Notes under the pieces: model-generated
The model's database searches: none
Told to the model about the DNA's origin: nothing
The model's input: only the letters and a program-made list of their open reading frames with translations
Part shown: positions 1 through 64,000 of the stretch, piece by piece
How positions within the stretch are numbered: the first letter of the stretch is position 1
Layout: every line of letters begins with the position of its first letter
Position numbers and translations under genes: made by a program
Source: Octopus sinensis
Taxonomy: Eukaryota
DNA: 64,000 nucleotides
Reading direction: 5' to 3'
NCBI RefSeq assembly: GCF_006345805.1
Contig: NC_043005.1
Span: 90,086,001-90,150,000, forward strand

Positions 1-1125
1 CCCACTGTCTTCGGCGTTTGACATTTTTATAGAGAACTCATTTCTCGTCACCAGTCACTATTCGGTCGAAAAAAAGGTCATACAAAGAAGAGCATACATT
101 CACTCTCTGCGCGCGATTAGAATCGGAAAGTTTGTGTGGAACTCATTGACCCAATTTGCTGATTTTCCCGATGGCACACAGGTGTCGGTGAATGAATGTC
201 CAAATCCAAGTTTCTTTGCTATGAGTGGAAATCAAAAACTTATCCACACTTTCGCCATAACATATCTTTATTATTGCCACACTGCTTTCTGCACATGCAT
301 GCCTATAGTTGGTACTGTTGTGGTCACATGATCGAAGATTGATCCTGATCGCGCCATTTTTCTTTCTGGCTTTACAGTGTGAGTATGACCGCTTGACAAG
401 CAATATGCACCGAAAAGACCCCAAAGAGCAGTGAACCGATTTCTCTAGTCCAAAGGTGTGTCAAGTGCTGAAATTCATTGGCGGTTTTTAGCATAATACA
501 GAGACAGTGCACTACCGCGTAGAAGTGTGTATGAGTGGCCCGAGAAGCTTAAAAGTGATCAGAAAAGCGTGATGTACGAAGAGAGAACAGAACACCGTCA
601 ACCTCCACCACTGACGAGAAGATTCAGCTAGCACGAGAGATGGTGTTGCTGAAGCGGTTTACCATTACCATCTCTCGGATCACTAGTCTTTGTTCTTCTT
701 TGGTGCACATGCCTAGTAGAGCGGCCATGCTTACACTGTAAAACCAGAAAGAAAAATGGCGCTATAAGGATCAAACTTTGATCACGTGACCGCAAATAGT
801 ACCAACTATAAACCACGATGCGCAGAAGGCAGTATGACAATAACAAAAATGTTTTAGCGAAAGTGCAGATAAATTATGACTTCTCGTAGTTCCTCAACAG
901 TTACGATGGGATTTTGTTCCACCAAAGTTTGCAGGACGTCCTCGTCGAGCTCTACAGATCTCCCAGGGCGAAGCTCGTCTTCTAGGCTGTGGTTTCCGGG
1001 TAGGAATTTCCGGAACCATCGTTGACACTGGCTTACGCTTATTGTCCAATCCCCATATACAGCATTAATACTCTTCACCCTTTACGTTGCGTTGTTGCCT
1101 TTAGTGAACTCATAGATCAAAATAT
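1..1125 (-). mobile_element. Degraded mariner (Mos1-like) transposase remnant, split by a nested insertion at 222-886
   Basis: Joined halves read SQCQRWFRKF...EDELRPGRS...NPIVTVEEL|AKKLGFG...HRHLCAIGKISKLGQ*VPHKL...RIVTGDEK*VLY: HTH, WVPHEL-like and first catalytic Asp motifs, with stops. Confidence 0.9.
222..886. mobile_element. Fold-back non-autonomous mariner derivative with about 220-bp inverted arms and TA target duplication
   Basis: 222-445 is an imperfect reverse complement of about 670-886. TA at 220-221 and 887-888. Interior encodes decayed AEIH.RF...LPRRSVYEW...STSTTDEKIQ. Confidence 0.8.
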
Positions 1126-1139
1126 ACCATATATATATA

Positions 1140-1177
1140 TATTTGTATGTATGTATGTATGTATGTATGTATGTATG

Positions 1178-1240
<63 letters not shown>

Positions 1241-1245
1241 ACACA
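1140..1245. repeat. Microsatellites (TATG)n and (CA)n
   Basis: Direct inspection. Confidence 0.97.
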
Positions 1246-1761
1246 CTTATATACTTCTATATATACACTCATATATTTCAGTAAGATAACAGGGTAATGC
1301 TGTTCGTACGACTGGCGGAGTGCTAGATGACTAGACGTAAAATAAAATAAAGCAGGATAAGATACAATATAGAGGGGAAGTGAAATGAAATAACATAAAG
1401 GGAAACGATATAGAATATAAAAAAGGGAGCAGAGTAGAAGGAGGTTTAAGTTTCTGTAATTGGTTGAGGGGATATAAAGGATCACAGATATAAAGGGTCA
1501 CGGATTAAAGGATCACGGATATAAAGGCTTTAATGGTTCATGGATGATATAAAAGTTTTAAAAGTCTAAGGATGTATAAAAGGCTTGTGGACATAGAGGT
1601 AGATTTAAAAGTAGACAGGAGATAGGTAGGGAGATGGACAGACAGGTAGATAACTGGCTTCAGAGCTAGATAGACAGGCAGTAAGAGCAATCAATATATA
1701 TGTATATGTGTGGTGTGCGCGCGCGTGTGTGTTTGTGTGTGTGACTGTGCTGTATACATAC

Positions 1762-1764
<3 letters not shown>

Positions 1765-1845
<81 letters not shown>

Positions 1846-1875
1846 CATAGATAGATTGATAGATAGATAGATCGA
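1765..1875. repeat. Microsatellites (TA)n, (GA)n, (GATA)n
   Basis: Direct inspection. Confidence 0.97.
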
Positions 1876-1974
1876 TAGAGGAATTGGTAGGTGGGTGCAA
1901 AATAGCTTGGTTGGCAGATAGACAGATAGACATTTTAGCTTAGATGTGCGAAGTGACTTGCAAAATAACCTTAC

Positions 1975-2197
1975 CTGACTGGTGATTGAGGTGTGTGTGT
2001 TGGTTTTATCATACACCCAAGAGCTGCACTTCTGTGTCGTTCGATTTCCATTTTCTGTGGTATTGGAATATATCAAACATTTTTCATAAACCACCTCCCC
2101 TTCATCCTCACTCTTTGGAATATATTCGTTGATCAGTTCTTCATGGATTTCACTTTGGATTTTATACGTGTCATTGTTGTAACCAGGAATAGCACAC
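1975..2197 (-). CDS. SLC22 family second coding exon (large extracellular loop)
   Basis: attttcctag|G...CAG|gtaagg, 223 nt. (R)CAIPGYNNDTYKIQSEIH...CLIYSNTTE...CSSWVYDKTNTHTSITSQ has the SLC22 loop cysteines and WVYD motif; phase joins exon 1. Gene continues off the left edge. Confidence 0.92.
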
Positions 2198-3394
2198 CTA
2201 GGAAAATATACAAAATAGGTTTCTTTGATTTTTCATTTAAATTTAATTACATCTTCTGTAGCGTTACCCTTCCCCCACTTTTTACTTTCTTTTCCTTTTT
2301 CTGTTTCTTTGTATTCAAATGTTATAATTTAGACACAAGTTTGTTTATCTGGATAAGAAGCTTACTTCTCAACCATTTCGTCTTAGGTTCAGTCCCACTC
2401 AGCAGCACCTTGGGCAAGTGCTTTCTACTAGGGCCACATGGCTGACCAAAGCTTCGTGAGTGAATTTCATGAATGGAAACTGAAAGAAACCCATCATATA
2501 TGCGTGTATATATGTATGAGTGTGCGTGTGTGTATATTTATGTGTATGTATATATATTTGTACATATATGTGTATGTATATGTGTGTATATATATAAGAT
2601 AGATATATATACTTTTTATTTTTTAATTGGTTCAGTCATTAGAATGTGGCCATGCTGGGGCACAGCTTTGGAGAACTTTTAGTCAAATGAATGGACTCCA
2701 GGATTGATTTCATTTTAAATCAGGTACTTATTCTATTGGAGGTTTTTGCTGAATCATTAAGTTACGGGGACGTAAACACACCAACACCGGTTGACAAGTG
2801 GCGGTAGCGGTGGGGACAACCAGAGAAACAAAGAGCTCCCACATACATATACCTATAAATATATGTGTGTGTTTGTGAGTGCGTTTGTGCGTGTGTGTAA
2901 GTCGTCTAAGAGTCCATGAGTCAGGAAAATAATGCACTCGAATATCTATCAATAGAGTGGGTATATTAATCGAATTGTACAGTATTATATATCGATTATA
3001 GCGGATCTTAACAACAGTTTCACGCTAGGGTTTCAGTGGAGTGTTAAGTAACAATCCGATTATGTAATCTTGCGCTCATCAGAGGTAGCTGATATAGAAG
3101 AAATATGGTGACTGCTCTCTATTGTTGCGGCCTGTATGTTTGCATGCGGTGTGTGTAGGGTACAGCGTGTGTGCGAGTTTATATTGTTGGCGATGGAAAG
3201 CAGTCTATTGGGTAGGCCATGTTTGAGCGTGCGTGTTTGTTTGTGGGTGCGTTAGTGTATGTTTTGGTCAAACTCTCTGTCGGATTCCAGGTTATTGGTG
3301 GAGAGAGAGACGAAGATGGGGGACAGATGTTGGAGTCAAGATGGGGTACACATGTCTGATAGGATGTACTTTTCGTAGAGATGCAGCCAATACT

Positions 3395-4020
3395 TCACCT
3401 ATTATTAAAAGCACACAACCCAAGAAACACAGCGGTCTACAATATTATCCACCAGAGCATCCCACTTCTGAAACAACACCCAAGAATGAAACAAGACCCA
3501 TTCGAAATACACAAAATAATCAAAAGTAAAAGACAATCAGACTCCCTCAAAAAGTTCCTCACAAGTACTAAATTACCTTCCATAATTCCTACACCAATAG
3601 TTAAAAAGTGTGGCCGCCCAGCTGCGGGACCTGCTTCAACTGTATTGAAGACACAAAATACAGTTTCAAATCAGAACAGACTTTTACCGTAAAAAAATCA
3701 TTTTACATTTTCTTCGAGTTATTTAATATACGCTATCAAATGTTAAGAATGTAATGAAGATTACATAGGTCAAACAACGCTTATGCTAAGAAACAGACTC
3801 ACCATTCACCGACAACAAATACGAGACCCCAGTACTAGGCAGATTCCACTGAGTGGTCACATAGACATATGTGTAAAAAATATGCCCCCCCCCCCAAAAA
3901 AAAAAAAGAATTCCAGGTTTCCCACTCTACCTATGTTCGGCGAATACCACAAACGAAGCACAGATAAACAAAAAATACTTTCATACAAAAGTACAAACCA
4001 ATACTCAATAAACTATACCC
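3395..4020 (+). mobile_element. Penelope-like element 3' remnant (GIY-YIG endonuclease)
   Basis: THNPRNTAVYNII...IIKSKRQSDSLKKFLT, then LIYAIKC*ECNEDYIGQTTLMLRNRLTIHRQQI (IY...YIG motif), frameshifted. Confidence 0.8.
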
Positions 4021-4429
4021 CTTAAGGTGGTGTCCCAGCATGACTGCAGTCCATTGAATGGAACAAGTAAAAGATTAAAAGTAAAGAATAATCTTAAGAA
4101 TTACCATTACTCTTTTTTCTCTTTACGAGTTTCAGCTTGATAGATGTGGCCATGCTGGAGCACAGCTGTCGACTTTACTACACTTTCATTACTTGAAACC
4201 TTCTCCATATCTGGTATTTGGTGAATGAGGGATTTTTTGTTGATGCGAACAATATGAAAAACAAGGTGTACCTCCACTGTATTTGAACTCAGGATGTCAC
4301 AGAATGCATCTCTATTGGGTCAAACATGACACCCTTTTAAAAATAATAATACAACGGTTTTTATGAAACATTAAAACAATGACTTCATCCACAAATTAAA
4401 GAGAAGATCATAGAGAAAGCTGCTGCTGG

Positions 4430-4620
4430 TGCTGATGATATTCGTTGTCTTCGGCTATCCAGTACATTCCACATATTTCTAACCGGGCCAAGCTTTTTGC
4501 AACAGCTCTAACAAGCACTCTATTCCCATTTCCTCTATGTTCCTCTCAATATCTTTTCATACTCTCTCCAATGTCCCAACCACAATCTGTTTAATCTTCA
4601 TCTTTTTCTTCCTTCACAGT
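4430..4620 (-). mobile_element. Very old restriction-endonuclease retrotransposon 3' remnant
   Basis: Decayed KIKQIVVGTLERV...ELLQKA, similar to the IVVGALG...LQK end motif of R4-like elements. Short and weak. Confidence 0.35.
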
Positions 4621-5500
4621 CATATTTAAGAGGGTTGTGTACGTCAACTTAATCTCCCCCCACCTTTTTGTCTTTTCTTTCCTTAGTGAAGTAGTTATGG
4701 GTATTTTTGTTTGATAATTTAATTTTTTTACGCTTTTAATGTACTTTCGTTTCTTTTCTTCCTGTAAAAATATGTCAATAAAATTGCAATCCGTTGTTTA
4801 AAAGAAATGAAAATGAATGGCTTAAATTCAAATCCAGTAAAAGCAATGATAATACTTTCTCTATTACTGCTATGAAAATCCATTCACCCATAGAAATAAA
4901 ATGCATATAAAAGTGTCACAAAACATGCAGAGAATAATATAAAAACGAGACAGTGAAGACACTAGGCAATGAGTGTATGTGTACCAAGTGAGAAGTCATT
5001 GGTATGTCATAAATTAGCAATGTAGCAATAAATTCAAGAAATACTAAATACTAAATTTTATTTCCTCTAGAGTGGGGCAGAGTACTTATCACTTTAATCT
5101 TCTTCCAGATCTCACACCAAAGTTTCATGTACCCAACTGTACCTGGGTCCCTGACCAAATTAGCAAAATCCCCAATGTCCTTGGAGTCTGTTTCTATTTT
5201 AGTAATGTTACCATGGCAACTTATTGAAAACCTTATTGGCACTTGATCAAGCAAGTGTTTTATGATATTCTCTCGTCTTAATTTTTTTCTTCCGTGTATA
5301 TCGGGTATATAGGGTATATCTCATTGCTGAATTTGTAATTCACTTTGAAAAGCATGTTTTCATGTTGTCTTTACTGCTCAGCTATGTCCCCCCTTCACCT
5401 GTGAAACTTCATGCTGCTGTTATGGACCCCAAATCCTCAAAACGATTTCCTTATTTTCGGTCACTCTTGTAAAATGAATAATTGTCAATTTCCCACCATC

Positions 5501-5501
<1 letters not shown>

Positions 5502-5539
<38 letters not shown>

Positions 5540-5555
5540 TAATATATGATAATGA

Positions 5556-5587
<32 letters not shown>

Positions 5588-5660
5588 GATAATAATAATA
5601 AGAAGAAAAAAAGAAGAAGAAGAAGAAAGAAGAAGAAGAAGAAGAGAAAAGAAGAAGAAA

Positions 5661-5691
<31 letters not shown>

Positions 5692-5735
5692 AAGAAGAAG
5701 AAGAAGAAGAAGAAGAAGAAGAAGAAGAAGAAGAA
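5502..5735. repeat. Compound microsatellite (AAT)n-(AAG)n
   Basis: Direct inspection. Confidence 0.97.
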
Positions 5736-6335
5736 GGAATATATTCACAGACATGACAGAGTTGGAACCTACATACACTGGAAGCTATGCCAACATTATG
5801 GAATAACAACAGAAAAAAGATGGTATAGGCACACACCAGGAAAGGTCACAGAAAACGAGAAAGCAACCATACTCTGGGATATGCCGATACACACAGATAG
5901 AGAAATTAAGGCCAACAGACCAGATATAGTTGTCAGAGATCATGAAGGAAAAAAATGCTTTCTAATTGATGTATCAATACCGGCAGATGACAACGTGTCT
6001 CTAAAAGAAATGGAGAAACTCTCAAAATACAAAGACCTGGAAATAGAGGTAACTAGAATGTGGAATCTGAAAACAGAAACAATTCCTATCATAGTAGGTG
6101 CATTAGGCATGATAAAAAAATATTCAGACAAATACATAACAAAAACACCAGGACTTACAAACACATATAACATACAGAAAATTGCACTACTAGGCACTGC
6201 ACACATCCTACGCAGAACACTTTCCATACAATAACCATCAGAGAATCACAACAAATTACAGCACATACCCAAGGCACACAGAGCTGCGCTCGGTAGTGAT
6301 AGGGGAAAGCACGCTATAAAAACAAAACTACTGAA
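5736..6335 (+). mobile_element. R4/Dong-like non-LTR retrotransposon, 5'-truncated 3' end (family A)
   Basis: Restriction-like endonuclease RPDIVV...IDVSIP...KYKDL...IIVGALG...KIALLGTAHILRR. (TAA)n tail. Near-identical to 19781-20380. Confidence 0.88.
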
Positions 6336-6367
6336 TAATAATAATAATAATAAATAATAATAATAAT

Positions 6368-6805
6368 AGTTTATTAATTGACATGAGTATTCCCTGTGAT
6401 CACAATATAGCGGCGAAAGAATTTGACAAGATTAGTAAATATAAAGACCTGCTAATGGAAATTGAAAAAATGTGGCATCTCAAGGCGACTACAGTACCAG
6501 TGATTGTAGGATCTCTAGGAATGATAAAAAAAAGGCACTGAAACCTATTTGAAAATGATTCCAGGCTTACCATCCCTACAGGAAGTGCAAAAAATCGTAT
6601 TAACTGGAACGGCTCATGTACTGAGAAGAGTATTATCGCTGTGAAAATAACATCCATTCATGAATTTATTTATTTATTAATTTCTAAATACATGTGTTAT
6701 CTGTGAATTTGCGCGTGTAATCTGGGAATGCATACAATGCCCTTCTCTGTCCTAGGTGTATGGAAAACACTCGGCGAGAAACGGAAGAAAATTTGAAGAA
6801 AGAAG
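6368..6805 (+). mobile_element. R4/Dong-like 3' end (family B) inserted in the (TAA)n tail of the previous element
   Basis: LLIDMSIPCDHNIAAKEFDKISKYKDLLMEIEKMWHLK...KIVLTGTAHVLRRVLSL*. 3' UTR matches 30123-30560. (TAA)n on both sides. Confidence 0.85.
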
Positions 6806-6813
6806 GAAAAAAC

Positions 6814-6853
<40 letters not shown>

Positions 6854-6963
6854 CAACAACAACAACAACAACAATAATAATAATAATAACAACAACAACA
6901 ACAACAACAATAATAATAATAATAACAATTACAATAACAATAATAATAATAACAATAATAATA

Positions 6964-7002
<39 letters not shown>

Positions 7003-7133
7003 TAATAATAATACTACTACTACTAATAATAATAATAATAATAATAATAAAAATAATACTACTACTACTACTAATAATAATAATAATAACAATAACAATA
7101 ACAATAACAATAACAATAACAATAATAATAATA

Positions 7134-7167
<34 letters not shown>
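6806..7167. repeat. Compound microsatellite of about 360 bp, (AAT/AAC/ACT)n
   Basis: Direct inspection. Confidence 0.97.
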
Positions 7168-7169
<2 letters not shown>

Positions 7170-9400
7170 CTAGACCACCACAATCGACACGGGATGGCCT
7201 CCTCTAACGCCTGCACAGTTGTTACGCCAATATTTTTACTAAATATTGGGGACCTATTGAATCACAACAACAATAGCAAATTTCTTTTCCTGAGAGACCT
7301 TGCTGCATGCAATCAAGCCCTATGTATAGCACTTGTAGAAACTCATTTGAGCCCTGATTTAGAGAATGCAGAAGTACACGTACCAAAACATACCACACTG
7401 CGAACAGACAGAAGGGAAAGGAGCTATGGTGGGGTTGCTGTATACATCCGTGAAGATCTCACACCACAGGTCTTACTGTCACACTCAAATTCAGTATGTG
7501 ACAATCTAATTTTATACATAAAACAACATGATATAGTCATATGCAATACTTATCGCCCACCGGATGCTCCAAACCACATAGGCAAGTTTGAAGATTGCCT
7601 CACAAGAATTAAAGAAATCCTCATGAAACTGGAACACCATGTGAGCGTATTTCTTATGGATGATTTCAACTTCCCCAATGTCAAATGACCTGAAGGCCTC
7701 ATGCTCTCAGGAATGACTCATTGCAAACAAGCACAATGGAGCCCCTGCTAAACCTCACCAATGCCCTATTTATGCAACAAGTCGCACTCAGACCAACTAG
7801 GGCGAATAACATTCTGGATCTCTGCTTCACAAACAATATTGACATCGTTCATGATGTGAAAGCGACGCCGACATTAGTTTCGGATCACAACATAATAGAG
7901 CTGTCTATGTTTGGGCCGAAAGTAACCAGAGACATTCAGCCTAAAGGAAGCACGCGAAAACTCTCCAATCTGAACTTCCACAAAGCAGACTGGAAATCGA
8001 TCCGAAAAGATATCTTCAGACAGGACTGGCCGAAATGTTTCTCCACACCAGATGTTGGCATGAAACTAGAATATTTCATGTCTGTTATGCAAACCATATG
8101 CCAGAAATATATCCTAGAGCGCAAGGCCAACACAAAAAGGAACAAGATTCCAAGGGAAAAGATCTTCATGAGACGACGGACGAATGTTACAAATCACTTC
8201 AACCAACATTCCAAAAGTAGTGAAAGGTGTCACCTAAAAACAACACTGATGGAGATTGAAAAATGCCTGCAACAATCCTATGTGAGGGAGAGAGGGCGGA
8301 AAAAGAAGCCTGGGTTATAAAAAACATTAAGTCAAACCCAAAGGTCTTCTTTCATTATACCAAAGAAACAGCATCATTACTCTGAAAAATAGGACCCAAC
8401 TTCCAAAAGGATGTCTCCCTCACAGATAGTCCAACGAAGATCAGTGAGGTACTGAATGACCAGTTCTAAAGTGTCTTTACCATCCCGTTAGAACACAGAC
8501 AAGTGAACGAACCAATGGATTTCTTTGCTGTCTCATCTATAACCAGCGAGGCAGTTACGATGGATTATATCAACATTAGTGACGAAGATATAATACTAGC
8601 CATAAATGAGGTGGATCCAAACTCAACTGCTGGTTGAACAATCCTCCTCAAATCGTGTAAGCGTGCCCTGACGAAACCACTACAGATTCTCTTCCAGAAC
8701 TTTCTCACAAATGGCAGGCTGCCAAACAAACTGAAAGAGGGAATAATATGCCCAATCCATAAAGGAGGAAGCAGAGCAGATGCTGAAAACTAAAGGCCTC
8801 TCTCTGACTTCACACGTCACTAAAGTCATGGAATGGATAGTCAGAGGGAAACTAATCACATTCCTTGATAAAAACCATGTAGGAGCTACCTGACCCAGCT
8901 CTTACAGCACTATGACAGTTACTCAACAACTCAAATGCGGACGTAATATACCTTGCCTTTGCAAAAGTATTTGATAAAGTGGATCATGGTATGATATGCC
9001 ACAAGCCTCATGATCTCGGGATAGCTGGAAAACTTGGAGAGTGTTTACATGACTTTCTGGACGATAGAAGTCAGGCAGTAGTGGCCGATGGAGCCACATC
9101 AAAGAAAACACAAATAGTGAGTGATGTTCCACAGGGCGCTGTCTTGTGACAACTGCTTTTCATAGTGACCCTCTCAGATATGCCATCAGCTACCCGAATA
9201 GCCACCCTTGCCAGCCTACGCAGACGATATGAATGTCTCGCAGAAAATACTGAACCCCAGCGATGGTGCACACTTGCAACAGGAGTTGGACTCAATATAC
9301 AGATGGGCTGAGGACTATACTATGCAGCTTAATGCTGAAAAATTCCAAGCTACCAGCGTCCAAAACTGAATATAAAACGTGTACTTTGCAACAAATTTGC
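7168..9400 (+). mobile_element. Degraded CR1-group LINE ORF2 (APE endonuclease plus RT)
   Basis: ALVETHL...RTDR...GGVAVYI...YRPP...DFNFP; NILDLCFTN...SDHN; DVIYLAFAKVFDKVDHG; VPQG. Many stops and frameshifts. Confidence 0.88.
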
Positions 9401-9624
9401 TCAGAGGCAGTGTTTTCTCTCTCCTACTCATCTTTTCTTTTTCTAGTGAAGCAAGCAAAAGCTGATTAGGACTTGACCATAGAGGAATATGTCTGTCTTC
9501 AGCCCATTCAGTCCTCTCTACCTCACTACCCCTTTCCCTATGACCAACATACAGATAACTTCCTGCTCTTCACGGCTAAATGTAGGTGGAGGAGTGATCT
9601 TCACAATGGACTCAGCGGATAGTT

Positions 9625-9820
9625 GAATTAATTCTGGGATTATCCTGTCGCTTCCAGATTTATTTACATTGCTTGGAATTAATCCTGGGATTATCCTGTT
9701 GCTTCCAGATTTATTCACATTGCTTTGAATTAATAATGGGATTATCCCGTAGCTTCCAGATTTATTCACATTGCTTGGAATTAATCCTGGGACTATCCTT
9801 TAGCTTCCAGATTTATTCAG
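9625..9820. repeat. Minisatellite, 51-bp unit, about 4 copies
   Basis: GGGA(T/C)TATCC at 9636, 9687, 9738 and 9789. Confidence 0.92.
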
Positions 9821-10079
9821 CGGTCAAGTGAACCGGTCATCTCTTCAGCTAGACCATTCCTTTAGTGTTCTCTGTGCGTGCTCTCCCAGCACTCTGTGTG
9901 GAAGCTTTTAGCACAGTGTGTGCTCTGTCTAAAAGCTCTGCCTTAGGTGCTTGAAATGTGGTGCTTTATTAGCCTAAAATCGGTTCAGAGCGACCGCTCC
10001 AAAAGCTAGAATCTCTGCAGGTCAGCTCTCAGCGGCGTCCCGATTGGTAAGAATTTTTTTTATTCTAGCCAATCGTGAC

Positions 10080-11725
10080 ATTGGATGTAGTGACTAAATA
10101 TTTCTGCCACAATACTGACTGCAGGGAAAGACTCGCTGACAATCCAGAAAGAGGGATGACAAAGCGGAGAGACGCTTGACAGTACGACAGCGTAACGAAG
10201 GATCAAATGGGCTTGCAGACCGATCCGGGGTAAAATTGCAACGAAAAAACATGGGAAATCATGCCCCCATGATCCCGGACCCCGGGACAAAGAATGAGGA
10301 GCAGAAGAAAGGAGAGAGAAAAAAACTATCGTAGCTTTGTGAACAATAAAGGATCAAATAGGGACGGAAAAAACGAAATGGACTTGGACCGGAAAAGGAT
10401 AATGAGAAAGGAAACGGTATAGGAATGGTAGATGAGGAGTTCAGCTGCTGCGGAAAGGTGTTTGCTAAGTTACCTTGGGCTGAGAATCCACCAAGGGAAG
10501 GTGTGCCAGAAGAAAGTAATTCAACAACGCGGGTTGATAAACCATAAGACATGTGGCCAGAACCCCCGGAAAATAACCATAGCAAGGTTCATTCCACAGT
10601 TGAATTGGAACAGTCAAAAAGACTGATAGGTGTGAAGAGGACAAAGGTTAAGTGGCCGAAAGCAAATGATGCAGCGAGTTATAAAAAATTTGACGACGAG
10701 GTAGCAAGAATGGCCACCAAATTCAAAGGCGACGATGAACAAAAGCTCGAAAACCTGGCTAATACAATCTACCAGGAGGGAGAGAAAAGATTTGGACTGG
10801 AAACAACAGGGAAGGTAGAATCAACGGCAAAAAGCGGATCAACGAGGAGAGAAAGACGGATCGCAAAGATTCGAGAAGAGAAGAACCAGATGGAGGGGTG
10901 AAAAGGAGGAGGAAAGAGAAGGGCTAAAGCAGCTATATGAAGAGATAAAAAAGAGGCATCGAGATCTGCTAAGAAGACAAAGAATGAGGAGCAGAAGAAA
11001 GGAGAGAGAAAAAAACTATCGTAGCGTTGTGAACAATCCCTATCAATATGCGAAACATCTATTTACTGAAAGTAAAAGTGGAAAATTGGATTGCACGAGA
11101 GAAGAGCTCGAACAACATCTGAAAGAGACATACAGCGACTCTGACAGAAATGAAGTACTCCCAGAAATGCACGGACTGAAGAAACCACCTGAACCAAGGG
11201 TACCATTTGATTCGAGTGACATCAAACGGAAAGAAATGGATGAGTTCATAAGGAAAGCAAGAGCAAAAAGTGCACCAGGGAACAATGGAGTGAGCTACAA
11301 GGTATATAAATATTGCCTGAAATTACGCTTGCAGCTGTTTGCACTGATAAGAGAAATGTGGAAGAAGAAAGATGTAGCGGAGCGATGGTGTGTAGCCGAA
11401 GGTATCTATCTACCTAAAGAAAAAGAGGCAAAAACGTTAGGCCAATTTAAACCGATTTCACTACTAAATACTGACGGGAAAATCATGTTCGGAATAATTG
11501 CTAGACGAATCATAAGCATAACGGGTACGTTAATGAAGCGATTCAAAAAGCAGGAATCCCTGGAATCCCTAAGTGCATAGAACACGCATTTTCCATCTGG
11601 GAAGCCATCACCTGTGCAAAACAAATGAAGAAAAACCTGTATATTGTTTGGCTAGATCTTGCCAATGCTTATGGATCTGTTCCGCACGCAATAATAAAAA
11701 CAGCGATGGAAAGGTTTTTAACCCC
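10080..11725 (+). mobile_element. HERO-like restriction-endonuclease non-LTR retrotransposon fragment (N-terminal half of RT), frameshifted
   Basis: VKWPKAND, SAPGNNGVSYKVYKYC, WCVAEGIYLPKE, FKPISLLNTDGKIMF and WLDLANAYGSVPH are motifs recalled from HERO-clade RTs. Confidence 0.75.
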
Positions 11726-11836
11726 AAACAACAAAGGAAAAAATTGTTTCAAAGAATTTTTGTCTTGAAGCACCACCATTTCAACCACCCACCTGGAATA
11801 CATAATAATAATAAGAAATCATTATTATAAACTTAC

Positions 11837-11979
11837 CTGTAATTTAAGTCAGGTACAATAAATATCATGCTTCCAATTTGTAAACCATCCATAATGGTTG
11901 CAGAGAAAAGGAAAGCTAGCGTCAATTTCTGATAAAGTCCACATCCTCCAATTGTCCCAATCACTTCTTCGTAGTCCAT
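11837..11979 (-). CDS. SLC22 family (organic cation transporter-like) first coding exon
   Basis: ATG at 11979: MDYEEVIGTIGGCGLYQKLTLAFLFSATIMDGLQIGSMIFIVPDLNY+AG|gtaagt. Typical SLC22 N-terminus (G-x-x-G-x-YQ, TM1). Confidence 0.9.
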
Positions 11980-12608
11980 GATGAACAGACCTCTCAGAAC
12001 AAATGTGTCGTCTGCTTCAAGCAATTTCTAAATGTGTTTGCCTCTGCTTGCAAGAATGTCTATCTCCTTTCATGCTTGCGTACATACATAGAAGAGGGGG
12101 AAGAGGGGGAAATGTGAATGAAAGACAACTATTTATGATCGGGTGTTGAATGGGAGTGAGAGGGAGAGGGAAAAAGACAAAGAGAGAAATAGTGTATGTG
12201 TATGTATGTGTGGGTATATATATGTGTGTGTATGCATGTGTGTGTTTAAGAAAGTTATAGTAAGTCTGTTACACTACTTGAACGTGTGCAGTGCACAGAA
12301 TGCATTAATTTCTTTGTGTGTGTGTGTGTTTGTGAGTGTGTGTGTGTGTGTATTTAAATAAATATATATATATTTATATATACACTTCGTCAACACCTTT
12401 TGATAACTAAAGGATCGCCCACACATTAAAAATTAGAAAAAAAAAGGTGGGGGGAGATAAAATAACTGCAAGCTCATAATTCAAATACAAATTTCTCAGT
12501 ATTACAGCAAACGTTCTGTACAATCTATTCTACATACTTCTCCTTAAAAAAAAAATAATCAACAAAACAAACGAACAAAATAAAATTTAATAAAACATAT
12601 CCACCAGA

Positions 12609-13127
12609 ATGGCTAGCTACCAAAAATCCAACAAAAACTGGTCTGATAATGAAATCGACGTTCTTATCAACACATGGTATTGCCTTACCCAAGCAGAAAG
12701 CATTGGTGCTTCGTGTCTGAACGAAATTGCTAAACGAACAGTTCACCATTTGCAAACTCGATCTGAACAGCAGATACAAAATAAATTAAAGCAAATCGAA
12801 GTTGCTTTTAAATTAATAAATAAACACTTCGATAAACTGAGATGTGTCTTCGCTTCGAACGCATCACCGGCGCAACAATCACAACAACCTCAACAACAAA
12901 CTCAGCGGCAACAACAACAACAACAGCTACAGCAACAACGACAACAACTTCAGCAGCATCAACAACAACCTCAACAACAACCTCAGCGGCAACAACAACA
13001 GTATGAACCGCTCCTTGATTCATCTACAATGGCCGATTTGCTAAACGAAACGATTGCCCCCCCCCCCACCTCCAGTCACCAGGGTCACACAGCAGGAAGC
13101 ACCACCCCTTCCTTTAAGAACATTTGA
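12609..13127 (+). CDS. Intronless Myb/SANT-like (trihelix-type) DNA-binding protein with poly-Q tract
   Basis: 172-aa ATG ORF. NWSDNEIDVLINTW...EIAK...RSEQQIQNKLKQI fits the Myb/SANT-like pattern, followed by Q-rich and P-rich tails. Expression unknown. Confidence 0.6.
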   Translation: MASYQKSNKNWSDNEIDVLINTWYCLTQAESIGASCLNEIAKRTVHHLQTRSEQQIQNKLKQIEVAFKLINKHFDKLRCVFASNASPAQQSQQPQQQTQRQQQQQQLQQQRQQLQQHQQQPQQQPQRQQQQYEPLLDSSTMADLLNETIAPPPTSSHQGHTAGSTTPSFKNI

Positions 13128-13414
13128 GGTAGTGGAGCCCATCAACTGATTGACTAAAATTCAGGTTCTGAGAAGAAAGAACAAATGAAAGGGGACAACA
13201 AAGATTTTCTATTTATAGAAATGGGGTGAAAGAGATGTCAGAGTTTCATATAAAGGAATTTATGTAGGGAAGAGGATTGTCACACTACAATGAACAGATT
13301 TGGTATTAGGAGAACTAGGTCAGTATCAAGTGGTCACAATGAGCCTCACAGAGAATGCGGAGACCTTATAAAACGAATGCACATCAACACAACAATCAGC
13401 TTATAAGTTCCGAG

Positions 13415-14190
13415 TAATAATAATAATGAAATTATTGTATACAGTGCTCAGGTGCACCACAACTTGTCAGAAAGTGCATATAAAGTACATGCAGTAATGT
13501 AGAAATGTCTGGAAAGCGAACAATGTATGAGTCAGATACATGCTTGTGTGTGTATGGAGGGGAGAAAATCAAGTGTAGTGTTGGTGAATCTCAGGAAGCA
13601 TGGAAGTTTTGAAGGATGCAGTGCTCCGACAACTAACAACTGATGCCGGGAGTTTGTTCCATGCTTCAGCAACTCTCAGCGTGAAAAAATGTTTCCTGAA
13701 GTCATGGGAGCTCTGCTGTTTTCTTACTTTGTAAATATATCCACGAGTGTTAGATGGGTGGAGTTTGAAAAGGTGCTCAGAGTTATTGTTTGTACGATGG
13801 TTGATAATGGTTTGTACGATGGTTGATAATTTTATGGGTGTCTGCCAAGTCAGCTGCCAGACGTCGGAGTTTCAATGTGTCCATGCCCAGGGAAGTAAGG
13901 CGTTCAGGATATGGCAAATGCCTGATGGAGGGTATTCTTTTGGTTGCACGTCGCTGAACAGCTTCCAGACGATTGATATCTTGGGTAAGATAGGGGTTCC
14001 AGACCGGTGATGCAAATTCCAGGTGAGGTCTTACCATAGCTATATAAAGCCGCAGATAGATAGCCGGAGAGCAGCTCACAAAGGATTTGGTGAGTGATGC
14101 CAAGACACCCTCAGCCTTCTTGACAATTTTAGCGATGTGTTTTGTCCAACGCAAATCACTGTCGGCAATAACACCCAGGTCACGTTCACA
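13415..14190 (-). mobile_element. CR1-group LINE 5'-truncated 3' end
   Basis: LYIAMVRPHLEFASPVWNPY...LEAVQRRATK...YPERL...LKLRRL, followed by 3' UTR and an (ATT)n tail near 13418-13430. Confidence 0.88.
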
Positions 14191-14339
14191 TGAAGACTTT
14201 TTGAGATATTATGTACTTTGACACGTTGGATTAGAGGAAAAAATATAGATCTAAAATATAGATCTAAAATTTATTCAATTTAGAGAAAAGGATTGTTTAA
14301 GGAGGTTGAACGAACCGCCCATCATCATCATCATCATCA

Positions 14340-14377
<38 letters not shown>

Positions 14378-17300
14378 TATGGGTTTTTCTTATTCTTTCA
14401 AATTTGCTTCCATTTCTTGCCGAGTGTCTTCCCGACTCCTAGGGCAAAGAAACTCATAGTATACATTGGTAGGCCATTAAACTAAACTCACTAGTTCGTT
14501 CATTTTTTGTTTGTTTGTTGTTTTTTTTTTTGATAGAAATAAAGTTAAATTAAAATACATGGGTAGTAATAGTTCTCACATCGACAATGCTCTTCTCAAT
14601 ACGTGTGATGTACCAGTTAAGACAATCTTTTGCACTTCTTGCAGGGATGGTAAGCCAGGGATCATTCTCATATAATATTCTGTTCCCTTCTTGATCATTC
14701 CTAGTGCTCCTACGATCACTGGTATTGTAACCGCCTTGAGATGCCACATTTTCTCAATTTCAATGAGCAGGTCTTTATATTTTCTGAGCTTGTCAAATTC
14801 TTTCGCCGAGATATTATGATCAAAGGGGATGCTCATGTCGATCAATAAGCAAACTTTATTGTTTTGGTCTTTCACAACAATATCCGGTTTATTGGCTTTG
14901 ATGGTTCGGTCTGTATGTACTGGAAAGTCTCACAGAATCGTTACATTTTCTCCTTCAGTTACAGCTTCAGGGTGGTGATTATACCACTTGTCGGCAGTTT
15001 TGATATTGTAATGCCGACTTATTAGCCAGTGGAGATATTGGCCAACTCTGTCATGTCTTAATTTATACTCCACTGGTACTAAGACTTTACATCAAGAGAT
15101 TAGGTGGTCCACTGTTTCAATCATGTCGTTGCAGAATCGGCATTTTGGGTCTGCTCCATTTTTCATCACATTGACCTGGTAGTTCCGAGTTAATAGGCTT
15201 TGATCTTGAGCAGCCAGGATGACACCTTCGCTCTCTGCTTTTAGCCCTGAGCTCCGTAGCCACTGATGGGTTTGCTTCTGGTCAACATCAGCTTGTTTGC
15301 TACGGTCCACATATTTGCCATGCAGAGGTTTCTCCTCCCACCTATCAGCCAATTGCTCGTGCGCTCTTTTCGTTGCCATTATTTTCACCCTCTTTGCAAC
15401 AATAGTTGCCGTACTTCCCTCGGGTTGTTCAGTTTGGGTATCCTGCACGAGATCAATAGCAAATTTTTTGCTTTCCTTAATGATAGAATGAAGCTTCTTT
15501 CGTCTCTCGTGGTTTTCCACGAGCTTTAGCATCCATCATCATCATTGTTCGACCGTGGTCGAGACAATGGAATTTACCATGCTACGCCAGACTTCACGGT
15601 CCATCATGGCATTACGGAGGTCCTGTTGCTGTTGCTGTTGCTGTTGCATCCAGTCATTCGTTATTTCAAGATATTTGGCCAGTCCAATTGTGGTTGTTTT
15701 GTAAGCTAGTTCAAATTGGATCAGGCCTCGACCTCCTTGGGCTCTGGGAAGGTAAAGGCGATCTACGTCTGCCTTTGGGTGGTGCATCCTATTACAACTC
15801 AGCAGCTTGCGTATTTTCCTATCTATATTCTTTACTTCACTCATATTCCAGTTCAACACATTGTAGCTATAAGTAACAACTGGAACTGCTAAAGAATTTA
15901 TAGCTAACACCTTGTTACGTGCATTTAGTTCAGATTTCAGGACTGCTCGAACTCTCCTATAATATTCCTTCCTGATCTTCTCTTTCATGCTTGCATGCTG
16001 AATACCAGAGCCTTCATTTATCCCTAAATATTTGTATGTTTGTTCTTGTTCAAGCTCTCTTATGACTGTGTCAACATCTAACACGACTGAATTTGTGGTC
16101 TTCACTTTCCCTTTCTGGAAAGTGGCCTTGGCACACTTCTCAAGCCCAAACTCCATCCCGATGTCATCACTGAATTCTTTCACAGTGCGCAATAGGCCTT
16201 CAAGTTCATTATCGTCTTTACCATAAAGTTTTAAGTCATCCATATAAAATAGATGGCTTATTTTTTTATTGATAATTTTATACCCATACCCTGTTCTGTT
16301 TAATTCACTTGTAAGGGGTATTAGGGCTATGCAGAATATTAGAGGTGAAAGTGAGTCACCTTGAAAAATGCCACAGTTGATGTTTATATTCTCTGAGGCA
16401 AGTATTCCATTAGAGTGGTATAATTGGAGATTCGTATTCCACAACGACATATTATGCTTCAGGAAGCTTGAAATCACAGGGGAAATTTTGAAGATGTCCA
16501 GCAATTTCAAGATCCATGAATGCGGTATACTGTCGAAGGCCTTTTTGTAGTCAATCCATGCGGAGCTGAGATTTCTGCGCTTGTTGTGACAGTTCTCAAG
16601 GATCATACGATTAATTAGCAGTTGATCTTTGCATCCGTATGAGCCTCGGCGGCACCCTTTTTGTTCAATGGGGAAAATATCGTTCTTCTCCATGAATGCA
16701 TATGTTTTCTCCGCCAGGATAGATGCTAGGATTTTATACGTGGTAGATAAACAGGTTATAGGCCGATAGTTTTTGGGAAGTTTGGTTTCGTTATTCTTTG
16801 GGAGTAGGTAAGTAATACCACTTGCTAACCATTCAGGCGTTTTCTTTGAGTCTCTCATAATTCCATTGAGCAGCTGAACTAGCTTACCGTGTGCGCATGG
16901 GAGCGATGAGAGCCAGAAATTCGGCACCCTATCTTTACCGGGGGATTTCCAATTATGGGCCTTTGTGAGTGCTTTTCTTATGTCTGCTATTGTGATGTCT
17001 TCCCATGCTTGTTGTTGTAAATTTTGGTAAGATCCTTCTGTTTGTATAATCCAGTCTGCATTTATGTTGTACGTCTTCTCGTCACTCCAAATCCTTTTCC
17101 AAAAGTTTTGAACTTCTTCCATGGGAGGGGGGTCTTTGATGGTTACTTTCTCCTTCCCTATTTCTCTGTAGAATTTCTTGGCATTGGATGTGAACAGCTT
17201 ATTTTGCTTGTAAAACTTGTTTCTCTTCTCAAATCTTCGTATTCTTTGAGCTTTTGCTTGGACTTTTTGTTTCAGCGTTTCTTTTATTGATATCAGTTCT

Positions 17301-18378
17301 TCTCTTGGTGAGGATCCAAATTTTCTCTTCATCTTTCTTCCTGTTCTGGATCTTACATCATTTTCACATATTAGTTCATTTAATATTGATATTTCCCCTC
17401 TCATAAACTCAATCTCTTTTTCAATTTTACTTCTCCAGGTTTGATTTCTTCCCAGGTTTGGTTTTCTTTGTTTTTTCGGGGGCATACAGCTGGTTTCAAT
17501 TGCCCTAGCAGAAGCGTAAATAATTTCATTTAACTCAGTAAAATCAGGTTTTAATTCTTGTATTATTTCATTTGTTACATAGTTGCCAATTTTGATTTGT
17601 TTTTTATTTTGGTTTGTATTTGAGAGTTTATGAAGTGGTTCTCTATCATTCATACTTGTATGTCTTACAACTTCAAGCGTATTCAGGATTTTCTGCCTCA
17701 TTTCTGCCATAGACTCTCTGTGTTCTTCAGCAAATGCGAGATCTTCAGTTACTGTTGTTTTATCATTTTCCTGACTATCTTTAACAGGTTCAATAGAATT
17801 TCTTGTATCTTCAGGCCTTTGCGTGCTTTGGTCAGATGGCAGTCTTTCAATTAAGCCTCGTGGCGGGCTATTCTGTTCATCTGATTCTTCATTTCCTTTG
17901 TGTCTTATATTTGTGTCATTTTCCGTTGCGTGCTTGATCGCGCTTATTTCACTGTCTGTGAGTCTGTTATTTCTAAGGATATCCCTCCTCACATTTGCCA
18001 ATTTGTTCTCGTCCAAATAGGGTCTACTGTCTTGATTCCGTGTTCTCCATATACTGTAAGAGTTTGCGGTGTGTCTCTCTTGAGATGGCCTACCTAATGC
18101 ATAGTAATAAGTGTATATTACTTCTTTATACTCTTCTCGGGTCCATTTGTTCCGCTTACATTTTTCTTTCTGTGGTGGTTGTGGTGGTGAACTTGGAGGG
18201 CTCGAGTTGGGGAATTTCCCGTTCAAGTGACCATCCATGTCCGTATTCGGAGAAGAGTTTGTGCTAGTTGATGACTTTTCGATCTCAGGCTGGCTCTTCC
18301 CTGAGGGACGCGCTTCCAGATTGACCATAGGACAAGCGATTTGGTATACTGATTTAGTTTTCCTTTTAGTTTCCAAAG
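14378..18378 (-). mobile_element. Nearly full-length R4/Dong-like retrotransposon (family B-related): RT, CCHC, restriction-like endonuclease
   Basis: 944-aa ORF with RT motifs (SPGKD, YRPITCL, WIDYKKAFDS, GIFQGDSLSP, FYMDDLKL), then CRFC-x8-H-x4-C and KPDIVV...IDMSIP. Broken by a 110-bp insertion and two TGA codons. (TAA)n tail. Confidence 0.93.
15536..15645 (-). mobile_element. 5'-truncated RTE-like LINE 3' end inserted into the Dong-like ORF
   Basis: Encodes DLRNAMMDREVWRSMV...* followed by (TGA)n. Flanked by direct repeat GCATCCA (15529-15535 and 15646-15652). Confidence 0.8.
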
Positions 18379-18510
18379 ACGACTGGTATGGCTAAAGCAT
18401 TGATCACTTAGATCCTGTTTCTCGCATTCAGCTCTGTCTTGAGTATTGCTCTTACTCTGCGATAACATTCTCTCCTGATCCTTTCCTTCTTCACTAAATG
18501 CCTTATTCCG

Positions 18511-18568
<58 letters not shown>

Positions 18569-19172
18569 CATTATTATCATTATCAGTCATATCAATGAGG
18601 AGGCATGTTTTTTGTCTGAAGTCTTTTACTATGATGTCTGGCCTATTCGCATCTATCTTTCTGTCAGTTTGAATGGTGAAGTTCCAGAGGAGTGAGATGT
18701 ATGTCTAATTCCGAAATTTGTTGTATTCGGAATTCACTTAGATATTCCTTTGCCTGTTTTATTACTGAGTATGATGCTTTCTTGTTTTCATGTTTTTAGA
18801 CAAGTTTTAACATCCAGTCCTCAGAGATTTTCGGGTAGGTGTCTAGGCCAATTGTAGCAATCTTCATTGTTAATGCCAGTTGTAAAAGTTCAAGGCCTCC
18901 CTCTTTTCTTGGCAGATAAAGTCGTTCTGTATCTGCCTTAGGGTGGTGCATTCTATGCATTGTCAACAGTTTTCGTATTTTTCTGTCAAGATTACATATT
19001 TCAGTAATTGACCAGTTAACGATATTGAAACTGTAAGTCACGACTGGTATGGCTAATGCATTGATCGCTTCGATCCTGTTTCTTGCATTCAGCTCTGTCT
19101 TGAGTACTGCTCTTACTCTTCGATAACATTCTCTCCTGATCCTTTCCTTCTTCACTGAATGCCTTATTCCGT
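18379..19172 (-). mobile_element. Two tandem rearranged R4/Dong-like fragments (family C) separated by (TAA)n
   Basis: Both begin (AAT)n-GACGGAATAAGGCAT (DGIRH..KKERIRRECYRRVRA). The longer one jumps from the RT thumb to LWNFTIQTDRKIDANRPDIIV...LIDMT. Confidence 0.82.
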
Positions 19173-19174
19173 CG

Positions 19175-19212
<38 letters not shown>

Positions 19213-19221
<9 letters not shown>

Positions 19222-19696
19222 GAGTGAGGGAGCAGTGCTTGCCATCAAAGTGACAATGGGGTAAAATATACGAAGCCCAATATACCCACCATGACTACCC
19301 GTCTGATAAGGGTACACTAGGCACATGCATCACAACCACATGTGGGCGACATGGTGATCTCATATCAAGATAAACAGCACCTGACCTTGCAGGTGGGGTC
19401 CAGTTAGAAATTTCTTCTGGTCGAGTAGCCCATCCCGCTCACAAGGTCCCTAAATAAGGATTGCTTAAGGATGTTGAAAGAACCACCCATGTTTCCAAAG
19501 GTGAATTATCCAAACCCCAAAGAATCTCTCTCAACACATGGCTATGATGCTCCCCCACTACTTCTGCTCATGATCAGAGATGCACATATCGTCAGCCACT
19601 AATGGACATGCTCAACTGGTTAGGATCAAACAACTGACAAGCAAATCTGTGGTATTGAACAGAATATTTGCTGTAGCCCATCTTTTATACCAAGAT

Positions 19697-19697
<1 letters not shown>
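19213..19697 (-). repeat. Unclassified non-coding element of about 480 bp with (TAA)n tail
   Basis: No convincing ORF. Lies between (ATT)n and (CAT)n/(TAT)n tracts; a roughly 30-bp piece recurs at about 14288-14320 next to the same microsatellite types. Confidence 0.5.
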
Positions 19698-19758
<61 letters not shown>

Positions 19759-19780
19759 TATCATTATTATTATTATTATT

Positions 19781-22236
19781 CAGTAGTATATTTTTTATAT
19801 CGTGCTTTCACTTCGCTACCGAGCGCAGCTCTGTGTGCCTTGGGTATGTACTGTGATTTGTTGTGATGCTCTGATGGTTATTGTATGGAAAGTGTTCTGC
19901 GTAGGATGTGTGCAGTGCCTAGTAGTGCAATTTTCTGTATGTTATATGTGTTTGTAAGTCCTGGTGTTTTTGTTATGTATTTGTCTGAATATTTTTTATC
20001 ATGCCTAATGCACCTATTATGATAGGAATTGTTTCTGTTTTTAGATTCCACATTCTGGTTACCTCTGTTTCCAGGTCTTTGTATTTTGAAAGTTTCTCCG
20101 TTTCTTTTAGAGATACGTTGTCATCTGCCGGTATTGATACATCAATTAGAAAACATTTTTTTTCTTCATGATCTCTGACAACTATATCTGGTCTGTTGGC
20201 CTTAATTTCTCTATCTGTGTGTATAGGCATATCCCAGAGTATGGTTGCTTTCTCGTTTTCTGTGACCTTTTCTGGTGTGTACCTATACCATCTTTTTTCT
20301 GTTGTTATTCCATAATGTTGGCATAGTTTCCAGTGTATATAGGTCCCAACTCTGCCGTGTCTGTGAATATATTCCTTCTTAGCCAGGACTGGGCAGCCAG
20401 AGATAATATGATTTATTGTTTCTTGTCCATTTCCACATATTCTGCAGTTACTTGTTATATTTCTTTTCATTATATGTTTTTGGTAATTTCTGGTGGGGAG
20501 GCTTTGGTCTTGTGCTGCAATTAAAAATCCCTCTGTCTCTGCTTTGATTCCCGAGCTTCTCAACCATTGCTGGGATTTTTCTTTGTCTATTTCTTTTGCA
20601 TTTAGTTTAGTCCAGTATTTACCATGAAGGGGCTTTTCTTGCCATCGTTTTATCATGGTTCGTTGCTGTTCTATTTTTAGTTTGGATTTCATTTGTTTTA
20701 TAGCTTTTGTTGTTTCTTCATCTTCTTCTTCTTCTTCTTCATATTTGTTAGGTGGTATGATTTCTTGTTTGTATTTGTCAGCTTCCTTAAATACTGAGAA
20801 CAGTTTTTTGTTTTGCTCGTGTTTTGCTGCTATTTGTATCAGTTTTCCTTCCTTCTGAAGTAGATATTTTTGCAGTCCTATGGTGGCTATTTTATAGTAG
20901 TTTTCCAGCTGTATAAGGCCTCTACCACCTTCTATACGTTGTATATATAGCCTTTTTATGTCAGATTTTGGGTGATGCATCCTAGATCCTGTCATTATTT
21001 TTCTTGTTTTCCTATCTATTTTGGTCAGTTCATTTAGTGTCCAGTTAAGGATATTGTAGCTGTAACTTATAACTGGGACAGCTAAAGTGTTGATACCTAT
21101 TATCTTGTTTTTAGCATTGAGCTCTGTTTTCAGTATTGATCTAACTCGTCTATAATATTCTTTTTTTATTTTCTCTTTCATTTGTGTGTGTTGTGTCTTA
21201 TCTAGTTCATGGATTCCTAAGTATTTGTAAGTTTGGCTTTGGTCTAATTCTTTTATTTCATTGGTTTTATCTAGTGTGATGTTGCTACTCTTAACTAGTT
21301 TTCCTCTTTTCATGGTTACTTTGGCGCATTTCTCTAATCCAAATTTCATATCTATTTCTTTGGTAAATCCATGAACTGTCTTTAGTAGTGTTTCCAGCTG
21401 TTTGTCATTTGTAGCGTATAGTTTTAGGTCATCCATATATAAAAGGTGGCTGATCGTTTTGCCGTAACATTTATATCCACATCCAGTTCTGTTTAGCATA
21501 TCCGATAGAGGTGACAGTGCCAAGCAGAAAAGGAGCGGAGAGAGCATATCTCACTGGAATATTCCTCTTCTTATGGGGATGGCTTTGGTTTTCACAAGTC
21601 CCTCTTTTGTTTGGAGCTGTAGCACAGTTTGCCATTTATTCATAGAGTGTCCTATGTATTTTATAATTGTTGGTGCTACTTTGTTCATGGCTAGTGTTTC
21701 AAGGATCCATGTGTGGGGGATGCTATCAAACGCCTTTTTGTAGTCGATCCAGGCCATACTGAGGCCTTTCTTCTTTCTGTGGCTGTCTTCAGTTATGGCT
21801 TTATTGATCATTAGTTGATCTTTACAGCCATATTAGCCTTTGCAGCATCCTTTCTGCTCTTCTGGAAACAGGTTGTTTTCGTCCAGGTGCTTGCTCAATC
21901 TTTGCGATATTACTGCAGTAAATGCTTTGTACATTATAGGGAGACAAGTTATAGGTCTGTAGTTTTCTGGTTTTGCTGTCTCATTTGATTTGGGAATTAA
22001 GATGGTTTTCCCCTTCGTGAGCCATTCAGGCATTGTCTCTGGCTCTGCCAGTATGTTGTTATAATTTTCAGCCAGCTTTTTGTGCATTCCTGTTAGATAT
22101 TTCAACCAGAAGTTGGGGATCTTGTCATGCCCAGGTGCCTTCCAGTTGCTTAGTCTTTGCAGTGCCTGGGTGACCTCTTCAGTTGTTATGGGGGTCCAAA
22201 GTTGCTCAGATGCTGAGTTTGTTGTTTTAATACTCC

Positions 22237-22237
<1 letters not shown>
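19781..22237 (-). mobile_element. R4/Dong-like retrotransposon, 5'-truncated, frameshifted (family A)
   Basis: ORFs 21833-22105, 21551-21811 and 19973-21547 give RT (NYRPITCL, WIDYKKAFDS, LLYMDDLKL), CRIC...H...C and RPDIVV. (TAA)n on both sides. Confidence 0.92.
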
Positions 22238-22296
<59 letters not shown>

Positions 22297-22297
<1 letters not shown>

Positions 22298-22547
22298 TAT
22301 GTTTGACTTTTGCTTTACATTTGTACAAGTTGGCTCTAAGTCTCACCCAGAGACATCAAGAGACAACGAGTTGGAAGTTCATGCTGGCGTTATGCCTAGG
22401 GTGCCATATATTTGGTTTTGTATATAGTGTTGTTCTAAGAAAATTATGTTTGCTTTAAAACTTAAGATTACATAGAAAGTATTTTGCCTAGGATATGAGC
22501 AGTTCCCATGAGCGCTATCTTTTGAATTTCTGCCATTTTGGGGTTTC

Positions 22548-22548
<1 letters not shown>
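22297..22548 (-). mobile_element. R4/Dong-like extreme 3' end (probably family C)
   Basis: GNPKMAEIQKIALMGTAHILGKILSM* plus a distinct 3' UTR. (TAA)n on both sides. Confidence 0.78.
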
Positions 22549-22579
<31 letters not shown>

Positions 22580-22581
<2 letters not shown>

Positions 22582-23560
22582 ACTGCTTCCCATATGCTAT
22601 TCATATATGCACTCCGTCTGCTTAGGAGGTTGTTGTGTCCTAGCATATGTGCTGTTTCTTTTAGTTTTCATATTTTACAGTGGTGTACTCTGTCTGTTAT
22701 TTTAACTTCATCGCACAGGGGGAGGCGGTCTCAGTTTTTTTCATACATAATCAGCTATACCCAATTTATCAATATCTCCTCATGTCACAGCTTTGCGATG
22801 TTCGTCTAAACCTATTTTGAGGGGGCGGCATGTTTCTCCTTTGTATGACCTACCACAGCTGCATGGGATGGAATACACGCAGTCTTTGGTCATATTCATT
22901 TCTGTTGGTGGTTTTACTCGAAGGAGATATTTACAAAGTGTTGTATTACTCTTGAATACTGTCCAGGCATCGTAAGGGCTGCATATCTTTTGTGTCTTTT
23001 TGGAGGGGCCTTTCACATAGGGTAGACAGACTGTGGACAGTTTATCGGTTTCATCCTCTCTTTTCTTCATAATTGGAGTGGAGAGTATGTTTTTGGATGT
23101 AGTTGTTGCTGAATAAATTGTTATTGAGCTTGACCATTTCTTCATGATTGCTACTTATATTCTTTGCTCGATGTTTTAGGCACTGAGCAATCCCTCTCTT
23201 TACACTGTATGGATAGTGGGAATTGAAGTTGAAGTATCGTCCAGTGAAGGTCGGCTTACAGTATTCGGATGTCCTGAATCTATGTTTGATGCGTGTTATT
23301 CATACGTCCAGGAATGCTAGCTGATTGTCTTTTTCCTTTTCCATTGTGAACTGTATGGATGGCTTCATTGAGTGCACATAATCTAACAGCACTTGGATAT
23401 CTTCCTGGTAGCGCCAGAGTATAAAGGTGTCATCAACATATCGCAGCCATAGGGTTGGTTTTAGTGGTGTTGATCATAAAGCCAAATTCTTAAAGTATTC
23501 CATGTATATATTGGCTATTACCAGTGATAATGGCAAACCCATAGCTAAACCAGGTTTGAC
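22580..23560 (-). mobile_element. Penelope-like element remnant (RT C-terminal part plus GIY-YIG)
   Basis: LAMGLPLSLVIANIYMEYF, WLRYVDDTFILW, IQFTMEKEKDNQLAFLDV, and CVYSIPCSCGRSYKGETCRPLKIGLDEHRKAV. Confidence 0.88.
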
Positions 23561-23569
23561 ATTTCCCCA

Positions 23570-23620
23570 AGACACCTGATGAAGACTGGAGGGTATATCA
23601 GCCGAAATGTTGTTATCAAC
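23570..23620 (+). ncRNA. Degenerate hammerhead-ribozyme-like motif next to a Penelope-like element
   Basis: CTGATGA (23576-23582), stem II gactg/cagcc (one mismatch), GAAA (23604-23607). Stems I and III are imperfect. Confidence 0.5.
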
Positions 23621-25609
23621 AAACAAGATGAGGACAAATATCCGTCAAATGTAAATAATGTACATAATTCCTCATCTCTTAAATATAGAACTATAGAAAG
23701 AATTATTATTATTTTAATATAACCAGCATCTGTAGATGCATCTCCTGATGTTTATGTGTGGTGATGCTTGTCACATTATTGCTTCGATTTATGACTCACC
23801 AGGACCACTTTTCATGGCCTCACTGTCCATTCTGTCTTCATAGATTCCTATGGAGACATGAATCATTTCGTTAACCAGCCAGTTCCATCCTCTGTTGCCC
23901 TTATGAATTAAATGTTGAGTCCTTCAAAGTTCCAAGTTTAGTTAAAAATCCATCTTTTATTTCTGCAGGATTAATAAAATGCCAGAAATACTGATTTGGT
24001 ATAAAGTTTAGAATAAAAACCATTTCCACCTCTTTTAGGAATAGAAGTTAAGAGATTATATATTAAGATCAGAAATGGAACACAAGTTTTGGTAGATACA
24101 TTGAGAGAAGAAATGGATATTTTGCTTTGACTCTGTAATTAGCAGGCATGTTAATTATTTCGAGTTATAAATTTCACCTATATGCGTTTTTTTTATTTAC
24201 CTTTTTTAATGTTTTCTATTTTCAGGATGCCTATCATCGGGTTGTGGAACTTTGGTAAAAACCCCAGGATGGTTTCACCAACAACATTTTTTCCCAGTTT
24301 GTGAATACATTTAAGGTACATGACCCTGACCCTCTCTTTTGCATCGACTAAGGATATTTAAAACAGTCATAACTGATTAAAGAAGTAATTGGAATCAATA
24401 TATTTTGTGCTATTGATCTAGTTGACCAGTTGTAAAGTGACGTTTAGTTAAAATTCCATTTGGAAAGCTATGTTATTTACCTCCCTTTGCTTCTTATAAT
24501 AAAGGATTCAACGCAGTTACCTCCCTTAATAACTTTTCTAATTACCTGATTGTACTTTATCACTGATACGCAATCTTATTTGCCGGTGGCTCCACCCTTA
24601 AATTATATAAATCTTGATCCAATACATGACAGATATATAATTTCTTTCTTTTGGAACTTGAAACCGATTGATTTTCGTTTTATCAGGTTTCAAAACTATA
24701 TAAGTTAGTATTATAAACTGTTGGTGTTAATTTATTAAAGGGTTTTTACACAAACACACTTTCCCCCCTCTCTCTCTCCTCTTAGAGCCTGACTGTTTAA
24801 CATTTGTAGAATATTACTTATTCAATATTTTATTCAGTAAGTGCAACTTCTCCGTATTAATTTAACAACTCTTTTTGTTGCCACATAAAAAGGATTAATG
24901 TCAGTGCCACGTAAGAAGCACTGGTGCCATATAAAAGGCACACAGTACATTGTGTAAAGTGGTTGGCGTTAGAAAGGGCACCCATCTGTAGAAACCATGC
25001 TAAAACGGACAATGGAATCTGGTGCAGCTCCTATCAAACTGTCCAACCAATGCCAGCGAGAAAAACGGATGTGAAATGATGATGATGATGATGATAAACC
25101 TCATTGGATTGACCTTATTGACCTTTCCTTCTGTCCATCAAAGATTGATAAAACCAGTGTCAGTCATTTAGTGACGTTAATTCCTCTCCAACAAATTAGT
25201 TGCCTTGTTTGTAATGTTGATGCAACCAATCAATTTGGAGCTCTATATCGGAATTATCCAAGACCGATTAGGCTACCAAGAGTTTGCCAAAGTACTTTCC
25301 ACTAAAGCTTACTTGATTTTAATACAATTTAGTTAAATAAAAAGAGGCAGGCCCATAACCTTTGCAATCTCTTTGTAACGAAAGTGAATATCTTCTCTGG
25401 ACCTTTTGGGGATGCGAGAAGCAATCACTTTCCGTTGCTTTAATAATCCAGATTCTACCAGTCAGAAACAACAAGACGCAGACGTAAAATATATATATCT
25501 ACTTTATTCTCTTATGACAGTAACAGATAATTGGTATATCTGGGTATCCCTTTGGTATAGATGTGTCAGAGCTGAACTATATCGCTGTAGAATTTACAGT
25601 GTCCAAATG

Positions 25610-25900
25610 CTAACGACACTGGTCAAAGATGGCGTCCGGAAAGAGGAAGATGATGTTGTCTGCAACAATTTGGTTAAAGCCTTCGGCCGACTGCTATCAA
25701 AAATGGACAGCGAGAAAATATACGTCCGTTGCCCTCGGTCGCTTTGTCTCAAGTCAATGACTGCTGCTGGACGCTAGTGGTCAACGTCCTACGATCCCCT
25801 TGCCTCGGCTAACTGCCACGTAGGCAAAAGGGTCCTACTTCCGGTGCTTCGCGCGCGCGCGAAATAGAAATGGACGGTGCGCGCGCGCGCACCGTTATAT
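25610..25900. promoter_or_regulatory. CpG-rich promoter-like island
   Basis: Locally CpG-dense in AT-rich DNA. YY1-type AAGATGGCG (25626-25634), ETS-type ACTTCCGG (25837-25844), (CG)6 run and a 22-bp palindrome. Function inferred. Confidence 0.55.
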
Positions 25901-26171
25901 AGGATCATTACATCTTCTAAACTGACGAGAGATTCATCTGGTTGATATTCAGCCTGAACGTCATCATTTGTTGTAACCTTCGAACAAAACAGTTTTCTAG
26001 TTTTGTAAACTAACGAAGCATTCAACAGTTGATTAGTGCTCCTACTTGAATCCCTGTTTTAAGAAATAACTTGATGTGAGGTTTTTTTACCTCTTCATGT
26101 GTCATTTGAGATTTGTTGAAGAAATATCTTTAGTTTTCTGTTTTTAATTTAATTCTCATTTTTATTTGGTA

Positions 26172-26520
26172 CTAGCAGAATTGCCCGGCGATGCTCGGGG
26201 CTGAATTGCTTGAAAGTACTGTTAATGATTGCACTGAATTATGATGATTATTCAGGCAAATATTGATATAAGTTTACGGCGAATGAATGTATTTGTAAGT
26301 GTATAGAAAGCCGTGTAAAGGGGTTCCTACCCCCTCGTAGAATGATGTAAGAATTGAATGCGAGGTTGCCTTGAAAAGAGCCATGTTATTGTTCTCATAA
26401 TTGTAAGAATTTGATAGTTGTGGAAGGCGGTGTAAAACGTTCGCAGGTGAATAGGGTCTCTTCGATTTCTACAAATGGCAGCGGATGTGCTGTTACAAAA
26501 CTTCATGCTGTGTTAAAAGA
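26172..26520 (-). mobile_element. Helitron 3' end, same family as 27794-28625
   Basis: 26171-26280 nearly duplicates 27793-27890 (hairpin plus CTAG|T). 5' limit not defined. Confidence 0.7.
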
Positions 26521-27793
26521 GAATGGATGCCCTATGTAGGCAAGAGGGGAATGAAGCATGGGTTAGTAAATATGGGTAATTTATAAGATATAGAACATGC
26601 ATGTATATATATGTATGTATGCCTGTATATATGTACAAAATCCACTGAGAAGGCTTTTGTTGGTCTGAAGCTACAGCAGAAGACACATGCCAAGTCACCA
26701 CACAGTGGGACTGAACCCAGGACCATGTGTTTGGAACGTAGTTTGTTACCACACAGCCACACCTGCCCCTATGTATGTGTGTGTGTGTGTGCGTATGTGT
26801 GTATGGGTAGATATATTATGCATGTATATATGTGTGTATATATGTGTACATATTACATGTACATCTATATCTATATACATCTACACATAAAATACAAAAT
26901 ACAAAGTTATATCTTGATATCGCTAGTGATAACAATACTCAAAATATATAACAGACTGGAATTGTAGGCCCGTCTCTTGCAATTTCGATCAATTGGATCT
27001 TGTCCTCCCTCTTGTATGGAAGTGTACGGCTGCAGCGAAATTCATTTTTGGACTTTCTTCTATCGAAGGCATTTTAACAAAAATGCTTCCGTAAAGACGG
27101 TGAAAATATTGTCAATTTCCCAAAACAGGGACACAATTCAATTTTTAAACAATAACCAAAGCCCCTTCTCCGAAAGGAGGAGGGTTACGGTTTACAATTA
27201 TTTAACAAATGCCACACAACAACGTTTCCCTGACGAGGAACCAACAAACGTGATTACAATAGTCAAACAGTAATAATAATAACAAACCTTTTTAATTTAT
27301 CCCCATTTATGTGAAACCACTTATTCAAGTTCAAGTCATTGATGTAATTATATACGAATTGCTAATACACACACACACATAATAAGGGTGAAAAATCGAA
27401 TATTAATTTGATTAATATGAATTGAAAACCAGTGATATAGCATATAAGACCATAGCGGATCTTCCTCTAGCAAAAAGGATAACCAGTATTAATGGCTCAT
27501 CCCTGTTATATAAATACTTTCACTTTAATTGTTGCACACTTGCAAAGAGAAAGTGTGGTGGTAATGGAAGGAGTGAAGCACTTGAATAGAGAGAGAGAAA
27601 TCGTAAAATATTGAGTTTTCTCGAATTTTTGCTTAATTGGGGGTGAAATTGAAAAAACTTTACATGGCATGACCTAATGGAATCTACTTCGAAAAATCAT
27701 AGGTAAATTCCAATTGAAGAAATTCTATATTGTACAATTGTATAAAAAACGAACGATTTGGGAGGCAGAGAAAATCTGCCTTTTATCATAAAA

Positions 27794-28625
27794 CTAGCAG
27801 AATTGCCCGGCGTTGCTCGGGGCTGAATTGCTTGAAAGTACTGAATTATGATGATTATTCAGGCAAATATTGATATACGTTTACGGTGGGAGATAAGGAC
27901 TTAACGATCAAACGTGTGCCATTGCATTGTTTTGGGGGAACCGAATTTCTGATGAGCATTATAGGGGCACCAACTTTAAGTTTGAGAATGTGTGGTGTTA
28001 GTCCGGGGTGCTCAAAGGAATTGAGTACCTCTATTGGATAGTTGATGACGTCCTGTGGGTCAGGAGTTGTATTGATAGACTGATATACATAGACTTCCCC
28101 AGGAATGAGTTTTAGCATTTCATCATTAATATGGTGAACAGTTTTATTCCTCGGGACCAGTATAGCCTTTTGGCCAATCCAATCCATATTCTGATAATTA
28201 GCTTGTAGATCTTGGAACACTGCATCTCTGAGATCAGAAGGCGTCTTAACAATGGTACAAATGGAATCGATGGCAATATTACCATTTTCATCCCCTGGTA
28301 ATTTGCCTTCGCCAAGTGCAAGGAGGGTGTGAGGAAATGCTGCTGATGTGATATTACGTCGCATATGAGCACGCATATTGGTGTGAAGTTTGAGAGTTAC
28401 TTCCCTTTATTAAAAAAAATATGCATTAAAATGGAAGAAAATGATGGTAAAGTATTTGTAAAATCGTAGACTCATCGTAGACGCACGCTAATACCCAGAA
28501 GGGCTCGATATGAATCACGACTATAAGATACTCGGTTTTGGTTAAACTGCATCGCAAAATGTGGGAGTAGTTAGGAATCTAAATCGGAGTAGACAGACAC
28601 ACAACCTTTCTTTTATATATAAAGA
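27794..28625 (-). mobile_element. Non-autonomous Helitron retaining a PIF1-like helicase fragment
   Basis: A|TCTTTATATATAAAAG 5' end; CCCGAGCAACGCCGGG hairpin 8 nt before CTAG|T. ORF with AILVPRN, LKLKVGAPIMLIRN and CNGTRLIV helicase motifs. Confidence 0.92.
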
Positions 28626-28626
28626 T

Positions 28627-29090
28627 TTTCGTCCTAAAAAACTTTGTATGGATTGAATGGTTACCTCTAAGGAAATATATACACGCACATTATACATACA
28701 TGTGTGTATAGATGAATATATAAATACATTTAAATATCTATATACACTTTTGGGCGATCTTTCTGCTTCTTAGAGATAACTTTAGATGTTATTTTCGTCC
28801 TAAAAAACTTTGTATGGAGTGAATGGTTACGTCTATGGAAATATATACACACACATTATACATACATGTGTGTATAGATGAATATATAAATACATTTAAA
28901 TATCTATATACACTTTTGGGCGATCTTTCTGCTACTTGGATATACTTTAGATCTTATATTCGTCCTAAATAACTTTGTATGGCGTGAATAGTTACCTCTA
29001 TGGAAATATATACACACACATTATACATACATGTGTGCATAGATGAATATATAAATACATTTAAATATCTATATACACTTTTGGGCGATC
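28627..29090. repeat. Tandem repeat, about 166-bp unit, about 2.8 copies
   Basis: CGTCCTAAA recurs at 28630, 28796 and 28961 with near-identical intervening sequence. Confidence 0.92.
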
Positions 29091-29229
29091 ACACACACAC
29101 ACACGCACCGTCATACACACACACGCACACACACACACACACACGCACACACACACACACACACACACGCACACACGTTAGCTTACAATTTTATTTATAT
29201 ATTTGCGTGTCTATGTGTGTAAAGAGGAA

Positions 29230-29868
29230 GTGGGAATAATATGCAGAGTAAAGGCTTCGAAGTGAAATGTTAAAATATTGAGTTTTCTCGAATTTTGTCT
29301 TAATTGGGGGTGAAATTGAAAGAAATTTTGTATGGCATGACCGAATGGAAGTAATTTGAAAAATCATAGGTAAACTCTAATTGAAGAAATTGTGTGAGGA
29401 GTAAATCGTTATGTATTTATTTGTTTCTGTTTGCTGTGTGTGTGTGTTTTTTTTTTGAGTAGTGGTTTAAGGTACACTTGCAAAGAGAAAGTGGGAGAAA
29501 TTAGGGTGATAGCATGAGTGATCCGTTTTATATAAATAGTTTCACTTTAATCGTTGCACACTTGCAAAGAGAAAGGAGTAGAAATTAGGGTGATAGCGTG
29601 AGTGAAGCAGATCGCTCCGTTTTTGTGTGTGTGCGTGTGTGTGTGCTGTAGCCCACACTAAGAAAAGCACTTCACTTACACACCACAATGTGAGTTTTCT
29701 CTAAATTTTGCTTAATTGGGGTTGAAATTTTAAAAACTGGACCTGGCACGACCCGATGCATTCTACTCTTAAAAATGCTAGGTAAATTGTAATTGAAGAA
29801 ATCCTATATTGTAGATTTCTATAAGAGACAAAGGGAGGCAGATAAAATCTGCCTTTTATAATAAGAGA
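29230..29868 (-). mobile_element. Non-autonomous Helitron-like 5' portion. Related partial copy at about 27460-27792
   Basis: A|TCTCTTATTATAAAAGGCAG 5' end. Internally duplicated module; reverse complement of 46964-47470. Confidence 0.65.
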
Positions 29869-30122
29869 TTATCATAAGAGATAAGAGATAAAGTCAGGTT
29901 TTTATTATTCATCTCATTTTAAATCACAAACGAAATATAGATGTGTTCTTTATTGAAAGAAACCCTAATATGAACAGTATTTCTTTTAATTAAAATAATT
30001 CAAGCAGTGATTGACAACGAACGACGGAAAAAGTTAGAATTTGCTGCTGTTGGTGATGCCTTACCACCAACTCTGCAAAAGAAGAAGGAAAAGCGATTAA
30101 AAACAGTGTGTATTATTATTAT

Positions 30123-33100
30123 TTCCTTCTTTCTACAAATTTTCTTCCGTTTCTTGCCGAGTGTTTTCCGTACACCTTGGGCAGAGAAACTCATTGTATA
30201 CATTCCCAGATTACAAACGCAAATTCACAGGTGAAATATGTATTTAAAAAATTAATAAACAAATAAATTCATGAATGGATGTTGTTTTCACAGCGATAAT
30301 GCTCTTCTCAGTACATGAGCCGTTCCAGTTAACACGATTTTTGCACTTCCTGTAGGGATGGTAAGCCTGGAATCATTTTCAAATAGGTTTCAGTGCCTTT
30401 TTTTATCATTCCTAGAGATCCTACAATCACTGGTACTGTAGTCGCCTTGAGATGCCACATTTTTTCAATTTCTATTAGCAGGTCTTTATATTTACTAATC
30501 TTGTCAAATTCTTTCGCCGCTATATTGTGATCTCAAGTAATACTCATGTTAATTAATAAACACATCTTTTTTGTCTGATCTTTTATAATAATATCCGGCT
30601 TATTAGCTTTTATAGTTTTGTCGGTATGTACGGGGAAGTCCCATAGAATCGACACATTTTCTCCCTCAGTCACAGCTTCAGGATGGTGTTTATACCATTT
30701 GCCAGCGGTTTTGATTTTATAATGCTGACATATTGTCTAGTAAAAATATTGGCCGACTCTGTCATGTCTTGCTTTATATTCTACAGGTGCTAAGACTCTA
30801 CTCCCTGAGATTAGGTGGTCTATAGTTTCAATCTCATCGTTACAGAATCGGCATTTTGGGTCAGCTCCATTTTTTATCACATTGGCTTGGTAGTTACGGG
30901 TTAATAAGCTTTGGTCTTGAGCAGCTAATATGAAACCTTCACTCTCCGCTTTTAGCCCTGAGCTTCGTAACCATTGGTGCGTGTGTTTCTGGTCGACATC
31001 AGCTTGTTTGCTACGGGCCACATACTTGCCATGGAGAAGTTTCTGTTCCCATCTGCTAGCTAATTTGTCATGTGCTTTTCATCATCATCATCATTTAATG
31101 TCTACTTTCCATGCTAGCATGGGTTGGACGATTTTGACTGAGGGCTGGCGAACCAGATGGCTGCACCAAGCTCCAATCTTGATCTGGCAGAGTTTCTACA
31201 GCTACATGCCATTCCTAACGCCAACCTTTGCAATTAATTTTATTTTCCTTGCAGCAGCAGTTGGCGCATTTCCTTCAGCCTGATCAATCTGGTAGGTATC
31301 TAAGAGATCATAAGCGCATTTTTTGCTCTCTTCGAGAATAGAGTGAAGTTTTTTCGGTCTTTCATGTTTTTCAACAAGTTTTAGCATCCAATCGTTGGTT
31401 GCTTCAAGGTATTTGGCCAGTCTGATTGTGGTGGTTTTGTGTGTAAGTTCAAGCTGGATCAAACCTCGACCTCCCTGAGCCCTGGGAAGGTAAAGACGAG
31501 CCACGTCTGCCTTTGGATGGTGCATCTTATTACAAGTCAGTAGCTTGCAGATTTTTCTGTCAATTTGCATTATTTCACTGGTATTCCAGATAAGCACATT
31601 GAATCTATAAAGAACAACTGAGACTGCTAAGGAATTTATGGCTAACACCTTATTATATGCATTCAGCTCAGAATTCAGGATTGCTCGAACTCTTCTATAA
31701 CATTCCTTCCTAACCTTCTCTTTCATGCTGGATACCAGAGCCTTCATTTATTCCTAGGTATTTATAGGTTTGTTCCTGCTCAAGTTCCTTTATTACTATT
31801 TCGACATCTAATTCGATTGAACCTGACTTTATCAATTTCCCTTTCTTAAAAGTGGCTTTGGCACACTTTTCGAGGCCAAACTCCATCCCGATATCATCAC
31901 TGAATCCTTTCACTGTATGTAATAATCCTTCAAGCTCTTCATCATCTTTGCCATATAGCTTTAAGTCATCCATATAAAATAAATGGCTTATTTTTCTGTT
32001 GTCAATTTTGTAGCCATATCCTGTTCTATTCAGTTCACTTGAGAGTGGTATTAGTGCTATGCGGAAAATTAGTGGTGAAAGTGAGTCACCTTGGAAAATG
32101 CCAGTTTATGCTAATATTGTTTGAGCGCAATACTCCATTAGAATGATATAATTGGAGCTTCGTGTTCCATAGTGACATATTATACTTTAAAAAATCTGAA
32201 ATCACAGGAGAAATTTTGAAAATGTCCAGCGATTTCAGAATCAACGAATGTGGTATGCTGTCAAAGGTTTTTTATAATCAATCCATGAAGAGATTTCTGC
32301 GCTTGTTATGGTAGTTCTCAAGGATCATGCGATTAATTAGGAGCTGATCTTTACATTCATATGAGCCTCATCAGCATCCTTTTTGTTCAGTGGGAAAAAG
32401 GTTATTCCCTTCCATAAACATGTTTTCTCTACTAGAATAGATGTCAAAACCTTATAGGTAGTAGAGAAACATGTTATAGGCTGGTAGTTTTTTGGGTCTT
32501 TCGTTTCGTTATTTTGGGGGAGGAGGTAAGTAATACCATTTGCCATCCAATGGGGAGTTTTTTCCGGGTCTTTCATAATACCATTAAATAGTATTACTAA
32601 CATTTTGTGTGCGGACGAGTGATGAGAGCGAGAAATTTGGTACTCTATCAATACCAGGGGATTTCCACTTATGAGCCTTCGTTAGTGCCCTCCTTAGGTC
32701 GGCGATTGAGATGTCTTCCCATACCTGTTCTTGTAGATTTTTGTAGGCATCTTCATTGTATGGTTTCTCATCACTCCAGATCTCTTTCCAAAAGTTTTCA
32801 ACTTCTTCCATTAGAGGTGGATTTTCAAAAGGTTTTTTTTCTTTCCCTGTAAAATGATTTGGCATTGGAGTTATAACAGCTTATTTTGTTCGTAGAATTT
32901 GATTCTTTTCTCAAATCTGCGTATTCTCTGAGCTTTTGCTTGAACTTTTTGTTTAAGCGTTTCTTTTGCTGAGATTAGTTCTTCTCTTGTTGGGAGTCCA
33001 TATTTTCTCACAATCTTCCTGCCTTTTCTTGATTTTACAGTCAGAGTTGGAATGTTTCTGATCATATATGTCTGTTCGACAAAATCTATCATTTCCAGAA

Positions 33101-33130
33101 GAGGAGGCTCAGACCAGGCAAACTCGCACT
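30123..33130 (-). mobile_element. Degraded R4/Dong-like retrotransposon (family B) with a nested short repeat at about 31080-31220
   Basis: Fragmented ORFs: KVQAKAQRIRRFEKR, WKSPGIDRVPNF, MDDLKLYGKD, KECYRRVRA, WLRSSGLKAESEG, CRFC...H. Short (TAA)n tail. Confidence 0.9.
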
Positions 33131-36100
33131 TCATTGGTGGTCTAAATGTTAAAGTTGGTAAGACATCAATGAGACATCGTAACTGTATAGAATTTTGAGG
33201 TAGAGAGACAGAGAGAAAAAAAAAGGTAGGTCATGTGGTCAAAAGTTGAGTGCCACAGTGCAGCTATCTGGGCCAGTGGCCTCTACCACAGAAACTGTGT
33301 GAAACCCCATCGTGTATGTGTGTGTCATCATCATCGTTTAACGTCCGCTTTCCATGCTAGCATGGGTTGGACGATTTTGACTGAGGGCTGGCGAACCAGA
33401 TGGCTGCACCAGGCTCAATCTGATCTGGCAGAGTTTCTACAGCTGGATGGCCTTCCTAACGCCAACCACTCCGAGAGTGTAGTGGGTGCTTTTACGTGCT
33501 ACCGGCACGGGGCCAGTCAACGACCTCGCTCGAATCTTTTACACATGCCACCGGCACAGGTGCCAGTAAGGCTATGCTGGTGCGTGTGCATATGTATGTA
33601 TGTTTACAGACACAGAAATATACTTGTCTCCACTTCCCCGTTTGATAACCAGTGTTGGTTTGTTTACTTCCCAACAACTTACCAGTGTCTGATAGAATAA
33701 GTGCCAGACTTCAAAGATAAGTGCTGGGGTCGATTGTCTTGTTTGACCAAACCCTTCCAGCAGTACACCAACATGACAGAAACAAGTGTAAAAGATAACA
33801 CAAAACAAATGTCAAAGTTGGGGTCAGAATTTAATTTTTTCTTAATATTAATTAATATAATATCAGCAGCCTTAAATCAATAATACATATAAAAAAAAAA
33901 TTATAAAGAAAAGGTGATATTGTCATTTCTTTAAATATAAGGAAATATTAGAAATACATTTAAATTTCCTTTTTTGACTTCCTCACACCACCTTATAAAA
34001 CAGAGCATACGTGATTTATAGATATATATGTAATATAATATATATACAACAAAAGAAGATGGAGGGGGAGGAGATAATCATTGCCGTCTCGCTTCATTCT
34101 TCTGTTAGCAAAAGCATGCAGTTTACAATTACTGGCAGATAAGGAACACTGGCTCAAACATGTCTGTTGGTTTAAAAGAAACAATTTATAATATTGCCAG
34201 AAACAAGTTTAACTGCAAAGCTGAGACTGAAAAGAAAATCAAAGACAGTAATAATTAAATGGGAACATACATGGCAAATAATAAACTTGATTGCTTGAAC
34301 TAAGATACAAAAAAAATTTTTTTAATTTTAATTACATTTGTCTCTAACATTAATTACAAAGCTTTTCCTATGATGTTAATATTTTTATCAACACACACAC
34401 CTGCCACTTATCCCATGGCATTTCAATGCAAAATCATGAAACGGTATTTCACAAAGTAATGTCATCATTTAACGTCTGCTTTCCATGCTAGCATGGGTTG
34501 GACGATTTGACTGAGGTCTGGCAAATTAGACTCCAATCTGATCTGGCAGAGTTTCTACAGCTGGATGCCCTTCCTAACGCCACCCACTCCATGAGTGTAG
34601 TGGGTGTTTTTACGTGCCACCTGCACAGGAGCCAGTCCAGAGGCACTGGCGATAAAACTAAATTCTTTTGATGGACTAACTTGCTTGAAATAGCTTCTGG
34701 TTCTTTTGTTAAAAAATAATTATTTTAAAGGTGTTCAATTAGTCATCATCATATTGTCTACTCTTCCATACTTGCATAGGTCCAACGGATTTTGTTGAGG
34801 CAGATGCCTTTTATGTCTACAAAGGTAATGCTGGAAACAAATGGCACTGCTTGTACAACAGTGACACTCCTGAGCAACCACTGAGTGATGTTGGGACAAA
34901 CCCACCCAGAATTACACATCTATAAAGTGACCCCTTTCAATTCCTTACTACCAAAGCCTTTCGAAAAGCTTTGGTTGACCCACGGTTATAGAAAACAGCT
35001 TCCGAAGATGCCACAGTGAGAAATGAACTTGGGATTGAGAAGCAAGCTTCCTAACCACTCACAACCATCCCTGCACCTATACTAAAACCGTCCATCCTCA
35101 CATCATGTAAGGACCTTAAGTTCTAGTTCAAACCCCCATGCTTAAGAGATACTAATATATACAAAAAGGTGGTTGCTTTGATATTAAATCTCTTCAAACT
35201 AACCATTTTTTGGAAATTAATTGAAACAAACGGGCACTCATTAGAAATAGAACCAGAAAAGAATCGAACACCAAAAGCAGTTGTGATACCAGTGCTGGTG
35301 GCACGTAAAAGAACCATTTGAATGTGGCCGTTGCCAGCCTCCCCTGGCACGTAAAAAGCACCCACTACACTCACGGAGTGGTTGGTGTTAGGAAGGGCAT
35401 CCAGCTGTAGAAACTCTGCCACATCAGACTGGAGCCTGGTGCAGCCTCCTGGCTTCCCAGACCCCGGTCGAACCGTCCAACCCATGCTAGCCTGGAAAGC
35501 GGACGTTAAACGATGATCTCATCCATTAACATTTCAGCTCTATGTACATAACTCTCTACCATCATTGTTTTTTAAAGTCCATTTTATCAAATGTTATCAC
35601 CAATGGTCATCTGTTCCCAAGCAAGGCAACTCTTCTCCTTTTACAGAATATAGAGATAATGGCTGACATTGCGTGTATGACAGTGGCACTTGTTTGATCT
35701 TTCAGTTTCTGTCTACCGAATCCACCCATACGACATTGTTGGACCAGGGCTTATCGAAGAAAACTCTTGCCAAATGGGTCACACGCTGAGACTGACAGGA
35801 ACCATTATGGTTGGGAACTTCTCTATCACCTTTCTCAGCATAAAATACGGGGAATTCAGTGCATTTTGTCTTTGCAAGGAATTTAGTATGGTATTATTTC
35901 TGCCGACTCAGTTGCCTTAAACATCATTAACCAAAGTTTTTGTCACTGCAAGACCCATGAATCAATGCTAATATACACCCAGTACTTATTACAGAAACTA
36001 AAAACCATAACACTTCTTCTTCAGTGGTGTTCCCCACAATACTCAAACCCGATTTGTCTCTTACTTTGTTGGATAACTACAAGCAAAATGTATAGATTAG

Positions 36101-37049
36101 GGAGAGTAAAAGGAAAGGATTCTACCCATGTATACTATTTGTTTCAACTTGTAATTTGAGTTTTCTAGCTTTCTGTACTTTCTGAAACACTCGAGTAATC
36201 AAGCAAACAAAAAAGTAAAAATCATGGCACCTAACATTTTAATGGTTAGATATAAAAGGTGATGGTGCAGGGCAGACTTAAAAGAAATATTTACTTATTC
36301 TTGATATCTGTGATATCTAATTTAATTTTTTCTTGAGTAAAATTATGGTAACAAATATGTCAGTAAATGCTCACAAGGACAACAGACAAAATTGTCAGTC
36401 TTTTAAGCAGTTATTAATGCATGGAAGATTTTTCAGCTTTCGCATCACTCCTTCATTGTCAGGCCACCTATATACACTACTACTCACAAAATGAATGAAG
36501 CTTACAGGTATCAGAATTCATCAGGACAGTTCTTCTCTACAGCTGGATACTCTTCCTATCGCCACCCTGCAGCTTTTTCAAGATATTTCCCCATGGGCAG
36601 AAAAAAATTTTTTTTTTTTACACAAGATTGGAAACAGATGGCAGCACTTGCACCAGTGATGCTTGCTTACAATTATCATACAATGCCAAAACACACACAT
36701 TATGGGCTTCTTTCTCCAACTACAAAACACAAGATTTTGGTTGGCCTGAGGTTTTAGTAGATGTCCCCTGTTAAATGCACTGTGCATTAGAATTGAAACC
36801 AAAAGCACATCATTGTAAAACAAACTTCTTTATCACACAGCCAGGTCATTATTTTTATGTTGATAGCATCAGTCACCAGCATATCACTCCAGAATGGTCT
36901 TGGGGGTTACTCAAAGACTATTATTTATACTATTAAATCAACATCTATTTGAAGAGAGACACTCTAGTCTGCGAGTAAGTAGAAACATTAATTTCTTGAC
37001 TGAATCTACAATATATTGTTGAGCTTTTATCACTTCTCTGTATTTACAT

Positions 37050-38435
37050 TCCGCATCCTATTGCTGGTGTCACATAAAAAGCATCCAGCTGTAGAAACCA
37101 TGTCAAAATAGACGATTGGAGTCTGAACAGCCATGCCAGCATGGAAAATGGAAGTCAATGATGCCACCCATGCCCCCACATGTGGGGCTACCAAATTATC
37201 AGAAGGATCACTTTTATGATACCCTTCTACAGGCTACCTCAAAGACGAGTGGTATTGACCTCATCTTTGTGACTGGAGACTTTAATGGGCATGTTGGGTG
37301 GGAATCGGGTATCTTCACTGGGGTACACGGTGGTCATGGTATTGGCACCCGAAACGATGAGGGAACCAGGCTACTGTGAACCATTTAATCTGAAACACTG
37401 ACTTCAAGAAGCCAGACAGCCACCTTAAAACTTATCACTAGAATAAGAATAGCCTGGACAAAGTTTAGAAAGCTCCTACCCCTACAGGTGACAAAGGGTC
37501 TCCCCCTCAGAGTGAAAGGTAGATTGCACGACGCATGTGTGCGAACTGCCATGCTTCACGGTAGTGAAACATGGGCTGTGACTGCAGAGGACATGCGTAG
37601 GCTTGAAAGAAATAAAGCTAGCATGATCTGCTGGTTGTGTAATGTCAATGTGCATACACGACAGAGTGTAAATGCCCTGAGAGAAATGCTGGACATAAGC
37701 ATAGGATGTGGCATGCAAGAGAGATGTTTGCACTGCTGTGGTCATGTACTACGGATGGATGAGGAGAGCTGTGTGAAGAAGTGCCACTGCCAAACAGTTG
37801 AAGGAATCCGGAGTAGAGGTAGACCCAGGAAGACATGGAATGAGGTGGTCAAGCATGACCATCGAACATTGAGTCTCACAGAGGCAATGACGATAGACCG
37901 AGATCTCTGGAGATGTGACTGCAAAGACCCACAAATAACCTGAGTTCATGGCTGTTTCCTGCACTAGCTTCACATAGTAGCCCCAGCCCATCCAAAGTAC
38001 CTTTGGCTCGCAGGACGGCCTGCTGTGCTTACCTTGGATCGTAAGGTGACCTGCTGTGCTTGAGGAGACCTATTGAGTCAAGTACATCAACATCAAAAAA
38101 TCAAATGGAAATTGTAGTTGTGATACCTGTGCCGGTGGCACATAAAATGCACCATCCGTACATGGCCGATGCCAGCGCCGCCTTGACTGGTTTCCATGCT
38201 GGAAGAACGTAAATAGCACCAACTGATCGTGGCCGTTACCAGCCTCCCCCGGCATCTGTGCCAGTGGCACATAAAAAGCACCCACTACACTCACGGAGTG
38301 GTTGGCGTTAGGATGGGCATCAAGCTGTAGAAACACTGCCAGATCAGACTGGAGCCTGGTGCAGCCTTCTGACTTCCCAGACCCTGGTTGAACTGTCCAA
38401 CCCATGCTAGCATGGAAAACGGATGTTATACGATG
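37050..38435 (+). mobile_element. Internally deleted RTE-like LINE
   Basis: APE piece GDFNGHVG...GHGIGTRNDEG joined to C-terminal GSETWAVT...GHVLRM...RGRPRKTW...DRDLWR, then 3' UTR ending GATGA. Confidence 0.87.
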
Positions 38436-39235
38436 AGAGAGAGATAGATAGATAGATAGATATCATCTATAGCAAGACCTCTCTTACACTCTAACCTTTC
38501 ATTATCTGATACAAAATTCTCTACTTCAAAATTCCTTGTCTTGCAAGTTACTCGCTGACCCTGCAAATGCGGGTGCCATATAAAAAGCACTAAGTCCATT
38601 ATGCAGAGTGATTGGTGTTAGGAAGGGCATCCAGCCATAACAAAACCCTGCTAAAACAGACACAGTCACCTGGAGTAGTCTTCTACCTGGTCAGCTCCTG
38701 TCAAACCATCTAACCGATGCTAGCATGGAAGCTGGATGTTAAACAATGATGATTTCTGACTGGGTACAATACCAGGGGTACATTTAAAGAGAGGAGTACA
38801 ATTCTATCACTCCCATATTACCCTGATCAGAAGCTCAAAAAGCAAAGCATGAAAAATTCTGGTTTAGCAATAATTCCTTGTTTTAAGTCATCTGCTTTGC
38901 TTCATTGGCTAAAGAATATAAAATAGCACCTTTCTGATTTCAAACATTAAAATTTCATATAAAATACTGACTGTAATAGGTTTTTGTTTTTGATTTTTAA
39001 AAATAGAGCCAAGAAAGACTGGAAAATTGTTACATTCTGCCTTTCTACAATGACATTAGAAGTTTAATGTAGATTATATTATTATTATTATCATTGTTGA
39101 TGAAAAAAAAAATAATACAGTCATGGATGTAAACTCAGCTTTAAAAATGTTTGGTTTGAATAGAAAGAGAGAGAAAGAAAGTGTAGGGGTGAGGATGTAG
39201 GAGGAAGATTTCAGTGTTTCAAGTTGTTCTCAGCT

Positions 39236-39669
39236 TCAGTCTTTCTGTTGATTACATGTATCTGGAATGGCAGCTTCCATGGTGGACTTTAAAAGATGCT
39301 GCAAAAGCGAATGGGCTTGGAGGATTTCGGAATAATTTAATTGCCTGATTTCTCTGGAAGTGAATCTTTCTAACAAAAGCTTTAATGTTGGTAAGAGTTC
39401 TACATCTTTCTGTACAGAAATGTCTCTGAGCAGTTTAGACTGCTGTAATCTGTTATTTTTGTCTGACTGTAATGGCAGAAGGTGGCTGACATCGAAACCC
39501 TCTGTCCCTTGGCAATGTTCATCAGCAGTGAAATCATCTCGGAGAAATTTCAAAGAGTTGGATGTTTTCTCCAGTTCTTGAACCGATAAAGAAAGTTTAT
39601 GGACTTCTTGAAGCAGAGCACTGGAATGTTCCAAGACAGAGTTAACATCCTCCTCAACAGTACTGACAT
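39236..39669 (-). CDS. RIF1: RIF1 terminal coding exon (C-terminal subdomain III-like, stop codon)
   Basis: attttcacag|AT...TGA, 434 nt. Helical-looking REIRQLNYSEILQAHSLLQHLLKSTMEAA resembles the RIF1 extreme C-terminus; phase matches the previous exon. Confidence 0.85.
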
Positions 39670-39794
39670 CTGTGAAAATAAATCGTAAATGCATAACATG
39701 CAATTAGAGGTGGTTGGATAGAAAAACAACTAAAGATGGGAATCCCACTTCAACAATATTTATAATCAAATATTTTTTTTCATTTAATTTACAC

Positions 39795-40170
39795 ATTTAC
39801 TTGTTTCAGTCATTTGACTGTGGCCATGCTGGAGCACCGCCTTTAGTCAACCAAATTGACCCCGGGACTTATTCTTTGTAACCCCGGTACTTATTCTATC
39901 AGTCTTTTTTTGCCGAACCGCTAAGTGACAGGGATGTAAACACACCAGCATCGGTTGTCAAGCAATGCTAGGGAGACAAACACAGACACACAAACATATA
40001 TACGACAGGCTTCTTTCAGTTTCTGTTTACCAAATCCACTCACAAGGCATTGGTTGGCCCGAGGCTATAGCAGAAGACACTTGCCCAAGATGCCATGCAG
40101 TGGGACTGAACCCGGAACCATGTGGTTGGTAAGCAAGCTACTTACCACACAGCCACTCCTGTGCCTTTAA
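39795..40170 (-). mobile_element. tRNA-derived SINE, full length. Partial copies near 2350, 2625, 26610, 33620, 55730, 56120, 63600
   Basis: A-box-like TGGCTGTGTGG and B-box-like GGTTCAGTCC, central CTTGGGCAAGTGTCTTC, internal microsatellite and shared 3' tail, repeated across the window. Confidence 0.82.
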
Positions 40171-42058
40171 TGTTACATTTCCTCACTGAATAATTTAGTT
40201 TTAGTTCCCTTATTAAACATACCGGTTTGAAATTGTGGTACAAGGCCAACAATTTTGAGATAGGGGCTAATTGATGACACTGAGCCCTATTACACAACTG
40301 GTATTCATTTTATCAATGCTGGAAGGATGACAGGTAATATCCTGAACTCAGAGTGTGAAGTTGGAAGGAATGCTGCTTAGCATTTGGTCCAGCTTAGTAA
40401 CAATTCTGCCAGCTCGCTGCCTTATTAATCATAGAAACATCAACTTAACTATTGTTTTTTCTTACAGATGGTATCTCTTGAGCTATTTGGCCCCTGAGAG
40501 CTATGCATAATGATTTCAACAGTAAGATAAACACAATAAGGAAAAATACTAAAATACTAGCGAACATTATTCCCTGGTCAAAGAAACAAAAGGGATGACT
40601 CCAAACAACGTTAACCAACCCGTTTCTCATACGATGCGGGTTGATTACTGAAAAAGGAGCAAACAGTATTTTATCTACTCTTTAATAACAAGGGGGGGGG
40701 GCTCTATAATATCATGCATGCTGTCTGAGTATCATTGAACTAAACTTATAATAAACCAAAGCCATTGTGTTATTACATAACCATATTGGTCAATGGCCTT
40801 TTACAATTTTGTGCATTAACTTACTGCTCCTTCCATCAACACTTTGGCAAGAAATGATGAGATCATAAGACCAAAACATGATCAGATTTATCTCCCCATT
40901 GAACTTGGTGGAATCTACTATAATTTGATATGTAACCTGAAACCTCCCCTTTTACTATTCCACCTAAGTCAGTCAAAATTAACACAGTCTCTTAGAATAA
41001 TAAAAAAAAAAAAGTAGAGTTAGCCTGTTACTTCAGCCATCAACTCTGAAGATATGAAATTAGAAAATGTAAGGAAGGAAGGATAAGAAAAAAAATTGTT
41101 CATTACCAGACAATTCTTATGAACAGGAAACAAAGTGGTAACCAAAAAAGACAAAAAAAAAAAACTCATTCTATCTTCATTATTTTTGATATCAACCTGT
41201 CTGAGACTGCTCCAAGTTCCATGATACAATCATCCTGTCTTAAAGTGATCCAAATTAAAACCTTGCATCAAATTTACCGATTAATTTATGATCTAAACAC
41301 TGGTTGAATCCTTACTGAGCTGGGCGAAACGTTTAGCGATATTTCAACCATCTTTATGTTCTAAGTACAAACTCTGTTGCAGTCCACTTTCAACACCAAT
41401 TTAATATGAAAGTTCTTATATTATGTTCCATCTCACTGACTAATTAATTCTAGTTATTAAACTATATAGTACAGAACCGTACTGTCGAAAACAATATGTT
41501 TATACAGCCATGTGATCTAAAATCAAACATTTGACTGAATGATAGAGGGGGGGGGGGAATATAATAATGGAAAATGGAAGTAGGAAGATGGTGTTTATTA
41601 GTGAGAAATGTAGTGTTTATCAACAACATCCTAACCCCGCTCAAAGCAAAAGAGACTGACTACTTGGGGGAAAAATATATGTATACAGTAGTACCTCAGT
41701 TTTCAAACTCTAATCACAAATAAATTGCACTTCATATATATATACACATATATGCACATACATAGAGAGACAGAGAGAGAGATAAAATAAAGCACGATTT
41801 ACTTGTGATCAGAGGCATTCATAAATCGAGGTACAACTGTATTAAATGAATATAAGACAAGAGACAAAATACGATTTACTCGTAATCAAAGTTGTTTGAA
41901 AACTGAGGTTCTACTCTGTGTGTGTGTATGCAAATATATATATATATACATGTATAGGTGGTGGTGATGGTATAGACAGAATAGCTATGGCTGAAATGCT
42001 TTTGATCCTAAGTCTCCACCCAGAGCTGGTCTGGGTCTAAATTATTATAACAAATTAC

Positions 42059-42502
42059 CTTTCTCGTCTTCCTCTTCAAACAGATCTTCGTCTTGCTCAT
42101 CTTCACTGTGATTCGTTTCCAAGGAAACTGGTTTTATTGGAGAGCAGGAAACTTCTACGGATGCACTGAGTGAAGCATTTTCTACATTTTCATCTGTACA
42201 AACTTTAGGAGATTTCACAGGTGTACTAGAAGCTTCCGGGTTGACTATAACGGGGACTGAAGTGCTTGTAAGAGCTGGAGAAACATCTTGCTGATCACAA
42301 GGCCTTCCCTGGGCAACTTCACAGCTTGGAGGTAGTGTTAATTGGGATTCGGAATCTGGAGTTGGTGCTCTTTGGTGGACGGTGGTAGTAGTAGTGGTGG
42401 TGATGGTGGCAGAAACTTCTTTCTCTTCTTTCTCATTCTGCAATACACTAGCTTCTTCAATGTCTAACTTTATTGAAGAATGTGGTGAGTCAAGTTCTGG
42501 CA
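42059..42502 (-). CDS. RIF1: RIF1 coding exon
   Basis: ttttttaatag|TG...AAAG|gtaatt, 444 nt, phase 1-1, within ORF 42045-42569. S/T/E-rich with an acidic end. Confidence 0.85.
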
Positions 42503-42698
42503 CTATTAAAAAATTAAAATATATATATATAAAGGGAGAGTTTACGAAAAAAACAAAAGACGAAGACAAGTGGTGTACAAAACAAACAGATGTATTAGTA
42601 TAACGCTCAGGAATAGAAAAGTCTTTTACGTTTCGAGCCTACGCTCTTCTACAGAAAGAGACACAGAAAAAACAAGGAGAGAAACATGCATGTCTGTA

Positions 42699-42744
<46 letters not shown>

Positions 42745-43367
42745 CATACACACACACACATATATATATATATACAAATATATATATAAGCACACACACG
42801 AACACAAAATAAACCCTCAATTTGTGTATTATTTAGGTTCTTTGCTGGCAAGAATGCTAAGATCTCAATGAAATCAGGTCAGATTTCTAGTTGTCACTAT
42901 TCCACTTAATTTTTTTTCAAAAAGGTGTGAACATCACAATTTTCGATTCCAAAATCCCTAAAAATTAATATAGTTAATTACTTATTGAGGGATATCTGTT
43001 TACAAAATTACTTTATCACACCTATATCATGCTGGGCCCTCTCACCTTTCATTAACTACAAACATCAAATGATAATGCTGAAGGTCTGGTGACTGAACGT
43101 TTTTGGTTTTGTTTCCAGTCCTTTTTTATTTACAGCAATTTTTCAAGTTATTTTCAGTTTTTGTCGAAAGTGTCATCACATGAAGTAGAGAAAAAGTCAT
43201 TTCATTTTTCTTTAATAATCCCTGTTCACAACCCAACTAACACGTGATATCAGTCCATCAAAGACAACCCTAGCTTCTATAGTACAAATTTCCTGTTTCA
43301 AGCGATGCAAATTTAAAACTAAATCTGAAGATTAAAAAAAAAAAAAAAAAAAAAACCAACAACTTAC

Positions 43368-44198
43368 TTTCTTGCAAGAAAGATTCTTTTTCTTCATTAA
43401 TTTGTGCTGCTACAAAGGATGGGCCTCCAGTTTTCTCTCCAGCATCAGAGGATGGAGCAGAGGTCTTTACTTCTGTGCATTTCTCTTGTGGCTCAGCAGA
43501 TTGAGCTTTGGTTTTATCTTGCAGCTCAGCAGATGGCTCTGTAGTTTTATCTTGTGCCTCAGCAGATTGAGCCTTGGTTTTATCTTGTGCCTCAGCAGAT
43601 TGAGCCTTGGTTTTATCTTGTGCCTCAGCAGATTGAGCCTTGGTTTTATCTTGTGCCTCAGCAGATTGAGCCTTGGTTTTATCTTGTGCCTCAGCAGATT
43701 GAGCTTTGATTTTATCTTGCGGCTCAGCAGATTGAGCTTTCATTTTATCTTGCAGCTCAGCAGATGGCTCTGTGGTTTTATCTTGTGCCTCAGCAGATGG
43801 CTCTGTAGTTTTATCTTGTGCCTCAGCAGATGGCTCTGTAGTTTTATCTTGTGCCTCAGCAGATTGAGCTTTCATTTTATCTTGCAGCTCAGCAGATGGC
43901 TCTGTGGTTTTATCTTGTGCCTCAGCAGATGGCTCTGTAGTTTTATCTTGTGCCTCAGCAGATGGCTCTGTAGTTTTATCTTGTGCCTCAGCAGATTGAG
44001 CTTTGATTTTCTCTTGTGGCTCAGCAGATTGAGCTTTCGTTTTATCTTGCAGCTCAGCAGATGGCTCTGTGGTTTTATCTTGTGCCTCAGCAGATGGCTC
44101 TGTGGTTTTATCTTGTGCCTCAGCAGATGGCTCTGTGGTTTTATCTTCTACCTCAGCAGATTGAGCTTTGGTTTTCTCTTGTGGCTCAGTGGATGTGG
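43368..44198 (-). CDS. RIF1: RIF1 831-nt symmetric exon made largely of 11-aa tandem repeats
   Basis: tttaaatcag|CC...GAAA|gtaagt, phase 1-1, open throughout (includes ORF 43270-43875). Repeats of SAE(A/L/P)QDKT(TEP/KAQ). Confidence 0.75.
43470..44195 (-). repeat. Coding minisatellite, 33-bp unit, about 22 copies
   Basis: CTCAGCAGA at 43492 and 44152 are 660 bp (20 x 33) apart, with one further diverged unit at about 44185. Confidence 0.95.
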
Positions 44199-44303
44199 CT
44201 GATTTAAAATAAAGAAAAAAAATTCAAGTGTTAGTGCAAACCAATATACCAAAGAATCATTGATAGAACACCGAGACACAGACAAACACAAAACATTACT
44301 TAC

Positions 44304-44387
44304 TTTCAAGCAAGGAAGATTCTCTATCTACAACGGTTTGTGCAGCTGGAGTAGCTATGGTCTTCTCTTCTGCTTCAGAGGAGAGAA
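44304..44387 (-). CDS. RIF1: RIF1 84-nt symmetric exon
   Basis: tttttctttag|TT...GAAA|gtaagt, phase 1-1. Open frame VLSSEAEEKTIATPAAQTVVDRESSLLE. Confidence 0.75.
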
Positions 44388-44513
44388 CTAAAGAAAAATG
44401 AAATACAATACAGTGAGTGAGGGACACTTCAATGTGTTTACTATGAGACAATAGAAACTAAACATCACTAAAAGATATAGGCTTCACTAAATCAACACTA
44501 TTATGTTAACCAA

Positions 44514-44876
44514 TCTCTATATATATATAAAAAGCTGAAACTGTCTGTGTATGGCAGGTTTGGTAGCCTTCAACTAACACTATCTCCTCCGAGACCCTGC
44601 AGCGCAAGTTGACCAAAATTGAGAGTATGATAGAAGAAGGCTTGTTCTTCCTTCTGTAGAAGAAAAAATTCAAATCGGACCATGTTAACACCAAAAATTA
44701 TTTACATCAAAAAACGCTTTTTTTCTATGAAAATCCCTATTTTTTGGTGTATTTCAACCAGAAAAATGTTCACTTGAAGAGAATAACAAGCAACATAATG
44801 CAAAATTTTTACTTTTCAAAAATTCCAATTCTAAAGGGTCGAAACAAACCCGAACAACGTCGGGCGATACTGCCAG
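44514..44876 (+). mobile_element. Short non-autonomous Helitron in a RIF1 intron
   Basis: A|TCTCTATATATATATAAAAG start; CCCGAACAACGTCGGG hairpin then CCAG|T (one change from CTAG). Confidence 0.82.
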
Positions 44877-45009
44877 TTGAATATACATCCAAGAACACAC
44901 CAGGACTTCACTGTTACAGTGAAGTCTATTTACATTGTCTGCTGATGTTAGTAACAGTAGAAATATATTGTTGGTGTTATACTATCATTATTGTTGTTTT
45001 AATGTCCAC

Positions 45010-45198
45010 TTTGCAGGTGGCACGTAAAAAGCACCCACTACACTCGCGGAGTGGTTGGCGTTAGGAAGGGCATCCAGCTGTAGAAACTCTGCCAGATCAG
45101 ACTGGAGCCTGGTGCAGCCTCTGGCTTCCCAGACCCCGGTCGAACCGTCCAACCCGTGCTAGCGCGGAAAACGGACGTTAAACGATGATGATGATGAT
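45010..45198 (+). repeat. Short RTE 3'-UTR-derived repeat, representative copy. Others near 24900, 31080(-), 33325(-), 34465(-), 35260, 38560, 46670, 52190(-), 57620(-), 60645(-), 62860(-)
   Basis: Recurring GGAAGGGCATCCAGCTGTAGAAAC...GTCCAACCC(A/G)TGCTAGC...ACGTTAAACGATGATGA, matching the 3' end of the RTE element at 37050-38435. Confidence 0.85.
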
Positions 45199-45721
45199 TT
45201 GCCATGTTTGTGTGGATTAGATGGAATTCTTTGAAGCAGATTTTTCTAAGGCCAGATGTCCTTGACTCTAAGTTAGGTAATGTGTCACATCACAAAGCAT
45301 GTAAAAATGGAAGATTAGAAATAAAGGAGACTGTTTGATGATGATGTTTGTGTGGAAACATATCTCATCAGCATCATAATTTAACATCTATTTGTTTTTC
45401 ATGTGGAGGTTGATGCTCTTCCTGTCACCAACCCATTTTCCCAACTAAAATATTATTCTCCCTCGGCCAGACCGTTTCACAGACGGCTGGAAACGACCAC
45501 TGCTTTCAGTTTCTGTCCTCAGTTAACACATACAAGGCCCAGAGCTACGGAAGACAATTGTCTAAGGTGCCATGCAATGGGACTGAACTAGGAAACAAGC
45601 TTCTTAACTGCATGGCCATGCCTGAGTATGTACAAAATATATTTACTTATAATGAATTGTCAAGGCAAAACTTGAAGACTGCTTGTGTATTGTAGACTGT
45701 CCCTTTTGAAATGTACAAGGT

Positions 45722-45793
<72 letters not shown>

Positions 45794-45796
<3 letters not shown>

Positions 45797-46334
45797 TCAC
45801 AGCGATGTCTATAGCAAGCTAAGTTTCTCTCATCTTCTTCATACATACATACATTTGCCTTCTGTTTAAATGTTTGAACTTATACACCAACGAGCTTTGC
45901 CTTCCTTTTCTTTCTCTATGCTACCCTAAAACATCGCCATTTCCGCCATTCGTTCGTTCGTTTCTTTAAAGTACCTTCAATTCAATCTTCATCATTCGCG
46001 GTGCCTTGAAACCCAAAATCGCCATTATTACCCCCCCCAACCAAACTTCCTTCTTCCCCAAATCAGTCTTCCGGTCATTCTATTTATATGCACCTTCTCT
46101 TCCCACCCCTATCACTCTTCTCCGATTCACAGCGATGTCTATAGCAAGCTAAGTTTCTCTCATCTTCTTCATACATACATACATTTGCCTTCTGTTTAAA
46201 TGTTTGAACTTATACACCAACGAGCTTTGCCTTCCTTTTCTTTCTCTATGCTACCCTAAAACATCGCCATTTCCGCCATTCGTTCGTTCGTTTCTTTAAA
46301 GTACCTTCAATTCAATCTTCATCATTCGCGGTGC
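45794..46334. repeat. Direct duplication of about 211 bp (45794-46004 and 46124-46334)
   Basis: GATTCACAGCGATG...CATTCGCGGTGC occurs twice, offset 330 bp, identical by eye. Confidence 0.9.
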
Positions 46335-46963
46335 GCCCGCCCTTTCCGACCCCCACCACCAATACCGGTGAACATTGTTCACACCATCTACACCGGATAT
46401 GCCCTCCCCCACATGCTTTCACTGTGTATTACCCCCCCCACCAAGACAAGCAGCTAGCGCCGCAGCTCATCAACCGCCCCACCTATCTTACGTTTCCTCC
46501 TGTTTTTGAATCTGTCACTGCCTCAACCGGCTATCTCCTTCCAGTCCCCTCCCCCACTCGTGATGTCCTATGTTTTATTCCTACGAACCTGCACCAACCC
46601 TAGCTGTCATCGTTCCTCCTTACCCCAACCCTCCCCACTGGTGCTTCCCTATATTACCTGCACCCCCAAAAAGCACCATCCGAACGTGGCCGATGCCAGC
46701 GCCGCCTTGGCTGGCTTCCGTGCCGCTGGCACGTTAAAAGCTTGAACCGATCGTGACCGATGCAGGACCCCCCCTGGCACCTGTGCAGGTGGCACGTAAA
46801 AAGCACCCACTACACTCGCGGAGTGGTTGGCGTTAGGAAGGGCATCCAGCCGTAGAAACTCTGCCAGATCAGACTGGAGCCAGGAGCAGCCCCTGGCTTC
46901 CCAGACCCCGGTCAAACCGTCCAGCCCGTGCTAGCACGGAAAACAGACGTTAAACGATGATGA

Positions 46964-48611
46964 TCTTATTATAAAAGGCAGATTTTATCTGCCTCCCTTT
47001 GTAACTTATAGAAATCTACAATATAGGATTTCTTCAATTACAATTTACCTAGCATTTTTAAGAGTAGAATGCATCGGGTCATGCCAGGTCCAGTTTTTAA
47101 AATTTAAACTCCAATTAAGCAAAATTTACAGAAAACTCACATTCTGATGTGTATGTCAAATGCTTTTCTTAATGTGGTTTACACCACACGCACAGTGTGC
47201 AACGAATAAAATGAAAGTAAATAGCAACAGAGTGATTTGAGGAAGCCTAAACTGAAAGTATTTAAACCACTACTCAAAAAATAAAAAAACACAGCAAACA
47301 GAAACAAATAAATACATAACGATTTACTCCTCACACAATTTCTTCAATTAGAGTTTACCTAAGATTTTTCAAAGTACTCCATTCGGTCATGCCATAATAT
47401 ATTTCTTTCAATTTCACCCCCAATTAAGACAAAATTCGAGAAAACTCAATATTTTAACATTTCACTCCGAAAGCATTGATGTACATGTGTGCATGCGTGA
47501 GTGTGTGTGTGTGTGTGTGTTTGATGGGTTGTGCGACACAGAAAGTGTGGTGTGTAAGTGAAGTGCTTTTGTTAGTGTGTGTAAAGAGACAGACAGAATG
47601 AAAGACAGAAATAACTGAACTTTTTTTATTCACTTTTTGTAGTGAGTGACTGAGAGAGAAAAGAGAGAGAGGTTATGTATGTATGTATATATGTATGTAT
47701 GGCTTCAGTGACACACACACACAAAAACACATACCTACGTACACCTAAAGCACGCACACACACACACAAGCGGAGCGCGAACTTCAAAATTTTGGTAGTA
47801 TTAATTTGCGAGCGTACTTCTAAGCGCGCGTAATTGAAAGTTTTCACTATGATATCATCACGTGCGAAAAAATTCGAAGGGTTTTGAACAATTGAGATAC
47901 AGATGTCACGCCTGTATTGAAAGCATTGCTAAGCTGCCGTAATTGCTTAATTAAGACTTTGTTTAAATTGAAAGGGGCAAATATGTGACGAGGTTGAAAA
48001 AAAATACCCCAGAAAAAAAAATGTACTGCTGGTATTTATATAATTCACTACTATTTTGCTACAATGTCATGAAAAAGAAAAAATTTAGGTATGTAAATCG
48101 AATTCGCCACCCCCTTTTCCCCGTTCACGTTTGTAAAAAAAAATTATTATTTAAGTTTTAAAAATTATTTACTTTGTTCAAAAAATATTAATATTAATTA
48201 ATTTTCAAGAATTATTTAATTTTATTCTGTAAAATAGTAATTAATTCATTTATCTGTAAATCCGCGAGGTTGTTACTCAGGCACCTAGAATGGTAACCTT
48301 CAACTAACACTATCTCCTCCGAGACCCTGCAGCGCAAGTTGACCAAAATTGAGAGTATGGTAGAAGAAGGGTTGCTCTTCCTTCCGTAGAACATAAAATT
48401 CAAATCGGACCATGTTAACACCAAAAATTATTTACATCAAAAAGATGCTTTTTTTTCTATGAAAATCCCTATTTTTTACGATTTTTTCACTGCTGTGTCG
48501 CCACTTTTCGGTGTATTTCGACCAGAAAAATGTTCACAAAATTTTTACTTTTCAAAATTACAATTCCAGCGGGTCGAAACAAACCTGAGCAACGCCGGGC
48601 GATACTGCTAG
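46964..48611 (+). mobile_element. Composite non-autonomous Helitron in a RIF1 intron
   Basis: A|TCTTATTATAAAAGGCAG start; ends hairpin-CGATACTGCTAG|T. 5' part matches 29230-29868, 3' part matches 44560-44876. Confidence 0.68.
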
Positions 48612-49102
48612 TATATATATAAAAACAGCAAAATGTCTGTGTGTGTGCGCGCGCATGTCCTTTATATAAATCCACAATTTTTCAGTTAGAGGGCTCACAC
48701 TTTCTATGGTCATCCACAACTTTACATTTCGCAAAGCCATTAAAAAAAAAAAAATCGATAGAGTGGCTTTTTTGCGAATTTTCTATCCAAAACCCAATCA
48801 AAATGCCCGAAACTTGATACGCCAATTTGGACAGTACTTGCGTGTATGTGTGCATGCACGCGGCTGTATATGCATGCACTAGCACTATGACCCAGCATTG
48901 CCGGGTCATAGTGCTAGTAAAAGGTACTTGACATTGTCTCCTGCAGTAATTGCAGCTAGATGCTGAGAGAGTTGAAGGAGAGATTACAGCACAGCAAAGC
49001 AACACAATCGTTTTAGGCACAAACGGCAGAGGTTGCATTACAACTGACAACACCTTGTAAACAAATACACAACCTCCAAGTTTGACTAATAATGTAACCT
49101 AC

Positions 49103-49461
49103 CTTGGCCAACTGGATTTTCAAGTTCCAATGATTTCATTTCATTGCTTGGGACATTCTTGCCATCAACTGAATTGCAATTTCCTTTCGATGGATCATTC
49201 TTCAAGTCTGAGACAACAGCAGTGGAGGCAGCTGCCATTGCAGCAGCCATTATTTCACCAGCAGATGTGTTCAGGAGACTGCAAGAAGCCTTGTCCTTTT
49301 TAGTATCGAGCTGTTTCTTAAAGTTAGCCAGGATTTTCTTCACATGAGGTACTTTAGGAGATCTCACAGGTAAATTATGGATATCATATTCAGAAAGTGA
49401 AGCTAAATCACCAACAGTATGGAGCTTTCTTGCTTTAAGAAGTTGACTCAGACCACGAAAC
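49103..49461 (-). CDS. RIF1: RIF1 exon, C-terminal subdomain II core
   Basis: ttctcattag|G...CAAG|gtaggt, 359 nt. FRGLSQLLKARKLHTVGDLASLSEYDIHNLPVRSPKVPHVKKIL, like RIF1 RGLGQLIRAKNIKTIGDLSTL...LPIRSPKV. Confidence 0.95.
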
Positions 49462-49697
49462 CTAATGAGAAAGAACAATCAAATAAAGCATTTAAATATA
49501 TGTATCACCAACATTATTTTAACAGCCATTTCCTCATGCTTGCATGGGTCAGATGAATTTATTAAGGCAGGTTTACTACGGCATACTTGTTACTAAGCCT
49601 CACCTGTTCCCAAGCAAGGTGATGTTGCCCCGTGGTCAGACAAGTTTTCACGGAAGATTGGAAATGAGGAACCCCACTTGTATGATGGTATTTATAA

Positions 49698-49903
49698 GGC
49701 AGCGAGCTGGCAGAAACGTTAGCATACAGGGTGAAATGCGTAGCCGTTACGTTCTGAGTTCAAATTCTGCCGAGGTTGACTTTGCCTTTCATCATTTCAG
49801 GGTCGATTAAATAAGTACCAGTTACGCACTGGGGTCGATATAATCGACTAAATCCGTTTGTCCCCTCTGTGTTTAGCCCCTTGTGGGCAGTAAAGAAATA
49901 GGT
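49698..49903 (+). mobile_element. Second tRNA-derived SINE family, copy 1
   Basis: GAGCTGGCAGAAACGTTAG...GAGTTCAAATTC (B-box-like)...GACTTTGCCTTTCATC...GGGTCGAT; homologous to 50703-50931. Confidence 0.8.
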
Positions 49904-50702
49904 ATTTATAATTATCCCATGATGTCAAAGTAAGGTGACACAAGTGAGTGTGTGTTCACACACTCATGCAAGCAGAACAGGTTTCTTTTCATTTCCATCC
50001 CCGAAATCCAGTCCTAAGGCTTTAGTTGGCCCAAGATTGTAGTAGAGGACATCCAAGGTCCCACTGTACAAGAACTTAAATATCCTCCATGATAAACTCT
50101 ACTTACAACCACCCCCGCCAAAAAAATTCATTTTCGTGCCCATAGAAAGAATTCCTTATCATGGAAACAAATCAACAAAAACCCGAAACCATATGGTCAT
50201 TGAGAAGAAAACATTTTGAGCACACAACCAGCCTGCAGCTACAAAGTTGGAATTCATCAAAAGTTAGTAACACAAAGTGCAGCAGAAAATCCTACCACGT
50301 GTTACACAGTCAATAGGCAGGTGGTAAGAGTGTCTTCATATAGATAATGTTTCACCTTGAGTTGGAGGGAAAACTGGCAGGTGGTTGTTGACAGCAATAT
50401 GAGTGGTTGTTGTCAATGGCATTGAGCAAGCCCTGTGCATTTTAACACAAAAGTCTGAAACAAAACATTACAGCCAGACATGTTTGTATAAATGTTATTT
50501 GATGATATGCACTGGTATTTTAATCAAATGTCCTTCGGTGCATAGAGTAATACTAACCTGGCTGGCTTTCGTATAAATCACAAAACGTTTTGTTTTCTGA
50601 TTTCTATATTGAAATAAGAAAAGGCTGGGCAAAATTCAGGGGGTTCCTACTTGTGATGGTAGTAAAGGTCCTTTCACTCAGGGTGAAAAGCAGACTATGA
50701 TG

Positions 50703-50931
50703 CCTATTTCTTTACTACCCACAAGGGGCTAAACACAGAGGGGACAAACAAGGACAGACAAATGGATTAAGTCAATTATATTGACCCCAGTGCATGACTG
50801 ATACTTATTTAATCGACCTCAAAAGAATGAAGGCAAAGTCGACCTTGGCAGAATTTGAACTCAGAACGTAGCAGCAGACGAAATACCGCTAAGCATTTCG
50901 CCCAGCGTGCTAACGTTTCTGCCAGCTTGCC
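50703..50931 (-). mobile_element. Second tRNA-derived SINE family, copy 2 (inverted relative to copy 1)
   Basis: Reverse complement aligns by eye with 49698-49903 over about 200 bp. Confidence 0.8.
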
Positions 50932-50935
50932 GTGA

Positions 50936-51785
50936 GCGAACAGTCATGCTACATGGCAGTGAAACATATGCTGTGACTGCTGAGGACATGCATAGGCTTG
51001 TAAGAAATGAAGCCAGTATGCTTTGCTGGATGTGTATGTATGACAGTGGGTCTTGAAAGAAAAGTTGGGCATAAGAGAGATGAGATGTGGTGTGCAAGAG
51101 GGACTGAGCTAGTATGGTCATGTGATGTGTATGGTCGAGGACAGCTGTGTGAAGAAATATCACACTAATGGTGGAGGGAACCTGTGGATGAGGTAGACCC
51201 AGGAAGACATGGGACGAAATGGTGAAGCACAATCTTCGAATGTTGGGCTTCACGGAGACAATGACAAGTGAACAAAACCTTTGGAAATATGCTGTGCTTG
51301 AGAAAACCTGTCAAACCAAGTGAAATTGTAGGTATGGCCAATGCCAGTGTCACGTAACTGGCATGTAAAAAGCACCCCTCAAACGTTGGGTGATATGGTG
51401 TGCTTAGGAAGACCTGTTGAGCCGAGTGAAATCATAGTCGTGGCCAATGCCAGTGCCATCTGACTAGCACCCGTGCTGGTTGCATGTAAAAAGCACCATT
51501 TGAGCATTGGGCCTCATGGAGGCAGTGACAAGTGACCGAGACCTTTGGTAATATACTGTGCTTGCATGAACCTTGTCAAGCCAAGACTATTTGTGGCCAA
51601 TGCTGGTGTCAGGTCAATGGCATGTAAAAAATACCCACTACACTCTCAGAGTGGTTGACATTAGGAAGGGCATCCAGACATAGAACCTTACCAAATCAGA
51701 TCGGAACCTGGTGCAGTTTACCAGTTTTCAGTCAGAACTGCCCAACCCATGCCAGCATGGAAAACAGGCATTGAATGATGATGGA
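50936..51785 (+). mobile_element. RTE-like LINE 3' fragment in a RIF1 intron
   Basis: MLHGSETYAVTAEDMHRL...GRPRKTWDE, homologous to 37550-37900, followed by the same 3' UTR and (TGA)n. Confidence 0.8.
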
Positions 51786-52802
51786 ACATAATTTTTTGGC
51801 TTAGCTCAGAATGCTCAAGAGTATTTAAAACCGAGGAGACCAAACGATATTGAAACATTGATGATCTACCACCAACATTCTCAGAGAGCTCTGTGTCCCT
51901 TGATAAATTTTCAAGACAAAATGCTAAAACTAGGGTCATTCCATGTTTGTACATATATACACACGTGTGCATATGAGTGAGTTATGCCTATCATCAGCAT
52001 CATTTTAATGTCCTCTTTTCTGTGCTTGTCTTGGGTTTTTTTACAGCCAGATGCTCTTCTTGTCACCTATCCTCACTTGTTTCCAAGCAAAATATCTCTC
52101 CGTAACCAAACAGGTTTTCACAAGGAAGCACACACACAACACGCTTCTCTACCTACTAAATCCAATTTCAAAATGTTGGTTAGCCTGAAGCTTAACGTCT
52201 GTTTTCTGTGCTAGCATGGGTTGGACGGTTCGACCGGGTTCTAGGAAGCCAGGAGGCTGCACCAGGCTCTAGTCTGATCTGGCAGTGTTTCTACAGCTGG
52301 ATGCCCTTCCTAATGCCAACCACTCCGTGAGTGTAGTGGGTGCTTTTTATGTGCCACCAGCACAGGTGCCAGAGGAGGCTGGCAACAGCCACGATCGGTT
52401 GGTGCTTTTTACATGCCACTGGCACGGAGGCCAGTCGAGGCGGGGCTGGCAACAGCCACATTCGGATGGTTCTTTTAGGTGCCACCAGCACTGGTATCAC
52501 AACTACAATTTCCATTGATTTTTTGATCGATTTCAATTTCAATTGATAAAACTATACGCACAAAAGGTCATGATGTTTGCAAGCTTGTCTAGATTAGGGA
52601 GATTAAGGACACAAGGATCTGGTTATCATGCTTGCATGTGTTCACCTAGCAGCATGTTAGTGTCTTCTGTCAAAAGGGAAAACTGAAAGCAGTTATTACC
52701 ACAATACTAACCAAGACAGAATACACAGTCTATATATATATTACAATATACACATCGTGATGTATTCAATAAAGTGAGAAACCTTTTCAGGAAGCAACTT
52801 AC

Positions 52803-52981
52803 CACATGGAGGAAGTAAGCTGTGGAAGAATCAGGCTGATAGGTTCTTGACATGATACAAGCTCTGCAAATACTGGTCCAGTGCTACTGAGTTGAGATTC
52901 TTGGGTGCTGCTGTAGCTACTCTGAGAACTACCAGGGCTGTTGTTGCTGCCAGAGATGCTGTTAGAGATAGAATCTCTTTT
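52803..52981 (-). CDS. RIF1: RIF1 exon, start of C-terminal subdomain II
   Basis: ttctatatag|AAA...TG|gtaagt, 179 nt. Ends PVFAELVSCQEPISLILPQLTSSMW, like RIF1 VYPxLVxCxxPxxxILPQITSxMW. Confidence 0.92.
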
Positions 52982-53747
52982 CTATATAGAAAGAAAAAAC
53001 ATTTGAGTTGCATAAGAAATTACAAAAATGATGGTAAACTGAATAAAACAAAGTACTGCATGTGGAGATGTGAATGGCTTCAAGGAGGGGCAAGTAGCTG
53101 AAGAAAGGCAGCACCTATGACCGTTTTAACAAGACCTCCAAGACTAATGGAGGGAACTGGAGAAATAGGCTGAAATTGCAAGGCTACCATCAGGCCTGGT
53201 GTGAATGCATGAAGCTGAGGTAGACCTTCAAAAGCCAGGGAGTGGTGTAAAAACAAACACAATCCAACCAATGCTTCCAACCCCCATCCCATTCATCTAA
53301 GGAATTTTGCAAAGTTTTAGATTGAGTCACAGTGGGATTGAACCTGGAGCCACATGAAGGTAAAATAAACTTCTTAATCATAAAGCCATGTTTGCATGCA
53401 TTGAAAGCCAGGTGCAAAGAGCTATTAAGTGGCTATTTGGTGTTTGATACACTTGGGTGTTAATAGCTTGCACGGAAACAGATGTGCATTGATGACAAGC
53501 ATGGAAAAGTGGATGTCGAAACTGTGATGATGATGAAGCAGAACAAGGCAGGAGCGATGACATCTGATGATCAAATGCTGTCGACATTTAGTTCTGCTCT
53601 TTTATGTTCCAAATTAAAATCTGGTTTTGAGATATCATTATTTTCCACCCCTCCAGGGTTTCTTAAGTCGAGGTTATGACTTACTTCAGAATGGGGTGTA
53701 AGTAACAGATGACTAAAACTTGCAACAAAGTTTTAATTAAAAATTAA

Positions 53748-53784
<37 letters not shown>

Positions 53785-54375
53785 GCACACACACGTAATC
53801 ATCATTTAATGTCCATATTCCATCATGGTACACAGGTTGGATGGTCTGACAAGATCCAATTAGCCTGAAGGCCGCATTAGTTTCCACTATCTCTTTTGGA
53901 AGGGTTTTTACAGATGGGTGCCCTTCCTAATGCTGACCACTTTACAGAGTAAAATTGGGGTCTTTTTTTTTTTTTTTTTGGTAGCACCAGCACCACTGAG
54001 GTCACCAAGTAACTCGCAAGACAAGACCCATGAAAGAGTGGGGAGCTTTTTTTTAAAAAAAAAAAGTAAAATGGGAGTATGGGACAAAAATGGCTGGCAA
54101 ACATTGCTTCAAGTTGAAGAAAAATGCTGGGCAAAAACTGAAGTTACTTCAATCAAAATATACCATCACACACAAATTGGCCATTTCTACTGTTGAGAGA
54201 AAAATCATTACTTGCTGCAGGAAGAGCAGAAATGCTGCTACTGGACTTTAATGTTTAACAAAAACAGACCAAATAACTTGCAGTATTTGGCAATGTTCAT
54301 TACATATAGGGTTCAAATCCTGCTCAGGCTGTAGGACAATGACTGAAATCAGTAAATAAATTAGAAAAGACAAAC

Positions 54376-54504
54376 CTTGTAATTGGAAAGAAGACTACGG
54401 CGTGATGATCTGGAACTGCAAGGTGTGAGCCGCCTCTTTTGTGACATGGGGGATGGTAGAGTTTTCTCCTCAAATATTGGATCAGCAAACGACACTCTTC
54501 GTTG
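54376..54504 (-). CDS. RIF1: RIF1 exon with RVSF PP1-docking motif
   Basis: atgttgcag|CAA...AAG|gtttgt, 129 nt, phase 0-0. Encodes QRRVSFADPIFEEK..., matching RIF1 RRVSFADPI. Confidence 0.93.
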
Positions 54505-54836
54505 CTGCAACATAAAGACATTTGCATATTAATTATAATTAACCTACTTTAATAACTAAAAAGCTTTTAAAAGCTATACAACCATTACAAGTTGTTTGAT
54601 GTAAAGAGGACCTATAAAAACATTGCTGCTTCTATTTCGAAAAGTAAGACACTCTAGCCTTGACCACCTCATCTTTTTGCACAGGAAGAACTACTAAACT
54701 CTCCAATGTACACTTCCTTATTTGAAGCAATAAGGTGTTTGTTATATGAAGGGAATTTGGTTGCAGTTTCTAGTAGATCAACCAATTCCCCGTGAGCCTA
54801 TTCAAAAGGTGAGACTAAGACTGGGCTTATCAAGTG

Positions 54837-55640
54837 TACGAAGGGGTACCCAAAAGTAACCAGAGATGTTAGAAGCCACTTGATGCAACCCTTAGGCATC
54901 AGTTTGCTGACTGGCGCCATTGGGTGATGTTGCACTGCCACGTGGTGCACCTTTGTTTTGCAGTGCTTCTCCCCTGTTCGTCAATTTTTTGCAATGGCTG
55001 AAACATAGGAACAGCATGCTTCCATGAAATACTGTTTTCTGCTGAGGAAAACTGCAGCTGAAACAGTTGTCATACTTCAAACAGCTTACAAGGATGCTGC
55101 CATGAGCAAAACAAGTTTATGAGTGGTTTCCATGCTTTAAGAATGGTCACTTGTTACTTGAAGACCAACCTTGTTCAGGACAACCGTTGACCTCCCAAAC
55201 GAATGAAATCACAAACATTCATGAATTAATCTTGGAGGACTGTCACTGAACAATTAAACTCGTTGATACAATTGGTGGCTTCTGGAGTTCCTGCCAACAA
55301 ATTTTGAGCAAAGAATTGTGAATGAAAAGAGTTGCAGCAAAATTTGTGCCTCACTTGCTCACAGAAAATCAAAAGCAGTCACAACTGAATGCATGTTGTG
55401 AACTGAAAGAACAGTTGGAAGTTGATCTGGACCTTATTTTGAAGGTCATCATAGATGACAAAAGTTGGTGCTATGGAATTCGAAAGTGTAGAGAGGTGAA
55501 GAAGGTAAAAAACGACGGAGGTGTTACAAGGCATTACATTGCTCTGAATAGTGGAAAGTATATCTGCATTGCTTCAAATGGAGAATTCTTTGAAGGCGAT
55601 GAAAGTGCAAACATAAAAGTAAGTGAATAAAATGATATTT
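54837..55640 (+). mobile_element. Internally deleted mariner transposase remnant in a RIF1 intron
   Basis: MKYCFLLRKTAAET...AYKDAAMSK...YEWF, then MKRVAAKFVPHLLT...IIDDKSWCYG joined to C-terminal CIASNGEFFEGD. 5' end begins TACGAAGGGGTACCCAAAAG. Confidence 0.8.
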
Positions 55641-57907
55641 GATTAACGTCAAATCAGTTCTATTCAAAAGCATTGCAGCTGTGATCCTCCTGCTTTACAT
55701 TTTAAAGGTTGTGGTGGTGTGGGTGTGTGTATCGGTGCAGATACGGCTACATAGTTGAGAAGTTCACTTCCCAGCCAATGTGATCTTTGGTTCAGTCCCA
55801 TTGCACAGCACTTTGGGCAGGGCCAACCAAAGCCTGGTGAGTGGACTTGGTAAGCAGAAACTAGGAAAAACCTGTCACATGTGCAAATATGTTGGCTTCA
55901 CTCAAGTTCACATCCATAGCTTCCATGCTCATCACCCTCTTACATGACGGGGCACCGAATTGCCAGCGATTGCACAACCTAAAGTTTAAGGTCCAATAAG
56001 GCTTCTACAGCACCTCACAGATCTTCCCCACCCTACTGACATGATCCAGTGACAAGTCAGAGCAAGATATCCAGCACCAATATGGGTTGCAGGCTCTGGG
56101 ATATGGGAGCACCATGATGTCAAGTTGCCCAAGGTGCCACGCAGTGGGACTGAACCTGGAACCATGTGGTTGGTAAGTAAACTACTTGCCACACAGTCAC
56201 TCCTACGCCTATACTGAGAAACATTTTTGAACCTTAGGTCACTAAAAGCCTTGTGAGCAGATTTGGTAAACAGAAACTGAAAGAAGCCTGTTGTATGTGT
56301 GTATGCATGTGGGCCAACCATGTGCCTGGACACCGACCCAGGTATTTCCACATCCCTGCACATACATACATGCATACATACACATGTCCACATATTATTG
56401 GATGGCTATTGACTGCTTGTGAACTCTTCCACCTTTTGAAAGGCCTTATTTTTCGTCCTTCAGGGTGTCCAGCAATCACCCTCCTTACCAAGCAAGCTTG
56501 ATGGGGTTGCCAGGTTAGTTGCTGACTACCAGACCATGCAACAAGTTGTACTGGGTTACATGTTACCAGTAGCGCTCAAGAATGTTTGTTGCTGGTATTT
56601 CTATCATCGGATTATCCAGTAGCTTTGAGCCTTCAAGGAAGCAATTTTATAAAAGGATAAAAGTCTGAAAGAAGGGGCTAGAGCTGACGAGGAGCTACAT
56701 GACATGTTAGAGCAGTGGGTGAGGATGATGAGGGGGAGCTGGTGCCAAATCTAATCCATATGCAAATTAAAATATCTATTCACAGCTAAATTCAACCCGT
56801 TCCTTTGTTTTTACAACCATTTTCCTACGCTAGCATGGGTTAGATGGATAGGTCGTTGAGGCAATGTTTAACAGCTCAATGACTTCATTTTTTAAGTAAG
56901 GATCTCTTATTCTCTTCAGCTTCAAAGGCACTGAGTATTGACTGAGGAAATGCCAAGAACAAGCCTGCTTAAATTCTCTGATTGTCGTGTGTGTGTGTTT
57001 ACTCATTTGTGACAGTTCTGTTCAGTTTCCATCACAAGGATTTGGTCAGCCCAGGCTTCTAGCAAAAGACTCTTGCGCATGGTCCCATGCAGTGGAACCA
57101 AACCTAAAATGTGGTTGAGTTGCTAATTTAACCAAATAAGCCATGCATGTGCCTTTATCACTGGAAAATTCAGTTTTGTTTCAATAATAGTTGAAAATAA
57201 TTCTTCAACTAAAAAAAAACTGATGTGTGGCAACCTGGCGTTGCCACTAAGATGTATTTCCAACAAGGAACCAAGAGTTGAAACGACAGACAAATGAAAT
57301 TGTTGTTTTTAGTTTTGTACCTGTAGTCAATTGCATTTTTCTTCACTGATGTTTATTAACTCTTTCGCTAGCATATTTCTGTTGAGATAGTCTTTTGTTT
57401 CAACCAATTTTGAAAGTAACGAAGTATTTAATAAAATAACTTGGTCATTATTAAATTGATGTCTAGAACATAAATTAACAAGGAATTCTAATGAAACGCC
57501 TTAAAAACAAGAAGCTTGCATCATAGAACTAAGAGCAGGTTTAAGCGAGTTACTATCAAAGGGATTACAGAAATTCTAATATATTTCAGTGAGCAAAAGC
57601 AGAATTCAACCAATTTATTCACCATCATCATTGTTTAGCATGGGTGGGATGGTTTCACAAGAGCCAGCCAGGTAGAAGCCTGCACCAGACTTCTGTGACT
57701 GTTTTGGCAGGATTTTTACAGCTGGATGCCCTTCCTAACACCAACCACTCAGCAGAGTGGACTTGGTGCTTTTTATGTGGCACAAGCACAGGAGAGGTCA
57801 GTTTTGGCAAGGTTTTTACAGCTGTGTGTCCTTCCTAACAACAAACATTCAGCAGAATGGGCTTTGTGCTTTTTACGTAGCAAAAATCAGTCTGTAAGTA
57901 AACTTAC

Positions 57908-60286
57908 CTTATTTGGTGGTGATGGTGTTTCACCATTATTCTGTAGTCTCTTCTTTAGAATACCTGTTGTTGGTGAATAAACAGATGAAGGGGAACAGGT
58001 AGCAGAAGGACAACTTTCAGGAGTATCACAGAGTGAGGAGGATAAGAACTGCTTTTCAGAGGAAAAAATGTCTGTTGTAGCAGAGGTGTAATCATCACCA
58101 TCAACATTTGTGTTCCCATGATTTGGAGAAGTTTTCATCACAGACTTTGGAGTTGCACTTTTTTTGGCACCAGACATAGAGCAGTTTGAAACCTTAATAC
58201 CATAAACAAAACTATCAGAAAACTTGGATGGAAATCCTCGATTACCAGAACGTAACCGAAGAGATTTCTTTGGTGTATCAACCACTTTGGACAAAACAGG
58301 TTTATTCTCGGATTCTTGGTCTACAAAGTTCTCATTTACTTCAGAATCCACAATAGCTGCTGGCTGAAGCACTGAGCTCTCAGTTTCACAAACAGTCATT
58401 GATGGACTGGCATCACTTTGGGTCTCATTTTGTGAATCCTGCTTCAGGCCCCCACAATTATCATCATCATCTCCCTCAAACTTTTCAGATATTGCTGTTA
58501 GGCTTGAACCTTCATCAGCCATCATGATCTCTGAAGCATTAGACTTCACTGTGACTGACTGTGCACCCTCCACAACATTGTCTAGTTTTAGTTCCTCTTC
58601 CTCAGTCAAATCTGGCTCAACATCCTGTTTATCTTGTTTGATCTTTCTTTTTTCTTCTTGAACTAAATCCAACTCCTTTCTCTCTTCTAAATTTAATTCA
58701 ACTTCATCACCTAAATCTGAGTCAAAGCTGTCTCTTTTATGCTCAGGCTCAACAACATCTGATTTAACTGATTCAGCTTCCTCTTCAATCACACCTGACA
58801 CAGCATTTTTTCCCTGCTCAACAACAGTTGGCATTTCCTGGTCACAAGAGAACCTTTCCGTTTCTCCAAAAGGACAACTATTAATGGAATCACCATTGTC
58901 CACAGCAGTAATAGTTTCACAGTAGGTTTTATCTTGAGTTTCAGAAATTTTCATGCTGTCTTTCGCATTTTTCTCAACATATGTCAGTTTCTTTACATTA
59001 CTATTTTGTTTGTGTGCCGGGCTCTTGGCTTTTTCAGACACATTCAGAACTTTTCGAGCTTTGGTTTCTTTTCCAATTTTCCTTCTGGAAGTGGATTTAT
59101 TTGCAGGATTTTCTGAGTTTTGAGTCGCTTTTTTTCGTGCACGAAGAATCTTTACGCATGAGCGTGTCCTAACAGGTGAGATTCGACGATCAGTATTTTG
59201 GACAATTTTAGTAACCTTCAATGGTTTCCTTTTACGAGATCCTGTAATAGGTTTAGACACTGGTAAAACATCTGCTTTGTGAAGCTGTTTGGAAGGACTA
59301 ATAGTACCACAAGGGCGATCAGTTATTTTGTCCTTGTCACAAACAACCTGGTTATTATCATTCTGGACATTAACAGAAATATTTTTTTCCAAATTTGGTT
59401 TCTTGATTTCTGATATTCTTTCATTTGAATCTAATTTTCGTTTCTGTGATATAGCAGCCGTATTTTGATTAGGTATCACATTTTCAGAGTCAGGAATACT
59501 CTCACTTTCGCTTGGTAGAAATAATTCACTTTGGCAAACAGCCTTTCCAGAAGTCTTTTTATTTGAAATATCTTTGGAATTATTTTGCTTAGGAATTACT
59601 TCCAATTGCTCCTCCTTTGTGGCAAGTTCAACCTCACTTGCCTCTTTCAATTCAAAACCACCAGAAGAGCTAATGGCACTGTTAGAATCAGCATTCTCTG
59701 CAAGATCAAAGGACAATCGCCTGATATTGACGCTAGTGTTAACTTCTCTTGTCAAAGTTTTGACAGGTGTTTCCAAGACAGATTCACCTGTAGACTGATG
59801 GTCAGAGCACATCTTGATTGGGGACTGAGTTTCTTCAACAAATAAGTTACTTTGCACTGGTCTGTCTGAAGGCTGGCCTTGTTCGGCCAACAAACTATCA
59901 TTTGTAAGAGAGTCTTGAGCAACAATTGAGGTTACATGAGGCTCCATGAGAAGAGGAACAGAAGGAACCTTCAAAGACTGACTAGTGCAAAGCCAATTCT
60001 GTAGAGATGTTGGCTGATCTTCTGAAACATTCTTTGACGTTTTTCCAGGTTTGATACTGACTGGTTCTTTGTTTTTGGTGAGCTTGGTTTTAGCAGGGCT
60101 TGAAGATGGTTGTATTTTAGTGTATGGTTCTAATTTCACTCCAATGTTTTGGGGTTTTTCAGCACATTCAGGGACTTTTTCACAGCTAACTGCAGGGGAC
60201 AGTTCAGGGAGTTTCGTGTCTTTAGCAAATGTAACCCTCTTAGTGGACTTGCCATAGTTTTCTTGATTTGATTTATTTGTAGCAAT
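57908..60286 (-). CDS. RIF1: RIF1 giant exon (793 codons, disordered region, ends with GILK motif)
   Basis: tctgtttccag|ATT...AAG|gtaagt, 2379 nt, contains the 750-aa ORF 57887-60139. S/T/E/K-rich; ends SPSSVYSPTTGILKKRLQNNGETPSPPNK, like RIF1 SPxxSILK...SPxNK. Confidence 0.93.
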
Positions 60287-61336
60287 CTGGAAACAGAATT
60301 TAACAGGACTTTAGAAACAAGAAACTACACACACGAAAAATAGAAACACAAAAATAAAACTATTTTTATTATCACATGGATGAGTGGTGAGAGAACAGCT
60401 TTTAACTTGCAACATTTTAGTTTTAAAAAAATAATAAAAATTTTTTTAAAAACCTACAATAGAAGCTTAAAGAGCAACCCGCATCACTTCTACATCCACT
60501 TTCCATACAATGAGGTAGATTTTCTATGACCAGATTTCCCTTCCTGTTGCCAATCCTGACAGGAGATTGCAAATAAAGACACCACTTGTATAACATGCAC
60601 ATTCATTTACAACTATCACACAACATTGAGACAAGGAGACAAATCATCATCGTTTAACGTTCGCTTTCCATGCTAAGCATGGGTTGGACGGTTCGACTGG
60701 GGTTTGGGAAGCCAGGAGGCTGCACCAGGCCCAGTCTGATCTGGCAGTGTTTCTACAGCTGGATGTCCTTCTCATGTTTGAAGCTATTTGTGAGAGTAGT
60801 GGGTGCTTTTTACGTGCCAGGCGAGGCTGGCAACAGCCACGATCGGTTGGTGCTTTATATATATATATATATATAGGATGGGCATCTTCCAGGTTTCATC
60901 TACCAAATCCACTCGCAAAACTTTGGTTGACCAGGGACAATATTAGAACTTGCTCCAAACTGCAATGCAGTAAGACTGAACTCAAAAACTCAAAGCTATG
61001 TAGTTGGGCCGACAAATAGTGACAGTAGTTATTTAGCCCCGAGTCAACTCTGATTACGTAGACCTATGATTAAAACATTCCAGTTGTGACCATCCTGTCT
61101 TGTATATCCATGACTACATTATCTCACATATGCTTCCTTCAAAAATCATTGCATATTTGGGGGTAACATGGCTGGTATTTCTAGCAAATTGAGTGATGAT
61201 GTTGAGACTCCTTCCTTGGAAATGTTTGTTGTTGATGGAAGTGAAGCATAAAGATCAGTCTGGTTGTCATTTGTATTAATCATAAAATTCTTCCAGACAT
61301 AGAATGTTGTAGAATTTTCAGTAAAAAGGAACTTAC

Positions 61337-61406
61337 CAAATTATACTGAGATGAAGTCTCGTCAGAACTGAAACTCATGACTGGTGAAGTGATCATGTGA
61401 TTTGAA
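61337..61406 (-). CDS. RIF1: RIF1 coding exon
   Basis: ctacttcag|T...TTG|gtaagt, 70 nt. Open frame SNHMITSPVMSFSSDETSSQYNL; phase 2 in and phase 0 out link both neighbours. Confidence 0.75.
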
Positions 61407-63912
61407 CTGAAGTAGAAGAGAAAACACAAGTTGTACAATTTGTATATTTAATGAGGAAACCAAGACAGAAAAGGGAGAAGGGATAAAACAAGAAAACCCC
61501 AGCCCTTTCTGGGTTGAAAATTCCACAGGTTACTTTCATTCACAACATAAATTGTTTCATTTTTAAATTTTCATTTTTCTCATGTTTGAAGCTATTTGTG
61601 AGAGATTTTTCTATAACCTTCCAGTACCGATCTTGTTGCCAACACTAACCCGTTTTCAAGTAAGGTAATATTTCCCCATTGCCAGATATATGTTTCACAA
61701 AAGACTACAAATGAAAACCATTTGTATGACGGAGATGCTCATTTACAACTGCAATAGGAGACACAGATACACCCTGCCCCACCTCGCGAAAACACACATT
61801 GTGTGCATGTGTGATGGACTCTCCCATCAAAGACAACATGAGCGTCCAGCTTTCACCAAATGACCTGCACAAATATCTGAGCTGTACATTACCCTACATC
61901 AAATTGCTGTTGCATGTTAGGGTGCACAGTTACCATGCATACGCATCAAAGTGATCAAAGAACAAACAGATGAATTGTTTAACTAATACATAAAGCACCA
62001 CCTGGCCTAGGAACTGAAATTACGATCTAAAGATCATGAGCCTAACTACTAGGCCAAGCACCTCATGTGTCTGCATATTCTTTTTCTGTTTAATTTCTCT
62101 TATTCCTTTCTGTTGAAGAGCACAAGCTTGAAACATAAAAGACTTCATTTCCCCCGAGTGTCAAACTAATACACTTGCTTGTTGTTCATACACCTGTCTT
62201 CGTCTTTTGTTTTTCTATAAACTATAAACATACACAAAGTTGTTGGTATTAATAAGGGCATCCAGCCATAGAAACCATACCAAATCAGAGTCTTGAGTAG
62301 TGGTTCTCAACAGGAGGCCATAAGATTTGGGAAATAAATTGGTTATACCTCTACAATGCACCAAATATTTTCAATTTTAATACAATTCCTATTAATATTT
62401 AATTATAAAAATATAAGATTTTTTAAAACATCAAATAGCTACAAGGCTCCATTGGAGTAAAATAGGAACCAAAGAGGTCCATAGGTGAAAAAAGGTTGAG
62501 GAGCACTGCTCCAGCATATGACAGAGTTCTTTGCCCCATAGGGACCCTATCACAACCATTCAACTCATTCAGTTTGGGGTTAAATGATGATGTAGACTTA
62601 AGTGTTAGAAAGGGCATCAAAGCTGTAGAAACAATGCCAAAGCAGACTTGGAACCTAGCAGAGACTTGTCTGTTCTTGTCAAACTGTCCAAGTCATGTTA
62701 GCACAGGTAAAAAAGAGTGCTAAATGAGAATATGAGGGACTTTGTTCAGCTTTTGCCTACCAAATCTACTCACAAAGCTATAGTGGTAGACACTTGCTGA
62801 TGGTGTCACACAGTGGGACTGAGCCTGAAACCATGTACTTAGAGAATTCCAATCATCATCATTGTTTAATGTCCACTTTCCATGCTGGCAAGCCAGAAGG
62901 CTACATCAGGCTCCAATCTGATCTGGTATGGTTTCTACAGCTGGATGCCCTTCCTCATGCTAACCACTCCGAGAGTGTCGTGGGTGTTTTTTACATGCCA
63001 CTGGCATGAGGGCCAGCCAGGCGGTACTGGCATCGACCATGCTCGAATAGTGCATTTTATGTGCCACCGGCATGAGAACCAGTCAGGCAGCACTGGCATC
63101 GACCACATTAAAATAGTGCATTTTATGTGCCATGGCACGGGAGCCAGTCCAGTACGACTGGCATCAACCATGCTTGAATTGTGCTTTTTACGCGCCAGGA
63201 AAGTGGTACTGGCATCAGTTTATTGTCCAATGATTGAAGAGTACTCTTAAATGGGCTGTTTATACGACACTGGCACAGGCCACAGTTACGGTCTCACTTG
63301 GCTTTCAAGGTCTTCTCAAGCAAAAATATATTACTAAAAACTTGCATTTAATCCACCCTAAAAAGACATTAATACCAGCAGAAGAATCTGAGAGCAAAAA
63401 GGCACTGTGGAATGAAATATTGCAATGCATTTACTGTGGTAATCCATGGTTACCAGAACTTTTACTTTTTTTTTTTATATCTTGGAGATAGAAAAGTCTC
63501 TTAATACTCCCACAAGACAGAATTTCAGGATATACATAAAAGGAATTTTTACCTTTTAGCCTTTGACTTGTTTTACTCATTAGACTATAATTAAGAATTT
63601 TTAGTAGCATGAATTGACCCCATTACTTTATCAGTCAAACTGCTAAGTTACAGGGATGTCAACACACCAACACCAGTTGTTAAGCGATGGTAGGGGACAA
63701 ACACACACGTATATACATATAAGACAAGTTTCTTTCAATTTCTGTGTACCAGATCCACTCACAAGGCTTTGCTCGGCCCAAGGTGCCATGCAGTGGGATT
63801 GAACTCGGAACAGTGTGATTGGGAAGCAAACCTCTTACTAGAAATACAACAGGTCATCTTACAAAAATAAGCACTTTGCTGCAGATTAAAGCATTTCCAG
63901 AAAAATACTCAC

Positions 63913-63966
63913 TACATGGAATCTTGAGACTGGTCAAGGCTGTTATACATGGCAGGAAGACAATAC
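63913..63966 (-). CDS. RIF1: RIF1 internal coding exon (first in window; gene continues beyond right edge)
   Basis: cttgtcacag|G...TA|gtgagt, 54 nt. Encodes YCLPAMYNSLDQSQDSM, resembling the PAMYNNLDxSQD segment of vertebrate RIF1. Phase 2 end matches the next exon. Confidence 0.85.
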
Positions 63967-64000
63967 CTGTGACAAGAATAAATAAGCAAATAGATAAAAA

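Follow-up and report, generated by a model that had tools for sequence, protein, structure and literature searches.

We identified an 831-nt exon (hereafter E6), built largely of 11-codon tandem repeats, in the RIF1 gene of Octopus sinensis, within a 64,000-nt stretch of genomic DNA that is referred to as the window. In our joint reading, to which we give a probability of roughly 0.75, E6 is a genuine RIF1 coding exon that would have originated by duplication and amplification and would have the effect of a flexible spacer. RIF1 is a regulator of replication timing and DNA repair, and its C-terminal domain is involved in PP1 docking, DNA/G4 binding, and oligomerisation.

Identity of the host gene and exon layout

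The host gene of the repeat exon, as identified from its sequence, is RIF1. Eight in-window exons (E1 to E8) join into one 1612-aa frame with GILK (model residue 775), RRVSF (model residue 796), and CR2. The order of GILK and RRVSF and their 21-26-residue spacing are as in RIF1 of Haliotis, Saccostrea, Echinops, Ambystoma, and Latimeria, with a spacing of 17 in Lymnaea; the definition of the SILK-type and RVxF PP1-docking motifs followed PMC3410773. The exons and the short intron ahead of E6 are listed below.

57908..60286, minus strand: E1, disordered-region exon of 2379 nt, ending in a SILK-type motif (TTGILKKRL...SPPNK/gt)
54376..54504, minus strand: E2, CR1 exon with the PP1-docking RVxF motif (QRRVSFADP)
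52803..52981, minus strand: E3, Ser-rich linker and start of CR2 (PVFAELVSCQEPISLILPQLTSSMW)
49103..49461, minus strand: E4, CR2 exon (FRGLSQLLKARKLHTVGDL...LPVRSPKV), matched by RIF1 across Metazoa
44304..44387, minus strand: E5, 84-nt exon (VLSSEAEEKTIATPAAQTVVDRESSLLE), phase 1-1, tandem paralogue of E6
44199..44303, minus strand: E5-E6 intron, 105 nt, with a branch-site match and a polypyrimidine tract
43368..44198, minus strand: E6, RIF1 repeat exon, 831 nt, 277 codons, phase 1-1
42059..42502, minus strand: E7, 444-nt acidic Ser/Thr/Pro-rich linker exon, phase 1-1, conserved in cuttlefish
39236..39669, minus strand: E8, terminal coding exon with a TGA stop and a C-terminal block conserved among cephalopods

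CR2 is the C-terminal DNA-binding module of RIF1 and resembles the bacterial RNA polymerase alpha-CTD; it was present here as LPQxTSxMWxRGLxQLxxAxxxxTxGDL...LPxRSPKV, which was also found in mammalian RIF1. An exhaustive phmmer search returned 217 matches at E<=1e-3, nearly all of them to query residues ~40-250 (the SILK-RVSF-CR2 block). The named matches were RIF1 of cephalopods, gastropods, bivalves, vertebrates, and one crayfish, and for 16 of the 19 inspected matches one source or more gave the label RIF1 or Rif1 N-terminal domain-containing. The window opens at about residue 1043 of the Octopus bimaculoides orthologue, and the N-terminal domain falls outside it; Pfam Rif1_N (PF12231) is carried by the RIF1 products of O. 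bimaculoides and cuttlefish. The CR2 matches, the PP1 motifs, and the collinear O. bimaculoides RIF1 exons bear out the gene name proposed in an earlier, sequence-only reading of this DNA. That reading had placed E6 between the CR2 exon (its "subdomain II" exon) and the terminal exon, and E6 does lie downstream of the former and upstream of the latter, although E5 and E7, also phase 1-1, share that interval.

No significant Pfam family was returned for the in-window exons, the CR1-CR2 block matched nothing in a PDB sequence search, and the ORF that reads through the genomic sequence had no recorded entry under exact look-up. E8 was 97% identical to its O. bimaculoides homologue at the nt level and 47% identical to that of cuttlefish at the aa level, and BLASTP of E8 against gastropod, bivalve, crustacean, and vertebrate RIF1 C-termini gave nothing significant. 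Equating the terminal exon with CR3, the vertebrate-defined RIF1 C-terminal region for BLM interaction/oligomerisation, was therefore unsupported by BLASTP.

Structure of the repeat exon

The coordinates and length originally proposed for E6 proved exact. Its acceptor (ttttttttctttattttaaatcag/CC) and donor (AAA/gtaagt) are both canonical, and a branch-site match (cACTAAC) was identified upstream of the acceptor at 44236..44230 on the minus strand, in agreement with the good splice sites claimed. The proposed junctions 44304/44198 and 43368/42502 are likewise flanked by canonical splice sites and maintain the reading frame; the exon is phase-symmetric (1-1), as had been claimed, and hence its skipping would preserve the frame. 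The following features were identified inside it.

43480..44189, minus strand: 33-nt (11-codon) tandem array, delimited by Tandem Repeats Finder
44002..44133, minus strand: older third copy of the 132-nt higher-order repeat, 115/132 identical
43738..44001, minus strand: two copies of the 132-nt (4-unit) higher-order repeat, 132/132 identical
43573..43704, minus strand: four identical 33-nt units, (TK)AQSAEAQDK, a Pro-free helix-prone block, from unit comparison
43368..43479, minus strand: non-repeat tail of E6 (CTEVKTSAPSSDAGEKTGGPSFVAAQINEEKESFLQE) and donor, resembling the ancestral small exon

Tandem Repeats Finder reported a period of 33, 21.5 copies, 87% matches, and 0% indels for the array (score 874), and a 23-nt unit core had 18 occurrences at <=3 mismatches against 0 expected, all within E6. 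Cut in register, the array gave 21 clean units of two types, TTEPSAE[A/L]QDK and [TIM]KAQSAE[A/P]QDK, with 10 Pro-containing units (6 TTEPSAEAQDK and 4 TTEPSAELQDK) and 11 Pro-poor units (4 TKAQSAEAQDK, 2 IKAQ.., 2 MKAQ.., 2 TKAQSAEPQEK, and 1 TKAQSAEVEDK). Both types named in the sequence-only reading were thus recovered, and its tandem array stood, with its estimate of about 22 repeats revised to 21 clean units. The array is preceded by a degenerate head, TTSTEPQEK, and followed by 37 codons of non-repeat tail.

Within the array, stretches of 128-150 nt match one another exactly, a length that short reads do not resolve well, and the O. bimaculoides assembly breaks in exactly this array at a 936-N gap. 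The exon could on these grounds be real and its count of ~21 units wrong through collapse or expansion of the array during assembly, which we consider unlikely in O. sinensis, where the window holds no Ns and the ordered variant units and unique flanks are as from a long-read assembly. Such an error would touch the unit number only and leave the nature of the feature intact.

E6 is free of stops in the RIF1 coding frame, as had been claimed, though the consensus 33-nt unit has 4 of its 6 frames open, 2 of these on the opposite strand, and the array without stops is for that reason weak coding evidence by itself. What makes the case for an exon is instead the splice sites and the phase, together with a non-repeat tail that is open and the cross-species comparison. 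An opposite-strand gene (276-aa ORF, 43372..44202, plus strand) was rejected on the same openness of the array's antisense; its product is a Leu/Ser/Cys/Phe repeat without splice or homology support.

Orthologues in octopus, cuttlefish, and other Metazoa

The orthologous gene in Octopus bimaculoides is RIF1 XP_014790628.1 (CM046610.1:17550420-17599481). All 8 exons map in order onto this locus at 89-98% nt identity, the exon boundaries of the window model match those of the XP_014790628.1 model, and reciprocal tblastn aligns the protein along the window between 63968 and 39239, with residues 1085-1880 placed exactly on E1. The two species share the E5/E6 duplication, the E6 acceptor, and the 33-nt period; E5 is 94% identical to its counterpart, and the O. 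bimaculoides array is in frame with no stops and no indels. At least 7.9 units are visible there ahead of the gap, all of the Pro type with no TKAQ-type among them, and their consensus is TTEPSAGAQEK, with Gly and Glu in contrast to Glu and Asp in O. sinensis.

The RefSeq model contains both E5 and the E6 array. It is, however, a computational prediction patched across the gap, and its inclusion of the exon is consequently weak evidence of expression; its tail, DYCQANMAVQK, is a gap-bridging artefactual mini-exon in unrelated sequence. With the gap in the array and this mini-exon, the O. bimaculoides RefSeq RIF1 model can be flagged as defective. Introns of the two octopuses are 79-92% identical (91.5% for the E5-E6 intron), and because they are nearly as conserved as the exons, conservation of the E6 acceptor carries little weight. 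Exon-versus-intron conservation was likewise set aside as a constraint test, the species being too close for it to have more than low power. The non-synonymous differences in unit consensus suggest little sequence-specific constraint on the array.

RIF1 of the cuttlefish Acanthosepion pharaonis (CAE1259210.1, CAHIKZ030001301.1) has the same exon order as the octopus gene, namely the RVSF exon, the CR2 exons, one small phase 1-1 exon, and the E7 and E8 homologues. The small exon, which stands in place of octopus E5/E6, is single, unrepeated, and 69 nt long, ends in ...AEKESFLQE/gtaagt, and is annotated as coding; neither a 33-nt tandem repeat nor an E5 paralogue was detected in the cuttlefish interval. 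Further, no tandem repeat after CR2 was identified in ~55 other long metazoan RIF1 sequences with a recognisable CR2, whose post-CR2 tails were mostly 109-217 aa. The absence of the repeat from other RIF1, previously suggested for vertebrates, fly, and yeast, accordingly held in the vertebrates, arthropods, gastropods, and bivalves examined. With the repeat missing from other RIF1 and the cuttlefish exon unrepeated, the description "lineage-specific" is upheld, but E6 is not private to O. sinensis, being also embedded in the O. bimaculoides RefSeq protein; the repeat exon appears, so far, to be confined to octopuses.

A word-indexed protein search with the repeat and its junctions gave no match in an index that evidently misses octopus RIF1, although XP_014790628.1 belongs to the collection, and this result does not amount to absence. 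In the same kind of search, the RIF1 C-terminus minus the repeat gave no match, and a clean CR1+CR2+E8 query found one Logan fragment. The metagenome-contig scan for the unit returned 0 matches from a collection in which octopus DNA is not expected.

The 33-nt array might alternatively be an intronic minisatellite or pseudo-exon that is never, or almost never, spliced in. It would then look coding only because its unit is stop-free in 4 of 6 frames, the between-species unit differences are indeed non-synonymous, and E5 alone could fill the role of the ancestral single exon, with E5-to-E7 joining keeping the frame. We regard this as quite unlikely, given the strong acceptor, the branch site, and the GTAAGT donor in matching phase, a 112-nt non-repeat tail that is open and matches the cuttlefish coding exon better than E5 does, an array without indels over 21.5 units here and over 7.9 in O. 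bimaculoides, and the presence of the exon in the O. bimaculoides RefSeq model.

Origin and growth of E6

The E6 tail aligned to E5 with a score of 49 (shuffles 17.7 +/- 2.4), and a 25-nt donor-spanning pattern was found only at E5 and E6. The head of E5 (CTGAAGCAGAAGAGAAGACCATAG) is 19/24 identical to the repeat unit (score 23, 0/500 shuffles). The 3' end of the E6 tail matched the cuttlefish 69-nt exon with a score of 32, reached in 0/500 shuffles as against 37/500 for E5, and EKESFLQE is identical in the E6 tail and the cuttlefish exon. Because the E6 tail fits the cuttlefish exon better than E5 does, E6 would be the direct continuation of the ancestral exon.

As shown by these sequence comparisons, E6 originated by exon duplication followed by internal 33-nt amplification. 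The coleoid ancestor would have had one small phase 1-1 exon at this position (69 nt in cuttlefish), which in the octopus lineage would have been duplicated in tandem to give E5 and E6, 105 nt apart. Slippage or unequal exchange would then have amplified a native 11-codon segment (S-A/S-E-A-x-D/E-K-T-x) inside E6, giving a coding minisatellite of 33-nt period, the array later diverging into an acidic Pro-containing unit and a neutral Pro-free unit and growing recently, we suggest, as the 132-nt higher-order block and as single units. The 132/132-nt identical copies, the four identical units, and the consensus differing between species point to recent expansion. From the identical neighbouring copies and the between-species differences, we infer that E6 may be polymorphic in length within the species.

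On this account, E6 would be a clean, datable case of exon birth and growth, from a 69-84-nt exon that was duplicated, through amplification of a 33-nt seed, to a higher-order repeat still 100% identical, and the array offers octopus population genetics a candidate VNTR marker within coding sequence. Expansions of tandem repeats and coding minisatellites are a familiar kind of change in disordered protein regions, Ki-67 being one example, and E6 is real but fairly ordinary disordered-region evolution in an interesting gene. The repeats of Ki-67, a PP1-binding chromatin protein, share with E6 head-to-tail in-frame amplification in a disordered region, and coding minisatellites share with it homogenised copies and an easily changing copy number. 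In the octopus array, units of two types, unlike in charge, also occur in runs. Its 11-aa unit is far shorter than the Ki-67 repeat and belongs to a different host protein.

Peptide properties and predicted fold

The E6 peptide has a net charge of -26, a pI of 4.49, a GRAVY of -1.47, and 5% hydrophobic residues, and the CR2 core has a net charge of +6 and a pI of 9.85. Of the two unit types only the Pro-containing one is acidic, whereas units of the TKAQ type carry no net charge and tend to form helix; the term "acidic spacer" used in the sequence-only reading fits the whole peptide but not these units. The peptide is probably disordered, with a helix-prone stretch in one block that lacks Pro. 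The AlphaFold model was of low confidence overall (pTM 0.26, mean pLDDT 66, single-sequence model), with helix pLDDT of 81-89 over the Pro-free block only, and single-sequence structure models tend toward helices on low-complexity input.

An 11-residue period could also belong to a structured helical module (11/3 amphipathic helices or a coiled coil) that would provide RIF1 with a new binding or oligomerisation surface, as in apolipoproteins, alpha-synuclein, and group-3 LEA proteins. This agrees with a weak match to Pfam Apolipoprotein A1/A4/E (E 6.5e-5) and with the long AlphaFold helices over the Pro-free TKAQSAEAQDK block, but the Pfam match (PF01442, 23.2 bits) is far under the curated cut-off of 90, and the hydrophobic moment is negligible, at 0.04 for the TKAQ units and ~0.2 for the TTEP units. 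The few hydrophobic residues leave no apolar face, Pro recurs every 11 residues in half of the units, the visible O. bimaculoides units are all of the Pro type, and the AlphaFold scores are those of a single-sequence input; we therefore hold a helical module to be very unlikely. An apolipoprotein/LEA-like amphipathic helix was rejected on the Pfam score and the hydrophobic moment.

Linker length and splicing

E6 lies in the linker that connects CR2 to the C-terminal block and would add ~277 charged, hydrophobic-poor residues, taking this acidic and already long stretch from 328 aa without E6 to 605 aa with it, a near doubling. It is most likely a tolerated, length-variable flexible spacer. At most, E6 might tune the cooperation of the basic CR2 DNA-binding module with the C-terminal block, possibly through spacing, electrostatic competition with DNA, or altered condensate behaviour. 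Because the exon is phase-symmetric, the frame would survive changes in copy number as well as in inclusion. The insert (277 residues, length-labile, net -26, beside a basic CR2) would represent a natural experiment on RIF1 linker length and charge.

E6, and perhaps E5 too, may further be a regulated cassette that gives putative long and short RIF1 isoforms differing in C-terminal-domain behaviour, a functional analogue of RIF1-Long/RIF1-Short. We treat this as a tentative proposal, somewhat on the unlikely side. E5, E6, and E7 are all phase 1-1, and any combination of them keeps the frame; E5 and E6 are tandem paralogues; and E6 is purine-rich (purine fraction 0.60), as are many splicing-enhancer-dependent exons. 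There is also the precedent of human RIF1, in which a 26-aa C-terminal-domain cassette alters chromatin binding and phase separation (PMC12702018, PMC7671687). This vertebrate Ser/Lys cassette (human Ex31/32, RIF1-Long versus RIF1-Short) resembles E6 as a short frame-neutral low-complexity exon in a disordered linker, and it shows that such inserts can change partner choice (PMC12702018, PMC7671687).

The two are, however, neither homologous nor positionally equivalent. The vertebrate cassette lies between RVSF/CR1 and CR2, in a different linker, whereas E6 follows CR2; the former is 26 aa long, basic, Ser/Lys-rich, and non-repetitive, and the latter is acidic and repetitive. Alternative splicing has been demonstrated for the vertebrate cassette and is a prediction for octopus E6. 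A shared linker for E5/E6 and the human S/K cassette was thus rejected, the mammalian cassette being upstream of CR2. Echinops RIF1 has an SPKF stretch between RVSF (2193) and CR2 (2321), and in the octopus repeat we identified no SPxF motif and no S/T-P site. Further, the 105-nt E5-E6 intron and the 70-nt donor-to-branch-site distance impose no steric exclusivity on the two exons. Regulated splicing is compatible with the reading of E6 as a coding spacer exon and adds regulation only.

A bolder and rather improbable proposal is that octopus RIF1 independently gained, in its C-terminal domain, a splice-selectable, copy-number-variable low-complexity module whose acidic and helix-prone blocks tune DNA/G4 binding by the basic CR2, oligomerisation, or condensates. 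If true, this would make the module convergent with the RIF1-Long/Short switch of vertebrates, and replication timing or repair would differ among individuals or tissues by repeat length or inclusion. The predicted tryptic peptides of E6 are TTEPSAEAQDK, TTEPSAELQDK, and AQSAEAQDK, and the predicted junction peptide is ESFLQEMPELDSPHSSIK.

Gene model and RIF1 identity

By joining open stretches at canonical AG/GT sites, we assembled an in-window gene model comprising the following predicted exons:

60286-57908, minus strand, exon E1
54504-54376, minus strand, exon E2
52981-52803, minus strand, exon E3
49461-49103, minus strand, exon E4
44387-44304, minus strand, exon E5
44198-43368, minus strand, exon E6 (831 nt), the repeat exon
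42502-42059, minus strand, exon E7
39669-39236, minus strand, exon E8, with a TGA stop

Joined, E1-E8 gave a single frame of 1612 aa reading ...TTGILKKRL...SPPNK (exon junction) QRRVSFADP..., then ...LPQLTSSMW (exon junction) FRGLSQLLKARKLHTVGDL...LPVRSPKV..., in which a SILK-type and RVxF pair of PP1-docking motifs is followed by CR2, the conserved RIF1 C-terminal module. When the C-terminus minus the repeat was searched exhaustively with phmmer, 217 proteins were identified at E ≤ 1e-3; at least 1 source named RIF1 or Rif1 N-terminal domain-containing for 16 of the 19 matches looked up, which included Octopus bimaculoides, Acanthosepion pharaonis, Haliotis, Saccostrea, Patella, Lymnaea, several vertebrates, and a crayfish. 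The O. bimaculoides protein (XP_014790628.1) was 89% identical to the query, and its locus (L001, CM046610.1:17550420-17599481) carries Pfam Rif1_N, with all 8 window exons collinear on it at 89-98% nucleotide identity. Reverse tblastn reproduced the predicted exon boundaries, the window corresponding to RIF1 residues ~1043-2512. By homology we regard the identification as RIF1, also proposed in the sequence-only reading, as settled. A word-indexed protein search of the same collection never returned XP_014790628.1 despite its 89% identity, and negatives from that search do not here denote absence.

Two more motifs in E1, a large disordered exon, could be extra PP1-docking candidates: KRVTFAKD, a second RVxF-like motif, at its start (about 60220-60245, minus strand), and RRLSF further inside it. 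Both are kept in O. bimaculoides.

Structure and coding status of the repeat exon

E6 has a cag acceptor preceded by a long polypyrimidine tract, a branch-site match (cACTAAC) 32 nt upstream of the acceptor, and a gtaagt donor on the minus strand, and its 277 codons contain no stop in the frame that opens with one base from the preceding exon. Tandem Repeats Finder reported a period of 33 at 43480-44189 (21.5 copies, 87% matches, no indels, score 874), and the unit core occurred 18 times against 0 expected, with none elsewhere in the 64 kb. In register, the array comprises 21 units between a degenerate 5' head (TTSTEPQEK) and a unique 37-codon 3' tail (CTEVKTSAPSSDAGEKTGGPSFVAAQINEEKESFLQE); 10 units contain proline (TTEPSAEAQDK in 6, TTEPSAELQDK in 4) and 11 are proline-poor (TKAQSAEAQDK in 4, plus I/M-KAQ and ..PQEK/VEDK variants). 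Coordinates, splice signals, and unit count thus agree with the earlier description of an 831-nt stop-free exon of 11-aa repeats with good splice sites. Its placement between the CR2 exon and the terminal exon needs amending, being downstream of CR2 as stated but sharing that linker with 2 further exons.

The open frame across the array alone is no proof of coding, as the consensus unit lacks a stop in 4 of 6 frames, which is also the only reason for a 276-aa antisense ORF over the array. E6 could instead be an unused intronic minisatellite, and conservation does not separate exon from intron at this divergence, since introns are 79-92% identical between this species and O. bimaculoides. The case for an mRNA exon is drawn from the splice signals, the homology of the tail to an exon that is coding in cuttlefish, and a computationally predicted RefSeq model patched across a gap, and we consider the intronic reading unlikely. 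A look-up of the genomic read-through ORF, aimed at spliced contigs, gave no match. On these sequence features, E6 is a well-formed, phase-symmetric predicted exon that lies downstream of CR2 within the RIF1 C-terminal domain.

Distribution among cephalopods and other animals

XP_014790628.1 reads ...DRESSLHE | TTSTEAEKKATAPSAEAQEKTTELSAGAQEKTTEPSAGTQEK... | MPELDSPHSS..., and the orthologous O. bimaculoides exon begins behind the same acceptor (L001:42980). Its 33-nt array, with 7.9 copies at 91% matches and no indels, is cut off by a 936-N assembly gap, so that the copy number is a lower bound of at least 8. The RefSeq model crosses this gap (L001:43250-44262) and resumes in a mini-exon of 41 nt (DYCQANMAVQK), placed in unrelated sequence resembling an inverted-repeat element; the published protein is probably wrong there, by an artefact of the model. 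The unit consensus is SAEAQDK in the window species versus SAGAQEK in O. bimaculoides, the pattern expected of homogenisation within each lineage.

The cuttlefish (A. pharaonis) locus, CAHIKZ030001301.1 (L002), retains exons E2, E3, E4, E7, and E8 in order; its E4-E7 interval has one 69-nt phase 1-1 exon (...ATDRPVSEENPTTAEKESFLQE|gtaagt) and no 33-nt tandem repeat. Among ~55 other long RIF1 sequences with a recognisable CR2, none had a tandem repeat of period 4-80 after CR2, and post-CR2 length was mostly 109-217 residues, versus 680 in the window and 493 in O. bimaculoides. The repeat is thus older than the split of the window species from O. bimaculoides and, as far as the data go, confined to the octopus lineage. 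Lineage specificity, as first proposed, therefore holds against cuttlefish and the other RIF1 examined but not at the level of this one species, and the repeat was already part of the O. bimaculoides RefSeq model. No publication about cephalopod RIF1, or describing a tandem repeat in any RIF1, emerged from a literature search.

Even without E6, octopus RIF1 after CR2 (39236-49102, minus strand) is strongly acidic and about 400 aa long, versus 109-217 aa in most other metazoan RIF1 proteins; the entire CR2-to-C-terminus linker, and not the repeat exon alone, is expanded in cephalopods. E8 (39236-39669) is well conserved among cephalopods, with no similarity detectable by BLASTP to gastropod, bivalve, crustacean, or vertebrate RIF1 C-termini. 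In E7, a coding Thr-run, (ACC/ACT)n at 42381-42410 on the minus strand, reads TITTTTTTTV versus ATTTV in O. bimaculoides, and the exon differs by 27 nt of in-frame gaps between the 2 species; by this comparison, the linker holds, besides the E6 array, another coding repeat of variable length, the smaller of the two.

Origin of the exon

The E6 tail and donor aligned to E5 with a local score of 49 (shuffles 17.7 ± 2.4), and a 25-nt pattern across the donor was found at E5 and E6 only, which by sequence makes this part of E6 paralogous to E5. Against the cuttlefish exon, the tail's 3' end scored 32 (0 of 500 shuffles), better than E5 at 18 (37 of 500), and the 33-nt unit matched the E5 head (CTGAGGCACAAGATAAAACCACAG against CTGAAGCAGAAGAGAAGACCATAG) at 19 of 24 positions (0 of 500 shuffles). 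The simplest history would be a single small ancestral exon, its tandem duplication in the octopus lineage to give E5 and E6, 105 nt apart, and amplification of a native 11-codon segment within E6. The array contains 3 copies of a 132-nt, 4-unit higher-order repeat, two of them identical at 132 of 132 positions, and a run of 4 identical units, which argues that expansion continued recently and makes length polymorphism likely.

Properties and possible role of the encoded sequence

The predicted E6 peptide has a pI of 4.49, a net charge of -26, 35% charged and 5% hydrophobic residues, 2 aromatic residues, and a GRAVY of -1.47, and contains no SQ/TQ or S/T-P sites. The acidic character proposed earlier is borne out for the exon as a whole, but it resides in the TTEP units (net -2 each), the TKAQ units being neutral. 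The neighboring CR2 core is basic (pI 9.85, net +6), and the sequence between CR2 and the C-terminal block measures 605 aa (net -62) with E6 and 328 aa (net -36) without it. A match to the amphipathic Apolipoprotein repeat was rejected (23 bits versus a Pfam cut-off of 90); given the negligible helical hydrophobic moment (0.04-0.2), this weak match reflects the 11-residue period. Single-sequence AlphaFold modeling of E6 gave a mean pLDDT of 66 and a pTM of 0.26, the sole helix with some confidence being a Pro-free TKAQSAEAQDK block (pLDDT 81-89), which we read as a propensity, no more.

E6 would be translated into a flexible spacer, acidic and labile in length, that nearly doubles the linker between CR2 and the C-terminus. 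With the amendments given above, the interpretation first offered is largely right. The exon is most likely tolerated rather than sequence-specific, because the species' unit consensuses differ nonsynonymously. Any effect might involve spacing of CR2 from the C-terminal block, electrostatic competition with DNA for the basic CR2, or condensate behavior. In vertebrates, RIF1-Long differs from RIF1-Short by a 26-aa Ser/Lys cassette, which changes both chromatin binding and phase separation (PMC12702018, PMC7671687). In a mammalian RIF1 used for comparison, this cassette is placed between RVSF and CR2, whereas octopus E6 lies downstream of CR2, which rules out a shared position; the analogy would be functional at best. 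The array would represent a known kind of feature, a coding minisatellite that is lineage-specific and sits in the disordered linker of an important gene product.

Annotation and other elements

The A. pharaonis RIF1 models include a long LSLSLSPLSLS... stretch resembling a translated (TC)n intronic microsatellite (L002:35151-35424) and omit the greater part of the CR2 exon, which the genome carries intact at L002:38630-38791; judged against the locus, these annotations are wrong, and the models begin well within the protein. In the window, retroelement ORFs fill the sequence downstream of RIF1: those at 15542-18376 and 19973-21547 on the minus strand match the reverse transcriptase RVT_1 at E-values of 6.5e-29 and 4.8e-11, and the latter ORF also has zf-RVT. 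A Pif1-helicase 2B-domain fragment at 27855-28376 (minus strand) is possibly Helitron derived.
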